A program made the translations under genes and the position numbers. Below the pieces are notes generated by a model, which saw only the letters and a list, made by a program, of their open reading frames with translations, was not told the DNA's origin and ran no database searches. From IMG/VR virus record IMGVR_UViG_3300044974_000806: a stretch of DNA of 64,000 nt. One strand, given 5' to 3'. Of the stretch, positions 1 through 64,000 are shown in pieces. How positions within the stretch are numbered: the stretch's first letter is position 1; every line of letters starts with the position of its first letter. The stretch comes from a virus.

Positions 1-99
1 GTTGCGTTTGTATCCATATCCCACGTAACAAGTTGGTATGGACTATCAAACCCGTTTAGTTGGGCGATATATCTGTCGGTAGGTATTGAGATTGCTGCG

Positions 100-684
100 T
101 TGTCAGCTCTTGCTGCCATATCTGCACAGATGGGAAAGAAAGTTTATTTCCCTTTTGGTATTGTAACATTAATTCAATTTATTGGTAACATATTCTTTGC
201 TTATCAGTATATTGACGTTGCATCCCAGTCATTCAAAGATTGGGTAGACCTTGTTGACCCTATTGTAAGTTATTTAGGTGTTGAATCAGGTGACCCAGTT
301 GGACATAAAAGATTCTTGGCATTATTTGCTGGTGGAATGTTACCTATAATCTCTCTTTCATTCTTACACATGTTAGTTAAGTTTGAAGAAGAGGAAAAGA
401 AAAAAATAATTGACACTCCTAAAAACTTGGACATTGACGAGTTAAGTATCCAAGCGGGTAAACTTGAAGCTGAGATTGAAAAAGAAAAATATACACCAAC
501 AAGTGAAGAGTTATCTAAACTTGAGGAAGAATTAAGAAAACTAAACGAACAAAAATTTGGTACTTTAGAAGGTCCAACAGAAGAAGTTGGTCCTGATGAT
601 TCAGGGATGGTAGAGGAACAAGTAATTGAAGAATCAACTGAACCTGAAAAGAAAACGCTTAGTTACCTAAGAAGTCATGGTTAA
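100..684 (+). CDS. Hypothetical membrane protein with hydrophobic helices and an acidic coiled-coil C-terminus. Possible holin-like or lysis-associated protein.
   Basis: ORF of 194 aa. At least two hydrophobic segments (VYFPFGIVTLIQFIGNIFFAYQYI and FLALFAGGMLPIISLSF) are followed by an EEEKKK-rich coiled coil. It overlaps the start of the amidase gene by 8 nt. Confidence 0.4.
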   Translation: MSALAAISAQMGKKVYFPFGIVTLIQFIGNIFFAYQYIDVASQSFKDWVDLVDPIVSYLGVESGDPVGHKRFLALFAGGMLPIISLSFLHMLVKFEEEEKKKIIDTPKNLDIDELSIQAGKLEAEIEKEKYTPTSEELSKLEEELRKLNEQKFGTLEGPTEEVGPDDSGMVEEQVIEESTEPEKKTLSYLRSHG

Positions 685-1282
685 TATTGAGAAATACGGA
701 AACTTCAAACCTATCGGAAAACAAAAACGAAAGAAACAAATAATTCTATGTCATACTTCAAGGGAGGTTGGGGAATACCTGGTCTCCCTTAAGTTTAGGT
801 ATAACTCCAAGTTTGATAAGATACCTAACTATATTGTGACAAGGGATGGTAATATTCTGCAATTACTTCCCGACCAAGCATACACCAATTATTTCGTAGA
901 CGAAGTAATAAATAAAAACTCAATCATCATATCATTAGAGAACCTTGGGTGGTTGGAAAAGAAACCACTATCTAACTATTATATTAACTGGAAAGGAAGT
1001 ATTTATAATCAACAGGTATACGAAAAAAAATGGAGAGATTTCTTCTTTTGGCAACCTTACACTCCTGAGCAAGTTAAATCAACTGCTGATTTGTGTAATC
1101 ACCTAACAGAAACTCTTCAGATTGATAAGACGTGTATAGGTCATAACACAAAGGTTGATGGTATGAAAAACTTCGAAGGTATATCATCCAGAAGTAATTA
1201 CGACACCTCCTTTACAGACTTAAACCCATCATTCAATTTCGACACCTTTATTAAATTTTTAGAAAATGAACAATTTGCATAA
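677..1282 (+). CDS. N-acetylmuramoyl-L-alanine amidase of the Amidase_2 / PGRP / T7-lysozyme family. Putative endolysin.
   Basis: Motifs typical of Amidase_2 are present: IILCHTS, NYIVTRDGNILQL, SIIISLENLGW, YTPEQVKSTADLCNHL and IGHNT. Confidence 0.7.
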   Translation: MVNIEKYGNFKPIGKQKRKKQIILCHTSREVGEYLVSLKFRYNSKFDKIPNYIVTRDGNILQLLPDQAYTNYFVDEVINKNSIIISLENLGWLEKKPLSNYYINWKGSIYNQQVYEKKWRDFFFWQPYTPEQVKSTADLCNHLTETLQIDKTCIGHNTKVDGMKNFEGISSRSNYDTSFTDLNPSFNFDTFIKFLENEQFA

Positions 1283-1838
1283 CGAAAGATACGACGAGAT
1301 TAAATCTCTGTTAAAGAAGTCCAGATTTTTGTTTGAACAAGAAGGACAAATAAATGTTGCCAAAGATGTTGAGAGTAGATTGAAACAAGATGTTCAATAC
1401 GACACTGCAGAAACTGAAATTGCAAATGGAGAAGAACCATCACCAAAAGATAAGACACAGAAATATAGAATTTCTGGTGGAATCATGGCTCTTCATGGTA
1501 AAGACAGAAGTGAATTAGACATCACCACTGACGAGAAGATTGCATTCCAAGAAACAATGGACGAGTTTGTTGAAGAGGTTTCAGACCTTGTTGACTTCAA
1601 CACTTTAAATGTGTATCCACAAAACGTTGAATGGTCTGGTAAACTTATTGATGAAGACCTTGAATTTATATTCACAATTGGTGAAGACAGCGGAATTTAT
1701 ATTAACGGACAGATGATTAAAGTGGACGACGAGTTCCTTGCAATGATTAATAAACTTCAACAGTATTATCAGAAGTTTAAATCTAAATGGGGTAAAGTTT
1801 TGGCAAGTAGAAAGAAAACAAAAGAATCACCAGTTTAA
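1266..1838 (+). CDS. Hypothetical protein.
   Basis: Long ORF of 190 aa with no recognised motif. It lies in the same orientation as the lysis cluster. Confidence 0.45.
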   Translation: MNNLHNERYDEIKSLLKKSRFLFEQEGQINVAKDVESRLKQDVQYDTAETEIANGEEPSPKDKTQKYRISGGIMALHGKDRSELDITTDEKIAFQETMDEFVEEVSDLVDFNTLNVYPQNVEWSGKLIDEDLEFIFTIGEDSGIYINGQMIKVDDEFLAMINKLQQYYQKFKSKWGKVLASRKKTKESPV

Positions 1839-1839
1839 T

Positions 1840-2190
1840 ATGAGAGAAACTATAAATAACAACAAACAAAACATATTACTAATCATAGTAATAGTTTTAG
1901 CCGCTTGGAATATCTTTAATACAAATGGGATTAAGACTGATGTTAAATCCTATAAAGAAAAGATTGAAAGTATTCAAGTACAAGTTGATTCTGCACAATC
2001 AGTCAACAAAGAAATAGATGTAAAAGTTTCGAGTGTAAAAGAGAATGTAAATTCCATTACAAAAGAAATTCATCATATTGATAACAACCTAACTATAGTT
2101 AAAGAAAAAACAAATGAAAAAGTTATTAGTGTTGAGCTTATTGGTAATGTTGAGCTTGAAAGGCTTTTCGCAGAACGTTACGGAAACTAA
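1840..2190 (+). CDS. Small protein with an N-terminal transmembrane helix and a coiled-coil region. Possible holin or i-spanin-like protein.
   Basis: N-terminal TM segment ILLIIVIVLAAWNIF is followed by a heptad-like coiled coil. It sits immediately after the endolysin. Confidence 0.35.
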   Translation: MRETINNNKQNILLIIVIVLAAWNIFNTNGIKTDVKSYKEKIESIQVQVDSAQSVNKEIDVKVSSVKENVNSITKEIHHIDNNLTIVKEKTNEKVISVELIGNVELERLFAERYGN

Positions 2191-2536
2191 GACGGATACA
2201 ACAAAAGTTATTTTACCTGTAAAGGTTGCCAGATTAATATACCAAGACCTATTGAAATATGATGGCCTTAAAGAAGAAATGGGTTTATTGAAACTTAAAC
2301 TTGTAAAAGTTGAGGAGAGAGAAATTCAAAAAGATACAATCATCAATCTATTAACAAAGAAAGATGAGAACAATCAATTTATTATCGGTAAGAAAGATGA
2401 ACAGTTACAAGTATCAAAAGAACTAACCGATAAGTTACACAAAGAATTGAAAGGACAAAGAACCAAAACATTTTTATGGAAGTTGGGAACTTTTGCTGGA
2501 ATTGTAACATCAACATTTTTATTAATTGGTAAATAA
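2114..2536 (+). CDS. Signal-peptide, coiled-coil protein with a C-terminal transmembrane helix. Possible spanin-like protein.
   Basis: N-terminal MKKLLVLSLLVMLSLKGFSQ looks like a signal peptide, and the C-terminal LGTFAGIVTSTFLLIG is hydrophobic. It overlaps the previous ORF by 77 nt in another frame, as embedded spanin pairs do. There is no lipobox cysteine. Confidence 0.3.
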   Translation: MKKLLVLSLLVMLSLKGFSQNVTETKTDTTKVILPVKVARLIYQDLLKYDGLKEEMGLLKLKLVKVEEREIQKDTIINLLTKKDENNQFIIGKKDEQLQVSKELTDKLHKELKGQRTKTFLWKLGTFAGIVTSTFLLIGK

Positions 2537-2782
2537 TGGCACTTACAAGTTCAGAGGTAAAGGAGATTGAAGTTATGATTCGTAAAGAAATTAGGTCTTT
2601 TATGGACAATAACACAATTAAACAATTCGAAGACAAGTTAATGGATAAGATACAGAGAGAAATGAAAAGAGGAAAACTTGAGGGAGAAGTTAAAGATATC
2701 ACATTAAAAATGTTCCGTGAGTTCTACCAATTTATGTGGGTAAATAGAAGTTATTGGGAACCAAGATTAAAAAACGCGTAAA

Positions 2783-3790
2783 ATGAAAAGTTCTAAGGAT
2801 GTATTCAAAACTAGTTTAGACAAAGCGTTCTCAACAATATCATTAAACGCTTCAACATTGGGAGACCATATGAAATACAAACAAGGATTTACTGAACAAA
2901 GTTTAGAGGGTGGACTTGCTGATGGTTCAACATTAATGGACCTTGCACAAAAACATTCAACTTCAAAAGGTAATATACAAGACATGTATAAAACTTTGAA
3001 GTTAGAATTAGATAAAGGTGTCAAAGTTGAAATGGAACATACCAAGAGTAGAGTTAAAGCAAAAGAAATAGCTATGGACCATTTATTCGAAGACCCTGAG
3101 TATTATAACAAATTACGTAAATCCGAAACTAAAGAAGCTACGGGTTCTGGTTCGTCAGGTGCGTTTGTAGGTCCTGTATTTGGTGGTGATGATGCGTTTT
3201 GGGAAAGAAGCAGAAGTGAAAACCCTAAGTTAGAAGAACAAAGACGCAAGACAATGAAAGCCGCAAAAGAAGTTAAAAAGGCGACCAACAACGAAGGAAA
3301 TACTTTTAAAGTTGGAGATAAAGCTAAAACTTACGATAGAAAAGAAGACATTAAAATTAAGGCTTTATGGGAAAAAAATGGTAGAGTTAAGGCATTTTAT
3401 ATGATAGGAAACAGCGGGCACGAAATTGATATCGACGGACTTGACCCAATTAAAGAACAAGTTGAAAAGGTTGAAACAAAAGAAGCAACAGGTTCAGGTT
3501 CTGTAGGTGGATATGAAACACCTGCAATGTGGGCTAAATCAACTAAAAAGAAAGATTGGGGACCTAGCAGAAAAACTCAAATACCTGGTGGAGGATTCGT
3601 AAAAATTAAAAAGAAATGTACTAAATTTCCTTACTGTAACCAAGGAGACATTAATAATGTAAAAATCAGTAAAAACGAATCGGTTAAAGAGGCTATTAAA
3701 ACAGTTGCTAAAAAACTAAATATAGGTGAGAACGTAATCATAACTATTTTAGAACATGAATACGAAAAGAGGAGTAAAAGAAATAAATAA
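2783..3790 (+). CDS. Hypothetical protein with an internal duplicated ETKEATGSGS motif.
   Basis: ORF of 335 aa. The motif ETKEATGSGS occurs twice, near codons 110 and 232. Lys/Glu-rich. Confidence 0.5.
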   Translation: MKSSKDVFKTSLDKAFSTISLNASTLGDHMKYKQGFTEQSLEGGLADGSTLMDLAQKHSTSKGNIQDMYKTLKLELDKGVKVEMEHTKSRVKAKEIAMDHLFEDPEYYNKLRKSETKEATGSGSSGAFVGPVFGGDDAFWERSRSENPKLEEQRRKTMKAAKEVKKATNNEGNTFKVGDKAKTYDRKEDIKIKALWEKNGRVKAFYMIGNSGHEIDIDGLDPIKEQVEKVETKEATGSGSVGGYETPAMWAKSTKKKDWGPSRKTQIPGGGFVKIKKKCTKFPYCNQGDINNVKISKNESVKEAIKTVAKKLNIGENVIITILEHEYEKRSKRNK

Positions 3791-3817
3791 AGATATTTAT
3801 TATAAAAATAATCGACA

Positions 3818-5557
3818 ATGAGTAATTTTAAAAACAATATTGATAAACTAGTTTCCAGAATTTTGAATGAGGAAATTGAAAATAAAGTTAAACAACTTTC
3901 AGAAGGTATGCACGAAGGAGAGTGGACTGAGATTGAGGTTGACGAAGAATTGCACGGTAAACAGAAAAAAATTGATGTTGCTGAGCCAAAAGGTAAAATA
4001 ACTGCCGACGACTTCAAAAAGTTAAGACAAGCTAAAGCTCACAAAGAAGAAGTTGAGGAATGGTTTTTCTTTGACGACGAGGAAGATAAATCAGTTCCTG
4101 GTGACTACGAAGGTGACGAAGAAGAAGAGGAAGAAGCCGAAGAATTATCTGCTCAAGAACCAACTTATGTTGGTAGAGGATTAGGTGACAACCAATGGGA
4201 TGTTAGTCGTAGACCAAGAATGATGGCATCATTTGATGATGAGCATGGATGGTACGATGATATTGATAGACCATATAGAGGTAAATTTGATTTTGATTAT
4301 GATGAAGAAGAATTCGAAGACTTTCCATCATTGATGGATAAGTACGGTGACAAACAATCTTGGTTTGACCCAAAACACGGAGAAAAGTTCTTCAACAGAT
4401 ATAAAGAAATGTATGGAGGAAAACCATTCAGAATAAGAGTTCCTAAAGGATTAGAGGAAGAGGCAGAAACAGAAGAAGGAAATGCATTTACAGGTGCTTT
4501 AGCTGACGCTAAAAAAAGTGGAAAAGATTCTTTTGAAGTTGACGGTAAAAAATTCAACGTAAAAGAAGCTGAAGAAAAGTGGATTCAAAAAACAAAGATG
4601 AATAAGGGAGCTCTTCACAAGAAATTGGGAGTACCTGAAGGAGATAAAATTCCTCAAGCTAAATTAAAGTCTTTGAAGAAAGAATTAATGAAAAAGGGAG
4701 AAGGTGATAAAAAATTATCTGCGGCAGATTCTAAATTATTAAAACAAGTCAATTTGGCGTTAACACTTAAAAGTGTTAAGGAGAGTGTAAGTTCTTTAAG
4801 ATTGACTGAAGATGAATTAATCGATATGATTGAAAATATAGTAATTGAACAAAAGGTTAAGGACAATGCTGAGAAAGAAAATATTAGTAAAAAATCACCT
4901 GAAGGTCTTAAAAAGACTATGAAAGCGTTAGATGGTTCTAAAAAAGAGAATGACGATTACGCTAAAGATGTTGTTAAGAAAATGAAGGATTATATGAAAG
5001 ATATGTTCTCAGGTGGTAATGGGTATGAAGAAAACCCTGACGATTTCCCTCAAAGTAATTATGATATGGAGAAAGAACACAATGAAATGAAATATCACCC
5101 ATCAGATGCTGTTGAAGAATATATTGAGGCATTTGCATACCCTGGTATGACAAATCTTGTTTATGATGAAATCAAACCAGACGATGAGATGATTGAAAAA
5201 CAAATGAAAGGTGATTCTAAAAATGGTAATGCTGTTACAGGTAAAGACGGTAAGGCTTTAGGTAACGTATCTAAGAGAAGTGAAAAAGTTGGAGAAAGAT
5301 TCAAAAAGAACTTTGACGAAAACTTATATGGTGCTGAACAAATGAACGTATCATACAAAAGACAACCTCAACCTGTTGATGTTGGTGGAAGTAAAACACA
5401 GGCGGGGTCATTAAAAAGTATCAGAAAAGGGTCAACTAACAAAGCACAAAAAATCATGAACCAACTTGAGTCAACTGAAGATAAAAAATCTAAAGTTATT
5501 GCTGAAGAAATGGAGAAAATGAAAAATCTTATCGGATACAATAGAAAGACACAGTAA
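3818..5557 (+). CDS. Large acidic hypothetical protein. Possible virion or internal protein.
   Basis: ORF of 579 aa that is very Asp/Glu/Lys-rich. It is followed by a perfect rho-independent terminator. Confidence 0.5.
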   Translation: MSNFKNNIDKLVSRILNEEIENKVKQLSEGMHEGEWTEIEVDEELHGKQKKIDVAEPKGKITADDFKKLRQAKAHKEEVEEWFFFDDEEDKSVPGDYEGDEEEEEEAEELSAQEPTYVGRGLGDNQWDVSRRPRMMASFDDEHGWYDDIDRPYRGKFDFDYDEEEFEDFPSLMDKYGDKQSWFDPKHGEKFFNRYKEMYGGKPFRIRVPKGLEEEAETEEGNAFTGALADAKKSGKDSFEVDGKKFNVKEAEEKWIQKTKMNKGALHKKLGVPEGDKIPQAKLKSLKKELMKKGEGDKKLSAADSKLLKQVNLALTLKSVKESVSSLRLTEDELIDMIENIVIEQKVKDNAEKENISKKSPEGLKKTMKALDGSKKENDDYAKDVVKKMKDYMKDMFSGGNGYEENPDDFPQSNYDMEKEHNEMKYHPSDAVEEYIEAFAYPGMTNLVYDEIKPDDEMIEKQMKGDSKNGNAVTGKDGKALGNVSKRSEKVGERFKKNFDENLYGAEQMNVSYKRQPQPVDVGGSKTQAGSLKSIRKGSTNKAQKIMNQLESTEDKKSKVIAEEMEKMKNLIGYNRKTQ

Positions 5558-5585
5558 AAATTCACATTTAAAGATTTTATATTAT

Positions 5586-5621
5586 ATTCTCCATAGATGG
5601 CCTCTATGGAGAATTTTTTTA
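5586..5621 (+). terminator. Rho-independent terminator.
   Basis: Perfect 11 bp stem ATTCTCCATAG / CTATGGAGAAT with an ATGGCCT loop, followed by TTTTTTT. Confidence 0.6.
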
Positions 5622-6073
5622 ATTGGATGTCTAAACCAATTCCAACAGACGAAGTAGTAATATGGTTTAATGTTCATAACATGATTTATGAACGAATAGA
5701 ACTATATGGTGATATATTCAAAACATTGAATCATATCATCGTAGACACGTATATGGGTGAACCAATAGGTAGTTCATCCGAGACCAAAATATCTTTAACC
5801 CCAGAAGATAAGAACCTTCACTTTGAATGGTGTTGGAATAAAACAGTTGAAAATTTCAAAAAAGAAAATATTAATATTAATTCAACTGGTGACCACAAAG
5901 ATTATTTCAAATCTTTTTATATGGATACCTTTTACAATCAACTTGAAAGAAGTGTTAAAGAATCCATTCCTGTTTTTTTAGATGAAATATTTGATGTGTT
6001 TAAACCTTTTAGTAAATCTGACTTAGATATGATTACAGAGATGTATAAGTTGATGGAAAAAAATGTAGAATAG
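5597..6073 (+). CDS. Hypothetical protein. The true start is probably the downstream ATG near 5627.
   Basis: The first ATG of the tracked ORF lies inside the loop of the upstream terminator hairpin. MSKPIPT at about 5627 is the more plausible start. Confidence 0.45.
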   Translation: MASMENFFNWMSKPIPTDEVVIWFNVHNMIYERIELYGDIFKTLNHIIVDTYMGEPIGSSSETKISLTPEDKNLHFEWCWNKTVENFKKENININSTGDHKDYFKSFYMDTFYNQLERSVKESIPVFLDEIFDVFKPFSKSDLDMITEMYKLMEKNVE

Positions 6074-6154
6074 AAAAAAACCTTTATTCTATTTACACCA
6101 GAGTAAAAAAAGTTAATATTTGAGAATAAACAATAAACGTAAATTATATTACAA

Positions 6155-6337
6155 ATGGAAACATTAGAAAAAATTAAAGAACTAACTGAATTGTTATCAG
6201 TTGACGCAGCTAAATTTTACAAAGGTAATAAAAGTGCTGGTACAAGAGCAAGAAAATCTGCACAAGAATTAAAAGCATTACTTCAAAAATTTAGAGCAGA
6301 AGTTCTTGAACACAACAAGACAGAAAAAGATGCATAA
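6155..6337 (+). CDS. Bacteroidetes-type histone H1-like small basic DNA-binding protein.
   Basis: 60 aa protein. FYKGNKSAGTRARKSAQELKALLQKFRAEV resembles the roughly 60 aa lysine-rich histone H1 proteins of Flavobacteria and Bacteroides. Confidence 0.5.
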   Translation: METLEKIKELTELLSVDAAKFYKGNKSAGTRARKSAQELKALLQKFRAEVLEHNKTEKDA

Positions 6338-6514
6338 TATTGACACAATATATTTTTTTATATTTGTTTTTACAATATTAGTGTCATTGAAAAATGTCAC
6401 GAAGTTTATAGGTGCCCTGTTACAAAGAGAACCAAAACCATTGGTTTATAGTAACAGGGAACTTATATTTCTAGGATTATCAATAAGTTACATAATAACA
6501 TACCTTTACACATC

Positions 6515-6988
6515 ATGAGTTTATATAAAGAATTAGCCCCTTTTGTTGAAAACATACATTCAATTAGGAAGTTGAAAAACTATCTTAGTTTTGATATGGT
6601 GTTTCCCGCAAAATGGTCCCTACCTAAAAGTATTGTTGAGGAAGGACAATTAGTTGGGTTTGAGGTAGAGAATCAAAATACAAAAGGAGTTTCATTTGTT
6701 TCGCCAATAGATGAGGCCGAGGTCTCAAAGACACTTACTAAAATTGCCAAAATAATTAAATTAAATAAAGAAAAAGAACTTAAGGAGAGATTGTTCAAAC
6801 AAACAGTTGAACAATTAAAAACTACGTTTGAAAAAACTGATTTGGATAAACTTAAGGGTCTATATTTTGACTTTGATGAAGGGGATGATACTCCTGAGTT
6901 AGATGTTAATTTAGATGATACTGAAACCGAAATGGACTATGAGCAAGAAGGACAAAGTACAGTTGGAGTTACTGAGGACTCAGAGTGA
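6515..6988 (+). CDS. Hypothetical acidic protein.
   Basis: ORF of 157 aa with no motif. Confidence 0.4.
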   Translation: MSLYKELAPFVENIHSIRKLKNYLSFDMVFPAKWSLPKSIVEEGQLVGFEVENQNTKGVSFVSPIDEAEVSKTLTKIAKIIKLNKEKELKERLFKQTVEQLKTTFEKTDLDKLKGLYFDFDEGDDTPELDVNLDDTETEMDYEQEGQSTVGVTEDSE

Positions 6989-7301
6989 GGAGCGTAAAGA
7001 CGCCAGACAAGTTGAACAGATTAAACAATCTTACATAAAAGAAATAAGTAAGTTTAAAAAGGAGGACTTGTTTCCTATACCAAAAAAACTAACACTATGG
7101 CAGAAGATAAAAGTATTGATTTTGGGGAATTAGAAAAATTGGCGTTGATTGCTGAATCTTGTCAAACAATTTTCAGTGGAAAGGCAACCATTGTTTTTGA
7201 GTTGCCAAAAGGAGAATACACCAGTGTGATTAATCACTTCAGAGAAGTGGACAGACATCACAAACAATTTTCAATAGACATATCAGGAACTGAGTTCCAT
7301 T

Positions 7302-7946
7302 TTATTTTGACTGAGGCAAAGTCGTAAATTTTCTATAGAGAATTTTTTTATCGATACCGTTGGATTCCAACAAAGAGTATAGATATTTTCTTTGAGCGGT
7401 TGAATAATCTTTAACGAACAAACAATCACCTCTTTTTATCTTAAAGAAGTGAAGAGACATACAATCAATAAATCTTGAAGATTCACTCTCAGACTTTAAA
7501 GTAAAGAGGTGAATCTTTTCGTCTTCTTGGAGTACAATCTTGTTATTCAATACGGATAACATTTTTAAACCATCTCCTTTCATGTACCTTTTTATTAAAT
7601 CAGACATTGTGATTTTTTTTCTTTCTTTAATGTCGTAAATGGTTTCTTCTTTTTTATATGGTTGAATTTTAAATAAAGTCATACCATCCTCATCCAATTT
7701 AACTTTAACGCTTCTACCAAATTCATCGGTCATATAAACTGGTACAAGTTGTTTTGAACTCATCTCAACAATACCAATTTCGTAATTACATTCTTTACCA
7801 CCTTCGACTCTTATTTCAAATAAGACCTCGTTTGATTCTTTGATTAACTTTTCGTAAAATTGTTTAGCACGGGAGAACGTTATAAACTTCTTTATAATTC
7901 GTTTCTTTTTCTTATTCTTAAATAATACTACAATGTAGTTCTCCAT
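7302..7946 (-). CDS. Hypothetical protein. The start has been trimmed to MENYIVV.
   Basis: The minus-strand ORF is divergent from dnaJ. The upstream extension of the tracked ORF overlaps the dnaJ start, so the internal Met is the more plausible start. Confidence 0.45.
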
Positions 7947-7948
7947 AT

Positions 7949-8875
7949 ATGAAAGATTACTATAAAATACTAGAAGTTGAAGAGAAAGCTTCAATAGATG
8001 AAATAAAAAAATCATACCGAAAACTTGCGGCTCAATACCATCCTGACAGAAATCCTGATGGAGAGGAAAAATTTAAAGAAATTGCTGAGGCATACGAAAC
8101 TTTGGGAAACCCCGAGAAAAAAGAAAAATACGACAACAAAAGTAAAAACCCATTCCAAGGAACACCATATGAGGACATGTTCTCACAAATGTTTGGTAGT
8201 AGAAATGGGTTCCAACAACAAAGAAGAAAATCCGCACCTGATAAAGTTGTAAGAGTTCAGATTACTCCAATTGAATCTTATAAAGGTGAAGAGAAAAGTA
8301 TCCAATACATGAAAGACAATCATTGTAATGTTTGTAACGGTAGTGGAGGGGAACAACAAGTTTGCGGTACCTGTGGAGGACAAGGATTTCAAATTAAGTC
8401 ATTCGGAACTGGATTCATGATGCAACAAATCAGAACTGCATGTCCAACATGTGCTGGTCGTGGTTATACTTTGATTCATAAGTGTTACGGTTGTGATGGT
8501 AGGGGAACAAAATCCGCGGCTCACGACCTTAGAATTATCTTACCCAAAGGAATTGATAGTGGCCAATATTTAAAAATTGAAAATGCTGGCGATTTTAAAA
8601 ATGGAGAGTATGGAGATTTAGTTATACAAATTGAAGTTATGCCAAAAGACGGATTCGAAAAAATAAATAACGACTTAATATACAACTTGTTTCTAAACTT
8701 AGAACAAGTTAAAGAATCTAATTTCTTAATACCACATCCTGATGGTGAACTAAAAATGGAGTCACCAAAAATATTTGACACTTCAAGACCTCTCAGACTT
8801 AAAAATAAGGGATATAATGGCGGGGATATGTATGTAAAACTAAATGTTAAATTTAATAGAGAATCAGTTAAATAA
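7949..8875 (+). CDS. dnaJ: DnaJ-type co-chaperone with a J domain and a CxxCxGxG zinc-finger domain.
   Basis: J domain [33 protein letters not shown] with the HPD tripeptide. Four CxxCxGxG repeats follow ([32 protein letters not shown]). Confidence 0.85.
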
Positions 8876-9224
8876 ACTGATAATTAATTCAAACAATTTA
8901 ATTGTACCGTAGATAGATGAACCCAACATATACAAACCTAATGCAATAGTAGCATATTGTAATTTACTTGTTGGTTTTTGGTTGCATTTTTGACATTCAG
9001 ACATAATTATAAGTATGTTAAGTGAACAAATTCGTAGAATTCTTTATATGTACCTTGATGAGAAGGAACAACAAAAGTATAAGAAACCTCGCAAATATAG
9101 TAAATCGTATTGTACATCTACACCATGTAAAGAAATGGGGTTCACACAGAAAGCATCTTGTAGACCTTATAAAAATTGTTATAAGTAGATTTGCCTTTCT
9201 TGTTTTTTTTACTATATTTGTCCT

Positions 9225-10064
9225 ATGATAAGTTATATAGGAGGAAAATCAAAAATCGGAAAATGGATAGTACCGTACTATCTTGAAGACATGGAAACAT
9301 ATGTTGAACCTTTTTCAGGTATGTTTTGGTGTTTTTTTAACATGGATTTGGAAAGATACCCAAATCTAAAAAGAGTTGTCTACAACGACTTCAACCCACT
9401 AAACTACAATCTTTTTCAGTGTGTACAAAATCCTGCGGAATTACAACGAGCAATGGATGCGATTACTGTACAACAAGTTGGAGTTGATAATACACCACCA
9501 GAGTTTAGGGAAAAATTTATCAGCTTTCAGGCTGAAATTTTTGGAGAAAACTTCAGCGTACAACCTTATGATTACGTAACGGCAGCAAAGTATGTTTACG
9601 TATTGTCACAAGTTTTTAGTGGAAGTAAACCTGAAACATCTAATTTTATAGACCTGAAGGGTAAGTACCGTTCAAAGTATCTTGCCTTCAGAGACAAGTT
9701 GAGCAAACCAGCATGGGTTGAACATTTTACAAAAATAACGCACGTTGAAAACTTAGATTTTCAAGAGGTTATTGAAAAATATGATTCACCATCAACTTAT
9801 ATCTATTTGGACCCACCTTATTGGAAGACCGAGAACTATTATAGTAATCATGATTTTGACAGAGCGGACCATGAAAGATTGGCAAATGTACTAAATAATG
9901 TACAAGGTAAATTTAGTTTATCTTATTACGATTTTGATTTATTACATCAATGGTTCCCTGAAGATAGGTTTAGATGGGAGAAAAAAGAGTTTGCAAAAGC
10001 TGCTGCGGCAAAAAAAGGTGTAAAACAAAATATGGCTCAAGAACTTCTTATATTGAATTATTAG
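9225..10064 (+). CDS. dam: DNA adenine methyltransferase, D12 class (Dam-like).
   Basis: N-terminal YIGGKSK motif and catalytic IYLDPPYW (DPPY) motif in a protein of about 280 aa. Confidence 0.8.
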   Translation: MISYIGGKSKIGKWIVPYYLEDMETYVEPFSGMFWCFFNMDLERYPNLKRVVYNDFNPLNYNLFQCVQNPAELQRAMDAITVQQVGVDNTPPEFREKFISFQAEIFGENFSVQPYDYVTAAKYVYVLSQVFSGSKPETSNFIDLKGKYRSKYLAFRDKLSKPAWVEHFTKITHVENLDFQEVIEKYDSPSTYIYLDPPYWKTENYYSNHDFDRADHERLANVLNNVQGKFSLSYYDFDLLHQWFPEDRFRWEKKEFAKAAAAKKGVKQNMAQELLILNY

Positions 10065-10108
10065 TTATTTTTGCTCTGGCAATATATTTATTATTAAATT
10101 AAGAATAG

Positions 10109-11428
10109 ATGAAATTTACTTCGTTATTAAAGTCGTTAATAGTTGAGCAGTCAAGATTTGAAGTGTTGTTTAACGCTTTGACAAAACCTGGCCAAGATAA
10201 AGAGGGAAAGAAAACAAAACCAAAGTTATCTAAGGATGAATTTTTGGCTCTTGTGCAAGCTGACCCAACAACCAGAATGAACAATGTTGATTTAGATACC
10301 GCGAGTTCAGAAGATTTAGCAAGAGTTAAAGCTGGTAGCTATGTTCAATGGTTAGTTAAGAATTACTTAATGCCAAAAACAGAAAGACAACCTGGTGATA
10401 ATGGGTATGAGAAAGAAGTAAAACAAGTTAAGGACACGTTCATGGAGGACTTGTATAAAGTTACCGATGACTTAAAAAAATTCGAAAGATTCAAAGGTAG
10501 ATTACCTAAGGAGATGAGAGATATTAACAAGTTGACTCCTGATTCATTATACGACGCTGTTAAAGATTTTGATTTAACTTTGGCTTCAACTACTAAAGCC
10601 GAAAGAAAAAGTGCTGAGGTTCACCCTGGTGCTAAATTAGTTTATGACGGTGAAAATTGGAGAGTTGTTGAAATTAAAGATAAAGGTGTTGTTGGTAAAG
10701 AAGCTGCATGTTTCTATGGTGGTAATAATCAAGAAACAAGATGGTGTACATCTGCACCAGGAGCTTCTTGGTTTGACAGATACATTAAAGACGGTCCATT
10801 ATATGTAGTATTCAATCCTAATGATACAGATGTTGCGCCAGGTACAGGATTACCTAAAACACGTTATCAATTCCATTTCCCTTCTAATCAATTTATGGAT
10901 AAGGATGACCGTCAACAAGATTTAGTTCAATTACTTAATGGTCCTATGCAAGAACTTAAGTCATTCTTTAAACCTGAGTTTGCAAAAGGATTGACTGTTG
11001 GTGGTGAAAAATTAGTTATTGATAGTTTTAGTCACGGAGCAATTGGTAAGTTTATTGCCTTATACGGTTTGGAAGACTTAATTGGAAGTTTACCTGACAC
11101 CCTTAAAGAATTCCAAATTCAAAATAGAGATGGAAAATCAAACGTAACAATTAACATACCTGAAGAAATAGGAAGATTTAAGGATTTACACATGATTCTA
11201 TTAGATAATTGTGTTGACAGTATTCCTGAATCTATTTGTGAATTACCTAAGTTAAGATTCTTAGCTTTGATTAACAATCCAGGTTTAAGAACCATCCCTT
11301 CATGTATTGCGGACCTACCTAACTTATATTTCTTGAATTTAAAAGGAAGTGATAATGTTCAGGTTCCTGAGTCAATCAAATCTAAGGGTACTGACATGGG
11401 TGGAGGTATGTGGGATTTACAGGACTAA
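10109..11428 (+). CDS. Hypothetical protein with C-terminal leucine-rich repeats.
   Basis: The C-terminus has LxxLxLxxN-like repeats (IPESICELPKLRFLALINNPGLRTIPSCIADLPNLYFLNLKGS). Confidence 0.5.
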   Translation: MKFTSLLKSLIVEQSRFEVLFNALTKPGQDKEGKKTKPKLSKDEFLALVQADPTTRMNNVDLDTASSEDLARVKAGSYVQWLVKNYLMPKTERQPGDNGYEKEVKQVKDTFMEDLYKVTDDLKKFERFKGRLPKEMRDINKLTPDSLYDAVKDFDLTLASTTKAERKSAEVHPGAKLVYDGENWRVVEIKDKGVVGKEAACFYGGNNQETRWCTSAPGASWFDRYIKDGPLYVVFNPNDTDVAPGTGLPKTRYQFHFPSNQFMDKDDRQQDLVQLLNGPMQELKSFFKPEFAKGLTVGGEKLVIDSFSHGAIGKFIALYGLEDLIGSLPDTLKEFQIQNRDGKSNVTINIPEEIGRFKDLHMILLDNCVDSIPESICELPKLRFLALINNPGLRTIPSCIADLPNLYFLNLKGSDNVQVPESIKSKGTDMGGGMWDLQD

Positions 11429-11791
11429 TTGTTTAACTTTCAAAAATTTAACATATGAGTGTTGATGTTGAAATATACATGAATGGCATTCTCAAATTCT
11501 TCAGAGAAAATCCAAATGATTTATTGAATCTGGTTCCAAAAACCAAAGAGGAAGAGTTTTATAAAAAAATCAAAGAAGTTGCTTTAAAAAATTATGAGAA
11601 GGGTGAGGAAGTTAGCCTTACCCAACCTCAACTTATTGATGTTTGTGTTGAAATTAATAAGCCTAAAGCCAAAAAAATTGAAAAATCTGTTAATCATCTT
11701 TTTGTTCAGACAAAATTTGGTGAATATTGTTTGAATTAAATTTGGTAGTCTGAAACGTTTAGATTATCTTTGTATTCTAAATCAATCAGAT

Positions 11792-12541
11792 ATGTTATCA
11801 ATAGAAACCCTCAAGCAAGTTACCCCGTCAGTATTCGCAACATCTCCATCCCCAAAGATGTCCCAAAAGTACACTTTCGTACCAACTATCGAAATCGTTG
11901 AAAATTTCGACAGAGAAGGTTGGAAGGTATATTCAGCCAAACAGGTTGGTTCAGGTCAATACGCACAACACGAATTACGTCTTCGTAATGGTGGTTTACC
12001 AAACGTAGGAGATTCTTTAATCGAAGCGGTTATCAGAAACTCACACAATGGTCTAAGTGCATTCTCAGTAAGTTCTGGTTTACACAGATTAGTTTGTTCT
12101 AACGGACTAACAGTTCCAACATCAGTTGCAGATTCTATTTCTGTTAAACACATGAAGTTTGACATGGGAATGGTGAGAGAAATCACAGACCAATTTGCAG
12201 AGAGACTTCCTGTAATTCAAAGGTCAGTTGGAAAGATGGAGACAACATTTCTTGAGGAAGATAGATTGGTTGATTTTGTTAACAAATCCGCTCTCATTCG
12301 TTGGGAGAAAGGTTCGTTACCTAAGATTAATGTTGAGGACTTCTTACGTCCTGAGAGAGACGGAGATGTAGGAAACTCAGTTTGGAAAACCTTCAATGTA
12401 ATTCAAGAGAAGTTTGTTCGTGGTGGGTTGAAATACCAATCAAAAAAAGGACGATTTACCTCAATGAAGGAGTTGAAAAACTTCCAAAACATCAATAAGA
12501 TTAATACTAATCTTTGGGAGCTAGCCGAATCTTATTGTTAA
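11792..12541 (+). CDS. DUF932-family phage/plasmid-like protein.
   Basis: IRNSHNGLSAFSVSSGLHRLVCSNGL resembles the conserved core of DUF932. Proteins of this family are typical of mobile elements. Confidence 0.45.
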   Translation: MLSIETLKQVTPSVFATSPSPKMSQKYTFVPTIEIVENFDREGWKVYSAKQVGSGQYAQHELRLRNGGLPNVGDSLIEAVIRNSHNGLSAFSVSSGLHRLVCSNGLTVPTSVADSISVKHMKFDMGMVREITDQFAERLPVIQRSVGKMETTFLEEDRLVDFVNKSALIRWEKGSLPKINVEDFLRPERDGDVGNSVWKTFNVIQEKFVRGGLKYQSKKGRFTSMKELKNFQNINKINTNLWELAESYC

Positions 12542-12589
12542 TTTAAATGGGGAATTAAATTTCCCCATTTTTTTTATTACATTTGACAA

Positions 12590-14284
12590 ATGAAAGAAGA
12601 AATTTTTAAAGTTAAGTTTGAGAAGTATGAGTGTGTGACATTTCACGACTCAACTACATTGTCATATCCACACCCAAGAATAAACAATCCTTTAACGGTA
12701 GAATCTCCTTCATGGATTGATGAAGAGGTTGAAGAAAAACCACAACGAACTCCAAAAAAAAGAAATGAAAGATTGGTTTGGATAGAAAAAGAAAATTTTG
12801 ATTCTGACGAGAAATATATCGAAAATTACGGAAACCCTCTAACCAAGGTTTGTAAAACTTATTCCATGGTTGTTGTTGAAAAACAAGAACATAAAGTTTC
12901 TATGAAATTATTTTGGGGTTTCAGAGAAAGAAGAGTTGGAAATACTTGGTTTAAAACAAGTAAAAATGTTGAGTACATTACTGTGAATACAAAAACAGGT
13001 GATGTATACACAGGATATTTGCATAATTTTCAAAAAAAGAGAAAGGCAACAAAAAAAATAAATAAAAACTCTTTTATTTCTGAACCAATCAATACGTTTA
13101 AGATGAAACTCAGAAACCTCCTTACTACTTTTACGACAAAACATTATGAGATATCTATGGAGGCAATTTCTAAGTTTATTTTTGAAATAGACAAAAGAGA
13201 AGATTTTGAAAAGTTAGATTTTGAAAAAAGATTATTTAGATTTTATTTAAATAATAAAGGAATAAAATACCCAAACAATTTTCACCTTTATTCTAAAGTA
13301 TTAATTGGACCAAAAATTAGAAAAGAGTTAAAAAAACGCGACAAAAAATTGGTTGATGCGTTTATGGGGGAAAAAGGGTTGTCTGGTAAAAAACTAAAGA
13401 CCGCATTACATAAATGTTCTTCATTGAATATAGGACTTTATGAGTGTGCTAAAAAATTGTTTGGGGATGATTGGGTAAACCAAGAGCCAGATTTCATTAT
13501 CAATACTTTGAACTGTGAACATAGTAATTTTGACAGGTCTGTTCCTGTTGAGTTTGTAAATGTTATCAGTAAAGAAGAACTTAGACGAGTTTTTAGGTTA
13601 TTCAAACGAGTGTATTTTGATGGTGTGTTAGATTACTTTACTTTCATAGACCACATCCGTATGTATACTGAACTTAAATTATATGGTGAACAGGATTTGA
13701 AATGGATGAGTGATGAGGACAGTAAGGAGTTTTTCAGAGAAGAACATTTGGATTGGACCGACAAGATACAGTTTTACAAGAGAGGTCACTACAATAGGAT
13801 ATATCCAACATGTTTGTACGATTTGATTGAGAAACCAATAGGTGATTATTATCCAGTGGTTCTTAATAGCTCAACGAATTATAATGAGGAGAGTTCATTA
13901 CAGTCAAATTGTGTGAAAACATATATCGGTAGACCATCGTCTTTAATCATTTCATTAAGAAAAGGTTCTCCAAATGCTGATGATAGAGCAACAATTGAAT
14001 ACAAACTTTCAAACAATGGAAATTATGTTGTTAGTAATAGAGTACAAAGTTTGGGTAGGTTTAATAGTAAACTTGACGAACATTGGATAACTCCTCTATT
14101 TAAATTAGATGAACATGTATTATCTTATGTTAAAGATAAAAAGTTTGAAACTGTTAAGTTAACCAAGAAATGTGCAAACGGAACTCTATTAGAATCTGAT
14201 TCAGAATGGGACGAGTTTGGTACGTTGAGGTGGACGTATAAAGGAATCGAAGGAATACACCAAAGTATATTTAATTGGATATAA
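12590..14284 (+). CDS. Large hypothetical protein.
   Basis: ORF of 564 aa, Lys-rich, with no recognised motif. It is adjacent to the DUF932 gene, and in other mobile elements DUF932 often pairs with PcfJ-like proteins. That identity is unverified here. Confidence 0.45.
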   Translation: MKEEIFKVKFEKYECVTFHDSTTLSYPHPRINNPLTVESPSWIDEEVEEKPQRTPKKRNERLVWIEKENFDSDEKYIENYGNPLTKVCKTYSMVVVEKQEHKVSMKLFWGFRERRVGNTWFKTSKNVEYITVNTKTGDVYTGYLHNFQKKRKATKKINKNSFISEPINTFKMKLRNLLTTFTTKHYEISMEAISKFIFEIDKREDFEKLDFEKRLFRFYLNNKGIKYPNNFHLYSKVLIGPKIRKELKKRDKKLVDAFMGEKGLSGKKLKTALHKCSSLNIGLYECAKKLFGDDWVNQEPDFIINTLNCEHSNFDRSVPVEFVNVISKEELRRVFRLFKRVYFDGVLDYFTFIDHIRMYTELKLYGEQDLKWMSDEDSKEFFREEHLDWTDKIQFYKRGHYNRIYPTCLYDLIEKPIGDYYPVVLNSSTNYNEESSLQSNCVKTYIGRPSSLIISLRKGSPNADDRATIEYKLSNNGNYVVSNRVQSLGRFNSKLDEHWITPLFKLDEHVLSYVKDKKFETVKLTKKCANGTLLESDSEWDEFGTLRWTYKGIEGIHQSIFNWI

Positions 14285-14608
14285 TGAATAAACCATATTA
14301 CATACAAAATTTAGAATCCAAAGAAGGCGCTCTATCGGAAGTCGTTTGTCATCAATTGGAAGGAGAATTTTTTAAGTTTTTAAATAAAAAGAAACTTATG
14401 ACGGTTTATGAAAAAGTATCTTCAAATAAAGAGGGATTAATCAAACATGAAGAAGTAATTTTCAGAAGCCAACAAGGATTTTATTTATGTATTGAAAACA
14501 AAACACAAATATCCGCAGAGCCCAAATTTAATCTAACTATTTATTATAAAGTAGAACAAAATACTGAGTTATTTATGTTCTTATCACAATTATTAAAACA
14601 ATTTAAAA

Positions 14609-14932
14609 ATGACACAACAACTAACAAGTGAGGAATTAAAACAAAAGATTACAAGTAATGAAAACTTTGTTCTTGATTTATTTGCCACATGGTGTGGACC
14701 ATGTAAGATAATGTTATCTAACTTAGAAAAGGTTAACGAATCATTAATCAAAGAATCTAACGGCTCACCATCATATAATGTATACAAATTCAACATTGAA
14801 GATGACATGGATTTGATGGCAGAGTGGGGTGTTAGAGGTGTACCAACCATAAAAGTATTTAAGGAAGGAAAAGAGACATTCTCTCGTGCTGGTGTTATGT
14901 CACCTGACATGGTTCTTTCCCAACTAAATTAA
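14609..14932 (+). CDS. trx: Thioredoxin.
   Basis: WCGPCK active-site motif in a protein of about 107 aa with a thioredoxin fold. Confidence 0.8.
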   Translation: MTQQLTSEELKQKITSNENFVLDLFATWCGPCKIMLSNLEKVNESLIKESNGSPSYNVYKFNIEDDMDLMAEWGVRGVPTIKVFKEGKETFSRAGVMSPDMVLSQLN

Positions 14933-14936
14933 TGTT

Positions 14937-15236
14937 ATGAAAGAATTAAATGTTATTGTTTATACAATGAAAGGTTGTCCCTTCTGTGTTGACTTCAAAG
15001 AAATGTTAACCAAAGAGGGTATTGAGTTCTATGATAGAGATATTGATGAATATAAAGACGAATATGATACCTTCAGTGAAATAACTGAAAATGATATGAT
15101 TCCAGCTTTATTAATTATTGAAGGGAATGGTAAAAATTATAAATCATTCTTATATGCTCCTGATAGAAACTACAACGAATTAACCGAAGCGGTTCAGATT
15201 ATAAAAGAACACCGTAAAAAAGTTGGAATTGTTTAA
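14937..15236 (+). CDS. Glutaredoxin / NrdH-like redoxin.
   Basis: CPFC active site near the N-terminus of a 99 aa protein, immediately downstream of the thioredoxin gene. Confidence 0.6.
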   Translation: MKELNVIVYTMKGCPFCVDFKEMLTKEGIEFYDRDIDEYKDEYDTFSEITENDMIPALLIIEGNGKNYKSFLYAPDRNYNELTEAVQIIKEHRKKVGIV

Positions 15237-15979
15237 AAAATAACAAAGTCTTTATTTCTTTTCTTAACGAAAGGATATTCTTCAAGTGGATTTGTGAGTT
15301 CAATACTCCAATCCACTTTTTTCATTTCTGAATTAATTGATGACATATCAAAATCAAATACATCAAGAATTGCGGAACGTAGAATCTCATCATCAGACTC
15401 TTTATACGAGTTATAAACCGAAATAATATTTTCACCTTCCTCGTTTTTATCTGTTGATAGAGTAAATGATATGGTAGATACGGGATAATTTAAAGGTATA
15501 CTATAAAAGATGTGTTTTCCATAAAGATATATTAATCTACCTTGGTTTAAAGAATGACCATGTGGAAATTCAGAAGTTATTATCAATTGGTCGTCATTAA
15601 ATTCAATTGGTTGGTACTCAAACGAATATGAGTTTTCACTCTCAACAAAATTACTAATTTGAGTTTTATGGTATGAACAATTTTCGGATTTATGTAAAGT
15701 GAATGATAACTCTTTTACTTTGGGTAATCTAATACCGTACTCAATAAGGTCTATTGTATGGGATATTGGAAATTTTGGGTTGTATTTTTCATTAAACTCG
15801 GTAGATATTGAATTTATGTCCAATATTTCTTTATGCGAGGTTTGACCTTTTATTACTATAAAATTTTTACAATCAGATATGGATATAACCGTATCTTCTG
15901 TTTGTGGTATTTTGGATAAAATAAAATCGGCAAATAAATTAACAGTATAAACCCGACTGTTCTTTTTCTTTAGAATCAT
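15233..15979 (-). CDS. Hypothetical protein.
   Basis: Minus-strand ORF of 248 aa, convergent with the redoxin genes. Confidence 0.45.
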   Translation of the reverse strand: MILKKKNSRVYTVNLFADFILSKIPQTEDTVISISDCKNFIVIKGQTSHKEILDINSISTEFNEKYNPKFPISHTIDLIEYGIRLPKVKELSFTLHKSENCSYHKTQISNFVESENSYSFEYQPIEFNDDQLIITSEFPHGHSLNQGRLIYLYGKHIFYSIPLNYPVSTISFTLSTDKNEEGENIISVYNSYKESDDEILRSAILDVFDFDMSSINSEMKKVDWSIELTNPLEEYPFVKKRNKDFVIF

Positions 15980-16102
15980 TAAAACAAGACTTAATATTTA
16001 TTGTTGAGGAAATTATAATAAATTTTATAAACAAAACGAATACAATTGTTTGGTAAATAACGAATCTTAGTTGTATTTATAACATAATAGAAATACATTT
16101 TC

Positions 16103-18502
16103 ATGGCTAAAAATATTGTAATCACCCCAAGAGTATCTGTACCCAACATATCATTTGACAATGGAGGGGAAATTACGTTGACGGTGACCCAAGGTGCAAG
16201 GATAAATTTTAATACTTCTTCTCAATCCAATCTACTTTACATTGATATTTCTAACAAAATAATTTCTGTTGGAAATACTCTTAACGTTAAAGATAATTTA
16301 ACCGTTGGCGGAACTCAAGTTATTAATGGAACTGCAAATTGGGTTGGTCCAACAACTGGTATTTTGGGGAGTCAAGGTGCTAAAGGAGGCACAGGGGCTC
16401 AAGGTAGTGTAGGTGAAATAGGGTCTACAGGTGCACAAGGTACTCAAGGACCTAATAATACAACTCAAGGAGCGCAAGGAGCCACAGGAAATGTTCAAGG
16501 TGCTCAAGGACCTCAAGGCGATATTGGAGCGACAGGCCCCCAAGGACCAACAGGTTCACAAGGTAGTTTGGGACCAACAGGTGCACAAGGTAATACAGGC
16601 GCACAAGGTAATACAGGAGCCCAAGGTCATACAGGAGCTCAAGGAGCAACAGGACCAACAGGACCAACAGGAACTCAAGGTAACACAGGACATCCAGGAG
16701 CTCAAGGAGCAACAGGACCAACAGGACCAACAGGAACTCAAGGTAACACAGGACATCCAGGAGCTCAAGGAGCAACAGGACCAACAGGAAACACAGGAGC
16801 CACAGGACCAACAGGTTCACAAGGAGGAATAGGACCAACAGGACCAACAGGTGCACAAGGTAATACAGGTTCAACAGGACATCCTGGTGCTCAAGGAAAC
16901 ACAGGTCCAACAGGGCCAACAGGTAACACAGGACCAACAGGTAATACAGGCGCTCAGGGTTCAACAGGGCCAACGGGACCAACAGGTTCACAAGGAGCAA
17001 CAGGTCACCCTGGAGCTCAAGGAGCCACTGGTACTACAGGACCAACAGGTAATACAGGACCAACAGGTAATACAGGAGCCCAAGGAACAACAGGTCCGAC
17101 AGGACCAACAGGTTCACAAGGAGCAACAGGTCACCCTGGAGCTCAAGGAGCCACTGGTACGACAGGACCAATAGGTAATACAGGACCAACAGGTAATATA
17201 GGTGCTCAGGGTTCAACAGGACCAAAGGGACCACAAGGTTCACAAGGAGCAACAGGTCACCCTGGTGCACAAGGTTCAGGAGGTGCAACGGGAGCACAAG
17301 GTTCAACAGGAGGACAAGGAGCCCAAGGTTCTCAAGGAGGTGTGGGACCAACGGGACCACAAGGTTCACAAGGAGCAACAGGTCACCCTGGTGCACAAGG
17401 TTCAGGAGGTGCAACGGGAGCACAAGGTTCAACAGGAGGACAAGGAGCCCAAGGTTCTCAAGGAGGTGTGGGACCAACAGGAGCCCAAGGTAATCCTGGT
17501 GCAACAGGACACCCTGGTGCACAAGGTGCTACGGGTGTAACAGGAGCACAAGGTTCAACAGGAGGACAAGGAGCCCAAGGTTCTCAAGGAGGTGTGGGAC
17601 CAACAGGAGCCCAAGGTAATCCTGGTGCAACAGGACACCCTGGTGCACAAGGTTCAGGAGGTGCAACGGGTAATCAGGGTGCTCAAGGAGTTGGTGCATA
17701 TCAAGGAGCACAAGGGGCTCCTGGTGTGAGTGCTGGAGGACAAGGAGCCCAAGGAGCTCAAGGTACAAATGGAACTCCTGGAGGACAGGGTGCACAAGGT
17801 GCGATAGGTTTTACACCAGGTACCTCAGGACCACAAGGAGCCCAGGGTGCTGGAGGACCAGGTGGAGGTCCAGGACCAACAGGTGCTCAAGGTAACGTTG
17901 GACCAACGGCAACAACTTGTTATTCCCATTCAGGATGTGCTGGTTCTAGTGTTCTCCAAGCTTGTAATTGCGTTCAAACCGCATTTTATTATCAACAAAC
18001 TTCGTTTAACGACTTCCAAGGAATAAAATATAATAATTTAACCAATTGTCAAAACTCTACTTGTGATTGGAATGGTACTTATGATTATGTTGGTAGTGCT
18101 GCGGCTGCTTATGGTGCTTTAGGTTATAGTTGTGGTAGTGGTGGTACAGGATATCTTTGTGGTGGTTCACCATATTCAGATGAGAGACTAAAAAATGGAA
18201 TTGAGACTCTTAAAAATGCTTTAGAAAACATAATGAAGATTGAGGCGGTTGAATATGATTGGAATGAAAATTTAAGAGAATACGAATATTTCAAAACCCA
18301 ACAAAAATTACATACAATAGGACTTATTGCCCAAAACGTTAGATTATATTATCCTGAAGCGGTAAGAATTAATAATGACGGGTATTATTCAATTGATTAT
18401 ACAAAATTAAATGCTGTGTTGGTAGAAGGTATCAAAGAGCAATCAATATTTATCGAAAGTATCGATAAAGAATTAGATTATATAGAAACAAAACTTAGTT
18501 AA
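16103..18502 (+). CDS. Collagen-like fibre protein 1 with a Cys-rich module and a C-terminal Peptidase_S74 intramolecular-chaperone domain. Putative tail fibre.
   Basis: About 500 aa of uninterrupted Gly-X-Y triplets (GAQG, GPTG, GHPGAQG), then a Cys-rich segment, then [31 protein letters not shown], which is the S74 auto-cleaving chaperone signature. The N-terminus MAKNIVITP is shared with the next two genes. Confidence 0.8.
16380..17900. repeat. Tandem 9-nt-periodic GXY-coding DNA repeat array with nested longer repeats.
   Basis: Blocks of 54-120 nt recur, for example the ...CAAGGAGCAACAGGTCACCCTGG... blocks. They also generate long spurious antisense ORFs. Confidence 0.85.
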
Positions 18503-20694
18503 TGGCTAATATTATAATATATCCCCAAGGTAATGTAGGAAATACGAATCCACAAGTTGTTTTCAATGACGGTTCTACCACATTGCAATTCAATGTTGGA
18601 GTATCGACATTAACTCTTTCATCTAGTACTGTATCTTCAGGTGTTCAATTAGGACCACAAAATGTTGTTGTTTCAGGCGCTAGTGCGCAAGGTACAAGTA
18701 TCTCAGAAGGAAACGTATACGTTGGTGGGGTTAAAATGATTAACTATGACGCAACTTGGGTTGGTCCATCATCAGGAATTGCGGGGGCACAAGGACCAAC
18801 AGGTGCACAAGGTAATACAGGTGCACAAGGTAACAAAGGAGGACAGGGTTCTCAAGGAGCAACAGGAAGTTTAGGAGCGGATGGAGCTCAAGGGCCAATT
18901 GGACCTCAAGGGTCTCAAGGAAATGTTGGTTTCCAAGGAACACAAGGTTTCCAAGGACCAACAGGACCAACAGGTGCTCAAGGTGCTAATACAGGGGCGC
19001 AAGGAAATACAGGAGCACAAGGAGGACAAGGGGCTCAAGGTACCCAAGGTGCGAACACGGGAGCTCAAGGAAACACAGGTCCAACAGGACCAACAGGTGC
19101 TCAAGGGACACAAGGAGCCAATACAGGTGCTCAAGGAAACACAGGTCCAACAGGACCAACAGGTGCTCAAGGGACACAAGGAGCCAATACAGGTGCTCAA
19201 GGACCAACAGGACCACAAGGGGCTCAAGGACCTACTGGCCCGACAGGGGCACAAGGTCCAACTGGACCACAAGGAGCTCAAGGTTCGACAGGTGCTCAAG
19301 GTACACAAGGTGCTAATACAGGAGCCCAAGGTGCTTTAGGTTCTCAAGGAGCACAAGGACCAACAGGACCACAAGGAGCACAAGGTACAACAGGACCACA
19401 AGGTACAACAGGACCACAAGGTGCTCAAGGTACACAAGGGGCTAATACAGGTGCCCAAGGTGCTTTAGGTTCTCAAGGAGCACAAGGTCCAACAGGACCA
19501 CAAGGTGCTCAAGGGACAGGAGGACCACAAGGTACAACAGGACCACAAGGTGCTCAAGGGTCTCAAGGAGGAAGTACAGGAGCCCAAGGTGCTTTAGGTT
19601 CTCAAGGAGCACAAGGTCCAACAGGACCACAAGGTGCTCAAGGGACAGGAGGACCACAAGGGCCAACAGGTATATCAGGAGCTCAAGGTACACAAGGAGC
19701 CAATACAGGAGGACAAGGAAATGTTGGTAATACAGGAGCTCAAGGTGCTGTAGGGTTCCAAGGAGCTGGAGGTCCAGGAGGACCACAAGGTACAACAGGA
19801 CCACAAGGTGCTCAAGGGTCTCAAGGAGGAAGTACAGGAGGACAAGGAAATGTTGGTAATACAGGGGCTCAAGGCGCTGTAGGGTTCCAAGGAGCTGGAG
19901 GTCCAGGAGGACCACAAGGTTCTCAAGGACCACAAGGAGCCCAAGGTTCTCAAGGTGGAAATACAGGTGCTCAAGGACCTTTAGGAAATGTTGGTGCTCA
20001 AGGTGCTGTAGGGTTCCAAGGAGCTGGAGGTCCAGGAGGACCACAAGGTTCTCAAGGACCACAAGGAGCCCAAGGTTCTCAAGGTGGAAGTACAGGTGCT
20101 CAAGGCGCTCAAGGTTCTCAAGGAGACGGTGGAGGTACTTTATCTGGACCACAAGGAGCTCAAGGAGCCCAAGGTGCGGTAGGTACACCTGGTGCAACAG
20201 GAGCCCAAGGTGCGGCAGGTAACAATGGTACAACAGGAGCCCAAGGTGCTCAAGGACCCTCAGGTGGAATACCAACAGGTAATACAGGAGCACAAGGTGG
20301 ACCAGGACCAACAGGACCACAAGGTGCTCAAGGTTCACAAGGACCACCATCAGATAGAAGATTGAAAGATAATATCAAGAAACTTGAAAATGTTATTGAT
20401 ACTGCAAAAAAAATACAAGGGGTTTCTTTTGAATGGGATGAAACTCATGAAAAAATATCAAAACATGAGTATATCCACTTCAAGTCTGCGTTTTCTGGAA
20501 CTGCAATTGGATTCATTGCTCAAGAGATAGAAAAAGTTGTCCCTGATGTTGTATTTACAAGTGACGATGGATTCAAATCGGTTGAATACGGACAATTAGT
20601 TAGTATTGGTGTTGGAGCGGTTCAAGAACAACAAACAAGGATAGAATCTATTTATAAAAGAATAAACAAACTTAAAGAAGTAATAGGTGGCTGA
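18502..20694 (+). CDS. Collagen-like fibre protein 2 with a C-terminal Peptidase_S74 chaperone domain.
   Basis: Paralogous N-terminus MANIIIYP, a long GXY array, and [31 protein letters not shown]. The start overlaps the upstream stop (TAATG). Confidence 0.8.
18780..20340. repeat. Tandem GXY-coding DNA repeat array.
   Basis: Repeated GCTCAAGG / CAAGGTGCTAATACAGG units and near-identical blocks of about 120 nt. Confidence 0.85.
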
Positions 20695-22771
20695 GAATAT
20701 AATTATAACGCCAGGTAGTGGTACAATCGATTTTTACGATTCAGGTAATACTTTAACGACATTAATTGTTGAATCAGGTAGCTTAAAATTTAAAAGAGCT
20801 GGGGGAACATACCTTGCTTTGGATAATACATATCCAAACTTTAAAGTTACTCTTGGTAATTTATATGTAGGAAACGCACTTCAAAATAACTTTGGAAATG
20901 TAATTAACTCTACAGGTTGGTTGGGAAATCCATTACCAACAGGTCCACAAGGTGCTCAAGGTTCACAAGGTGCTCAAGGTTCACAAGGACCCACAGGACC
21001 ACAAGGAGCCCAAGGTAATCAAGGGGCTCAAGGACCAACAGGGGCTCAAGGACCAGTTGGACCAACAGGTGCTCAAGGGCCACAAGGAGCTTTAGGTCCT
21101 CAAGGACCAACAGGTCCTCAAGGAGCACAGGGAGGACAAGGTGCACAGGGAAACCAAGGAGCACAGGGAAATACAGGTTCACAAGGAACTACAGGAGGAC
21201 AAGGAGCCCAAGGAACACAAGGACCGACAGGACCTCAAGGAGCCCAAGGAACTACAGGAGGACAAGGAGCCCAAGGAACACAAGGACCGACAGGACCACA
21301 AGGTGCTCAAGGAACAGGAGGTACCCAAGGAGCAACAGGACCAGTGGGTCCGCAAGGGTCACAAGGACCAACAGGACCACAAGGTGCTCAAGGAACAGTT
21401 GGACCATCACCAACAGGTGCTCAAGGGTCTCAGGGACCTGCAGGAGGACAAGGAGCTCAAGGTCCAAAAGGACCACAAGGTTCACAAGGACCTGTAGGAC
21501 CTCAAGGTTCACAAGGTGCGGTTGGAGCATCACCTGTAGGACCACAAGGGGCCCAAGGAACTGCAGGAGGACAAGGAGCTCAAGGTCCAAAAGGGCCACA
21601 AGGTTCACAAGGACCTGTAGGACCTCAAGGTTCCCAAGGAGCAGTCGGAGCATCACCTGTAGGACCACAAGGAGCCCAAGGACCTGGTGGAGTACAAGGA
21701 GCTCAAGGTCCAAAAGGACCGCAAGGTTCACAAGGACCAACAGGACCTCAAGGTTCCCAAGGAGCAGTCGGAGCATCACCTGTAGGACCACAAGGAGCCC
21801 AAGGACCTGGTGGAGGGCAAGGAGCCCAAGGTTCACAAGGACCTCAAGGTGCTCAAGGTCCAAAAGGACCACAAGGTGCCCAAGGTAATACGGGAGCATC
21901 ACCTGTAGGACCACAAGGAGCCCAAGGACCTGGTGGAGGACAAGGAGCCCAAGGTTCACAAGGACCTCAAGGTGCTCAAGGTCCAAAAGGACCACAAGGA
22001 GCCCAAGGTAATACAGGAGGTTCACCAGGAGGAGCCCAAGGTGCTCAAGGTGGTGGTGGAGGCCAAGGAGCTCCAGGACCTATAGGACCTCAAGGTGCTC
22101 AAGGACCAAAAGGACCACAAGGAGCCCAAGGTAATACAGGAGGTTCACCAGGAGGAGCCCAAGGTGCTCAAGGTGGTGGTGGAGGCCAAGGAGCCCAAGG
22201 AGCCCAAGGAGCAAAGGGTGCTCAAGGGGCTAAAGCGGTACCAGGAGCTCAAGGAGCTCAAGGAGTTCAACCGACATATGCTCAAGGTGCACAAGGTGCT
22301 CAAGGTATTAACAGAGGGGCTGGACCAACAGGTGCTCAAGGAGGAACAGGACCTGACAACCCTGGACCACAAGGTGCTCAAGGACCAGGAGGAGGTCCAG
22401 GACCAACAGGTTCACAAGGAGCAACAGGGTCGCCAGGACCTTCAGATGTTAGATTAAAGAAAAACATTAAAAAAATTGAAAGTCCGTTATCTAAGTTATT
22501 AAAATTAAGAGGTGTTTCATTCATTTGGAATTCCAAAAATCCAAACTTAGAGAATACAAAAGATATTGGTTTTGTGGCACAAGAAATTGCTCACGTTATA
22601 CCTGAATTAGTATTTAAAGAAAATAACGGAAAAGATTTATATAAAGTAAAATATGGTGATATAATAGCACTTTGTTTAGAAGCTGTTAAAGAACATGAAG
22701 AAATGATAAATTCTAAAGAAGAACGATTAAGTAAATTAGAATATAAGGCAAAAGAAAAGGGGTTAATCTAA
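20687..22771 (+). CDS. Collagen-like fibre protein 3 with a C-terminal Peptidase_S74 chaperone domain.
   Basis: GTG start giving MAENIIITP, a GXY array rich in GPQGAQG and GSPGGAQG, and [30 protein letters not shown]. It overlaps the upstream gene by 8 nt. Confidence 0.75.
20935..22440. repeat. Tandem GXY-coding DNA repeat array.
   Basis: Repeated GGACCACAAGG / GTTGGAGCATCACCTGTAGG blocks. Confidence 0.85.
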
Positions 22772-22782
22772 ACCCCTTTTTT
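22755..22782. terminator. Bidirectional rho-independent terminator between convergent genes.
   Basis: AAAA-GGGGTT-aatcta-AACCCC-TTTTTT. The flanking A-run and T-run let it function on either strand. Confidence 0.6.
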
Positions 22783-23640
22783 ATTTATAATATTTTCTAT
22801 TTCTTCTTTGGTGTTGTACAACATTGTTAAGAATCTCGGCCAAATTTCAGGATTAAACTTTTTAATCAATTCAATATAAGTTTTGTAATACGGTTCTTCT
22901 TCACCAGTATTTAATAGTTCAATTGCATCAGGGTAATCTAAAGATATATTTGCAAGTAGTTTAGAAACTCTATTATCGTTAACACCTTCATCATTTATTC
23001 TACGTATAATATCCAAAGAAAGATTTGATAATTGTTCTCCTTTACCAAAATAATTCAAAATATTATTCAAAGATTTTAATAGATACTTTTTATTTTCTAA
23101 GTTTCTTAATCTATTTGCTCTTCTTGAAAACTCATTTACCAAACCTTCAAGGAATTCATTTGTAATTGCCCTGAATTCTATTTTGTGACCCCAATAATCT
23201 TTATCAGATTTCTCATTGTATGTAGATTGATATTTCATATTCATTCTATTTGATTGAGATGGGTCTGTGGCGTGCAACATTTCATGATATATGGTTAAGA
23301 ACAGATTTTTCTTTGAACCATACATTTTCGGATTTAACTGTATTACCAAATCCATAGGGTCTCTTGAACCTTTTGGTCGCGTATCTAACTCACCAAAATG
23401 AGGGTATCTTGGGTTGATATAAATTCTAACTAATGCATCTGTTCCATCAGAAGTTTTAAATTGAAGATGGTCAACTTGAGTTTTTTTATCATACTTTACA
23501 TTTCTATTTGACCATAACTTATCAGTCAACTCCACCAACTTTGTGTAAGTTTCTGGGTCAAACTTGAATCGTTTTTGTTCGGTAAGAACTGAGGATAGTA
23601 TGTTTATAAATTTAATCATCTGTCTAAATCTGTACTCCAA
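22768..23640 (-). CDS. Hypothetical protein with an HExxH motif. Possible zinc metallopeptidase.
   Basis: [15 protein letters not shown] contains HEMLH. It is otherwise unrecognised. Confidence 0.4.
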
Positions 23641-24407
23641 TTAATAGGAATTCTTTTTGGTTTAATTTTTTTCGAATAACTATCAAAAGTATCTACGAAA
23701 GGTATCTGAGCTTTTTTGATGTCTTTAATTCTTTTCATCTCATCACCAATACCTGTAGATAAATAGGCTTGAATCTCATCATCCACCACATTTTCACCAT
23801 AACCCATCCCTGTTATTTTTCTTGAGATAATATCTCGTGTGTTAGGTGAAAGGTTTTCTATGTTAACCATTTGTTTTCTTTTATATATTGGCGACGAAAA
23901 CCATAAACCATGCGCAACTTCATGGAATATAAGTGAAGTGTCTTCACCATCACTTTGGTCTATCCCAATTAAATAAAAGTTTTCAGAACCAACCTTTTCT
24001 CTAATTGTATCAACAACACTAAACATAATAAGGTCGTAGAAGTTAAGGTCGGGGATTTTAGTTATACATGATTCTATTGAGGTACATGGTATATTATAGC
24101 CTGCCCAATCCTCATGATAAGAAAAGTAATCTTTTTTAGTTTTTTCTTTATAGAATTTAACATAGTCATACCATTTAAAACCTTTACCTCTGAATGTGTC
24201 TGAATCTGATTCATAGAACTCTTGGTATCTCATGAATACTCTGGCTCTTAACTTGTCGTCTTTGATAACAAGTGCAAAGATACCAGGTAACATTTCAAAC
24301 AACTCAATCTGAGAAAGGACATTCTTAATGTTTTTTGGCGGAGTTTTTGGAGGGGTAAAACCTCTCTGTTCTTTCAATATGGATAATATTTTATTTGTTA
24401 ATTCCAT
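23616..24407 (-). CDS. Hypothetical protein with an HExxH motif. Possible zinc metallopeptidase.
   Basis: SLIFHEVAHGLWFSSP contains HEVAH. It is adjacent to the other HExxH protein. Confidence 0.4.
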   Translation of the reverse strand: MELTNKILSILKEQRGFTPPKTPPKNIKNVLSQIELFEMLPGIFALVIKDDKLRARVFMRYQEFYESDSDTFRGKGFKWYDYVKFYKEKTKKDYFSYHEDWAGYNIPCTSIESCITKIPDLNFYDLIMFSVVDTIREKVGSENFYLIGIDQSDGEDTSLIFHEVAHGLWFSSPIYKRKQMVNIENLSPNTRDIISRKITGMGYGENVVDDEIQAYLSTGIGDEMKRIKDIKKAQIPFVDTFDSYSKKIKPKRIPINWSTDLDR

Positions 24408-25411
24408 TAAATAAAATCTTGAAAATACATGTTAATATTTTTGTCAACTAATCTTGAATCAGGGTAGTCAGGAGGATATACACTCAGACAATCTACATAT
24501 TCATCTAATATAGATATGTATGAACCCCAGTATTCTAATGTGCCCGAATTACCATATCCTTTATTATCGTTCAAATAGTCTAGTATAACGGTATCAAAAT
24601 TACTTGCTACAGGGATTTTAAATATTTCAACCATCGTGTCTTTCTTATAAGTGTGAGGTCTTGAAGTCCATTCACCTTTACCGTTGAAATATTCATTAAT
24701 TTTGTCAAAAATATCTTCGTAAACTTCTGATTCGTAGGCTGAATTATATGAGTTACTATGGATTGAATATAATTCTGACTTCAAATCTTCTAAAACATTA
24801 TCCAATAAATAATCCATGGAATCTTTGTCATCAATAATTCTTTTTACATTTTCTGAGGTAATGATTGCGAATTCAGGATGACCTTGCTCAGAAGCAATCA
24901 ATTCCAACTCTTCACTCTCAGGCTCAACTTCTCTACCATTTAAAGTATCAACAACATATTCCTGTAATCTTTTATCATTCTCAGGTGTTAACTCTTCTAT
25001 CACATCTCTGTGAACATCATCTGTGGTGTCCCAATACGGTTCCCAAACGTCACCATCACCAGATAAAACTTGCTCAATGGTATCTCTACTAATATCGTTT
25101 CTACCTGAACAAAATAACTTTGATAAACTACCTCTATCCGTTGTTTCTAAAAATATGTTTCCGTTACCATCCATTGTTAAATCACTATTCAACAACCTAA
25201 CAACATATTCGTAGAATTTTTTTCTATCTTCTTCGTAAAGCCAAATAAGATATTCATTTTGCCAATCTTCTGAGTCAGGAGCTGTGGGGTCCACCAAAGA
25301 CATATAACCCCTTTTCTTCAAAATACTGAAAAAGGTACCATAGTCGTTAAAATACTTTGTAACGTCTAAATCTCCGTTATTAAAATCATCTACGATTTCT
25401 TCGAATGTCAT
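24407..25411 (-). CDS. Acidic hypothetical protein.
   Basis: ORF of 334 aa that is Asp/Glu/Tyr-rich. Confidence 0.45.
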   Translation of the reverse strand: MTFEEIVDDFNNGDLDVTKYFNDYGTFFSILKKRGYMSLVDPTAPDSEDWQNEYLIWLYEEDRKKFYEYVVRLLNSDLTMDGNGNIFLETTDRGSLSKLFCSGRNDISRDTIEQVLSGDGDVWEPYWDTTDDVHRDVIEELTPENDKRLQEYVVDTLNGREVEPESEELELIASEQGHPEFAIITSENVKRIIDDKDSMDYLLDNVLEDLKSELYSIHSNSYNSAYESEVYEDIFDKINEYFNGKGEWTSRPHTYKKDTMVEIFKIPVASNFDTVILDYLNDNKGYGNSGTLEYWGSYISILDEYVDCLSVYPPDYPDSRLVDKNINMYFQDFI

Positions 25412-25719
25412 ACTAATAAATACAAAAAAAGGGACAAATTTTTGTCCCTTTCACTAATTTTGGAGAAATCTGTTATTTAGAAGATTTGTTTACGTTGTAA
25501 TACTTCTCAACAGTTTTCTTAATTGCAGCCTTAATACTCTCTGATTGTTGTTGTTTTACTAACTGAGCAGCTTGTTGTTGCTGTTGAGTTTGAGGCTGTG
25601 ATTGATTGTTATTTTTGCATCCGCATCCCATATTGATATATTTTTGTTTTGTTTATGTCTATAAATAGTTCCTGACTCTAATTATAATATACAAAAGATA
25701 TTTATTAAATAAAAGACTA

Positions 25720-27477
25720 ATGGATTTTTTAAAATTGATACAAGAAGGTAGGGTTGAGGATTTCAAATCCAAGTATAGTAATAAGTTTTCACCAGAACAA
25801 CTTAAAAGGATTGTTGATTCAGTTCCTCATAAATATTTGATGTGGGTTGGTAAAACGTTTGATGGAATCAACTTTGAAGAAAACTTTCCAAAATTATATA
25901 ACTCATTAAACAAGTTCACAAAACTATCAACAAACCTACCAAAAACAGACATCAATCAGTATCAAAATTTAGATGACCTTCTAAATGCTATTTCTGTTTA
26001 TGAAAATAGAGAAAGAAGAGATGTGAAAAAAGTTGAGGGTGGTAATGTTGTTTATGACGATGGTAAACTATTCGTTGTTAATCCGTTAGATTATAAAGCC
26101 TCTTGTTATTACGGTAAAGGCACCAAATGGTGTACCGCTGCTGAGACAGACACACAGTTTAAAAAATACAACGAAGATGGTAAGTTGTTTTATATTATAG
26201 ACAGAACCAAACCAACAAGTGACCCACTATATAAAGTTGCGTTATTAAGAAAATTTGATGGGGAAAAAAAATACTTTGATGCAAAAGATGAATATGTAAA
26301 ATCAGGATGGATTTTTGGTACAAAACAATTGAATGATTTGGATAAGACTGTGGACCAATACTTACAAAGTGAGTTTGCGGAGCAGTTAAAGATATTCAAC
26401 GACATAGAACTTGCAAAAAAAGAAAAAGAAAGATTACGTAAATTGGAAATTAATAGGATATTAAACCAAAGACGTGAAGAAGCACAAGAAAGAAGATTGG
26501 ACGGAGATTGGGATTTGAGTAATCCTGATATTGATGAGATTGGACTCAAAGCTCAGGCGTTATTAGAATATTTGGTGGATAATGGGGACGCTCAAGTTTT
26601 AACTAATGAACAAAAAATCGAGATTCAAAGAATCAAAGACGAGATAGAAAGACTTAATACGGAGTATAATGATAGTGAAGATGTAAGAACTGACCTTTTA
26701 ACTCAAATAGAAGAGTTAGAAGATGAATTAGATGATTATGATTCTTACATTGATGTTTATAATATTATACCCGCTGGCGGTTTTTACGATACAACTGAAT
26801 TTGAAGTTATTGATAGTGAGGTTGACAACAACCGATATGCTGTTGGTACAGATAGTGAAATGCAATCAAGTTGTGAGGAGTATATTGAAAACCTTATAGA
26901 TGATATAGGTTATGAAGGGTTTAACGCTGGTTTTGCTAAAGGTTATTTAGATGAAGATGCAATTGCAAATGAAGCTGAAGACATTTATGAAAATGATGTA
27001 AGGGATAATCCTGAGGCATATTTTGATGATAGTCAAAGGATGTTGTCTGATGCTCAAGAAGAAAGAATTAGAATTTTGGAATATACTATTCAGAAGGTAA
27101 ACAAAACAATAGACCAGTTCGAATCAATGATGGACGGGGAAAATGATGATGCAATCCAAGAAAAAATAGAAGAACTACAGGAAAGATTGGAAGAGTATGA
27201 TTCTGAGATTGAAGAAATAAAGGACGACCCTGAAGGTGATTTTCCTGATGAATTGATAGATGATAAAGTAAGTGATTTGGTTAGTGATGTAAAAAGTGAC
27301 CCTGAGTGGTTTTTATCTGAATTTGGTCTTAATTGGGATGATTATGTAAATAAAGAAGAGTTTATTCAAGGAGTTATAGACGCTGACGGTTATGGACATA
27401 CAATCAATAGTTATGATGGAAGTGCTGATGAGATATATGTAAATGACCAGTTATTTTACGTAATGAGAATTGATTAA
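25720..27477 (+). CDS. Large acidic coiled-coil hypothetical protein.
   Basis: 585 aa protein with an extended Glu/Asp-rich coiled-coil centre. Confidence 0.5.
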   Translation: MDFLKLIQEGRVEDFKSKYSNKFSPEQLKRIVDSVPHKYLMWVGKTFDGINFEENFPKLYNSLNKFTKLSTNLPKTDINQYQNLDDLLNAISVYENRERRDVKKVEGGNVVYDDGKLFVVNPLDYKASCYYGKGTKWCTAAETDTQFKKYNEDGKLFYIIDRTKPTSDPLYKVALLRKFDGEKKYFDAKDEYVKSGWIFGTKQLNDLDKTVDQYLQSEFAEQLKIFNDIELAKKEKERLRKLEINRILNQRREEAQERRLDGDWDLSNPDIDEIGLKAQALLEYLVDNGDAQVLTNEQKIEIQRIKDEIERLNTEYNDSEDVRTDLLTQIEELEDELDDYDSYIDVYNIIPAGGFYDTTEFEVIDSEVDNNRYAVGTDSEMQSSCEEYIENLIDDIGYEGFNAGFAKGYLDEDAIANEAEDIYENDVRDNPEAYFDDSQRMLSDAQEERIRILEYTIQKVNKTIDQFESMMDGENDDAIQEKIEELQERLEEYDSEIEEIKDDPEGDFPDELIDDKVSDLVSDVKSDPEWFLSEFGLNWDDYVNKEEFIQGVIDADGYGHTINSYDGSADEIYVNDQLFYVMRID

Positions 27478-27503
27478 TATTTTTAAACCATTATAATTTT
27501 CAC

Positions 27504-28283
27504 ATGGGTAGAAAGAAAAAAATGTCATTCAAATTAAATCCAGAGTGGATGTATAAAGAACCTTTGGATTTTGAATATAACAAATATACATTATTAGATT
27601 ACTTACAAAAGTGTGATAAGAGCTTTGATAAGTTCGAGTTATATCCAAATTTTGTTGAGTTGTCATTACACTTGGCAAACATTCAATCCATAGTTAAAGA
27701 AAATACCCTATTACTTACTGATAAAAAATTTGAATCATTTGATGATGAAATATTGGTTAAAGAACTTATACCAAAAAAACCAAGAAAACTTTCAGAAGAT
27801 GAGGAGGATGAATTAGACAAAACAATCAAATTTTCAGGACCAAAATTATTTGACGCATTTAACATTGCAAAATCAATTTGGAATATTGCATTTGAATCTA
27901 TTGATTTGTATCTAAGAAAGAATCGAAAAAATTTAGTGGCGGGAACTGGATATATTTTCTTTTATAGAAAACAAATTGAAAAGTTATATGTTTGGGAGTA
28001 TGAAATTAAAACAGACAAGAAAGATAAGTCAACTAATAGGACTTATTTAAATTTAATATACGAAGGAGTTGCTGACGAGATACCTTTATCAGAAATTATT
28101 GATACATTTTCAAAATGGAATCAAACTGAATACTACAAAGAACTTCCAATCTTTGAGATTAGATGTTCACAAAATTTTCCGTTTGAGGAAACAATGGTCC
28201 CAATTATAAAGAGAAAAGTTATGTCTTATATTTTTCAAGTTGTTAATACTGAAAAAATAAATAACTTTGACTCTGACAATTAA
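27504..28283 (+). CDS. Hypothetical protein.
   Basis: ORF of 259 aa. Confidence 0.45.
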   Translation: MGRKKKMSFKLNPEWMYKEPLDFEYNKYTLLDYLQKCDKSFDKFELYPNFVELSLHLANIQSIVKENTLLLTDKKFESFDDEILVKELIPKKPRKLSEDEEDELDKTIKFSGPKLFDAFNIAKSIWNIAFESIDLYLRKNRKNLVAGTGYIFFYRKQIEKLYVWEYEIKTDKKDKSTNRTYLNLIYEGVADEIPLSEIIDTFSKWNQTEYYKELPIFEIRCSQNFPFEETMVPIIKRKVMSYIFQVVNTEKINNFDSDN

Positions 28284-29181
28284 TTTTACTATAATTCATT
28301 CATGGGATTCAATAAACGATGGGTCGACCTTGACCGATGTATTAACGCCTTAAAAGTAGGTAAACTCAGAGAGTATTACGGTAAGAGTGATATGTTAGTT
28401 TTCGAGGACGACACTAGCTCATTAATATATGATTTGTACATCCAAGGAAAAACGGATGAAGAAATATTAATTATTATTAACAAACAAAACACGGAGGAAA
28501 AAACCAATGAAGTGCATCAAATCAATCAAAGCAACTAAAAACACCGAAGTAGGTGTTTTTATGAGAACCAGCGAAATCGAGGCTGAAAGTAAAGTTAAAA
28601 CAGGTTATTGGGCATACGCACCAAAGTCTGAGTATAAGTCGTGGAAAAGAGGTACAACTACCGAAGAACCACAATCAACTGAAAAAAAGAAAGATAATCC
28701 AAAACAAATGAATGGTGTAGAAACCGCAGAAACATTTGTAAAAACAAGAAAAAAATCTAAATAATGGACAAGAAACTAGTCAAAATGTTAAAGACCTCAG
28801 CAGAGGCAGATAAAGCTAAAGCGTTATTAACCTTAGATTTATTAGGAAACAGAGGTGTTGGAATCGGAGACCACTCAACTAAAGATTTCTATAACAACGC
28901 TGAAGAAGCATTACACATGTTAATCGATGCTGACGATAGATTAGATGCTATCGAAAAGTATTTTGAGTCTAAATAAACTTTGGAAGATTTTATATTCACA
29001 ATGATAATAATTGTGGGGATATTCTCCATTGGTTATTACATTGGTAAAAGAGACGCAAGATAAATGAAAAAGTTTTTTAAAAAATTGGAGTTTTGGTTTG
29101 ACCTATACTTTGTATATTTTTTATACAATGGTAATAAGACACACAAATACTACGAATACATGGAAAAAAAATGGGGTAAAA

Positions 29182-29406
29182 ATGAGTAAAGAAATGGTAA
29201 ATGGTCCTGCTCATTATGGTGGAGCGGATAACCCATATGAAGTAATTAAAGTGTGCGAGGCTTGGGATTTAGATAAAGACGCATACCTGTTCAACGTTGT
29301 CAAATACGTTGCGAGGGCTGGTAAGAAAGACGAAACTAAAGAACTTGAAGACCTTAAGAAGGCTGCGTTCTATTTAGACAGAAAAATTCAAAACCTTCAG
29401 AAATGA
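29182..29406 (+). CDS. DUF3310-family small phage protein. The start has been trimmed to MSKEMV.
   Basis: NGPAHYGGADNPYEVIKVCEAWDLD...NVVKYVARAGKKD...AAFYLDRKI matches the DUF3310 pattern common in phages. Confidence 0.5.
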   Translation: MSKEMVNGPAHYGGADNPYEVIKVCEAWDLDKDAYLFNVVKYVARAGKKDETKELEDLKKAAFYLDRKIQNLQK

Positions 29407-29837
29407 TAATTTGGTTTACAGGACAACCTGGTTCAGGAAAGACAACAATTTGTAAAAGAATTCTTTGGGACAAGCCAGGTGTTTTCCATATTGATGGTGA
29501 TGACCTAAGAGACCTTTTTGATAACAAAGATTATTCAGAGTTAGGTAGAAGAAAAAATGTTGAATTAGCTCAACAAATTGCCCATTACCTCCACAAAAAA
29601 GGTAAAGACGTGGTTGTCTCATTGGTTTCTCCATACAAAGACCAAAGAGATAAGTTCAAAGAAAAGATTGGTCATAATATGTTTGAGGTTTATGTCCATA
29701 CTTCTGAAATAAGAGGACGAGAAGATTTCTTTGTAAAGGAATATGGACAACCAACTGAAAACTACTTGGATATCGACACAACAAACGAAAGTGTTGAAGA
29801 ATCCATAAAAAAAGTTTTAGATTACGTAAAAAAATAA
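29403..29837 (+). CDS. cysC: Adenylyl-sulfate (APS) kinase-like P-loop kinase, CysC family.
   Basis: IWFTGQPGSGKTTI (Walker A), HIDGDDLRDLF (compare LDGDNxR) and VVVSLVSPYKDQRD (compare ISPY..DR). The protein is about 144 aa, slightly shorter than canonical CysC. Confidence 0.6.
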   Translation: MIIWFTGQPGSGKTTICKRILWDKPGVFHIDGDDLRDLFDNKDYSELGRRKNVELAQQIAHYLHKKGKDVVVSLVSPYKDQRDKFKEKIGHNMFEVYVHTSEIRGREDFFVKEYGQPTENYLDIDTTNESVEESIKKVLDYVKK

Positions 29838-29840
29838 TTT

Positions 29841-30596
29841 ATGATTGACTTAACTATATTTGAAAAACTTAAAACATCATACCAAGGGGCTTATCCATTT
29901 CCTTATGTTGTGATTGATAACTTCCTACCAGAATTTATTATGACCAAATGTCTTGAGGAGTTACAGAATCATAAGGAGTGGAGTAGTAACAAAATGGAAT
30001 GGGTTGAACCATTCCAAGTAAATAAATTCTTTATCCCTGATGAAAAAGATGATATCGAATATGTTAAATCAAAAGTGCCGATTACATCGCTTATACTTGA
30101 TTACTTGAACACCCCTGAATTTCTGAAACATTTGGAGAATTTGACAGGTATTAAGAAATTATTTAGAGACCCTTTATTAATGGGTGGAGGTGTTCACAAG
30201 ATAAATAAGGGTGGGAAATTATCCATTCATATTGATTACAACAATCATCCAATCACGAAACATAGGAGAAAATTAAACTTATTAATTTATCTTAATAAAG
30301 ATTGGGATAAAAATTGGGGGAGTAATTTAGAACTTTGGGATAAAGAACTGACAAAAAAAGTTATAGAGGTTGAACCAATATTCAACAGAGCTGTTATTTT
30401 TACAATAGATGGTGCACCACACGGACATCCACACCCATTGAACTGTCCTGAAAACGTTTCAAGGTATTCTTTGGCGTTGTATTATTTTATTGATGAAGAA
30501 CCTGAAGAAAAACATTCAGTGATTTTTTATAGAAACGATGAAGTTGGTATTACGGATAATAATAACAGTTATGATAAAATTTTTAAAACAAACTAA
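29841..30596 (+). CDS. Prolyl-4-hydroxylase-like 2OG-Fe(II) oxygenase.
   Basis: P4Hc-like N-terminus YVVIDNFLPEFIMTKCLEEL, HxD in SIHIDYN, RKLNLLIYLNKDWDKNWGSNLELW (compare R.T.L.YLN..W..GG.L), and a distal His in GAPHGHPHP. Confidence 0.6.
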   Translation: MIDLTIFEKLKTSYQGAYPFPYVVIDNFLPEFIMTKCLEELQNHKEWSSNKMEWVEPFQVNKFFIPDEKDDIEYVKSKVPITSLILDYLNTPEFLKHLENLTGIKKLFRDPLLMGGGVHKINKGGKLSIHIDYNNHPITKHRRKLNLLIYLNKDWDKNWGSNLELWDKELTKKVIEVEPIFNRAVIFTIDGAPHGHPHPLNCPENVSRYSLALYYFIDEEPEEKHSVIFYRNDEVGITDNNNSYDKIFKTN

Positions 30597-30598
30597 CT

Positions 30599-30997
30599 AT
30601 GAAAATCCATGTTGAAGGAGACCCAAAGCTAAAGAACAATTCAGGTAAACAATATTCAATGTTTATCGGAAGATGGCAACCATGGCACAATGGACACAAA
30701 TGGTTAATTGACCAAAGATTAAATGAAGGTAAGAATGTTCTTATTTGTATAAGAGATATTGAACCAAATGAAAAGAATCCATTTACTGCGGAGGAGGTTG
30801 AGGCAAACATTAAACGTGAGTTGTGGCAACTAATTGGAAATGAAAGAGTTAAGGTTATGATTATACCTGACATCGAATCTGTCAACTTTGGTAGGGGAGT
30901 TGGTTATGATATAATTGAACACATACCACCACAAGAAGTTTCAGATATATCTGCAACAAAGATTAGAGAACAATTAAAAGAAGAAGGTAAATTATGA
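30599..30997 (+). CDS. HxGH-motif nucleotidyltransferase, NMNAT / cytidylyltransferase-like.
   Basis: FIGRWQPWHNGH resembles the GRFQPFHxGH motif of archaeal-type NMN adenylyltransferases and cytidylyltransferases. Confidence 0.55.
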   Translation: MKIHVEGDPKLKNNSGKQYSMFIGRWQPWHNGHKWLIDQRLNEGKNVLICIRDIEPNEKNPFTAEEVEANIKRELWQLIGNERVKVMIIPDIESVNFGRGVGYDIIEHIPPQEVSDISATKIREQLKEEGKL

Positions 30998-31848
30998 TTG
31001 AAATAAATAAGATAATTAATGGAGATTGTATTGAGGAAATGGGTAAAATGCCAGAGTCATCAATTGACCTTTTGGTTACATCACCACCTTATAACGTTGG
31101 AATTGACTATGATACTCACGATGACAATCAGTCCATGGAAGATTATTGGCAATTTACTGAGGATTGGTTGACTCAATCATTTAGAATACTGAAGGATGAC
31201 GGTAGAATTGCTATTAACATTCCTTATGAAGTTAATGTACAAGACAGAGGAGGAAGAGTATTATTCATGTCTGAATTTTGGACGATAATGAAAAAGGTTG
31301 GATTTAAGTTTTATGGACTTGTTGACCTTGATGAGAACTCTCCACACAGAAGTAAAACCACCGCTTGGGGTTCTTGGATGTCACCGTCATCACCATATAT
31401 CTATAATCCAAAAGAGTGTGTTATCCTTGCTTACAAGAAAGATAGAATCAAAAAAGTTAAGGGAGAACCTCAATGGGTTGCAGAAGTTGTTGATGTTGAA
31501 CAAGAAGACGGAACCATAAAAAAGAAGAATGTTTATCAAGATGAAGACAAGAAAGAGTTTATGAGTTTAGTGTACGGACAATGGGAATACTTTGCAGATA
31601 CTAAACAACAAACCAAAGCCACATTCTCAATGGACATTCCAATGAAAGCTATAAAAATTCTTACATACAAAAATGATATTGTTTTGGACCCATTCTGTGG
31701 TTCAGGAACAAGTATGGTTGCGGCTGTTGTTGGTGACCGAAGATGGGTTGGAATTGAATTAAGTCCAAACTATTGTGATGTTGCAAGAAAACGAGTTCAA
31801 CACTTTGTTGACCTTAAAAAACAAGGAGTTTTAAACTTCGGTGAATAA
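30994..31848 (+). CDS. DNA methyltransferase of the N6_N4_Mtase family (SPPY motif). Orphan methyltransferase.
   Basis: DLLVTSPPYNVGIDY (motif IV) and C-terminal LDPFCGSGTSMVAA (motif I), in beta-class order. No adjacent restriction endonuclease is recognisable. Confidence 0.8.
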   Translation: MIEINKIINGDCIEEMGKMPESSIDLLVTSPPYNVGIDYDTHDDNQSMEDYWQFTEDWLTQSFRILKDDGRIAINIPYEVNVQDRGGRVLFMSEFWTIMKKVGFKFYGLVDLDENSPHRSKTTAWGSWMSPSSPYIYNPKECVILAYKKDRIKKVKGEPQWVAEVVDVEQEDGTIKKKNVYQDEDKKEFMSLVYGQWEYFADTKQQTKATFSMDIPMKAIKILTYKNDIVLDPFCGSGTSMVAAVVGDRRWVGIELSPNYCDVARKRVQHFVDLKKQGVLNFGE

Positions 31849-31866
31849 TATAATAATACATAAACA

Positions 31867-31893
31867 TAAAAAGGTCCAAAAGACCTTTTTTTT
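31867..31893 (+). terminator. Rho-independent terminator.
   Basis: AAAAAGGTC-caaaa-GACCTTTTTTTT. Confidence 0.6.
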
Positions 31894-31925
31894 GTTTCTA
31901 TGAATATTTATTAAGAAAAACATTA

Positions 31926-32999
31926 ATGGCTGAAATAATAATAACCGAACGTCAACTACAATTAATCAAAGAAAAAACCCTTTCAGAATACACAGATGAA
32001 AATGGTGAGTTGATTAATGAGGCGGCTTGGTATAATACTGTAATGGACATATTAGGTATTATTGACCCAACACCTGTTGTTGATATCATCAACGCCACAT
32101 CATACTTCATTCAAGGAGACACACTTTTTGGTATTCTAACAATAGTTGGGGCAATACCATACGCTGGTGATTTTGTTGCCAAACCTGTTTTAGGTGCCCT
32201 TAAAATTGGTGGACCATCTGTTAAAGCTTTGGAATCGGCAATAAAAATGTCCAAGGGAGCTGCGGTAGGTAGTAAAGAATACAAAGCGGCTCAAGAGACA
32301 ATTGAAAGATTGGCTAAAGAACCTGGTGTTATTGGAAGTTTCTTACAAAAAATGGGTGGAGGTTTTGGTGACAAGGTTATTAAAACAATTGACGAAATTC
32401 CTGCAGGACCATTCAAAGGAATGAAAGATACAATAAAAAGTTATTTCCAATTGTTAGGTAATGCTGGTAAAAAAAGTGTTATGTTCCAAAAAAGAGCTGG
32501 GGTTCTTGCAAAAAACTTCCAAAAAGGAACTGCCGCTGTCAAAGATGTTGAACTTCTAAAAAATTATCTTAAAACTCAAAAAGTATTTAATCCCGCCACT
32601 CTTACTAAACCAGGATTCTTTACAAATGTATTTTTTGGGGGGATTCCAAGATTATTTAGAAGCCCATCCCAAAGAAGATTAAGAATTTTAATGCAATCTA
32701 CAAAATGGTGGTTAGGATTCCTTGATTACATTGGATTAGGTAACTGGGTAGGTGCTGAAGAATTAGCTAAAAAAATGGGAGAAGAAAATTTTAATAATAA
32801 AGTTGAAGAATATAATCAAACACCCGAGGCTAAACAAAACTTTGAGGACCAATTTGGAACTGAAAACATGCAAGGTCAAACAAATAATCAACAAAGTACC
32901 ACTTCATCAACAACAACATCATCACCTGACATAGACCCATTTGCTAAGTGGTTAAGAAATTTATTGATGGGACAAGTAAATCCAGTTCCTGGAATGTAA
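31926..32999 (+). CDS. Hypothetical protein.
   Basis: 357 aa protein with a Gly/Ala-rich centre and a Thr/Ser-rich C-terminal stretch. Confidence 0.45.
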   Translation: MAEIIITERQLQLIKEKTLSEYTDENGELINEAAWYNTVMDILGIIDPTPVVDIINATSYFIQGDTLFGILTIVGAIPYAGDFVAKPVLGALKIGGPSVKALESAIKMSKGAAVGSKEYKAAQETIERLAKEPGVIGSFLQKMGGGFGDKVIKTIDEIPAGPFKGMKDTIKSYFQLLGNAGKKSVMFQKRAGVLAKNFQKGTAAVKDVELLKNYLKTQKVFNPATLTKPGFFTNVFFGGIPRLFRSPSQRRLRILMQSTKWWLGFLDYIGLGNWVGAEELAKKMGEENFNNKVEEYNQTPEAKQNFEDQFGTENMQGQTNNQQSTTSSTTTSSPDIDPFAKWLRNLLMGQVNPVPGM

Positions 33000-33384
33000 A
33001 ATATTAAGAAATGAAAGAAGAATTAATAAAAAAATTAGTACAAATACAATTACAATGGAAGTTTTTACATTGGCAAACTTTTGGTGATGCCAAACATAGA
33101 TTGTATGGTGAAATTTATGATGGTTTAGGTGATTTAATTGATGAGTTTACAGAAACTATGATGGGAAAATATGGTAGACCCGAGTTTGACCCTGAATTTG
33201 CTTTAATGTTTCAAGACATTAAATCATTGAGTATTCAAAACTTCATGGATGGAATTACTGAATTTTTGGTGAGTTTCTCAGACCAATTGGATTCAAGATA
33301 TGATACCGACCTATTAAATATAAGAGACGAAATGTTAGGTTTAATTAATAAATCTAAATTCTTGTTAACATTAAAATACTAATC

Positions 33385-33720
33385 ATGGCAAAAAAAATTA
33401 TAAGATTAACCGAAGCTGATTTAACCAAATTAGTTAAAAGAGTTATAAAGGAGCAAAATCAAATGAGTGGCGAAGAAGTATTTGAAATCCAAAACGCCTT
33501 AAATGATTATTTCAAAATGAAAGGAATCAAACTTAGAATTCCTACAGATGCAAAGTGGGGACCAGCCACAGTAAACGCTTTGAAAGAATTCCAAAAAAGA
33601 GAAGGTATTGACCCCGACGGTATTGCAGGACCTAATACATATAAAGCACTTCACAAATTAGGATTAAACCAAGATATTATTGATAAGGCAATTGCTTGGA
33701 TTGGTAAACTGTTTGGATAA
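33385..33720 (+). CDS. Small protein with a peptidoglycan-binding domain (PG_binding_1-like).
   Basis: GPATVNALKEFQKREGIDPDGIAGPNTYKAL is the PG_binding_1 signature. Confidence 0.5.
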   Translation: MAKKIIRLTEADLTKLVKRVIKEQNQMSGEEVFEIQNALNDYFKMKGIKLRIPTDAKWGPATVNALKEFQKREGIDPDGIAGPNTYKALHKLGLNQDIIDKAIAWIGKLFG

Positions 33721-33723
33721 TCT

Positions 33724-35142
33724 GTGAGAAAAATAATTAACGAAAGCGGATTAAGAGATATTTCAGCCTTAAGTAAAAGATACCCTAAGGCTGAAATATA
33801 TTTTCACCAAGACTTAGATGGTGTTACAACTGCGATTGCAATGAAGAAATACCTTGAGGACAATGGTATTGATGTTGTCGGTGCACACGTAATTCAATAT
33901 GGGGACAAAGAATTTTCAGTTAAGAAAAACGATGCTCAAGGAGATACAATGCCAGTTCTTGTTGATTTTGCTCACGGTAAACCAATGTTTGTTATTCATA
34001 CAGACCATCACGATAGACAAGCTGGAGCTGAGGATACAAAATCAACATCATTTAGACCTTCTCGTTCAAATGTTGAAACCATATCTCAAGTTGTTTCGCC
34101 AAAAGACTTATTTCCCTCATCAGACATTTTACTGATTAGCACTGTCGATTCAGCAGATTTTGCCAAATACAATATCACACCTACTGAGGTTGTGAACTAT
34201 CTTTATAGGGTTGATAAAGAAAAACCACTACAAAAGAATAAGATGTTGCTTGGATTGGTAATAAATAAATTATTATTAGCTTTCAAAAACAAACCAGGAT
34301 TTTTAGAAGGATTAGTTATGGATTCAGAGCCATCACTTTTATCCATCTTGAATAATATTAAATCTTGGATGAAAAACACAAACGCGGCATCACCAGAAGA
34401 ACTACAAAAAAATGCAGAAGAATACGCAAAACAAATGAAGGACTATCCGACCGTCTCGGACAACATTATATTCCAGTACGGTGGAGGTAGCATGTTTAAG
34501 CCTGGGTCTTATGACAGGTATACCCCATTCAGAAATAATCCTGAAGCAGACTTTCTTATTATGGCATGGCCGATGGGTCTCGTTCAAGCGTCTTGTAACC
34601 CTTTTAAGAAAGAAAGAGAACTTAAAGGTGTTAATCTCGGGGAAATAGCTCAAGAAGTTTTATCCAAGTGGGAAGACCAATTAAAAACAAAAACAATTCC
34701 ACTCTCAACTATTAAATGGGTTAGCGAGACAAGTGTTGGACCTGAGAGTATTGGTTTTACATTTAAAGATTTTGATGCTCTTTATGGTGGAAAAATTATG
34801 TTCATGGAAAATGGAGAACAAATTTTAAATCACATTAAAGATATGATGGAAACACCATTTAAAGATTTAAGTGAGGAACACAGACAAATGTTAGATAAGA
34901 TTGGTATCAATGCTTGGGACTTAATTCAGTCAAACTCAGGGGGACACAAATGTATTACTAACATATCAGGACTTAATTACTTAGGAAGAAGTACGAGACC
35001 GCCTCAAGGTCAATACAGATACAATCCTGATAAAGATGATTCACCATCTGTTAAGTTTACCAAAATGATTGCAACACAATTCCAAAAAGTTTTGAAAGAA
35101 AAAATCGAACAATCAAAACAATCTGTTGAAACAACTAAATAA
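33724..35142 (+). CDS. DHH-superfamily phosphoesterase-like protein.
   Basis: GTG start. YFHQDLDGVTTAIAM resembles DHH motif I/II and VIHTDHHD resembles the DHH motif. The fit is partial. Confidence 0.45.
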   Translation: MRKIINESGLRDISALSKRYPKAEIYFHQDLDGVTTAIAMKKYLEDNGIDVVGAHVIQYGDKEFSVKKNDAQGDTMPVLVDFAHGKPMFVIHTDHHDRQAGAEDTKSTSFRPSRSNVETISQVVSPKDLFPSSDILLISTVDSADFAKYNITPTEVVNYLYRVDKEKPLQKNKMLLGLVINKLLLAFKNKPGFLEGLVMDSEPSLLSILNNIKSWMKNTNAASPEELQKNAEEYAKQMKDYPTVSDNIIFQYGGGSMFKPGSYDRYTPFRNNPEADFLIMAWPMGLVQASCNPFKKERELKGVNLGEIAQEVLSKWEDQLKTKTIPLSTIKWVSETSVGPESIGFTFKDFDALYGGKIMFMENGEQILNHIKDMMETPFKDLSEEHRQMLDKIGINAWDLIQSNSGGHKCITNISGLNYLGRSTRPPQGQYRYNPDKDDSPSVKFTKMIATQFQKVLKEKIEQSKQSVETTK

Positions 35143-35153
35143 GTTTTTTATAT

Positions 35154-35714
35154 TTGTGTATGGCAAAGAAAATATACACAAAAACAGGAGACCAAGGTCT
35201 AACTTCATTATTGGGGGGTACTAAAGTACCAAAGAACGATTGGAGAATTGAGGCATATGGTACGGTAGATGAATTGAATTCATTTATTGGTCTTTTAGGG
35301 GACAAATTACAAAGTAACAACTCTTCATTTTCATTCAGTTTTTTAGAGTTAGAAAAAATTCAAAACAATTTATTCAAAATTGGTTCTGTTTTGTCTTATG
35401 ACATGACCGCTGATTTAAAAATTGAACTACCAAATGTAACCGAAGCGGACGTTAAGAATTTGGAAGACTGGATGGATACAATGGAGTTAACATTACAGCC
35501 TTTGAAAAACTTTATCATACCAGGTGGACACGAGGCGGTTTCATTGGCTCATGTGTGTAGAACAGTATCAAGAAGAGCGGAAAGAAATACCGTACAAGCA
35601 ATTCAATATCCAATCATTATGAAATACATCAACAGATTGAGTGATTACTTCTTCATGTTGAGTAGATATATTGCTTCAGAGGTTGGAGTAGAGGAAAAAA
35701 TTTGGAAAGGTTAA
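35154..35714 (+). CDS. ATP:cob(I)alamin adenosyltransferase, PduO-type (Cob_adeno_trans family).
   Basis: The N-terminus KIYTKTGDQGLTSLLGGTKVPKNDWRIEAYGTVDELNSFIGLL closely follows the PduO/MMAB consensus IYT+TGD.G.TSL..G.RV.K...R.EAYG.VDELNS.IG. Confidence 0.7.
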   Translation: MCMAKKIYTKTGDQGLTSLLGGTKVPKNDWRIEAYGTVDELNSFIGLLGDKLQSNNSSFSFSFLELEKIQNNLFKIGSVLSYDMTADLKIELPNVTEADVKNLEDWMDTMELTLQPLKNFIIPGGHEAVSLAHVCRTVSRRAERNTVQAIQYPIIMKYINRLSDYFFMLSRYIASEVGVEEKIWKG

Positions 35715-36079
35715 TCCAAGATATATTCAACTGAATCACCAGCCTGAATGTTTTTGATTTCACAGGTACCACCTTCGACTTCTAATACTATATTACCATT
35801 ACCACAATAAGAAGGACAGTCAAACTCGTCATCACAAGGAGGGCAACTATGATGAATATTCACAATCACGTTATTTTTAATAACAATGATGTCTAATGGT
35901 ATTAAACAATTTTTCATCCAAAAACATTGTTTCTTACCTCCCATCAAAAACAATAAACCATTAAAGGTTTCATCGAAAGTTTTCCCCATCATTCCAATTG
36001 ATTGGGATTTTTCATCGATAAGTGTTTTGACTTTAAATATATTTTTATTAATTTTGACTTTCATACTAAATAAATACAA
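35711..36079 (-). CDS. DUF192 (COG1430) family protein.
   Basis: GMMGKT...GLLFL...CFWMKNCLIPLDIIVIKNN resembles the DUF192 core GLM.R...GMLF.F....FWMKNT.IPLD. Confidence 0.45.
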   Translation of the reverse strand: MYLFSMKVKINKNIFKVKTLIDEKSQSIGMMGKTFDETFNGLLFLMGGKKQCFWMKNCLIPLDIIVIKNNVIVNIHHSCPPCDDEFDCPSYCGNGNIVLEVEGGTCEIKNIQAGDSVEYILD

Positions 36080-36498
36080 TGGAAAAGAAAAGGTACGTAG
36101 GTGTTATGGTTAAATGTAAAGATAAGATACTTCTTTGCAAAAGAAATAACCAAGGTTCATTCCCAGGTATGTGGTCCATCCCTGGCGGAAAGTTGGAAGA
36201 TAATGAAACCACACAAGAGGGGGCAAAAAGAGAATTCTTAGAGGAAACCGCTGTAGACATTTCTGATATGGACTTACAATTCATTGGTTTAATACCAAGA
36301 CATACTCGTGACGGTAAGAAGGTTAAAGGTCTTATGTATGTGTATCTTTTGACTGTTGAAAATGAAATCGAACCTGATTTGGAAAAAGCGATTGACGGTA
36401 ATGAACATACTGAATGGGATTATTTTCCATTAAGTGGAATCAAACCTGAAAATAGCGGTGAATATATGTATAAACTTGCAGAAATTATATTAAAATGA
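36079..36498 (+). CDS. NUDIX hydrolase.
   Basis: NUDIX box GGKLEDNETTQEGAKREFLEETAV (Gx5Ex7REUxEExGU). Confidence 0.8.
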   Translation: MEKKRYVGVMVKCKDKILLCKRNNQGSFPGMWSIPGGKLEDNETTQEGAKREFLEETAVDISDMDLQFIGLIPRHTRDGKKVKGLMYVYLLTVENEIEPDLEKAIDGNEHTEWDYFPLSGIKPENSGEYMYKLAEIILK

Positions 36499-36616
36499 TT
36501 ACAGTAGTATTGTCATTAATTGGTGTTGTTATATTTGTTGGAGTATATGGATGGATTTCAATCAACAGACAAATAAAAAATATGATTGATGATATTGATT
36601 TTTAAAAAAAATGTTC

Positions 36617-36624
36617 TATCTTTG
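36617..36624 (+). promoter_or_regulatory. Bacteroidetes-type -7 promoter element TATCTTTG.
   Basis: Matches the TAnnTTTG consensus of Bacteroidota sigma-A promoters. An upstream TTTG lies at the expected spacing. Confidence 0.45.
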
Positions 36625-36625
36625 T

Positions 36626-36700
36626 AGAACTTTTGGGGGAAATGGAGATATTTATATGTTCATGTCCGAAAGGACGAACACCCCAAAATAAGTTTCATAA
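36626..36700 (+). ncRNA. Candidate small structured RNA (promoter-proximal hairpin transcript).
   Basis: TTTTGGGGG ... CCCCAAAA long-range stem enclosing a GTCC-gaaa-GGAC hairpin. It lies directly downstream of a promoter motif and has no ORF. Confidence 0.25.
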
Positions 36701-36723
36701 AAAAAAGATTTGATTGTTTGAAA

Positions 36724-36731
36724 AAACATTC
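36724..36731 (+). promoter_or_regulatory. Bacteroidetes-type -7 promoter element TACCTTTG.
   Basis: It is part of a roughly 40 nt element TTTGATTGTTT...AAAACATTCTTACCTTTGTGAAAC that is duplicated at 37150-37195. Confidence 0.45.
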
Positions 36732-36738
36732 TTACCTT

Positions 36739-36795
36739 TGTGAAACGAAAATCCCATAAGAAAGTTTTCGAGAGAATTCAAACCTTGTGGGATTT
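36739..36795 (+). ncRNA. Candidate small RNA or terminator hairpin.
   Basis: AAATCCCA ... TGGGATTTTTT stem followed by a U-run, about 10 nt downstream of a promoter motif. Confidence 0.25.
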
Positions 36796-36828
36796 TTTAT
36801 CTGAAGTTCTTTAATATAAAAATATATC

Positions 36829-36899
36829 GCGAGATAGTAGCAGCGGTAGCTCGCAAGGCTCATAACCTTGAGGTCGGGGGTTCGATTCCCTCTCTCGCA
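36829..36899 (+). tRNA. tRNA with anticodon CAT (Met, or Ile if lysidinylated).
   Basis: Acceptor stem GCGAGA/TCTCGC, anticodon stem-loop CAAGG-CTCATAA-CCTTG and T-arm GGGGGTTCGATTCCCTC. No 3-prime CCA is encoded. Confidence 0.75.
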
Positions 36900-36986
36900 A
36901 CTAAGAATAGGTTGACTACGTTAGTCGTAAAATTACGGTTCCCTATTTTTTTTTACAAAGAGTTTGACAAACTGAAAATGTTTTTC

Positions 36987-36994
36987 TATCTTTG
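36987..36994 (+). promoter_or_regulatory. Bacteroidetes-type -7 promoter element TATCTTTG.
   Basis: TAnnTTTG match with an upstream TTTGACAAACTG. Confidence 0.4.
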
Positions 36995-37172
36995 TAGTCC
37001 AATCGGGTAAAACTGATTGGTGTCTTTGACAAACAGACGAATTAGCCTGTCCTATAAAGTGTAGGAGGTCAACAAGATAGTTGGATGATACTATCAAGGA
37101 AGAATGAATTCGTTTAAATCATCAGTCAAAAAAAAAGTTTCTAAAAAGTTTGATTGTTTCCCAAAACATTCT

Positions 37173-37180
37173 TACCTTTG
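37173..37180 (+). promoter_or_regulatory. Bacteroidetes-type -7 promoter element TACCTTTG (duplicate of the 36724 element).
   Basis: Same roughly 40 nt promoter element as at 36706-36745. Confidence 0.45.
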
Positions 37181-37186
37181 TGAAAC

Positions 37187-37292
37187 AAATGAAGGAGACA
37201 GGTTGTAAAGATTCCTGTTGTTGATTATGAGACCTTTGGTTGATTATGAGACTTACTCAGGTTGTAAAGATTCCTTTCTCCTTCATTTTTAA
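37187..37292 (+). ncRNA. Candidate small RNA forming a long imperfect hairpin with internal direct repeats and a U-run.
   Basis: Outer inverted repeat AAATGAAGGAGA / TCTCCTTCATTT encloses two copies each of CAGGTTGTAAAGATTCCT and TTGATTATGAGAC, followed by TTTTT. It starts about 7 nt after a promoter motif. Confidence 0.3.
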
Positions 37293-37319
37293 AAGTACGT
37301 TCTTTGAATTAAAATATTG

Positions 37320-38165
37320 GCGGTCTATAGTCGTTAAATAAACCATGAAAGTGGTATAAAGTGACTTAGTTTGGTTGAACTAAGTTGCGGCTTCCGAAAG
37401 GGAGCTCGAGTAGACAAGCGAGATATCGTTAGACCTTTAGTACCGAGGGTGACACTGTAGGGAAAATGGTTTGACGACCAAGCGATGTGGGTCGTTTGGT
37501 TGAGGTGGGAACACCAATAAGAATAACTCGTAGAACTGTTGCAAGACATATGGTCATCCAACCATACGATTGCGGAGTTCAATATCAGGGTGGTCTTAAA
37601 ATCGAAAGATAAGACCTCGTACAGGTGGTGCTGTTGTAGTCCTTAACTTGACTCTACCAAGAGTTCTGTTATGAAGATGACCCAAAATATCGAGGCAGGG
37701 ATGTCTCAGAGAGTAGTTTAGTATTCTGTTGTTCAAAAGACGACGGAGCTGGCGACGGGCCACTACTTTCTTAATCCACAAACCACTTACTTTGTTAATT
37801 TTGGTTTAACAAAACTATAAATCAGATAAAGGAAAAGTGCTCGTCAGTTCTGGATGACAGGTCACTACATAGTCGTGAGATGTTCACGGCCATGAAGGGT
37901 CCCAAGCCCGACATGATTTTCACCAAAGTTCTCTAATCTCGCAAGGATTAATTGGGGTGGCAACCTCGAAGAGTGATGAGTAATGAGAGAGTGATTCAGA
38001 ACTTAAGGATTGGTTAATCTAATTGACCGTGACTGAGAGTTACTACTCAAAAGGTAGTGGAAATCGGAGGAAATAATAATCTCCCGTAAAGATTCTCAAA
38101 TTAAGGTGTATTCTCAGCCTGAATGCCAAATTGACCCTGACTATTTCCATAGTTGGGGTTTTTTG
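37320..38165 (+). ncRNA. Large GC-rich structured non-coding RNA candidate of about 850 nt. Possibly a GOLLD- or ROOL-like phage ncRNA.
   Basis: About 50% GC against about 33% in the surrounding DNA. No ORF exceeds 82 aa on either strand. There are many local stems (for example GACGACC...GGTCGTT and CTTCC-gaaa-GGGAG). It ends in GGGGTTTTTT and is adjacent to a tRNA in a phage, which is the typical context of GOLLD and ROOL RNAs. Confidence 0.4.
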
Positions 38166-38178
38166 TTATTATTAATTT

Positions 38179-39096
38179 ATGAATGTAATTATGGTAGCTG
38201 AGGACATCAATAAAGATGGCTCATTCAAACAGACAAAGGGGGAAATCATGTGTACGGTTTCCAATCTTGCATTCATAAAACATTATTATCCTGACTTTCA
38301 CACAATACTTTTTGTAGATAAATTTACCAGACCATATTATGAATCGTTCGGTATTACCGAACTGTTCGATGAGGTTAATGATATCATGCTGAACGAACAT
38401 GTTGATATCGATAAAAATGTGTTTTGGGCGGCGGGTAAACTAATGGCTCAAAGAATAACACCAGGACCAACATTAACTATGGATTTGGATTTTTGGGTTC
38501 GAGCTGACATATCAATGTTTGGAATTTTTGATTCAGATATTTCTTGTCTTTGGGTTGAAGAAATAAATGAAAAGTATTACCATAGACATGAGGATGCATT
38601 AAAAAACTCAAACTTAAAAATTGAATGTGATTGGGACCAATATGGAATAAATGTTTCGTTTCTTTATTTAAAAGATGAAGAATTTAAAAATACATATTGT
38701 GATTTATCAATAGAATACATGAAATCAATGTACGGTAAAATACCAAACAATCTTTCATTTGAAGATAAAACAAAATACATTTTATTTGCGGAACAATATC
38801 TTTTGAATCAAATTGCCAAAAAATATGATAAAAAAGTTAAAGTTCTTGTTGATGATTTTTATGACATTACCAATTTGAAACATGTTGAATCCATTGGTGT
38901 TCATATGAAAACTTGTCCAAAATACATTTATCATATGGGTAACCACAAACACGATTACAGAGCAAAGAATAGTTTTGCCCTTGAAGGAATAGAGATATTT
39001 TATAAAACAACCACATCGGTAATAACCGATGATAGGTTTATTAGAGTAATAAATAACATTTATAACAAATCAGAATATGAAGGGTGTTTTTGTTAA
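38179..39096 (+). CDS. Hypothetical protein, paralog A. Possible GT-A-like glycosyltransferase with a DxD motif.
   Basis: A hydrophobic strand followed by DLD (LTMDLDFWV). It shares FWAAGK and MDLDF blocks with the next gene. Confidence 0.45.
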   Translation: MNVIMVAEDINKDGSFKQTKGEIMCTVSNLAFIKHYYPDFHTILFVDKFTRPYYESFGITELFDEVNDIMLNEHVDIDKNVFWAAGKLMAQRITPGPTLTMDLDFWVRADISMFGIFDSDISCLWVEEINEKYYHRHEDALKNSNLKIECDWDQYGINVSFLYLKDEEFKNTYCDLSIEYMKSMYGKIPNNLSFEDKTKYILFAEQYLLNQIAKKYDKKVKVLVDDFYDITNLKHVESIGVHMKTCPKYIYHMGNHKHDYRAKNSFALEGIEIFYKTTTSVITDDRFIRVINNIYNKSEYEGCFC

Positions 39097-40027
39097 TTGG
39101 ACAAAACCATACGAAGAAAGAAAACGTTTGAGGGGGCACGCCTTCAAAATACACAGAGAACAGTTATCTGAGGAATATACAACAACAGATGAAGAGTTGT
39201 TATTCACAATATTATCTGTTGGATACTGGAAAAAATTTAACGGTCCTACCAAACTTTATACGGATAAAAAAGGTTTGGCTTACTACGCCAAGAATAACAT
39301 GTTGGACTTATGGGATGAAATTGATACTCATACCCTGGAGAACTATAAAGACATTGACCCAGCTCAGTTTTGGACATCAGGTAAATCGTATTGTATAGGA
39401 AAAGAACAAGTGCCATTTTGTTTTATGGATTTAGATTTTATGGTTATGGAGAAATTACCTCAATGGGTTTTTGAGTCTGAAGTAACCATACCATACTGGG
39501 AAATACCAAGAGGATATTATTACCCTAATGAGGACCAATACAAAGAAATAAAACATTGGCAACCCCCATCTGACTATTCATATAAGATGATGATTCCAAA
39601 CACATCTTTTTTATACATTGGGAGTGACAAAGTCCAATCCGAATACCTCAAAGACCATCTCGAGGCGGTTGACACCAAAAATGAAATACCTGAATGGTTT
39701 TGGTTAGTTACTGACCAAGGTTTATTTGGACAAGTTCTTAGGAGGTTCAATGTCAAAACTAATACTCTTACCGATAAAGTATTTTTGTCTGACCACGAAG
39801 GTTATGAAGGTAAAGTCGGTGAAGCAACTGGATTTTACTATTTGACCAACGCGGATTATTCCAAAGACAACCTTAAATGGTGGCACGTATGGACAAGGAA
39901 AGTTTTATACAATCAAGACGAAAATGTTAGAGTTTCTGACTGCAAAGAGTTCTACCAACGAATTATGGATGAACTACCTAAGTACAAACACATACTAAAT
40001 AACCCTCGTTTGGTGAGGTATAGATAA
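39077..40027 (+). CDS. Hypothetical protein, paralog B of 38179..39096.
   Basis: FWTSGK and FMDLDFMV align with FWAAGK and TMDLDFWV of the upstream gene. This looks like a tandem duplication. Confidence 0.45.
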   Translation: MKGVFVNWTKPYEERKRLRGHAFKIHREQLSEEYTTTDEELLFTILSVGYWKKFNGPTKLYTDKKGLAYYAKNNMLDLWDEIDTHTLENYKDIDPAQFWTSGKSYCIGKEQVPFCFMDLDFMVMEKLPQWVFESEVTIPYWEIPRGYYYPNEDQYKEIKHWQPPSDYSYKMMIPNTSFLYIGSDKVQSEYLKDHLEAVDTKNEIPEWFWLVTDQGLFGQVLRRFNVKTNTLTDKVFLSDHEGYEGKVGEATGFYYLTNADYSKDNLKWWHVWTRKVLYNQDENVRVSDCKEFYQRIMDELPKYKHILNNPRLVRYR

Positions 40028-40052
40028 ATTTGGTCAGGTCAAAAAAAGGGCG

Positions 40053-40060
40053 TATCTTTG
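40053..40060 (+). promoter_or_regulatory. Bacteroidetes-type -7 promoter element TATCTTTG.
   Basis: It lies 23 nt upstream of the SPFH gene start. Confidence 0.45.
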
Positions 40061-40082
40061 TGGTGTACCAAACCTAAAATAT

Positions 40083-40622
40083 ATGTTTGATAAGTTAATT
40101 GACCTTATTGTTACGTTCATTAATGACATCCTTCCGTGGAAAATTGTTGACCAATGGGAAGAAGGTGTTCACCTCAGTACAGGTAAATTCAAAAGGGTTG
40201 TAAAACCTGGATTGAATTTCAAAGTACCGTTTTTTGACCAAATTATTACTACACCTGTTATTACCCAAACGGTAAACTTGAAACCACAAACAGTTACATC
40301 TTTTGACGATAAATCAATTGTGTTAACCAGTATTGTTAGGTATCATATTCATGACGTTGAAAAGTTTTTGTTAGGTGTAATGCATGCGAATGACGCACTC
40401 GTTGACACAACTCAAGGAGTTATCCGAGACATAGTTGAAAACACTATGTGGGAAGAGTTGGCTGATTTAGGGTCGATAGTGAAACCTGAAGTTAATGAAC
40501 AAGTATCTAAGTGGGGAATTACTGTAGAACAGATTAGTTTTCCTGACCTTGGAGAAATAAAGACATATCGTATTATGTCTGATGGAGGTAAAGACAACGT
40601 ATTACCAATAAATGGGGACTAA
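40083..40622 (+). CDS. SPFH / Band-7 domain protein.
   Basis: VDQWEEGVHLSTGKFKRVVKPGLNFKVPFFDQIITTPVITQTVNL...VRYHIHDVEKF follows the SPFH pattern V.E.E.GV...GK....L.PGLHF.IPF.D.V. Confidence 0.6.
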   Translation: MFDKLIDLIVTFINDILPWKIVDQWEEGVHLSTGKFKRVVKPGLNFKVPFFDQIITTPVITQTVNLKPQTVTSFDDKSIVLTSIVRYHIHDVEKFLLGVMHANDALVDTTQGVIRDIVENTMWEELADLGSIVKPEVNEQVSKWGITVEQISFPDLGEIKTYRIMSDGGKDNVLPINGD

Positions 40623-40632
40623 TAGTCCTCAT

Positions 40633-41790
40633 TTATTTTTTCCAAGAGTTTCTATCATAATCCCCAAGTTCAAATACTTGGGCATAATTGTAATAAACCA
40701 TGTCTGCAATATTTTGATTATATAATGACCTCCAATCAAAATTTGTATAATCAGAAGAATTTTTTTTAATTAAACAATCTTTTTCCAATTCTCCAGACTT
40801 ATAATACTCTGTATGTCTAACATGAGGAATCTTTAAATAATCATCTAACATAGACTCAACCCTAATGATGTAATCTGGTTTTCTAATTGTGTGGTCATAA
40901 CATGGAAAACGTTGAACATCGTGAATTTCTTCATATAAATAAGAGTATAAAAATTGTTCAAATTGTTCAGATGTCCATTGTTCTTTATCTGTAGATGCCT
41001 TGAAATAAGACACTATCATGTTATATGGGTTCCTTAATGTTGTTATAAAAGATAATTTTTCGTGCCCATAACAGAAAATACAATGATGATGATTAGGGTT
41101 TTCCCTTTGATAAGGTTTCAAAAAACCTCCCTCTTGTTTGTAAAGTTCAAATCCCAATTTTGGTAGTATGAATGACGCTGAAGTTGAGGCGGTTTTTGGA
41201 GGTGTCCACGCGAATATTTTTTGAGTTAAATTCGCTAAAACTAAATTTTCTTTTGGGTATTGTATCTTTTCTAAAGACACCCAATTTACTAAAGAATGAC
41301 GAACCCCCTCTGTAATTGGGGTCACCCTATGTAGTATATCTGAAAAAAATATATGTAAATTACCAACTCCCCTTTCAAATTTAATTTCATTTCCGTTTAC
41401 ATCTTTAAATTCTAAATCACCACCTTCGTATTCATTGTTTAATTGTATAACAATTGAACAATACCTATTTTTATTTTTATTATTATCAGAATCAATATGC
41501 CAACCATAATATTCTCCGACGCCATATTGTGTAAGTTGATATCTACTTAATCCTGTTAACGTATTATCTTTTATTTTTATGTTTTGATTTAAAGTATTTT
41601 TTAATCTATTATCGATTGAATCAATAGTGTCTATAAATGCAACAGAAGATTTTCTCAAATTGTTATCTAATTTACCACCATCAATTAACGCTGGTTCCAA
41701 TTTTAACTTTGACAAGTATGTGTCCAATATTTTTTTACATTCATCTTCTGATAAGAAATTTTTTATTGTAATTGGTTTGCGGTCCTCCAT
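40633..41790 (-). CDS. Bifunctional-looking protein with an N-terminal P4H-like 2OG-Fe(II) oxygenase domain fused to a C-terminal sulfotransferase domain.
   Basis: N-terminal half: FLSEDECKKILDTY, HIDSD (HxD), RYCSIVIQLNNEYEGGDLEF and LHRVTPITEGVRHSLVNW (distal His and RxS). C-terminal half: PPKTASTSASF (5-prime PSB-like PKTGTTS motif) and LRNPYNMIVSYF (3-prime PB-like RNPxDRxxS motif). Confidence 0.6.
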   Translation of the reverse strand: MEDRKPITIKNFLSEDECKKILDTYLSKLKLEPALIDGGKLDNNLRKSSVAFIDTIDSIDNRLKNTLNQNIKIKDNTLTGLSRYQLTQYGVGEYYGWHIDSDNNKNKNRYCSIVIQLNNEYEGGDLEFKDVNGNEIKFERGVGNLHIFFSDILHRVTPITEGVRHSLVNWVSLEKIQYPKENLVLANLTQKIFAWTPPKTASTSASFILPKLGFELYKQEGGFLKPYQRENPNHHHCIFCYGHEKLSFITTLRNPYNMIVSYFKASTDKEQWTSEQFEQFLYSYLYEEIHDVQRFPCYDHTIRKPDYIIRVESMLDDYLKIPHVRHTEYYKSGELEKDCLIKKNSSDYTNFDWRSLYNQNIADMVYYNYAQVFELGDYDRNSWKK

Positions 41791-41836
41791 AATAAACTAT
41801 TTTTTAATTTTCCTTTGTGGTTTAAAATAAAAATAC

Positions 41837-41844
41837 TATCTTTG
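41837..41844 (+). promoter_or_regulatory. Bacteroidetes-type -7 promoter element TATCTTTG.
   Basis: It lies 20 nt upstream of the ORF starting at 41864. Confidence 0.45.
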
Positions 41845-41863
41845 TCAAACAAATCAAGAAATT

Positions 41864-42145
41864 ATGAACATGGCATCCCACAACATCAAGATTCAACACG
41901 AAAAATTCGGTGTCCTTTTGAACGAAACATTCGTAAATCCTATCCAATTCAAGCTTTTCTTGAAAATGGTTCAGGGATGTATTGAGTTAAAAAATGACCT
42001 TACATTCTTCAACGGTACTGATTTCTTTGTACACGTACCTTACAAGCATTTGGTTGAATCTATCATCACTACAGGTGTTGATAACTATACACTCGCAGAA
42101 CACTTGATTAACAAATCTAAAATGGAGGCTGAAGTAACAAAATGA
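41864..42145 (+). CDS. Hypothetical small protein.
   Basis: 93 aa protein preceded by a promoter motif. Confidence 0.35.
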   Translation: MNMASHNIKIQHEKFGVLLNETFVNPIQFKLFLKMVQGCIELKNDLTFFNGTDFFVHVPYKHLVESIITTGVDNYTLAEHLINKSKMEAEVTK

Positions 42146-42408
42146 GAAGACTATTAGACAACTTATTAAGAGCCGCTGGTGTGGGGGCAATTCTCTACGG
42201 AGTTTATAAACTTGGTGAGAAAAACGCTTTACGTTCTATGGAACAAGAACAACCACCACTAAAGATTGAGGAAAAACCAAAGACAGAGAGTGAGGTTATT
42301 TCTGATATGATTGAAGAACTTAAACAAAAACCCAACAAAACTCGAAAAGATAAAGACAATATTGAATTGTTGGAAATAAAACTCAAACAAGTAAAAAATC
42401 AAAAATGA
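42142..42408 (+). CDS. Hypothetical small membrane protein.
   Basis: N-terminal hydrophobic segment LLRAAGVGAILYGVY. Confidence 0.3.
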   Translation: MRRLLDNLLRAAGVGAILYGVYKLGEKNALRSMEQEQPPLKIEEKPKTESEVISDMIEELKQKPNKTRKDKDNIELLEIKLKQVKNQK

Positions 42409-42704
42409 TAACTATTGAGCAAATAATAGGATGGTCTAACCCACATCCAATAGGAAACGGAGCAAGAAGAACTCGTATTCTAAGCGACGCAATTGAGTTT
42501 TCAATTGTTGGTGGAGCAAATGGATTATACGGTAATTTTGACGATACTTTTGAAGTTGCAATCTTTGACAACCAAACAGGGGAGTTTATGACAAGATTTT
42601 TTTATCCTGAAGGTAATGATGATGTTATCCCTTACATGGGAGGCAAAGAGTTGGAAGAACTGGTAAACAAATTAATTAAAGATAAAGATTTCCAAGTTAG
42701 ATAA
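42405..42704 (+). CDS. Hypothetical protein.
   Basis: 99 aa. Confidence 0.35.
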   Translation: MITIEQIIGWSNPHPIGNGARRTRILSDAIEFSIVGGANGLYGNFDDTFEVAIFDNQTGEFMTRFFYPEGNDDVIPYMGGKELEELVNKLIKDKDFQVR

Positions 42705-42747
42705 AACTTGGTGGTGGATGGCTTACAAACCAGTACGGCCCCAAATT

Positions 42748-42773
42748 AAGAGGACTTCGGTCCTCTTTTTTTA
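42748..42773. terminator. Bidirectional terminator between convergent genes.
   Basis: AAGAGGAC-ttcg-GTCCTCTT with a TTCG tetraloop, followed by TTTTT. Confidence 0.6.
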
Positions 42774-43286
42774 TACGTTATTTACAATGTCTTTTCGGTC
42801 GTCCCACCAAATACCGAAACCACAATTTTTATAGACTAATTTGTTACAGTCCTCTCTGATGTCGTCAACCATTTCATCGAAGTCTGCCCATTCACCCATA
42901 CCAATTTCGTCTCCTATTTCTTGAATTGTTTTGTAAGTTTCATTACCATCTTCATCTTGATGTAGAATTTGTGTTTCACCCCAACTCCAATCACATAGTA
43001 CTGTTGTTTCATCGTTTTCTAAATCAAGACGTGGGTTGAGTATATGGATATAGGCGTATTGATTTGAGTCATCATAAAGATTACTAATTCTTATACCATC
43101 TGAAGTTGACATTTTGTTGAGTGCTTTTTCTGTGAAGTCATCGGCTTTTTCTTCACCTATTTCGGCAACCATATCAGGAAGAAACTCTTCCAAATTATAA
43201 TCAACCATTTTGGCAATAGATTGTATGTCAGGATTTGGATATCCGACTTTTTGTAATACTTTTAAAAATCTGTTTAAATCGCTCAT
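42771..43286 (-). CDS. Hypothetical acidic protein.
   Basis: 171 aa. Confidence 0.4.
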   Translation of the reverse strand: MSDLNRFLKVLQKVGYPNPDIQSIAKMVDYNLEEFLPDMVAEIGEEKADDFTEKALNKMSTSDGIRISNLYDDSNQYAYIHILNPRLDLENDETTVLCDWSWGETQILHQDEDGNETYKTIQEIGDEIGMGEWADFDEMVDDIREDCNKLVYKNCGFGIWWDDRKDIVNNV

Positions 43287-43287
43287 A

Positions 43288-44139
43288 TTACGTTGTGTAG
43301 TAATCAGGTTCGTAGTTGTTATACCTATTATCTATTTTCATTTTTTCTGTGAAGTTTAACTTAGGCTCATCCGAATAAAACGTACAGTAAACCTCGTTAA
43401 TTTTAACCCAGTCTTGAAACTCGGCGTGACCATCGTCTTCATATGTTAATACTATATATTCGTCTCTTAATCTGTCAAAATCATATTCGGATAATGCGGG
43501 ATATTTGGTGTTTTCGTTTAATGAGAAATCACCATTAATTGCTCTATTCCATGTTACAACAAGATACGCATCATATTTAAGTTGAGTTGTTTCAACATCA
43601 CCATTACCATTACACTCCCAACATTCATTTTTTCCATTGTCACAATTATCACAACTTAAATAACCTTCTCCACCACAATCAGGACATTTATCGTTGCCAG
43701 TACCCTCACAAGCTTCACAATCTTCCCATTCTCCGTCACCCATTTCTCTACCATCTCCATCACATTCAGGACATGTGACCTCACCACTACCATCACACGT
43801 CTCGCATGTAATTTCACCTCTATCACAGTATTCACAATCAAGTTCACCCTCACCATCACATGAATCACATGTTTTTACGTATTCAGTACCTTCAGTTGTG
43901 AATACGTTGGCAAACCCTAATGATGAAATCATAGTGTCACCAACATTAAATTTACCTGTTGTTTTAAATGAATATATGTAAAAGGTTAACTTAACAATAT
44001 TATCAGGACCCAAATACTTGAAGTAATCGGATTGTTTTTGCATTACAGGGATTAATCCGTCATAGACCTCTTGAGGTGTTTCTGATTTAGGAATTAATTC
44101 CGATAATTTTACTGTTAATTTTTTTAATTTTTCGTCCAT
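43288..44139 (-). CDS. Hypothetical protein with eight or more CxxCxGxG zinc-finger repeats (DnaJ CR-domain-like).
   Basis: CDSCDGEGELDCEYCDRGEITCETCDGSGEVTCPECDGDG...CEACEGTGNDKCPDCGGEGYLSCDNCDNGKNECWECNGNG. Confidence 0.5.
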   Translation of the reverse strand: MDEKLKKLTVKLSELIPKSETPQEVYDGLIPVMQKQSDYFKYLGPDNIVKLTFYIYSFKTTGKFNVGDTMISSLGFANVFTTEGTEYVKTCDSCDGEGELDCEYCDRGEITCETCDGSGEVTCPECDGDGREMGDGEWEDCEACEGTGNDKCPDCGGEGYLSCDNCDNGKNECWECNGNGDVETTQLKYDAYLVVTWNRAINGDFSLNENTKYPALSEYDFDRLRDEYIVLTYEDDGHAEFQDWVKINEVYCTFYSDEPKLNFTEKMKIDNRYNNYEPDYYTT

Positions 44140-44142
44140 AAA

Positions 44143-44601
44143 CTAATTTTCTTCGTAAAGGAATTTGTAACCTAACACAAATTTATGTTTCTCGTCTACT
44201 CTATAATCGGCGCTGAATAGTAAAGGGTCTAAGGCGTAAACATTGCTATTATTGCCACTAACAATTTTTCCTTCCTGATTTACCACAAACTCCAATAGAT
44301 ATTTTTGAAGCTCATTTGACATTTTCACTACATCACGAACAAATTCTGATAATTCTAAATCTATTGCACCGTGATAATCTAATGTGATATCTAAGTCGTA
44401 CCTACTTAACTTCTCTCTTGACTCGTCTGTATATTCGAACTCCACGTAAATATCTTGAATGTCAAACCACTTGGCAGCATTCATCTTAATTAGATATTTC
44501 AACTTTTCTGTTAAAACTTGTTCGTTAATCATATCAATAAATACATTTATTTTTGTATTTAGGTTTATTATGTTTCTTGTATAAAAAAATTCATATGTCA
44601 A
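44143..44601 (-). CDS. Hypothetical protein.
   Basis: 152 aa. Confidence 0.4.
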   Translation of the reverse strand: MTYEFFYTRNIINLNTKINVFIDMINEQVLTEKLKYLIKMNAAKWFDIQDIYVEFEYTDESREKLSRYDLDITLDYHGAIDLELSEFVRDVVKMSNELQKYLLEFVVNQEGKIVSGNNSNVYALDPLLFSADYRVDEKHKFVLGYKFLYEEN

Positions 44602-45014
44602 TACAAATCACAGTAACCGAAGAAGAAATCCTATCAACGCCAAATTACTACGATATGGGTAAGAAAGTTCACGATAAATTCTGGCAAGCTAGAAGGGACC
44701 AAGAAGGACCTCAATTAGGAGATGAACACTTTCATATGTCCATTGATGAAAACGGTCTTGTAACGTCTATAAATCGTCCGTGGACCTGTTCTATCTGTGG
44801 TGAGTCTACCGAAGAAATAGAATATGACTACTTAGTTGGATATGACCATTTAGGTTGTGTTCTAAAAACTGAAGATTCAGGAGACCAATACGATAAATGT
44901 GTTATATGTGGTAAAGAAACTCCTTACCTAAAAAGTACTAACATAGACTACAGAATAGGATATGTTGAAGGTGGGGGACAAGGTTGTTATCAACCAAATA
45001 TTTGTAGTAAATAA
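44595..45014 (+). CDS. Hypothetical Cys-containing protein. The start has been trimmed to MSIQITV.
   Basis: Two CxxC pairs (CSICGES and CVICGKE) suggest zinc binding. Confidence 0.4.
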   Translation: MSIQITVTEEEILSTPNYYDMGKKVHDKFWQARRDQEGPQLGDEHFHMSIDENGLVTSINRPWTCSICGESTEEIEYDYLVGYDHLGCVLKTEDSGDQYDKCVICGKETPYLKSTNIDYRIGYVEGGGQGCYQPNICSK

Positions 45015-45586
45015 TGGGAGAATTATTAGGTTATAATATATCTGAAAAATATAAATGCGAGTGGGTTGCGCCTGAAAGAACTGGTAGTCGTAAAGTTGCT
45101 GAAATACTCACTTTTTTTGGATTCACAAATAATAACAAACCAGTTTATTATTACAATAATCATTTTCATTCACATTATGGTCCAAGCGAAAAATACAAGG
45201 ATTACACTTTGATTTGTAATGCTAGAAATCCATACGCTAGAACGTATTCAATTTTTAAAAATCTATATCCACAATCTCTTGATAAATCTAAAGAGGCTTT
45301 TAAACAATATTTGTTTGAATATATGAATAAGGACATTACTAAAGACATGATTATTAAACCAATATTTTCAAAAAAACCTGACCATATAATTAGGTTGGAA
45401 CATATAGATGAAGACCTTATGAAGTTACCGTTCATATTAGATGTTCTTACCGAACCTAAATTAAAAATGTTAACTCAACACGGTAAACCTTTGGAAAATT
45501 GGGAACAGTATTATGACCAAGAAATCAAAGAATTTGTATATAGTTTAACAAAACACCATTTTGATGAATGGGGATATGAAAAATAA
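45014..45586 (+). CDS. Sulfotransferase-family protein.
   Basis: WVAPERTGSRKVAEIL (5-prime PSB-like) and LICNARNPYARTYSIF (3-prime PB-like RNPxxRxxS). Confidence 0.55.
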   Translation: MGELLGYNISEKYKCEWVAPERTGSRKVAEILTFFGFTNNNKPVYYYNNHFHSHYGPSEKYKDYTLICNARNPYARTYSIFKNLYPQSLDKSKEAFKQYLFEYMNKDITKDMIIKPIFSKKPDHIIRLEHIDEDLMKLPFILDVLTEPKLKMLTQHGKPLENWEQYYDQEIKEFVYSLTKHHFDEWGYEK

Positions 45587-45608
45587 CTTATAAAATCTAT
45601 TTATTGGT

Positions 45609-46121
45609 ATGAAAACACCAGTTGGACAAACTTATTATCATAACGATTTTATAACAGAAGAAGAAAGAATAATAATTAAAGAATGGGCAATAAGGAATGA
45701 GAAATACCTTATTCCAAATCCAAGTGGACCTTTCAGGGCTAGAGAGTTATTTGAACTTATCCCTGAAAAACTTGACTTGCTTGACAAAATTAAAGAAAGA
45801 ATCATAGAAGTTGAAGGAATTGAGGAAGAAGTGTTTGAACCATTCAGAGGTGATTTTGTTAGTATACAAAGAAATGGTGCAAAAGTTCCAGAGCACATAG
45901 ACCACAATCCTGAAAATAAAACTTTATATTCAAGAAGATATAATGTTTTTATTTCCCTACCAGAAAAAGGAGGATTACCAATCTATGATGGTGAGGTATT
46001 ACATTTATCAGAAAAATGTCTTTTAAAGGTCGATTCAGGACTAATACCACATTCAACTACAATTATTGAAGGAAACACACCGAGAATTATTTTATCGTAT
46101 GGGTTTGCTTTTAAAAAATAA
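45609..46121 (+). CDS. P4H-like / 2OG-Fe(II) oxygenase-like protein.
   Basis: N-terminal FITEEERIIIKEW (compare FLSxEEC), EHIDHN (HxD), RYNVFISLPEKGGLPIY, distal IPHST and RIILSYGF (compare RxS). Confidence 0.5.
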   Translation: MKTPVGQTYYHNDFITEEERIIIKEWAIRNEKYLIPNPSGPFRARELFELIPEKLDLLDKIKERIIEVEGIEEEVFEPFRGDFVSIQRNGAKVPEHIDHNPENKTLYSRRYNVFISLPEKGGLPIYDGEVLHLSEKCLLKVDSGLIPHSTTIIEGNTPRIILSYGFAFKK

Positions 46122-46145
46122 TTTTGGCAGTTAAATTTAAATGTG

Positions 46146-46153
46146 TATCTTTG
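46146..46153 (+). promoter_or_regulatory. Bacteroidetes-type -7 promoter element TATCTTTG.
   Basis: It is part of TATCTTTGTATTCACAAAAACA, which is duplicated at 47142. Confidence 0.5.
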
Positions 46154-46176
46154 TATTCACAAAAACAAAGAAACAT

Positions 46177-46635
46177 ATGACAACTACCACCACCCCTTCA
46201 GTAATCAAAGTAACAACAGGTACATTAGCAGGAGACGTATTCTACGGTTCATTCGACACCACAGTAAAAAACAAGAGAGTCTCTGTAATGGTCTCAAACC
46301 ACATTAAATACGAGAATAAAGAGTACGAGTTCCGTATCGCAAACAAATGTCAAGCGGGATTCATCAACATCCACGACAGTAAAGGTACTGCATCTGAAAT
46401 CATCAGAGGATACTCAAAGAACTCCTTGGTTAACATCCAAATGAAAAACGAGTTTGGTCATTGGATGAACGTTTACACAACTAAGGGTGGTAAGTGGTAC
46501 TCAATCGACAAAGGTTTCTTGGATGTGATGACCGTAGGAACTATGAGACAATCATTCCCTGACATGTGTGACATGAGTATTTGGAATCAATTTGGGGCTA
46601 AAACTTGGGCGGATAAAGCCTTCACTCAGAACTAA
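46177..46635 (+). CDS. Hypothetical protein with an MTTTTTPS N-terminus. The start has been trimmed.
   Basis: The tracked ORF begins inside the promoter. The ATG at 46177 lies 24 nt downstream of the -7 element. Codon usage here is comparatively GC-richer, which suggests high expression. Confidence 0.5.
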   Translation: MTTTTTPSVIKVTTGTLAGDVFYGSFDTTVKNKRVSVMVSNHIKYENKEYEFRIANKCQAGFINIHDSKGTASEIIRGYSKNSLVNIQMKNEFGHWMNVYTTKGGKWYSIDKGFLDVMTVGTMRQSFPDMCDMSIWNQFGAKTWADKAFTQN

Positions 46636-46660
46636 AAAAAAAGTCAAAAAAAGTTTGAAA

Positions 46661-46684
46661 GATAGGGAGAAATCCCTATCTTTG
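46661..46684 (+). promoter_or_regulatory. Perfect 8 bp palindrome GATAGGGA-gaaa-TCCCTATC overlapping a -7 promoter element TATCTTTG.
   Basis: GATAGGGAGAAATCCCTATCTTTG. It could be an operator or terminator that overlaps the promoter of the 46702 gene. Confidence 0.4.
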
Positions 46685-46701
46685 TAAATTAAAACTAACA
46701 T

Positions 46702-47103
46702 ATGAACTGGCATGATGATTTTATTGATTTAGTATTGTTGGCACCTAAACAAAACCCTTTTTGGAATAATAAGATTGAGAAAGCTATCCGAGATATTCAC
46801 TCTCATGTAGAATTCCCTCTTACAGATAAACTGAAAGAACAAATACGTAACATAGGGGAACCTTCACCTGAAAAGATGTCCGTGAAATCCAAACAGTATT
46901 TAAATCGAAAATTGAAAGAGTTCGGGGTAAATGACCAAATACAGATTGAACACATGATTTCCGTTAAGACTATAATAAAAAAAATTTGGTTGTTAAAAAA
47001 GGAGAATACAAAGCCGACACCTGAAATGATTAGGACCCTTATGAATCAAAACACGAATTGTATCTACAAATTACGGAAAAAAGAAAAAGAGCTTCACGGA
47101 TAA
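46702..47103 (+). CDS. Hypothetical protein.
   Basis: 133 aa, basic. Confidence 0.4.
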   Translation: MNWHDDFIDLVLLAPKQNPFWNNKIEKAIRDIHSHVEFPLTDKLKEQIRNIGEPSPEKMSVKSKQYLNRKLKEFGVNDQIQIEHMISVKTIIKKIWLLKKENTKPTPEMIRTLMNQNTNCIYKLRKKEKELHG

Positions 47104-47141
47104 TTTTTTTCGAAAAAGTTTTTCGATTTGAAATAAATCAC

Positions 47142-47149
47142 TATCTTTG
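47142..47149 (+). promoter_or_regulatory. Bacteroidetes-type -7 promoter element TATCTTTG (duplicate of the 46146 element).
   Basis: CTATCTTTGTATTCACAAAACAC. Confidence 0.5.
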
Positions 47150-47171
47150 TATTCACAAAACACTACCACAT

Positions 47172-47909
47172 ATGACTCCTACTACCACCCTTCAGAAAGT
47201 TAGAAATTACCAAGGTCAAAACTCTTTCGTATTAAAAATGAAAGACGTAATCGCGAAGTACAACGGGTTAACCCCGAACCAACTCGCAGCTGTTGAGAAA
47301 TGTCTCAACGCGACCACAGAGGTCAAACCAATGGAGTTGACCGAGGACCTTAAGAGAATCGTTGACTACAAGGGTGAGAACCCATTCGTCAAAGACATCT
47401 CCGCTAAGTTCCAAAAGTACGGTACTCTAACCGAGAAACAAATCTCAGCGGGTCTGAAACAAATTCAGAAAGAGGAGGACAAAGAGAAGACCATCCGTAT
47501 GAACTGGCCTACTGTTGGTGAAACCATCAAGTTGGGTCGTAAGGTTGGTCAACAACTGAAAGAGACATACGGTTTGAAGTTCAATCCAATTTTGATTGAC
47601 ATCACTTCTCTAAAAGCGGTCTCTCCTAAAGCGGTTCAATTCACAGGGAAAATGACCGTCAAAAGAGGTAAAGTTTGTACCTGTTGTATGAAGACCCTGA
47701 CTGATGAGTTCTCAATGTTGACAGGAATGGGTAAGATTTGTGCTGGTCACATGGGTGTGGAGTACATTACAGACGCTTCTCAAGCCGACCGTTTCCGTGA
47801 GGAATATCTCAACAGAGTTGAGGAAATCGGGGAGATGGAGTTTTGGGTCCCAAAGAGTCAAATCGTTAAATGGGACGGAGCCACAGAGGCAATTCTGAGA
47901 GCTATGTAA
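47172..47909 (+). CDS. Hypothetical protein with an MTPTTT N-terminus. The start has been trimmed.
   Basis: It has the same promoter, leader and first codons as the 46177 gene. It is followed by a strong terminator. Confidence 0.5.
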   Translation: MTPTTTLQKVRNYQGQNSFVLKMKDVIAKYNGLTPNQLAAVEKCLNATTEVKPMELTEDLKRIVDYKGENPFVKDISAKFQKYGTLTEKQISAGLKQIQKEEDKEKTIRMNWPTVGETIKLGRKVGQQLKETYGLKFNPILIDITSLKAVSPKAVQFTGKMTVKRGKVCTCCMKTLTDEFSMLTGMGKICAGHMGVEYITDASQADRFREEYLNRVEEIGEMEFWVPKSQIVKWDGATEAILRAM

Positions 47910-47914
47910 TGGTA

Positions 47915-47947
47915 AACCCCTGACGAAAGTCGGGGGTTTTATTTTTT
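47915..47947 (+). terminator. Rho-independent terminator.
   Basis: CCCCTGAC-gaaa-GTCGGGGG followed by TTTTATTTTTT. Confidence 0.65.
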
Positions 47948-47990
47948 ACGATATTGCGATATATATGTATTAAAAAAGTACATATACATA

Positions 47991-48383
47991 ATGGAAAAAT
48001 TCAATCCCCATCATCAACATTTGCTGGTTAAGTGTTGGGTAACAAACCCTCCAAAGAAAGAGGAACAATTGAACAAATGGTTTATAAATTTAGTTGAAAC
48101 GGTTGGGATGAAAGTGGTTGCTGGTCCTACAAGTGTTTATGTTTCAGACCCTGGCAATGAGGGGTTAACAGGTACAGTTACTTTGGCAACTTCACACGCA
48201 TCAATACACATTTGGGATGAAGAAAAACCTTCAATGGTACAGTTTGATATCTACAGTTGTAAATGTTTTGAATTGGAACAAGTAATGAAGTGTTTTGAAC
48301 CATTTGGATTAGTTAAGGCAGAATGGGTTATGATAGATAGAAATGATAAACCTACTATTGTGTCAGAAGGAATATGGGAATAA
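47991..48383 (+). CDS. S-adenosylmethionine decarboxylase-like proenzyme (AdoMet_dc family, pyruvoyl-dependent).
   Basis: GTVTLATSHASIHIWDEE matches the ESHxSIHTWPE self-cleavage and pyruvoyl motif. The size of about 130 aa is typical of the bacterial/archaeal small type. Confidence 0.55.
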   Translation: MEKFNPHHQHLLVKCWVTNPPKKEEQLNKWFINLVETVGMKVVAGPTSVYVSDPGNEGLTGTVTLATSHASIHIWDEEKPSMVQFDIYSCKCFELEQVMKCFEPFGLVKAEWVMIDRNDKPTIVSEGIWE

Positions 48384-48691
48384 GGAACCCATTTAAGACG
48401 TGGTCCAAACAAGAGGCTCATTTCACTTCGTGGTTACTTAAAGACGTATTTTGGTGTTTAAAACTACCCTTATTTGCAACTTTAATGGTTATACCAACAA
48501 CATTACTTACACTATACATTCTATTCAAAGAACAGGACAACAGAGATACAAATTTAATACTTTCAAGTTGGGTATTCATGAACATATTTTGGATGTTACA
48601 TGAACTACAGAATTTTCCTTATTGGCCTGTACAGGTATGTATGATTCTCGGAGGACTCGCAGTTATTAATTCTGTAACAAGAAACAAATAG
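48374..48691 (+). CDS. Small multi-pass membrane protein.
   Basis: Three hydrophobic segments. Confidence 0.35.
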   Translation: MGIRNPFKTWSKQEAHFTSWLLKDVFWCLKLPLFATLMVIPTTLLTLYILFKEQDNRDTNLILSSWVFMNIFWMLHELQNFPYWPVQVCMILGGLAVINSVTRNK

Positions 48692-49271
48692 ACCAATCTG
48701 TTATAGGTTTCTTATCAGAGGTATAACCCTGTGAACATATAAAATCGAATGTTGAGGTATCGATACCTTTTTCACTATTAATCTCAATTATTATTACTTT
48801 TGGTTTAACCAAATTAAAAGGAAACTGTCTTATTACTTTGCTATCCAATCCTTCCAAATCAATATTAACTACCTCTAAATCAAACAATTCTCTTTTGGTT
48901 ATAAAGTCAGTAATTGTTTCACAGTCCACCACTTTTTCAACATAAGAATCCAATGGTATTTTTAGTTTACCACAAATCTCTTTTACTTTTTCATAATTAA
49001 AAGTACCTGTTTGATAAAACCATTCAGGGACATTCTTGATTTTCTTTGGTTCATAAAATGTTTTTGAACCTGAAGATGTGTGTATTCCAAGACCAACGAA
49101 TGTATAATCAAAACCAATAAAGTTATCGCGACACTCTGAAAGAACTTCAAAATTTGCATCAACAAAATAACCTGTTAAATTATATTCTAAAATATAGTTT
49201 AGAATTGGGTCATTTGACACACAATCATAACATCCAAAATTAATAAACTTGCCACCTTTTTTAATTTCCAT
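48666..49271 (-). CDS. Hypothetical protein. Weak resemblance to FkbM-family methyltransferases.
   Basis: INFGCYDCVSN and FVDANFE loosely resemble the FkbM DxGANxG region. This is a low-confidence call. Confidence 0.3.
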   Translation of the reverse strand: MEIKKGGKFINFGCYDCVSNDPILNYILEYNLTGYFVDANFEVLSECRDNFIGFDYTFVGLGIHTSSGSKTFYEPKKIKNVPEWFYQTGTFNYEKVKEICGKLKIPLDSYVEKVVDCETITDFITKRELFDLEVVNIDLEGLDSKVIRQFPFNLVKPKVIIIEINSEKGIDTSTFDFICSQGYTSDKKPITDWSICFLLQN

Positions 49272-49497
49272 AATTTAATTATAAAAACATTTCCCTATTA
49301 AAAAAGATTTGTTTAATTTTATAAAAAACAAATATTATGGTAGTGCAACTTAAAGAAATGATTGAGAATAATGAAATTACCGAGATTGAATTGGTTGATT
49401 TTGTCAGAACACTAAAAAAACTCGGAAAGAATAATTTCATGGACAAAAGAAATGTCAAACTAGTAACCAAACACTTTGGTTTTAAAAAGAAAAAAGG

Positions 49498-49926
49498 ATG
49501 GTTAAAGATAGAGAAGGGAAACAAAGTACAACTGTAATAAGAAGAAGGTCTCCAGAATATATCAAGGAGAAAATGATTGAGGATGTGTTGGAACATTTTG
49601 ATTTTGATAAGTGCCAATACGTTATGAAACAATTGAATTGGCAATGGTATGGAAGAGGTATTCCAACCATTGACGAATTAAAATATTCTGCAAGACAAAG
49701 ATTGGAATCTGCAATTGCGGGTGCTTTGGATAGAAAAGATACACTTCCATTAAATTCTTATTATTTTTCTTCAAGCGGAGGATTAAAGGCCACCGCATGG
49801 AGAAACAGATACTGGCATTTAGAAGCCATTAACTTAGAATTCGTCTTGACCGAGTGGGATTCGGATGGAGATTATGTTATAGATAAGAAAAATGAAAACA
49901 AAACTACCGAGCGCAATAATTTATAA
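49498..49926 (+). CDS. Hypothetical protein.
   Basis: 142 aa. Confidence 0.35.
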   Translation: MVKDREGKQSTTVIRRRSPEYIKEKMIEDVLEHFDFDKCQYVMKQLNWQWYGRGIPTIDELKYSARQRLESAIAGALDRKDTLPLNSYYFSSSGGLKATAWRNRYWHLEAINLEFVLTEWDSDGDYVIDKKNENKTTERNNL

Positions 49927-51139
49927 CTTTCATACTGAAGGTGAAATAAAATTACAATCTCAAATTTATTGGGAAGAAGGACTACAAGATGATGTGGTCC
50001 TTTATTCCATTCCATTCAATGAAACCGTTGTTGAGGACTACACCAAATACAGACCTGACTTAATAATTTCTGTTGGAAAGGATATACACATACCTCACAA
50101 CCAACTTAAACAAAGATATGTAAAAGTTGATGAAGGACTTGAAGATTCGGTAATTGCAAATATAATCGCTTGTCAGACCGTTTTTAGAAACTGTAAAGTT
50201 GTTCGACCAAAATTTTCAATATTCACACCAGTATATAAAACAGGCGAAAGAATTCTAAGAACATATCGAGGACTATTAGAACAAAGTTTTTGGGATTGGG
50301 AATGGGTTGTAGTTGACGACTCTCCCGATGACGACACATGGAAACTACTCAAGGAGATAGAATCCAAAGATTACAGAGTTAAGTTACATAGAATTAATCC
50401 AATATCTGGTGGAAATGTTGGTTTAGCCAAACACAGAGCCGCAATGTTATGTGATGGTGATTGGTTAATAGAATTAGACCACGATGATTATCTTACCAAG
50501 CAGGCTCTATCCACATTAGAGGAAGCTATCAACAAGTTCCCTGATGCTAAATTCCTTTACAGTGAATGTTCTGAAATATATGATGACGGTGGATTCAAAA
50601 CCTATGACCATAGATGGGATGGTGATTGGTATGGTAGAGAAGATAATTTCTTTGATTTTGGTTATGCTGGCCATTCACTTGTAAAAGTAGATGATAGAGT
50701 TGTAGTTGCTCATCATTATCCTGATGTTAATCCTTTAACAATACGATTCAATATTAGTATGCCAAACCACGTAAGAGTTTGGGAAAGAAACTTATATCAT
50801 GAGATTGGAGGACATAACAAACATACGCCAGTTGCTGATGACTTTGAAATTATTGTTCGTACATTTTTAAAGACCAAAATGGTCCACATAAAAAAAGTAT
50901 TATACTTTCAATATAACAACAGAAACAGTACTGTGGATAATAATGCAACTGACATAAATAGAAGGGCAAGATTAATCAGAGATTATTACGACAAAGACAT
51001 ACACAACAGAATAATTGAATTAGGATTTGAAGATTGGTGTTGGGATGAAGAAAGACAACACTCACATAAATTTCAAAACCATCAACCCGTCAAAAAATTT
51101 AATGACGAAGAACAAGTAATGAATTACATTTATGAATAA
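49892..51139 (+). CDS. Family 2 glycosyltransferase (GT-A fold).
   Basis: FSIFTPVYKTGERILRTYRGLLEQSFWDWEWVVVDDSPDDDTWKLL follows the GT2 pattern. Confidence 0.65.
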   Translation: MKTKLPSAIIYNFHTEGEIKLQSQIYWEEGLQDDVVLYSIPFNETVVEDYTKYRPDLIISVGKDIHIPHNQLKQRYVKVDEGLEDSVIANIIACQTVFRNCKVVRPKFSIFTPVYKTGERILRTYRGLLEQSFWDWEWVVVDDSPDDDTWKLLKEIESKDYRVKLHRINPISGGNVGLAKHRAAMLCDGDWLIELDHDDYLTKQALSTLEEAINKFPDAKFLYSECSEIYDDGGFKTYDHRWDGDWYGREDNFFDFGYAGHSLVKVDDRVVVAHHYPDVNPLTIRFNISMPNHVRVWERNLYHEIGGHNKHTPVADDFEIIVRTFLKTKMVHIKKVLYFQYNNRNSTVDNNATDINRRARLIRDYYDKDIHNRIIELGFEDWCWDEERQHSHKFQNHQPVKKFNDEEQVMNYIYE

Positions 51140-52289
51140 AAGAGCTAAAATTGTTATGAACTCGATGGTAGGTAATGAAGCCAGAACCATCACAAGAATG
51201 TTAGAATCAGTTGCTCCACACATTGACTATTGGGTAGTTCAATGTAATGGTAATGATGAGACAGAGAAAATAATCAATGATTTCTTTAATGAGAGAAACA
51301 TACCAGGGTTTACCTATCAAGTTGAATGGAATTTCCCTGGATGGAATAGAGACCACACCTTACAAGAATGTTTAAAGGCAGACCACGGATGTGATTGGAT
51401 ATTAAGAATGGATGCCGATGAAACACTTGAAATAGATGAAGATTTTGATTGGGGTATTTTGGATAACACATCAATACAAAGTTTTAATGTTAATGCTTAT
51501 TCCAATGACACAAAGTACTTTAGAACTTGGATGTGGAATGCAAAACTACCATGGTTTTTCCAACATGACAAAAGACATGAAACAATACACTTACCTAATA
51601 TTTCAGAAGATTTTGAAAGAGTTAATTTACCTGAAAGTTTCAGACACAAAGTATCTCAAGATGGTGAAACGTGGTACGTACCAAGAAAGTTCTTGAGAGA
51701 TGCATTGGAACTTGAAATTGACAAAGTTGTTGGATATAAAGTATTAGAAGACCATTACCATCTTTGGTATGTTGCAAAAAGTTATTCTGATTGTTATGGA
51801 AATCCTAACGAATTACCTTTTGGTAAATCACACTCAGATGAATATGCAAGAAGGTCTATATGGTATTTTGAAAAGTTCTTAGAAACCGTACATAATTGGA
51901 GAAACCGTGGCGATGAGATAAAGAGAGAAGACGAGATGGCTTACTATGGGTTAGTTTTAATGGCTATGGCATATAATTTCATTGGTGACTATACAAAATC
52001 TGATGAATGTTTTACTAACGCTGGATTATTCTGCGGGGATAGAAATGAACATTTATTGAATTGGATTATCATATTAGAAAAGAATGGAAGATATGAAGAA
52101 ATTATACCTATTATTGATATAATGGAAGAACCATCAAGAGTTAATCCTTTTCCTAATAAAACTTTTTTAATTGAAAATAGGGCTTACTATAACAGTAGTA
52201 GTTTCCTTAAAGAATTTAGAGAGAGAATTGAAAAAAGGTTAACTGAGCATGTTGTTAACATGACAAGCGTTAAGTTTGATTTTAAATGA
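51132..52289 (+). CDS. Glycosyltransferase-like protein (GT2-like N-terminal domain).
   Basis: IVMNSMVGNEARTITRMLESVAPHIDYWVVQCNGNDETEKII resembles the GT2 N-terminal beta-alpha-beta region with the DxD-equivalent region. Confidence 0.5.
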   Translation: MNKRAKIVMNSMVGNEARTITRMLESVAPHIDYWVVQCNGNDETEKIINDFFNERNIPGFTYQVEWNFPGWNRDHTLQECLKADHGCDWILRMDADETLEIDEDFDWGILDNTSIQSFNVNAYSNDTKYFRTWMWNAKLPWFFQHDKRHETIHLPNISEDFERVNLPESFRHKVSQDGETWYVPRKFLRDALELEIDKVVGYKVLEDHYHLWYVAKSYSDCYGNPNELPFGKSHSDEYARRSIWYFEKFLETVHNWRNRGDEIKREDEMAYYGLVLMAMAYNFIGDYTKSDECFTNAGLFCGDRNEHLLNWIIILEKNGRYEEIIPIIDIMEEPSRVNPFPNKTFLIENRAYYNSSSFLKEFRERIEKRLTEHVVNMTSVKFDFK

Positions 52290-53392
52290 TTCTTTTGAGA
52301 AAAAAACCTTATGATTATTTAATAGTCGGGGCTGGAGTATTTGGTTCCGTCTGTGCTTACGAACTCAATAAAAGAGGTAAGAAGTGTATTGTCATCGATA
52401 AACGAAATGTTATCGGTGGCAATTGTTACACAGAAAACGTTGATGGAATTCACGTACACAAATACGGTGCTCACATATTCCATACAAACGACAAATACCT
52501 TTGGGACTACGTAAATCAATTTGCGGAGTTCAGACAATATACCCACAACGTAATTGCAAACTACAAAGGGGAAATGTATACACTTCCCTTCAACATGTGG
52601 ACATTCAATCAACTTTGGGATGTTAATGAGCCTGAGAAGGCCAAACAAATTCTTGAGGGCCAAACATTTTCAGGTACACCATCAAATTTAGAGGAACAAG
52701 CAATATCCATGGTTGGTAAAGATATCTATGAGAAGTTAATCAAAGGATATACAGAAAAACAATGGAACAAATTGTGTTCAGAGTTACCCGCATCAATCAT
52801 CAAAAGACTCCCAGTAAGATTTACGTGGGATAGCAATTATTTCAATGACAAGTATACTGGGATGCCAATAGGTGGTTACACCCAAATATTTGAAAAAATG
52901 TTAGAGGATACCAATGTAATGTTGAATGCTGATTATTTTAAAGATAGAGAATTTTACGATTCTTTGGCTGAAAAAGTAATATACACGGGACCTATAGATA
53001 AATTTTTTGATTACAAACACGGAGAGTTAGATTACAGAAGTTTGACTTGGGAAACTAAAAAATTAGACAAAGATAATTTCCAAGGAGTTCCTGTAGTAAA
53101 TTATACTGACTCTGAAACCCCATTCACACGTATTTTGGAACACAAATGGTTTGACCCTAACAATCAAAAAGGGACTATTATAAGTTACGAATATCCTGCC
53201 GAGTATGATGGTACCAACGAACCTTATTACCCCGTTAGAGACACTAAAAACACCCTTATTTACGAGAAATACCGTGAGATGACAAAAGAGTTAGACAACT
53301 ACATTTTTGGAGGTAGATTGGGGTCTTATTCCTACTTCGATATGCATCAAGTAATAGCTCAAGCGTTAAAAACTGTAAAAGATATCGTTTAA
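52286..53392 (+). CDS. glf: UDP-galactopyranose mutase.
   Basis: FAD-binding YDYLIVGAGVFGSVCAYEL...VIDKRNVIGGNCYTE...HKYGAHIFHTND is characteristic of Glf. The length is about 368 aa. Confidence 0.85.
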   Translation: MILLRKKPYDYLIVGAGVFGSVCAYELNKRGKKCIVIDKRNVIGGNCYTENVDGIHVHKYGAHIFHTNDKYLWDYVNQFAEFRQYTHNVIANYKGEMYTLPFNMWTFNQLWDVNEPEKAKQILEGQTFSGTPSNLEEQAISMVGKDIYEKLIKGYTEKQWNKLCSELPASIIKRLPVRFTWDSNYFNDKYTGMPIGGYTQIFEKMLEDTNVMLNADYFKDREFYDSLAEKVIYTGPIDKFFDYKHGELDYRSLTWETKKLDKDNFQGVPVVNYTDSETPFTRILEHKWFDPNNQKGTIISYEYPAEYDGTNEPYYPVRDTKNTLIYEKYREMTKELDNYIFGGRLGSYSYFDMHQVIAQALKTVKDIV

Positions 53393-53404
53393 TGATATTT
53401 ATAC

Positions 53405-54388
53405 TTGATGAAAGTATGTATTAAAAATTCAAAGACTGAAATAACAGAAGAACAATTAGAAGTTATATCTTCATTTGTTAAATTCCTACAAAGCCAAGTT
53501 CCGTTATCTTCTGATATTCAGGTTGTTTTAACCAATAATCAAAAGACAACAGGAACAACAGGTATAAGAATGCCTGGCAGTAAAATCTACGTCCTTACAA
53601 AAGGAAGAATGTTGGTTGACATTCTAAGAACTCTATCACATGAATGGGTCCACGAATTCCAACATCAAAAGTTAGGGTTAGATGATAATGCCAAAATCCA
53701 AAACATCGGCGGGCCCGAAGAAAACATGTGTAATATCTTATCAGGAATATTCATTAAGAAATTCGACAAACAAAACCCTGATTACAAAACAACAATCTAC
53801 GAACAAAAAATACTTAATGAGTTATCGCCAAACTCAAGCGGAGTCAGTGATGTTTTATCGTTACTATCTAAAAAACCTGAACTTGTTAAACAATTAGGAT
53901 TTAGAAGTTTAGACGCTGTTCAATATTTTATTGATGGAGCCAGTTATGATGACTTTGATGAATTAAAAGATGATATTGAAAAGTTTTTGAAAGAAAAAGA
54001 ACAATACTTTGAAAAGGAAATGGATGAAATACAAAGAGCGGTTCAAGAACTATCAAGAGACGAAGGGTTAGATATTTCGGTTAAAGATGTTGTTGAATCT
54101 TTTAGAAATTCAAATGAAGTCACACTTACTGATGACATATGGTCAAAGTTAGAAAACACAGAATCCAATCAAGTCAAAAAAGGAGAAATGAAAAAGGTTG
54201 TTGAAATTGCAAAAAAATACGACAAGACATCTCCTTACATATTAAAAAAATCATTACTTAAAGATGATTATGAGAGGCCTCTTATCCTTAAGTTTGGGGA
54301 CAGATATCATCTTGTTGCTGGTAATACAAGACTATGTACTGCATCTGCAATGGGAATGAAACCGCAAGTACTTATTGCGGAAATATAA
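53405..54388 (+). CDS. Hypothetical protein with an HExxH motif and a possible ParB-like nuclease C-terminus.
   Basis: TLSHEWVHEFQHQ (HEWVH) and C-terminal HLVAGNTRLCTASAMG (compare ParB-N GxxR). Confidence 0.35.
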   Translation: MMKVCIKNSKTEITEEQLEVISSFVKFLQSQVPLSSDIQVVLTNNQKTTGTTGIRMPGSKIYVLTKGRMLVDILRTLSHEWVHEFQHQKLGLDDNAKIQNIGGPEENMCNILSGIFIKKFDKQNPDYKTTIYEQKILNELSPNSSGVSDVLSLLSKKPELVKQLGFRSLDAVQYFIDGASYDDFDELKDDIEKFLKEKEQYFEKEMDEIQRAVQELSRDEGLDISVKDVVESFRNSNEVTLTDDIWSKLENTESNQVKKGEMKKVVEIAKKYDKTSPYILKKSLLKDDYERPLILKFGDRYHLVAGNTRLCTASAMGMKPQVLIAEI

Positions 54389-54393
54389 TCTTT

Positions 54394-54591
54394 ATGGACA
54401 AACAAAATAGAATCAACGGAATATACATTCCACTAAAAGTTGGGGATATTATCTACACAGGAAGATTTAAAAACAAAAAAACAACAGTTAAAACAATTGG
54501 TGTGGATGAATACGGTATGCCAACTATCAATGGTAAACGAGCATTTACCTTTAGAATTCTTCCATCAACTCCTCCAAAACCTTCAAAATAA
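54394..54591 (+). CDS. Small hypothetical protein. The start has been trimmed to MDKQNR.
   Basis: The upstream part of the tracked ORF overlaps the previous gene. Confidence 0.3.
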   Translation: MDKQNRINGIYIPLKVGDIIYTGRFKNKKTTVKTIGVDEYGMPTINGKRAFTFRILPSTPPKPSK

Positions 54592-54648
54592 TTCCAATTC
54601 TTTTTTTATCGAAAAAAATAATTTATATTTGCGTAAAATTATGATACG

Positions 54649-55059
54649 ATGAGAATAGGGATTACCGCAAGTTGTTTTGATTTATTACATGCTGGACACA
54701 TATTGATGTTAAAAGAAGCTAAATCAGTTTGTGACCATCTTATTGTTGCGTTACAGGTTGACCCAACAATCGATAGACCAAACAAAAATAAACCAATACA
54801 ATCTTTTTATGAAAGATGGGTACAAGTATCTGCGGTCAAATATGTGGACGAGATAATACCGTATATCACCGAAAGTGAATTACTAACTATTCTACAAAAC
54901 TATGATATAGATGTTAGAATTTTAGGAGAAGAATATGAAACGAAACCATTCACAGGGAATAACTTGGACATGGATTATTACTTCAACAAAAGAACACACG
55001 AATATAGTTCAACTGAATTAAAAAAAAGAATAATTAATGGAACATCAGAGCTCAAATAA
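54649..55059 (+). CDS. Cytidylyltransferase-like nucleotidyltransferase (TagD / RfaE domain II-like).
   Basis: GITASCFDLLHAGHILMLKEA (compare GTFDLLHxGH) and ERWVQVSAVKYVDEII (compare R...V.....VD.V). Confidence 0.65.
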   Translation: MRIGITASCFDLLHAGHILMLKEAKSVCDHLIVALQVDPTIDRPNKNKPIQSFYERWVQVSAVKYVDEIIPYITESELLTILQNYDIDVRILGEEYETKPFTGNNLDMDYYFNKRTHEYSSTELKKRIINGTSELK

Positions 55060-55432
55060 AAATAAGTCAAAGAACGGAACCGCTTTCGAGAAGGAATTCA
55101 CCGACGCAACGGGGATTACAAAAATACGAAAAAAAGACAAACCAAGGTTCAAAAACTCTCACGGGTTATCACAAATCGTAGATTTTGATTTTATTACTAC
55201 AATTGATGAGATTATGGTATGTGTCGACGTTTCGACTACTTTTAGAAGTGACAGATTGAAACAGAAATCATATAACGCATTGATGATGAAACAGAACATC
55301 AAACAAGAATGTAAGTTTTATATGGTGGTTAGGTCTTTAACTGAAAAAGGTAAGACCAAGAAACCTGTGTTGATTGAAGGTATTGATGGTGTTATGGAGA
55401 TTGGGGATTTCCTTAAACTATTAACTAAATAA

Positions 55433-56080
55433 TTATTTATTTTCCTTGAACTCATAGAAGAAATTATCTTCATCACCTGCCGACCACTTAGTACCTTTCT
55501 CACAAATAAACTCTTTGGTTGAAACTTTGAAATCAGGTTTGTTAACTCCAAAAGGTGTTAGAGATTGGTCAAAGAACAAGATTCTATTATTGGGTTGGGC
55601 GGCGAATTGTCCGTTGTCCAACTTGATAATATTAAATGACTTATGTTCGTTAGGGGTTTCAGACAAAGATATGTTTATTTCATTTGGTTCCGAACTACAT
55701 GAATCGATTGTGAACATGTATTGTCCTTTGTGGTATTTTCTATCCTTCATGTAGACCATAACGTCTAACTTAGATAATGTTTTCTTTTCGATTACTGAAA
55801 TATTATAAGAAAAGGCATCCCAAATTTCCAAAAAATCTAATGGTAATTGTTCCTCATCATTTATTTCTGTTTTCCAAACATATGCTGAGATTGGTAATTT
55901 ATCATACAATGCCCCATAGTTTGTTAGTAAAGATTCAATATAAAGGGCTTTACCTTTAACTGATTTTATACTAATCCAATAACAAGGTTCAAACTCACCG
56001 TGACCTTTCTGTAAATCATACAGATATTCTTTTTTAATATAACATTGTACTGGGGGTAAATTAGCAACTAAATAACTCAT
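55433..56080 (-). CDS. Hypothetical protein.
   Basis: 215 aa. Confidence 0.45.
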   Translation of the reverse strand: MSYLVANLPPVQCYIKKEYLYDLQKGHGEFEPCYWISIKSVKGKALYIESLLTNYGALYDKLPISAYVWKTEINDEEQLPLDFLEIWDAFSYNISVIEKKTLSKLDVMVYMKDRKYHKGQYMFTIDSCSSEPNEINISLSETPNEHKSFNIIKLDNGQFAAQPNNRILFFDQSLTPFGVNKPDFKVSTKEFICEKGTKWSAGDEDNFFYEFKENK

Positions 56081-56092
56081 ACCTATAAATAC

Positions 56093-56356
56093 TTATTCAA
56101 TTTCTTTAATCTCAAGTTTATAGGTATTTTTAAACCAAGCAGCAACAACTGTAAGTAATACGTTATCAATATATCCTTTACCGAACTTCTTATACAACGT
56201 ATATTTTGCTTCATCAGACACAAACATAACGCCTGTCTTAATATCAAATAAAAAGAATGCGTTGGCCCAAGTTTGCTCCTCTCTCGAATAATCCATATAC
56301 GGGAAACCAAACTTATCATCGATGAACTTAACGATATGTTTTTCAATTGTTGTCAT
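56093..56356 (-). CDS. Hypothetical small protein.
   Basis: It was chosen over the overlapping alternative-frame ORF 56083..56346 because of its more protein-like composition. Confidence 0.35.
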   Translation of the reverse strand: MTTIEKHIVKFIDDKFGFPYMDYSREEQTWANAFFLFDIKTGVMFVSDEAKYTLYKKFGKGYIDNVLLTVVAAWFKNTYKLEIKEIE

Positions 56357-56391
56357 AAGACAAATATAAGAAAAAATAAGGGTGGGGTAAA

Positions 56392-56712
56392 TTACATATC
56401 AGAATCTGTAACAGAAAGGGAAAACTTATCAGAGAACTTTTCCTGAAAGTACCTGGTAAACAACTCATTTGTCGTCTTATAAGATATTGGCATCATATTC
56501 ATAAAAGACCAATAATAACTTCTCTGAATTAAAAATCCGTAATCGTTGTATTGTATGATAGGATTACCTTCTGAAGTAACCCACTCAACATCATCCTCAT
56601 GTGTTTGCCACCATGGTTTATCTCTATAAGTTAACTCAGAGAACTTATCATCCACTATTCTTTTGAATAACTTATACAGCCTCTCTTGGTCTATTTCATA
56701 TGTTTGTCCCAT
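56392..56712 (-). CDS. Hypothetical protein.
   Basis: 106 aa, Trp/Tyr-rich. Confidence 0.4.
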   Translation of the reverse strand: MGQTYEIDQERLYKLFKRIVDDKFSELTYRDKPWWQTHEDDVEWVTSEGNPIIQYNDYGFLIQRSYYWSFMNMMPISYKTTNELFTRYFQEKFSDKFSLSVTDSDM

Positions 56713-56752
56713 AATCTATAAATAGTTTAAGGTAAACATTATATTTATCAAT

Positions 56753-57661
56753 ATGAAATACGAGATACCTGAAGAGCGTTTATTGGGACTTATAGACAAA
56801 TACATGGAAATTACTTATCCCAATTCTGTTAAAGTTCAACTTGCACCTCCTGGTGGAAACGTCAGTATAACTTCATTGTTTAAGAATTTAGAAGATGCTG
56901 AGAACGGAACCGCAGATGAACATGACGTTCTTATTCACAAGATGGATGCTTACGGTATGTCCAATATCAATATCAACAAAGAGTTTGCAATTTCGGTTAA
57001 AGCCATGTTTGGTGGTATCAAAAACGTTAAAGGTTTATTAGAGAAATGGTTTGATAACAAACCTATAGACGTGGACCTTTTGGGTTCTAACAAACAAGAA
57101 CAGAACGAGGGGGAGATAACCGAAAGATGTTGGAAAGGATATACTCAAAAAGGAATGAAGACAATGTTTGGTAAAAGATATCCAAACTGTGTTAAGATAA
57201 AGAAGAAGAGTGTAAATGAATCCAAGATGATGGATTATTTAAAACAATTTTTATCAGGGGAATTTCTCGACAAATATAAAGAAGAAAAAGGGAGAAAAGA
57301 GTTCCAAAGGATGGTTGACATGGTATACAAAATAACCGCCAAAAATAATCCAATAGAAGGAATGGTCGGGGTTCTTGTTGGTAACATTGATAAAAGCATG
57401 TGGGGACAAAGTTTCAATGACCCAAATAGTGTTGGTGCAAGATGGGATTTTACTGTGATTCTTAGACCATTATTTACAAATTACAATCCAAATAACGAAA
57501 GTGACTATGGTGAAAGAGTGCTGAATTTTGAAAAAGAGTTTAATGAAAATGCAAGGGGAATGGGATTTGAACTTATATCACCAATACAACATGAAAGAGT
57601 AAAAAGTTATAGGGTTAAATTTGAATGGTCTTCCCGTTTGGATGTTAATCCTATTGATTAA
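56753..57661 (+). CDS. Hypothetical protein.
   Basis: 302 aa. It is followed by a terminator. Confidence 0.45.
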   Translation: MKYEIPEERLLGLIDKYMEITYPNSVKVQLAPPGGNVSITSLFKNLEDAENGTADEHDVLIHKMDAYGMSNININKEFAISVKAMFGGIKNVKGLLEKWFDNKPIDVDLLGSNKQEQNEGEITERCWKGYTQKGMKTMFGKRYPNCVKIKKKSVNESKMMDYLKQFLSGEFLDKYKEEKGRKEFQRMVDMVYKITAKNNPIEGMVGVLVGNIDKSMWGQSFNDPNSVGARWDFTVILRPLFTNYNPNNESDYGERVLNFEKEFNENARGMGFELISPIQHERVKSYRVKFEWSSRLDVNPID

Positions 57662-57664
57662 ATA

Positions 57665-57692
57665 AACCCTCACTTAACGGTGGGGGTTTTAT
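57665..57692 (+). terminator. Rho-independent terminator of the CCCTCAC family.
   Basis: CCCTCAC-ttaacg-GTGGGGG followed by TTTT. Confidence 0.55.
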
Positions 57693-57740
57693 ATTTATAA
57701 TAAAACAAATTATAATAAATCAAAAAAATAAAGAATAATT

Positions 57741-58118
57741 ATGTGGAACGTAAACGTAACAATTAAGAATAATACCGATTATACAATTACTACGGTAAAT
57801 AACTATTCACCTCAAGAGGTGATACAACCTGACGGTGGTGAATTCAGTTGGAACACAACTGAACCAAACAATTCAACATCAATTAGATTTTGGAAAGTAC
57901 CTAGTCAATGGTACATGCAGGGTGGAGTAAGTTTTGGACCTGAAGCGGGTGTTTATGTTGACAGAGGATGGATGGCAGACAATGACCAAACAATCTCTAT
58001 GACGGCAGTTGCGAATGGTAAGTCATGGACTCAAACGGCAAACGGTGGTGAAACATTATTGGCGTGGAATGAATTTGAATCAGGTGGTGACATATCACTA
58101 ACCTTCGACAAACAATAA
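57741..58118 (+). CDS. Hypothetical protein. A single-gene unit bracketed by two related terminators.
   Basis: 125 aa, Trp/Asn/Thr-rich. It could be a beta-rich virion or decoration protein. Confidence 0.45.
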   Translation: MWNVNVTIKNNTDYTITTVNNYSPQEVIQPDGGEFSWNTTEPNNSTSIRFWKVPSQWYMQGGVSFGPEAGVYVDRGWMADNDQTISMTAVANGKSWTQTANGGETLLAWNEFESGGDISLTFDKQ

Positions 58119-58123
58119 ATTAG

Positions 58124-58152
58124 AACCCTCACATAACGGTGAGGGTTTTTTA
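58124..58152 (+). terminator. Rho-independent terminator of the CCCTCAC family.
   Basis: AACCCTCAC-ataacg-GTGAGGGTT followed by TTTTT. Confidence 0.6.
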
Positions 58153-58189
58153 TTGATTAAATCTTATTCATTTTTTATATTTAAAAAAC

Positions 58190-59158
58190 ATGAAAGATTT
58201 GATTTTTATTACTGCATATTGCCCAACAACTGAACAGGTTGAGAGATTGGAAAAATGTCTTGATTCTGTTATTAAAACAGGACACCATATTTTACTAATA
58301 TCACATACTCATATTCCAATTCACATTCAACAAAAATGTCAGTATTACTTTTATGATTATCTAAACGAAACCTCAGATGATTATAATTTATTTGGGTTTA
58401 ATAATTATACCTCAAATGATTTTATTATTCAATCAAAGTTTTTTCAAAAGAGTTTTTATGGGTTCGCAATTTATAGAATGTTCTCAATTGCTAGTCAAAT
58501 TGCAATAAACTTCGGATATAAAAAATTACATCATATAGAATACGATTGTGAATTATTAGACAAAACTATAATTGATGAAAATAGTTCACTTTTAGAAAGT
58601 TATGATTCAGTATTATATACTAATGATGGAACTCCTGATGGATTTCTTTTTGGTTCATTAAAATCTTTCAAAGTTGATTCTTTACCTGAATTTTTCAAAA
58701 CTTATAACAAAGATTTTATTGAGAATGAAATGAAAAAGATTGAACCAACTCATTTAGAGTTTTTAACGAAAAAACTTTTCATAAATTCAGGTAATGTTTT
58801 ATTTAAGAATGACAACGATTTATGTAAACAAGGATTCAGTAAAGGTCCCAAATTTTATGCCATAGGAGTACACTATACTTTATATTACAACCCGATTAAT
58901 AATATGATAAACATTTTTTATCTGTCTATGAAATCACATGAAGAAAATATTGTAATTATAGTGAATCATGATAAAATTGTTCGATTCAAAGCATTACCAA
59001 ACCAATGGCATATTCAAAGATTGGGACTACTTGACGAAGTATATAATGTTAGAATAGACAACTCAAAACAATGTTTATATGAAAAATCTTTCGATGAAGA
59101 ATTCAAAAAAGTGTTCATAAATAAATCTTACATCACTTATTATGAAAAAAATAATTAA
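58190..59158 (+). CDS. Hypothetical protein in the glycan cluster.
   Basis: 322 aa with no clear motif. Confidence 0.45.
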   Translation: MKDLIFITAYCPTTEQVERLEKCLDSVIKTGHHILLISHTHIPIHIQQKCQYYFYDYLNETSDDYNLFGFNNYTSNDFIIQSKFFQKSFYGFAIYRMFSIASQIAINFGYKKLHHIEYDCELLDKTIIDENSSLLESYDSVLYTNDGTPDGFLFGSLKSFKVDSLPEFFKTYNKDFIENEMKKIEPTHLEFLTKKLFINSGNVLFKNDNDLCKQGFSKGPKFYAIGVHYTLYYNPINNMINIFYLSMKSHEENIVIIVNHDKIVRFKALPNQWHIQRLGLLDEVYNVRIDNSKQCLYEKSFDEEFKKVFINKSYITYYEKNN

Positions 59159-59966
59159 TTTCACACCTACGGGAACACAAACCACAAGGGACAATTCTTT
59201 AGCTCCATTATTGCCAAGTGAAATAATTGAGGAAGTTCATCAAGCAAATGAATTGGGAATTTCAATTGTGCACTTACATGCGAGAGATGAAGATACAAAT
59301 AACACTTACAAGAAAGAAGTATATCAAAAGATTATAGAAGGGATAAAGAAACATTGTCCTGAACTATTAATTTGTGTTTCGTTGACGGGAAGAAACTTTC
59401 CTGAATTAGAACAAAGGTCAGAGGTATTGCAATTATTACCTGACATGGGTTCATTAACAATGTCATCATTAAACTTCCCATCAGGGACATCAATTAACCA
59501 ACCTGATATGATACTATCTTTAATCAAAGAGATGGATAAGTATGGGGTCCAACCTGAGATAGAATGTTTTGACGCAGGCATGTTAAACTACACAAATTAC
59601 ATTATTTCAAAGAACATATTGAAACCACCATATCACATCAATGTTATATTAGGAAACATATACAATGGTCAATGTGATTTCGGAACTTTGGCAACAATCA
59701 AATCAAACCTACCAACAAATTCATTTACTTGTTTAGGTGGAATAGGTTCCCAACAGATAAAGAGTACCACGTATGGGTTATTAGATTTTGATGGAGTTAG
59801 AATCGGGCTTGAGGATAATCTATATTACAAAGATAAGGAAAAGACAACAAACATAAAATTATTAAAACGAGTACATAGAATAATGGATGAATTAGATATG
59901 ACTCAATATACATCAGACGAATTAAGACAAAAAGGGTATGGGAACAAAATTATTAATAATAGGTAA
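59142..59966 (+). CDS. BKACE-family (DUF849) beta-keto acid cleavage enzyme-like protein.
   Basis: INFTPTGTQTT...PLLPSEIIEEVHQANELGISIVHLHARDEDT...VSLTGRN matches the DUF849 N-terminal pattern (INF.PTG, IVHLHARD, GGR). Confidence 0.6.
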   Translation: MKKIINFTPTGTQTTRDNSLAPLLPSEIIEEVHQANELGISIVHLHARDEDTNNTYKKEVYQKIIEGIKKHCPELLICVSLTGRNFPELEQRSEVLQLLPDMGSLTMSSLNFPSGTSINQPDMILSLIKEMDKYGVQPEIECFDAGMLNYTNYIISKNILKPPYHINVILGNIYNGQCDFGTLATIKSNLPTNSFTCLGGIGSQQIKSTTYGLLDFDGVRIGLEDNLYYKDKEKTTNIKLLKRVHRIMDELDMTQYTSDELRQKGYGNKIINNR

Positions 59967-60579
59967 GGGGGATAATATTATAACCATGGTTTTGGATAAT
60001 CTATATTCCAATAACATCAAACCCAAAGTTACGGTTTATAATAATCTTAATCTACCAATACTTAATTCATTCCAACATGATGATTTCAAAATAGAAATTC
60101 TACCTGAGGTTGACATGAATGAATTTGATGTGTGTGTTCTTGGTGTTTACAAACCAAAGTTAAAGACTAAGATAATTAAAGAATTTGGACTAACCACAGA
60201 TAAATTTATCAATGTAATACACGACGGGTTAGACATTTCTAAAATGAGTACAATCGGAAACGGTTTATTAATTAATTCAAAAGTTTCAATTGCTGCACAT
60301 ACAACAATAGGAAATTTTGTAACAATCAACAGACATGTTTCTATAGGTCATCACACAGTTATTGGTGACTATTGTTCTATTAATCCTGGTACAAACATTG
60401 CTGGCAATGTAAGGATAGGTGAAGGAACAACAATAGGTATGGGGGTAAATATAATAGACGGTATAAAGATAGGGAAAAATACCATAATAGGTGCGGGTTC
60501 TGTAGTAACGAAGGACATTCCTGATAATGTTATTGCTTACGGTTCACCTTGTAAAATAATTAGAGACAATGAAGCATAA
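59938..60579 (+). CDS. Left-handed beta-helix (hexapeptide-repeat) sugar acyltransferase, NeuD/PglD-like.
   Basis: N-terminal Rossmann-like LLIIGKGDNIITMVLD, then hexapeptide repeats (IGNFVTINRHVSIGHHTVIGDYCSINPGTNIAGNVRIGEGTTIGMGVNI). Confidence 0.7.
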   Translation: MGTKLLIIGKGDNIITMVLDNLYSNNIKPKVTVYNNLNLPILNSFQHDDFKIEILPEVDMNEFDVCVLGVYKPKLKTKIIKEFGLTTDKFINVIHDGLDISKMSTIGNGLLINSKVSIAAHTTIGNFVTINRHVSIGHHTVIGDYCSINPGTNIAGNVRIGEGTTIGMGVNIIDGIKIGKNTIIGAGSVVTKDIPDNVIAYGSPCKIIRDNEA

Positions 60580-61165
60580 TCCATATAAAATAGTGGAGAT
60601 GTTCGAAGAGGAGATTGCCGAATATACGGGAGCATCATATGCAGTTGCATTAGACAACTGTACTGACGCATTGTTCTTATGTTGTACCTACTTAAAGGTG
60701 GAAGATGTTACGATACCTAAGAAAACTTATTTGTCGGTTCCACAAGCGGTAATGGCGTCAGGAGGCAAAGTATCATTTGACGACACGGAATGGAAAGGAC
60801 TATACCAATTAAAACCATATCCGATATACGATTCGGCAAGAAGATTTACTTCAGGGATGTATATTCCAAATACATTTATGTGTCTATCGTTCCATCCCAA
60901 AAAGATATTAAAGATGAGAAAAGGCGGAATGATTCTAACTGATGACAAAGATGCTTATTCTTGGTTTAAGAAAGCAAGACACGAAGGTAGAGATGAAATT
61001 CCATACACGCAAGACAACATTAAATTCATGGGGTGGAACATGTACATGACACCACCTGACGCTGCTGAAGGGCTATGGATGATGACATCTATGCCGAAAC
61101 ACAATGAAGATACAATAGAAGATTATCCTGACTTAAGGAGAAACGATTTATATAAGGATATGTAA
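60569..61165 (+). CDS. DegT/DnrJ/EryC1-like aminotransferase fragment. Only about half the normal length.
   Basis: MFEEEIAEYTGASYAVALDNCTDALFLCCTYL...VTIPKKTYLSVPQAVMASGGKVSFDD resembles the DegT N-terminal region, but the ORF is only 198 aa. Confidence 0.4.
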   Translation: MKHNPYKIVEMFEEEIAEYTGASYAVALDNCTDALFLCCTYLKVEDVTIPKKTYLSVPQAVMASGGKVSFDDTEWKGLYQLKPYPIYDSARRFTSGMYIPNTFMCLSFHPKKILKMRKGGMILTDDKDAYSWFKKARHEGRDEIPYTQDNIKFMGWNMYMTPPDAAEGLWMMTSMPKHNEDTIEDYPDLRRNDLYKDM

Positions 61166-61209
61166 AAAGGGGTAGGGGATAAAACGCCAGCCGAACAACG
61201 ACATATTAA

Positions 61210-61515
61210 TTATTCGGTATACTCTACCTCTACATTAAATCTATTTTCAAACCATTTAGTCATGAACGGGATTATATCAAGGACACTCATCGCAAACAAA
61301 TCACTCATAAATTTTTTAAATTGATTATTAATCCACAATCTGCCGTCAGTATTGTCAAACTCCATAATATCATTCCAAGTATCATCTTCATTCTGAATAT
61401 TATCTGAAATAATTATAAAAGGGTTAGAGTTAGATACAATCTTATCTTTTATCATAGAGTCAAGATACTCGGACATGAAGTTATTTAATCTGCTTTCGGT
61501 GATGATATATTTCAT
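61210..61515 (-). CDS. Small hypothetical protein with an MKYIITE N-terminus. It has a paralog.
   Basis: It shares MKYIITE(S/E) and a Trp/Asp-rich composition with the adjacent gene. Confidence 0.4.
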   Translation of the reverse strand: MKYIITESRLNNFMSEYLDSMIKDKIVSNSNPFIIISDNIQNEDDTWNDIMEFDNTDGRLWINNQFKKFMSDLFAMSVLDIIPFMTKWFENRFNVEVEYTE

Positions 61516-61542
61516 ATTACTATAATTACAATGGGTCGGGGA

Positions 61543-61863
61543 TTAGCACTTCTCCCGACCTTTAAAATAAAACTCGGTACACTCAACATAGAACAAATCA
61601 CTTAATATGTCATACATCATATCGTATTCCAAATGACTAAAATTCTCGTCATCATAAAAGTAGGGGTGGAGACAATCCATGAATACAGAGAAGAACTTCT
61701 TTTCAAACTTTTCATAATCGTCTATTCTACATATATCAAACTCCATAAGGTCATAAGTTTCTCTCAATGATACTTTAACCAAATCATATCTCCTCCTAAT
61801 CCAAAAGAGTATAGTTTTATTAACCACTCTATCGTATTGTTCTTCTGTGATAATGTATTTCAT
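61543..61863 (-). CDS. Small hypothetical protein with an MKYIITE N-terminus. It has a paralog.
   Basis: Tandem paralog of 61210..61515. Confidence 0.4.
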   Translation of the reverse strand: MKYIITEEQYDRVVNKTILFWIRRRYDLVKVSLRETYDLMEFDICRIDDYEKFEKKFFSVFMDCLHPYFYDDENFSHLEYDMMYDILSDLFYVECTEFYFKGREKC

Positions 61864-61872
61864 ATAACAAAA

Positions 61873-62139
61873 TTAAGCGAAGCTGACATCAACATAGTCA
61901 CGACCATTTATTTGTTTTTCATTCAAAGAAGCCATTTTAAATAATGTTTCTATTTCCTCGCTAATCTTTTTTTCAATAGAATATTCGGTGCTATTGGTTA
62001 ATAATAAAACACCGTAACGTCTCATACCTCTAAAGAAATCAGATGAGATGATTACATCTGTTATTTCAGGATATTTTGGCATGACGATGGTCTCAATCAT
62101 TCTTCTAAGAATATCCTCTTTTTCTTTATAGTGATTCAT
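61873..62139 (-). CDS. Hypothetical small protein.
   Basis: 88 aa. Confidence 0.35.
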   Translation of the reverse strand: MNHYKEKEDILRRMIETIVMPKYPEITDVIISSDFFRGMRRYGVLLLTNSTEYSIEKKISEEIETLFKMASLNEKQINGRDYVDVSFA

Positions 62140-62155
62140 GATAATAAATACTAGG

Positions 62156-63013
62156 TTATAATATCTTTTTACCTTTCTTCATATTATCTACTCCCCATAA
62201 TGGTTGCAAGTTTGTATAATGATTTAGTGATACCGCCTCATCTTTAGTTTTCGCTGAGGACAAAGGAACAATGTGGTCTATATGCCATCCTCTAAAACCA
62301 TAGTTATCCCAAGACATTCCATCCACGAAGTTAGATTCTATATGTAGTTTTAATTCGGCGGGGGAACAACCAATCATATCCAAAGTCTTCTTACTTATCT
62401 TACGGTTCATATTCTTAATCCTAAGATAACTCTTCAATCTAGAACGTAAGTTAAGACACAGTTTAAACATATCATCATTTTCCCTTCTTTTCTTAAAATA
62501 GTTCCTCTGTCTTGTCATGACCTTTTCTTTATTCTTTCTGTTGTACTCCGTCTTTTTCAAATTCATGTGTGCAGCATTATCCATGTAGTACTTACTAACC
62601 ACAATCTTTCTACATGCCCTACAGGTTGTATTCAATCCATCCTTAGCTAGTTTATGTTTTCCAAAACATTCTTTATCTAATATTTCCTTACAGTCATAAC
62701 AGTACTTCTTATTCTGAGATTCAGCAAGAGCGTGGATTCTCTCCTCCTCTAATATAACATCCATAGAAACACCTCTCTTCCACGCCCTCTTCTTAAGGTT
62801 GTCTTCACGTCTCTCCTCTTTAGTTCTTCCGTTCTTCTTTATTTTATTATTCTCCTTAACCTTTTCATACCACTCAGGATTCTTCTCTCTATGTATTCTA
62901 CCTAACTCGGTGGAACATTTACTACAATAAGCCCTCACACCATTTCTATGCTTATGAAAGTTAGATATAGGTTTTTCTTCATTACACGTATTACACACTT
63001 TTGTCTCCATCAT
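62156..63013 (-). CDS. HNH endonuclease with N-terminal Cys-rich zinc-binding repeats. Possible homing endonuclease.
   Basis: C-terminal GWHIDHIVPLSSAKTKDEAVSLNHYTNLQPLWGVDNMKKGKK is the HNH motif (H-DH...N...N). The N-terminus has several CxxC pairs. Confidence 0.65.
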   Translation of the reverse strand: MMETKVCNTCNEEKPISNFHKHRNGVRAYCSKCSTELGRIHREKNPEWYEKVKENNKIKKNGRTKEERREDNLKKRAWKRGVSMDVILEEERIHALAESQNKKYCYDCKEILDKECFGKHKLAKDGLNTTCRACRKIVVSKYYMDNAAHMNLKKTEYNRKNKEKVMTRQRNYFKKRRENDDMFKLCLNLRSRLKSYLRIKNMNRKISKKTLDMIGCSPAELKLHIESNFVDGMSWDNYGFRGWHIDHIVPLSSAKTKDEAVSLNHYTNLQPLWGVDNMKKGKKIL

Positions 63014-63744
63014 TTACAAAAGTATTAATTTATATTTAGATTATCCAATCAATTCGTTCATTTCGGGACAAACACAATCCACTACACTATCGTTCCGTGG
63101 ATGTCCCTTCATTCACTCATTCATTGTATAATCCTTTTTTATTGTAACCCACGTTACGGTAATCTACATTACTATAATTCCCCCGCCTAAGTATGTTGTC
63201 CCCCACCTAATGAGAGGACATCGAATTACATGGTGTTTAGTAATCGTTAGTTAGATGATAAAAAAGAATATCGTGGATACCCACGATAAATAGGAATATC
63301 ATATATTGACACGATATTATAATTTTCACACGACAAGATATTATAGAAAACCTACGGTATAAATTAGATATCTTCTACTCGTCCCACTTTATCCCACCAT
63401 CTACGATATGTCCGTTGAAGGGGACTGTAATGGTCCATATGAGGGGTCATCTAAGATACCCTAATATTCGTTGAAGTCCTATTATAGGTCCCCTAAAGGG
63501 GACTCCCACGCCTTTATACTTACTAATCCTTTTTTTGCCAATATTCTTATGTAGTAAAAAACTGGTCCTCCTGATAGCGTCAGGGGGAAAAAAGTGGTCA
63601 TTTCACATATGTGGCACAGGAAACGGTGGTAAAAAGTGGGGGGAAATGTTATATAGTGTGGGGGTCAAAACCCGTCAAAGGGATTATCCCCCATGTAACG
63701 CTCCCCTGACATTTTGACAAATCCAAATTTTTTCCCCTAAAAAG

Positions 63745-63809
63745 TTATCCACAATAAAAAAGTTTTCCACATGCAGACCCCTACAGACATAATGTCATGC
63801 TGTGGATAA
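63745..63809. promoter_or_regulatory. Cluster of three DnaA-box-like 9-mers in an inverted-repeat arrangement. Possible replication origin or regulatory region.
   Basis: TTATCCACA (63745-63753), TTTTCCACA (63763-63771) and TGTGGATAA (63801-63809). The outer boxes form the 13 bp inverted repeat AAAGTTATCCACA / TGTGGATAACTTT. Confidence 0.35.
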
Positions 63810-64000
63810 CTTTATTTTTATATGTTCCGCATGTATACTTAATGGTACAGACAATTTACATATGTATACAATCGACACACTGACATATAAGATAGACCAA
63901 ATAGAGGAGGGGAGAATAAGAATCACAGTACACCTCAACGAAGAGGTGGAGTTAGGGGCACTGTATTTCGAGAAGGCCAAGAGGTCCTTCAATAGGAAAC

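Follow-up and report, generated by a model that had tools for sequence, protein, structure and literature searches.

The window analysed here, a 64,000-nucleotide stretch of viral DNA, holds between positions 48666 and 61165 a series of putative sugar-active genes, which raises the question of whether they serve one glycan pathway and what that pathway would decorate. An earlier note had read them as one block. The seven ORFs that it named indeed start where it had placed them, and Pfam, NCBIfam and PDB domain matches support their sugar-active names (Table 1). That the element is a phage also holds, as indicated by 41 related IMG/VR loci, whose contigs reach 335 kb, by PHROG matches to collagen-like tail fibres, an Amidase_2 lysin and phrog_3704.

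We did not find a single coherent 12.5-kb block. At least nine ORFs without a sugar signature lie in the interval (including those at 53405, 54334, 55037, 55433–56712 (three, minus strand), 56753 and 57741), and a variable GT2-GT2-Glf cassette is divided from a conserved BKACE operon by the minus-strand triplet and by two terminator-flanked genes. One ORF of the triplet (55433–56080) matches phrog_3704 with 309 bits and the other two have no family match; both terminator-like hairpins have stems of 11 bp, 5 of these being GC pairs, and lead into a stretch of T. We thus describe the interval as Set A and Set B. No ORF of the block contains a TM segment, and none ties it to the collagen and hydroxylase genes 25 kb away. 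Among the genes outside the interval that the earlier note had associated with it, the one at 30599 gave a CTP_transf_like match of 27.9 bits and those at 38179 and 39077 are DUF6734 proteins.

Our preferred explanation, to which we give as a whole a probability of roughly 0.55, is that a freshwater jumbo phage carries two independent sugar-gene sets, a variable Set A and a Set B that would make and transfer an N-acylated amino sugar, most likely onto a virion acceptor.

Table 1. Features of the interval, in window coordinates.
Feature	Position	Strand	Evidence or remark
Set A	49892–55059, plus 48666–49271 (−)		GT2, GT2-like/TPR protein, Glf, TagD-like cytidylyltransferase; FkbM-like gene
FkbM-family methyltransferase-like ORF, 201 aa	48666–49271	−	PF05050 26.2 bits (cut-off 22.7), weak; edge of Set A
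Family-2 glycosyltransferase (GT2), 415 aa, soluble	49892–51139	+	PF00535 Glycos_transf_2 58.7 bits
Probable GT-A/GT2-like transferase, helical C-terminal half, 385 aa	51132–52289	+	PF00535 below threshold
UDP-galactopyranose mutase (Glf), 368 aa	52286–53392	+	PF03275 258.7 bits; TIGR00031 equivalog 418 bits (cut-off 304)
ORF without sugar signature, 327 aa	53405–54388	+	Downstream edge of GT2-GT2-Glf indel
Small cytidylyl/adenylyltransferase, TagD/RfaE-domain-II-like, 136 aa	54649–55059	+	PF01467 CTP_transf_like 50.8 bits
Three phage ORFs, not sugar genes	55433–56712	−	Divide the interval
Terminator-like hairpins	57664–57689 and 58122–58149	+	Flank 125-aa gene 57741–58118; upstream limit of Set B
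Set B	58190–61165	+	Four overlapping genes: GT-A-fold protein, BKACE, NeuD/PglD-type acyltransferase, mini-DegT
GT-A-fold (nucleotide-diphospho-sugar transferase-like) protein, 322 aa	58190–59158	+	Foldseek; first gene of Set B
BKACE (DUF849) enzyme, 274 aa	59142–59966	+	PF05853 209.6 bits
NeuD/PglD/VioB-type left-handed beta-helix sugar N-acyltransferase (LbH), 213 aa	59938–60579	+	Hexapep 76.5 bits
Mini-DegT, reduced sugar-aminotransferase-fold protein, 198 aa	60569–61165	+	PF01041 73 bits, two stretches

The variable cassette

When the 41 related loci were searched by tblastn, the GT2-GT2-Glf genes were found in only three of them: Glf in L010, L016 and L044, the 51132 gene in L016 and L044, and the 49892 gene in L044. 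The cytidylyltransferase is restricted to L010 and L016, and the FkbM-like gene has no homolog in any of the 41. In L008 the genes flanking GT2-GT2-Glf abut, the homolog of 53405 directly following that of 49498. Set A is a strain-variable accessory cassette and is cleanly missing from close relatives. Glf homologs were present in 90 phage records.

Looking at the individual proteins, Glf passes its equivalog cut-off, and the TagD/RfaE-like call at 54649 is borne out by the domain match and a HAGH motif. TagD and RfaE domain II are its closest families (TIGR01518, 68 bits; TIGR02199, 63 bits; both under the equivalog cut-offs). The earlier note counted two GT2 enzymes. The first stands: it carries DDS and DHD motifs, has no TM segment and weakly matches GtrB-like O-antigen-conversion PHROGs. 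The second falls under the Pfam threshold (19.6 against 23.3 bits), and its best PDB match is GmaR, a TPR-bearing protein glycosyltransferase (E 0.049, DADE aligned); its gene shares 8 and 4 nt with the genes on either side. For the FkbM-like ORF the NCBIfam scores remained under cut-off, and the 53405 protein had no match in Pfam, NCBIfam, PHROG or PDB. A HEWVH motif was seen by eye in the latter. In the proposed scheme, Glf would produce UDP-galactofuranose, the TagD/RfaE-like nucleotidyltransferase would activate a polyol- or sugar-phosphate, the GT2 and the GT2-like/TPR protein would transfer the Set A sugars, and the FkbM-like enzyme may methylate.

The BKACE operon and its bacterial counterparts

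The four genes of Set B overlap by 17, 29 (BKACE and LbH) and 11 nt. By tblastn, BKACE and LbH occur together in all 41 related loci, down to about 62% identity; mini-DegT is present in 31, including 12/12 diverged ones, and the GT-A-like gene in 29. Judged from its sequence, Set B is a lineage-conserved, translationally coupled operon.

The product of the first gene had no Pfam, PHROG or PDB sequence match, and all of its 619 homologs (619/619) lack a Pfam domain. The best Foldseek matches of its AF2 model (pLDDT 76.9) are all GT-A or NDP-sugar transferases (E 2e-6) with TM scores of only 0.32–0.44, so that the predicted GT-A could equally be a nucleotidyltransferase.

That a BKACE enzyme stands at 59142, and that its context is unusual, was confirmed. 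The family motifs His-x-His, ExE and GLEDN are intact, and residues H44, H46, E141, D144 and E224-D225-N226 are invariant in 12 phage homologs with 61–90% identity. Its PDB match is Kce (2y7d, E 8e-31). A tblastn search of 50,697 deposited phage records gave no BKACE match; as far as these collections show, this is the first BKACE in phages. The literature found on BKACE gave no sugar or acyltransferase context. Could the enzyme be an auxiliary metabolic gene for lysine fermentation, carnitine or ketone-body metabolism, unrelated to the sugar genes beside it and to a decaying DegT? The best curated matches are indeed the lysine-fermentation Kce and 3-oxoadipate:acetyl-CoA acetyltransferase, and the DegT ORF has half the usual length; however, BKACE scores far under those cut-offs (186 against 382) and under every other NCBIfam equivalog cut-off, which makes its assignment one of family level.

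The genomic context points the same way. We compared 80 bacterial loci containing this BKACE subfamily, mostly from Bacteroidota, 46 of which have at least 5 kb on both sides. The subfamily adjoins a CoA-dependent acyltransferase: LbH accompanies it in 63 of the 80 loci, in 54 of them no more than 300 nt away, and a GNAT replaces LbH in nine Flavobacteriaceae loci. Of the 46, at least 45 carry an LbH or a GNAT. Nine GNAT::BKACE fusions were found among the best 150 representative clusters, as well as a BKACE::DegT fusion (P0366), and tblastn with family clustering placed no lysine-fermentation gene among the families recurring around BKACE in the 80 loci. The context of BKACE is thus not accidental, the acyltransferase pairing being kept in phages and bacteria.

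The acyltransferase was named NeuD/PglD-like by the earlier note, and rightly so: in addition to the Hexapep match it scores 143.8 bits with TIGR03570, the NeuD/PglB/VioB family (cut-off 160.8), and its best PDB match is the perosamine N-acetyltransferase 4ea7 (E 3e-23).

The last gene had been called a truncated DegT, possibly a frameshift or pseudogene. Shorter it is, with 198 aa against about 370 aa for DegT, but it is not a fragment: it belongs to a conserved half-size family of at least 8000 clusters by profile search, with 204–224 aa among the matches listed and 187–212 aa among the best 120 single-sequence matches, and it keeps its full length and motif residues down to 38% identity. 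Residues D88, A90, S107, F108 and K112 are invariant in 12 diverse sequences (alignment A1); in a 41-sequence alignment (A3) A90 is at least 90% conserved and the other four are invariant. K112 lines up with the mutated Lys of PDB 9bgr, and the Asp-x-Ala motif is retained. Homologs of matching short length and this conservation argue against a pseudogene, and mini-DegT is a real conserved gene. Its AF2 model (pLDDT 84.2) returned solely full-length DegT enzymes in Foldseek (query TM 0.61–0.67) and has the Lys loop at pLDDT <50. Some 55 residues in the interior and the entire C-terminal domain of the solved enzymes are absent from mini-DegT; with such a reduced fold, PLP binding or an aminotransferase role may fail. 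Mini-DegT conservation, together with the 41/41 co-occurrence of BKACE and LbH, the bacterial adjacency and the fusions, contradicts the reading as auxiliary metabolism beside a decaying gene, which we regard as very improbable.

Among the 46 bacterial loci, 18 contain a full-length DegT, 19 a GT2 with 2–3 TM segments, 13 an ArnT-like GT-C and 8 FdtA. In these cassettes the GT2 is ArnC-like, and either a GT-C resembling ArnT or a flippase of the Amj type is often nearby. In Aquirufa, mini-DegT takes the slot after LbH, and the order BKACE-LbH-GT2-like is common to phage and Cytophagales. From these comparisons, Set B appears to be related to a Bacteroidota chromosomal cassette. The phage host is likely a member of the Bacteroidota, and probably Cytophagales-like according to one NJ gene tree without bootstrap support.

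Proposed pathway and its acceptor

In the pathway that we propose, mini-DegT would aminate an NDP-keto-deoxyhexose. Neither a 4,6-dehydratase nor a ketoisomerase is encoded in the phage block, and the keto-sugar would therefore have to be host-derived. The family reaction of BKACE converts a beta-keto acid and acetyl-CoA into acetoacetate and an acyl-CoA (PMC11961710), which here would carry a non-acetyl acyl group. The conserved adjacency and the fusions suggest that LbH would place this group on the sugar amine. The GT-A-fold protein would then pass the product to the acceptor, which is the weakest enzymatic step.

The candidate acceptors are the virion, with its collagen fibres, the host surface, as O-antigen or capsule, and DNA. 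The phages retain just the soluble half of the bacterial cassette, and the acceptor would thus be cytoplasmic; the phage's own virion proteins are most likely, this being the least certain step of the scheme. The related bacterial cassettes are envelope systems, which counts against a virion acceptor.

The same enzymes may instead target the host envelope, a phage-made NDP-sugar, with UDP-Galf, entering host lipid-carrier machinery (ArnC-like GT2, flippase, ArnT-like GT-C) and the altered O-antigen or capsule blocking superinfection or grazing during infection. The envelope nature of the bacterial cassettes and the GtrB-like PHROG resemblance of the window GT2 fit such a role, as do 112–122-aa four-TM ORFs in three related loci that could be GtrA-like, and similar "cell wall synthesis and modification" clusters of large cyanophages have been read likewise (PMC12801897). 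However, neither the block itself nor, in the 41 related loci, the DNA up to 10 kb from the operon showed a lipid-carrier glycosyltransferase, flippase, polymerase or GT-C; the phage's own soluble glycosyltransferases would be superfluous if it merely supplied precursors; and no integrase or repressor occurs among the scanned window ORFs, leaving lysogenic conversion without support here. We consider an envelope target possible but doubtful.

Phage DNA could also be decorated, a hydroxymethylated base being glycosylated against restriction as in T-even phages and 5mYOX-linked clusters. Every enzyme is soluble, the operon neighbours in the diverged clade are a PolB-type exonuclease, a dUTPase-like gene and PhoH, the window has two DNA methylases and two 2OG-Fe(II) oxygenases, and phage GT-A enzymes attach diverse glycans to 5hmC (bioRxiv 10.1101/2023.12.21.572611). 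Yet the known clusters are built on a 5mYOX/TET with a C5-methyltransferase, or on a ThyS homolog, and none occurs among the scanned window ORFs. The window oxygenases match PF13640, which is of the prolyl-hydroxylase type, rather than Tet_JBP, one of the methylases is of the N6/N4 type, the bacterial cassettes are chromosomal envelope systems, and the DNA-modification papers examined do not mention an N-acyl amino sugar on DNA. This makes a DNA acceptor unlikely, and virion proteins remain the preferred target.

Relation to known systems

Among the closest systems are mycobacteriophage virion glycosylation and, in large phages from aquatic habitats, the "cell wall synthesis and modification" clusters, whose functions are likewise putative; they occur in T4-like cyanophages such as S-SCSM2R, in Flavobacterium phage immuto and in the "moraphages". 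Large lytic phages similarly hold multiple soluble glycosyltransferases, a TagD-like enzyme and NDP-sugar enzymes, and mini-DegT homologs occur within such clusters, as immuto gp98 beside LbH gp99 and as S-SCSM2R ORF305; their records, however, contain no BKACE by tblastn. In the S-SCSM2R paper, mini-DegT was taken as an antibiotic (AHBA synthase) gene. The bacterial cassettes resemble the three-component Arn/Gtr envelope systems (ArnB/ArnC/ArnT; GtrA/GtrB/Gtr-GT-C) in combining DegT, a 2–3-TM GT2 and an ArnT-like GT-C or flippase, whereas the phage has no membrane component and the BKACE-plus-acyltransferase step is absent from Arn/Gtr.

With the BKACE/DUF849 family (Kce, dehydrocarnitine and 3-oxoadipate cleavage enzymes) the phage enzyme shares a full-length TIM-barrel match and invariant motifs, and the same chemistry is expected; it differs in its scores under the curated cut-offs and in a context that is biosynthetic and glycan-related rather than catabolic. 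In the PglD/PerB/VioB/QdtC NDP-amino-sugar pathways (e.g. dTDP-Fuc3NAc/Qui3NAc, FdtA-FdtB-FdtC), as in the phage, an LbH of the NeuD/PglB/VioB family adjoins a DegT-fold protein, and the bacterial relatives of Set B extend the likeness with a ketoisomerase, FdtA, and a DegT of full length. The phage version has a half-size DegT, neither dehydratase nor isomerase, an additional BKACE as obligate partner of the acyltransferase and, probably, an acyl donor other than acetyl-CoA. Taken together, the combination of BKACE, acyltransferase and half-size DegT in a phage, found also in Bacteroidota chromosomes, points to an undescribed route to N-acylated amino sugars.

Gene content and layout of the 12.5-kb interval

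All the sugar ORFs named in the earlier note were found in the ORF list at the starts it had assigned to them, and their domain calls were backed by Pfam and NCBIfam. As for the two GT2 genes it had counted, the one at 49892 held, with both DDS and DHD motifs, and the one at 51132 scored below the Pfam cut-off and was therefore graded as a probable GT2 only. The sole PDB relative of the latter was GmaR, a TPR-bearing protein O-GlcNAc transferase (E 0.049), with a DADE motif aligned. Glf matched at the equivalog level (TIGR00031), FAD-binding N-terminus included. The protein encoded at 54649 did not reach that level with either TagD (68 vs 165 bits) or RfaE domain II (63 vs 181 bits), and its sequence would assign it to the nucleotidyltransferase superfamily level only. 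At least nine further ORFs of the interval are without a sugar signature, and no ORF in it has a transmembrane segment.

Table. Coordinates of the features discussed (a single number is the start)
Feature	Position (strand)	Remarks
Three consecutive large collagen-like ORFs	16103-22771	G+C 46-49% vs ~32% elsewhere
Two prolyl-hydroxylase-type 2OG-Fe(II) oxygenases (PF13640)	29841-30596; 40633-41790	7-18 kb downstream of the collagen-like ORFs
DHH-family protein	33724-35142
Cobalamin adenosyltransferase (PF01923)	35154-35714	187.6 bits, full length
DUF6734 pair	38179-39096; 39077-40027	32 and 27 bits
SPFH/Band-7 protein	40083-40622
FkbM methyltransferase-like ORF	48666-49271 (-)	26 bits, weak call
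GT2 glycosyltransferase	49892-51139	GT-A domain above Pfam threshold, 58.7 bits
GT2-like ORF	51132-52289	19.6 bits vs Pfam cut-off 23.3
Glf (UDP-galactopyranose mutase)	52286	GLF 258.7 bits; NAD_binding_8 84 bits; TIGR00031 418 bits vs 303.75
ORF with HExxH motif	53405-54388	327 aa
Cytidylyltransferase-superfamily protein	54649	PF01467 50.8 bits; TIGR00125; HAGH motif
Three ORFs downstream of set A	55433-56712 (-)
phrog_3704 protein	55433-56080 (-)	215 aa; 309 bits, full length
First hairpin	57664-57689
125-aa gene	57741-58118	weak DUF4352
Second hairpin	58122-58149
322-aa protein	58190-59158
BKACE	59142-59966	274 aa
LbH acyltransferase	59938-60579
mini-DegT	60569-61165	198 aa

The earlier note had treated the 12.5 kb as a single block. 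This could not be maintained: tblastn of every ORF of the window against 41 related IMG/VR loci, an indel and terminator hairpins separate a variable set A (the sugar genes at 49892-55059 and the FkbM-like ORF) from a conserved operon, set B (58190-61165). The GT2, GT2-like and Glf genes were restricted to three of the phage loci (L010, L016 and L044) and the cytidylyltransferase gene to L010 and L016; the FkbM-like gene had no homolog in any of the 41. At locus L008, the homolog of ORF 49498 directly abuts that of ORF 53405, the GT2-GT2-Glf trio forming a clean indel between them; at L044 the trio is in place. Given this indel and the patchy presence of the trio, we consider set A to be a strain-variable cassette.

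ORF 53405, which lies between Glf and the cytidylyltransferase, carries the HExxH-type motif HEWVH and, near its C-terminus, the stretch LVAGNTRL, which by eye is ParB/Srx-like; no Pfam, PHROG or PDB match was obtained for either of these readings. A 2026 paper described ParB-like proteins that activate DNA dioxygenases of phages (PMC13229309), and we rejected such a role for ORF 53405, which is without Pfam or PDB support and has no Tet_JBP gene to accompany it among the window ORFs scanned. PDB sequence searches with ORFs 58190, 53405 and 56753 gave nothing usable.

The phrog_3704 family, matched by one ORF of the minus-strand triplet, is labelled 'ferredoxin' in PHROGs; the label looks doubtful because the protein has no Pfam match and no obvious cysteine cluster was seen. 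The triplet is followed by two plus-strand genes, each with a strong terminator-like hairpin at its end. The hairpins, which flank a 125-aa gene whose sole family match is given in the Table, have a nearly identical 11-bp stem (AACCCTCAC...GTGAGGGTT), and the second one has the features of a terminator on either strand. The pair may be a sign of strong expression of the small gene, or may be a regulatory element present in two copies.

The four genes of set B overlap successively by 17, 29 and 11 nt and are translationally coupled. BKACE and the LbH acyltransferase were present in all 41 phage loci and the mini-DegT gene in 31, including all 12 of a diverged clade, some absences being possibly due to contig ends. 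The 322-aa gene was found in 29 loci, none of them in the diverged clade. In that clade, the BKACE-LbH-DegT-like trio is surrounded by a GNAT, more than one soluble GT2 and, in some loci, a sulfotransferase, with a PolB-type exonuclease or dUTPase-like gene on one side of the cluster and PhoH on the other. A few kb upstream of the operon, phage loci L015 (3739-4077), L017 (8623-8961) and L027 (6914-7282) have small ORFs, 112-122 aa long and each with four hydrophobic stretches, which recall GtrA-type flippases by size and topology. L004, a near-identical contig of the same phage that reaches past the right end of the window, encodes a 129-aa SET-domain protein (PF00856; 8106-8495) about 7 kb downstream of the operon.

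Proteins encoded by the conserved operon

The phage BKACE matched PF05853 (DUF849) over residues 3-263 with 209.6 bits (cut-off 24.8), and Kce in the PDB (2y7d) with an E-value of 8e-31. The His-x-His, ExE and GLEDN motifs are kept, HLH and GLEDN being aligned with those of 3no5, and residues H44, H46, E139/E141, D144 and E224-D225-N226 are invariant among 12 phage homologs (61-90% identity). From the Kce structure, we take the His-x-His plus Glu to be Zn-binding and the acidic residues to be catalytic. The protein scored below every curated isofunctional model of NCBIfam, including the equivalogs for Kce (186 vs 382 bits), 3-oxoadipate (165 vs 350) and 3,5-dioxohexanoate (108 vs 430). Enzymes of this family have one Zn per active site and convert a beta-keto acid and acetyl-CoA into an acyl-CoA and acetoacetate (PMC11961710). 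No match was obtained by tblastn of BKACE against 50,697 phage records, and a literature search gave nothing relevant on BKACE/DUF849 with phages or with glycosyltransferases.

The LbH protein matched Hexapep (76.5 bits) and approached TIGR03570 (NeuD/PglB/VioB; 143.8 bits, cut-off 160.8). Its best PDB match was the perosamine N-acetyltransferase PerB (4ea7, E 3e-23), with a His aligned with that of the PerB 'DHD' motif, presumably the catalytic base. The 322-aa protein had no sequence-level relatives beyond the phage lineage, PDB and PHROG included. The top structural matches of its AlphaFold model (pLDDT 76.9) were all GT-A/nucleotide-diphospho-sugar transferase folds (E 2e-6), with modest TM values of 0.32-0.44, and on this model the protein is a probable glycosyltransferase, a nucleotidyltransferase being the alternative. 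That its gene is a diverged copy of the GT2-like gene found 3' of LbH in other clades was rejected (hhalign probability 0.1%).

The DegT-like ORF had been described as truncated, with a frameshift or pseudogene in mind. Its relatives turned out to be of about the same size (190-224 aa), aligning end to end down to 38% identity with the motif residues conserved, and in view of so large a same-size family we rejected the frameshift or pseudogene reading. Homologs of this protein, mini-DegT, numbered 3044 clusters in a single-sequence search and at least 8000 in a profile search, with lengths of 204-224 aa among the matches listed. D88, A90, S107, F108 and K112 are invariant in 12 diverse sequences; in a 41-sequence alignment D88, S107, F108 and K112 remain invariant and A90 is at least 90% conserved. 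K112, in an SFxxxK motif, aligned with the Lys of PDB entry 9bgp that has been replaced by Ala in its mutant, entry 9bgr, and by position and spacing we take D88-x-A90 to be the DegT-family Asp-x-Ala motif. Judged by these alignments, mini-DegT appears to have both the Schiff-base Lys and the Asp-x-Ala motif of the family.

Canonical fold-type-I DegT proteins, of about 360-400 aa, consist of a large domain with a seven-stranded sheet and a small C-terminal domain. Compared with the solved enzymes, mini-DegT is without some 55 residues between the third strand and the Asp-x-Ala motif and without the whole C-terminal domain; the PDB alignment omits chain residues 112-174 and all those beyond about residue 250. 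The structure, predicted with database proteins, was confident (pLDDT 84.2, pTM 0.84) except for the Lys loop. Its best 50 PDB structural matches were all full-size chains of the aminotransferase superfamily (357-442 aa), nearly all of them DegT-type sugar aminotransferases, and no solved structure of mini-DegT size was among the matches listed. Foldseek TM values were 0.61-0.67 on the query, 0.34-0.38 on DegT-size targets of 357-393 aa and 0.30-0.32 on three longer chains; a Foldseek search of viral models added nothing. As it does not have the complete architecture, we file mini-DegT as a reduced relative of the DegT/DnrJ/EryC1/StrS family, not as a canonical member. Homologs also occur in cultured phages, namely in Flavobacterium phage immuto (gp98, whose neighbours are the LbH protein gp99, an NDP-sugar epimerase, six proteins annotated as glycosyltransferases and, as a separate protein, a full-length DegT) and, among glycosyltransferases, in Synechococcus phage S-SCSM2R, where the genome authors read ORF305 as an AHBA-synthase 'antibiotic' gene (PMC12801897).

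BKACE neighbourhoods in bacteria and the phage lineage

With one genome per prokaryotic species, 80 bacterial BKACE loci were collected, mostly from Bacteroidota; those closest to the phage enzyme were from Pseudarcicella (59%), an uncultured Cytophagales MAG (58%), Aquirufa (57%) and Emticicia (55%). An LbH homolog was present in 63 of the 80 loci, within 300 nt of BKACE in 54, and in nine Flavobacteriaceae loci a GNAT acetyltransferase takes its position. Where at least 5 kb was available on both sides (46 loci), LbH or GNAT was found in at least 45, a full-length DegT in 18, a GT2 with 2-3 TM segments in 19, a PMT_2/ArnT-like GT-C in 13 and an FdtA 3,4-ketoisomerase in 8. An acyl-CoA as the intermediate common to both would account for such use of two unrelated folds beside BKACE.

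The Aquirufa order is BKACE, LbH, mini-DegT, a GT2-like 240-aa gene and an Amj-type flippase; that of Emticicia is BKACE, LbH, the GT2-like gene, a sulfotransferase and the flippase. BKACE-LbH-GT2-like is common to Pseudarcicella too; its sulfotransferase gene is encoded on the other strand, and an Amj-type flippase was not found at the locus. The bacterial GT2-like gene is homologous to the gene 3' of LbH in the diverged phage clade. The Aquirufa cassette is chromosomal and not prophage, since its neighbours are housekeeping genes (glgB-like, pyrB, pyrF).

When 1.84 billion representative proteins were searched exhaustively, 1830 relatives of BKACE were obtained, the best 150 of which included nine GNAT::BKACE fusions (GNAT identity confirmed against YpeA). 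There was also one BKACE::full-length-DegT fusion, 47% identical to the phage BKACE. Adjacency and fusions connect BKACE with the synthesis of amino sugars and with an N-acyltransferase that depends on CoA. Two library proteins, P0485 (742 aa) and P0501 (753 aa), join distant BKACE domains (31% identity) to apparent class-I/II aminotransferase domains, called by eye from NPTG and SKxxGxxGWR motifs; BKACE-aminotransferase coupling may therefore reach beyond the sugar context.

Three loci, L050, L051 and L055, come from GTDB species-representative MAGs (Bacteroidales, Saprospiraceae and Prolixibacteraceae) on short contigs of 1.6-5.5 kb. Their BKACE and mini-DegT are 56-75% and 70-81% identical to those of the phage, L051 is nested within the phage clade of the BKACE tree, and all three have the appearance of pieces of phage genomes that were binned with bacterial MAGs by mistake.

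Several freshwater metagenomes from JGI and ENA contain near-identical contigs of the phage, and the IMG/VR scan with the BKACE protein gave the 41 viral loci (62-90% identity) on contigs of up to 335 kb. These contig sizes and the phage genes of the window (collagen-like tail-fibre PHROG matches, an Amidase_2 lysin, a DUF932 protein, phrog_3704 and tRNA-Met) identify it as a jumbo-phage lineage. Among the 50,697 phage records, no cultured reference for the lineage was found and megablast of the whole block gave no match. The low G+C, collagen-like genes and sugar genes had raised the idea of a eukaryotic giant virus, which we rejected in view of the operon-style overlaps, PHROG matches, lysin, IMG/VR phage contigs and Bacteroidota affinities. 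In a rough NJ tree the phage BKACEs adjoin a Cytophagales group, which suggests that genes were exchanged with this order and that the host is probably one of its members. Freshwater 'moraphages', described in 2025, have hosts predicted to be Bacteroidota and a core that includes four orthogroups of glycosyltransferases (PMC12619734).

Elsewhere in the window, the first collagen-like ORF, the only one scanned, gave the tail-fibre PHROG matches. Immediately next to one of the oxygenase genes are a second small gene of the CTP_transf_like type (30599) and the gene for an N6/N4 DNA methylase (30994). The two 'DxD paralogs' of the earlier note both match DUF6734, a Pfam family of unknown function, and an SPFH/Band-7 gene lies downstream of them. 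The cobalamin adenosyltransferase gene adjoins that of the DHH-family protein; we know of no precedent for a phage-encoded enzyme of this kind.

Proposed route, acceptor and known systems

A bolder reading than our main one, to which we give a probability of roughly 0.4, is that BKACE, a CoA-dependent acyltransferase and (mini-)DegT form an undescribed route from a rare acyl-CoA to an N-acyl amino sugar, with recruitment of a catabolic-type enzyme, common to freshwater Bacteroidota and jumbo phages; mini-DegT (~200 aa) would be a functional minimal PLP sugar aminotransferase from a very abundant phage/Bacteroidota family mislabelled WecE or AHBA synthase. In the mechanism that we propose, mini-DegT would aminate an NDP-keto-deoxyhexose from the host (neither a dehydratase nor an isomerase is encoded in the phage block), BKACE would yield a non-acetyl acyl-CoA, LbH would put that acyl group onto the sugar amine and the putative GT-A-fold protein would move the sugar onto an acceptor. 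From set A, some strains would also obtain UDP-galactofuranose, a pair of transferases and a polyol- or sugar-phosphate in activated form.

No GT-C or TM-bearing GT2 was found in the 41 phage loci, meaning that the membrane parts of the bacterial systems were not retained, which favours a cytoplasmic acceptor. We rank virion proteins first because the glycosyltransferases are soluble, one of them weakly GmaR-like, their complement is strain-variable and there is a mycobacteriophage precedent. Glycosylation of the collagen fibres, as proposed earlier, is compatible with a virion-protein acceptor; no linkage supporting it was found in this analysis. The host envelope, to which the ancestry of the cassette points, comes second. 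Phage DNA comes third: clusters for DNA glycosylation combine a glycosyltransferase with a neighbouring hydroxymethyl-pyrimidine-generating enzyme, 5mYOX/C5-MT or ThyS (bioRxiv 10.1101/2023.12.21.572611), but the window ORFs scanned gave no Tet_JBP/5mYOX, ThyS or C5-MT match, the oxygenases are of the prolyl-hydroxylase type and one methylase is of the N6/N4 type.

Since Aquirufa, Pseudarcicella and Emticicia have the closest cellular cassette, the host range is testable. The abundant freshwater lineage keeps set B as a core and swaps glycosyltransferases, which suggests diversifying selection on the phage-made glycan. The N-acyl groups of surface amino sugars shape serotype, phage receptors and immune recognition; if the bolder reading is true, it would provide a genetic handle on the non-acetyl ones in bacteria and give BKACE enzymes an anabolic, glycan-building role. 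Mini-DegT would be the smallest fold-type-I sugar aminotransferase, and thousands of environmental sequences of its family now carry an ordinary-transaminase annotation.

Already known were clusters of sugar genes in the genomes of large aquatic phages, phage-encoded Glf (90 records) and DegT-plus-LbH pathways. As far as searches and literature show, three elements are new: BKACE in any phage, the BKACE-acyltransferase-(DegT) association in bacteria, which is absent from the literature on BKACE genomic context, and the recognition of the half-size DegT proteins as a large, distinct family.
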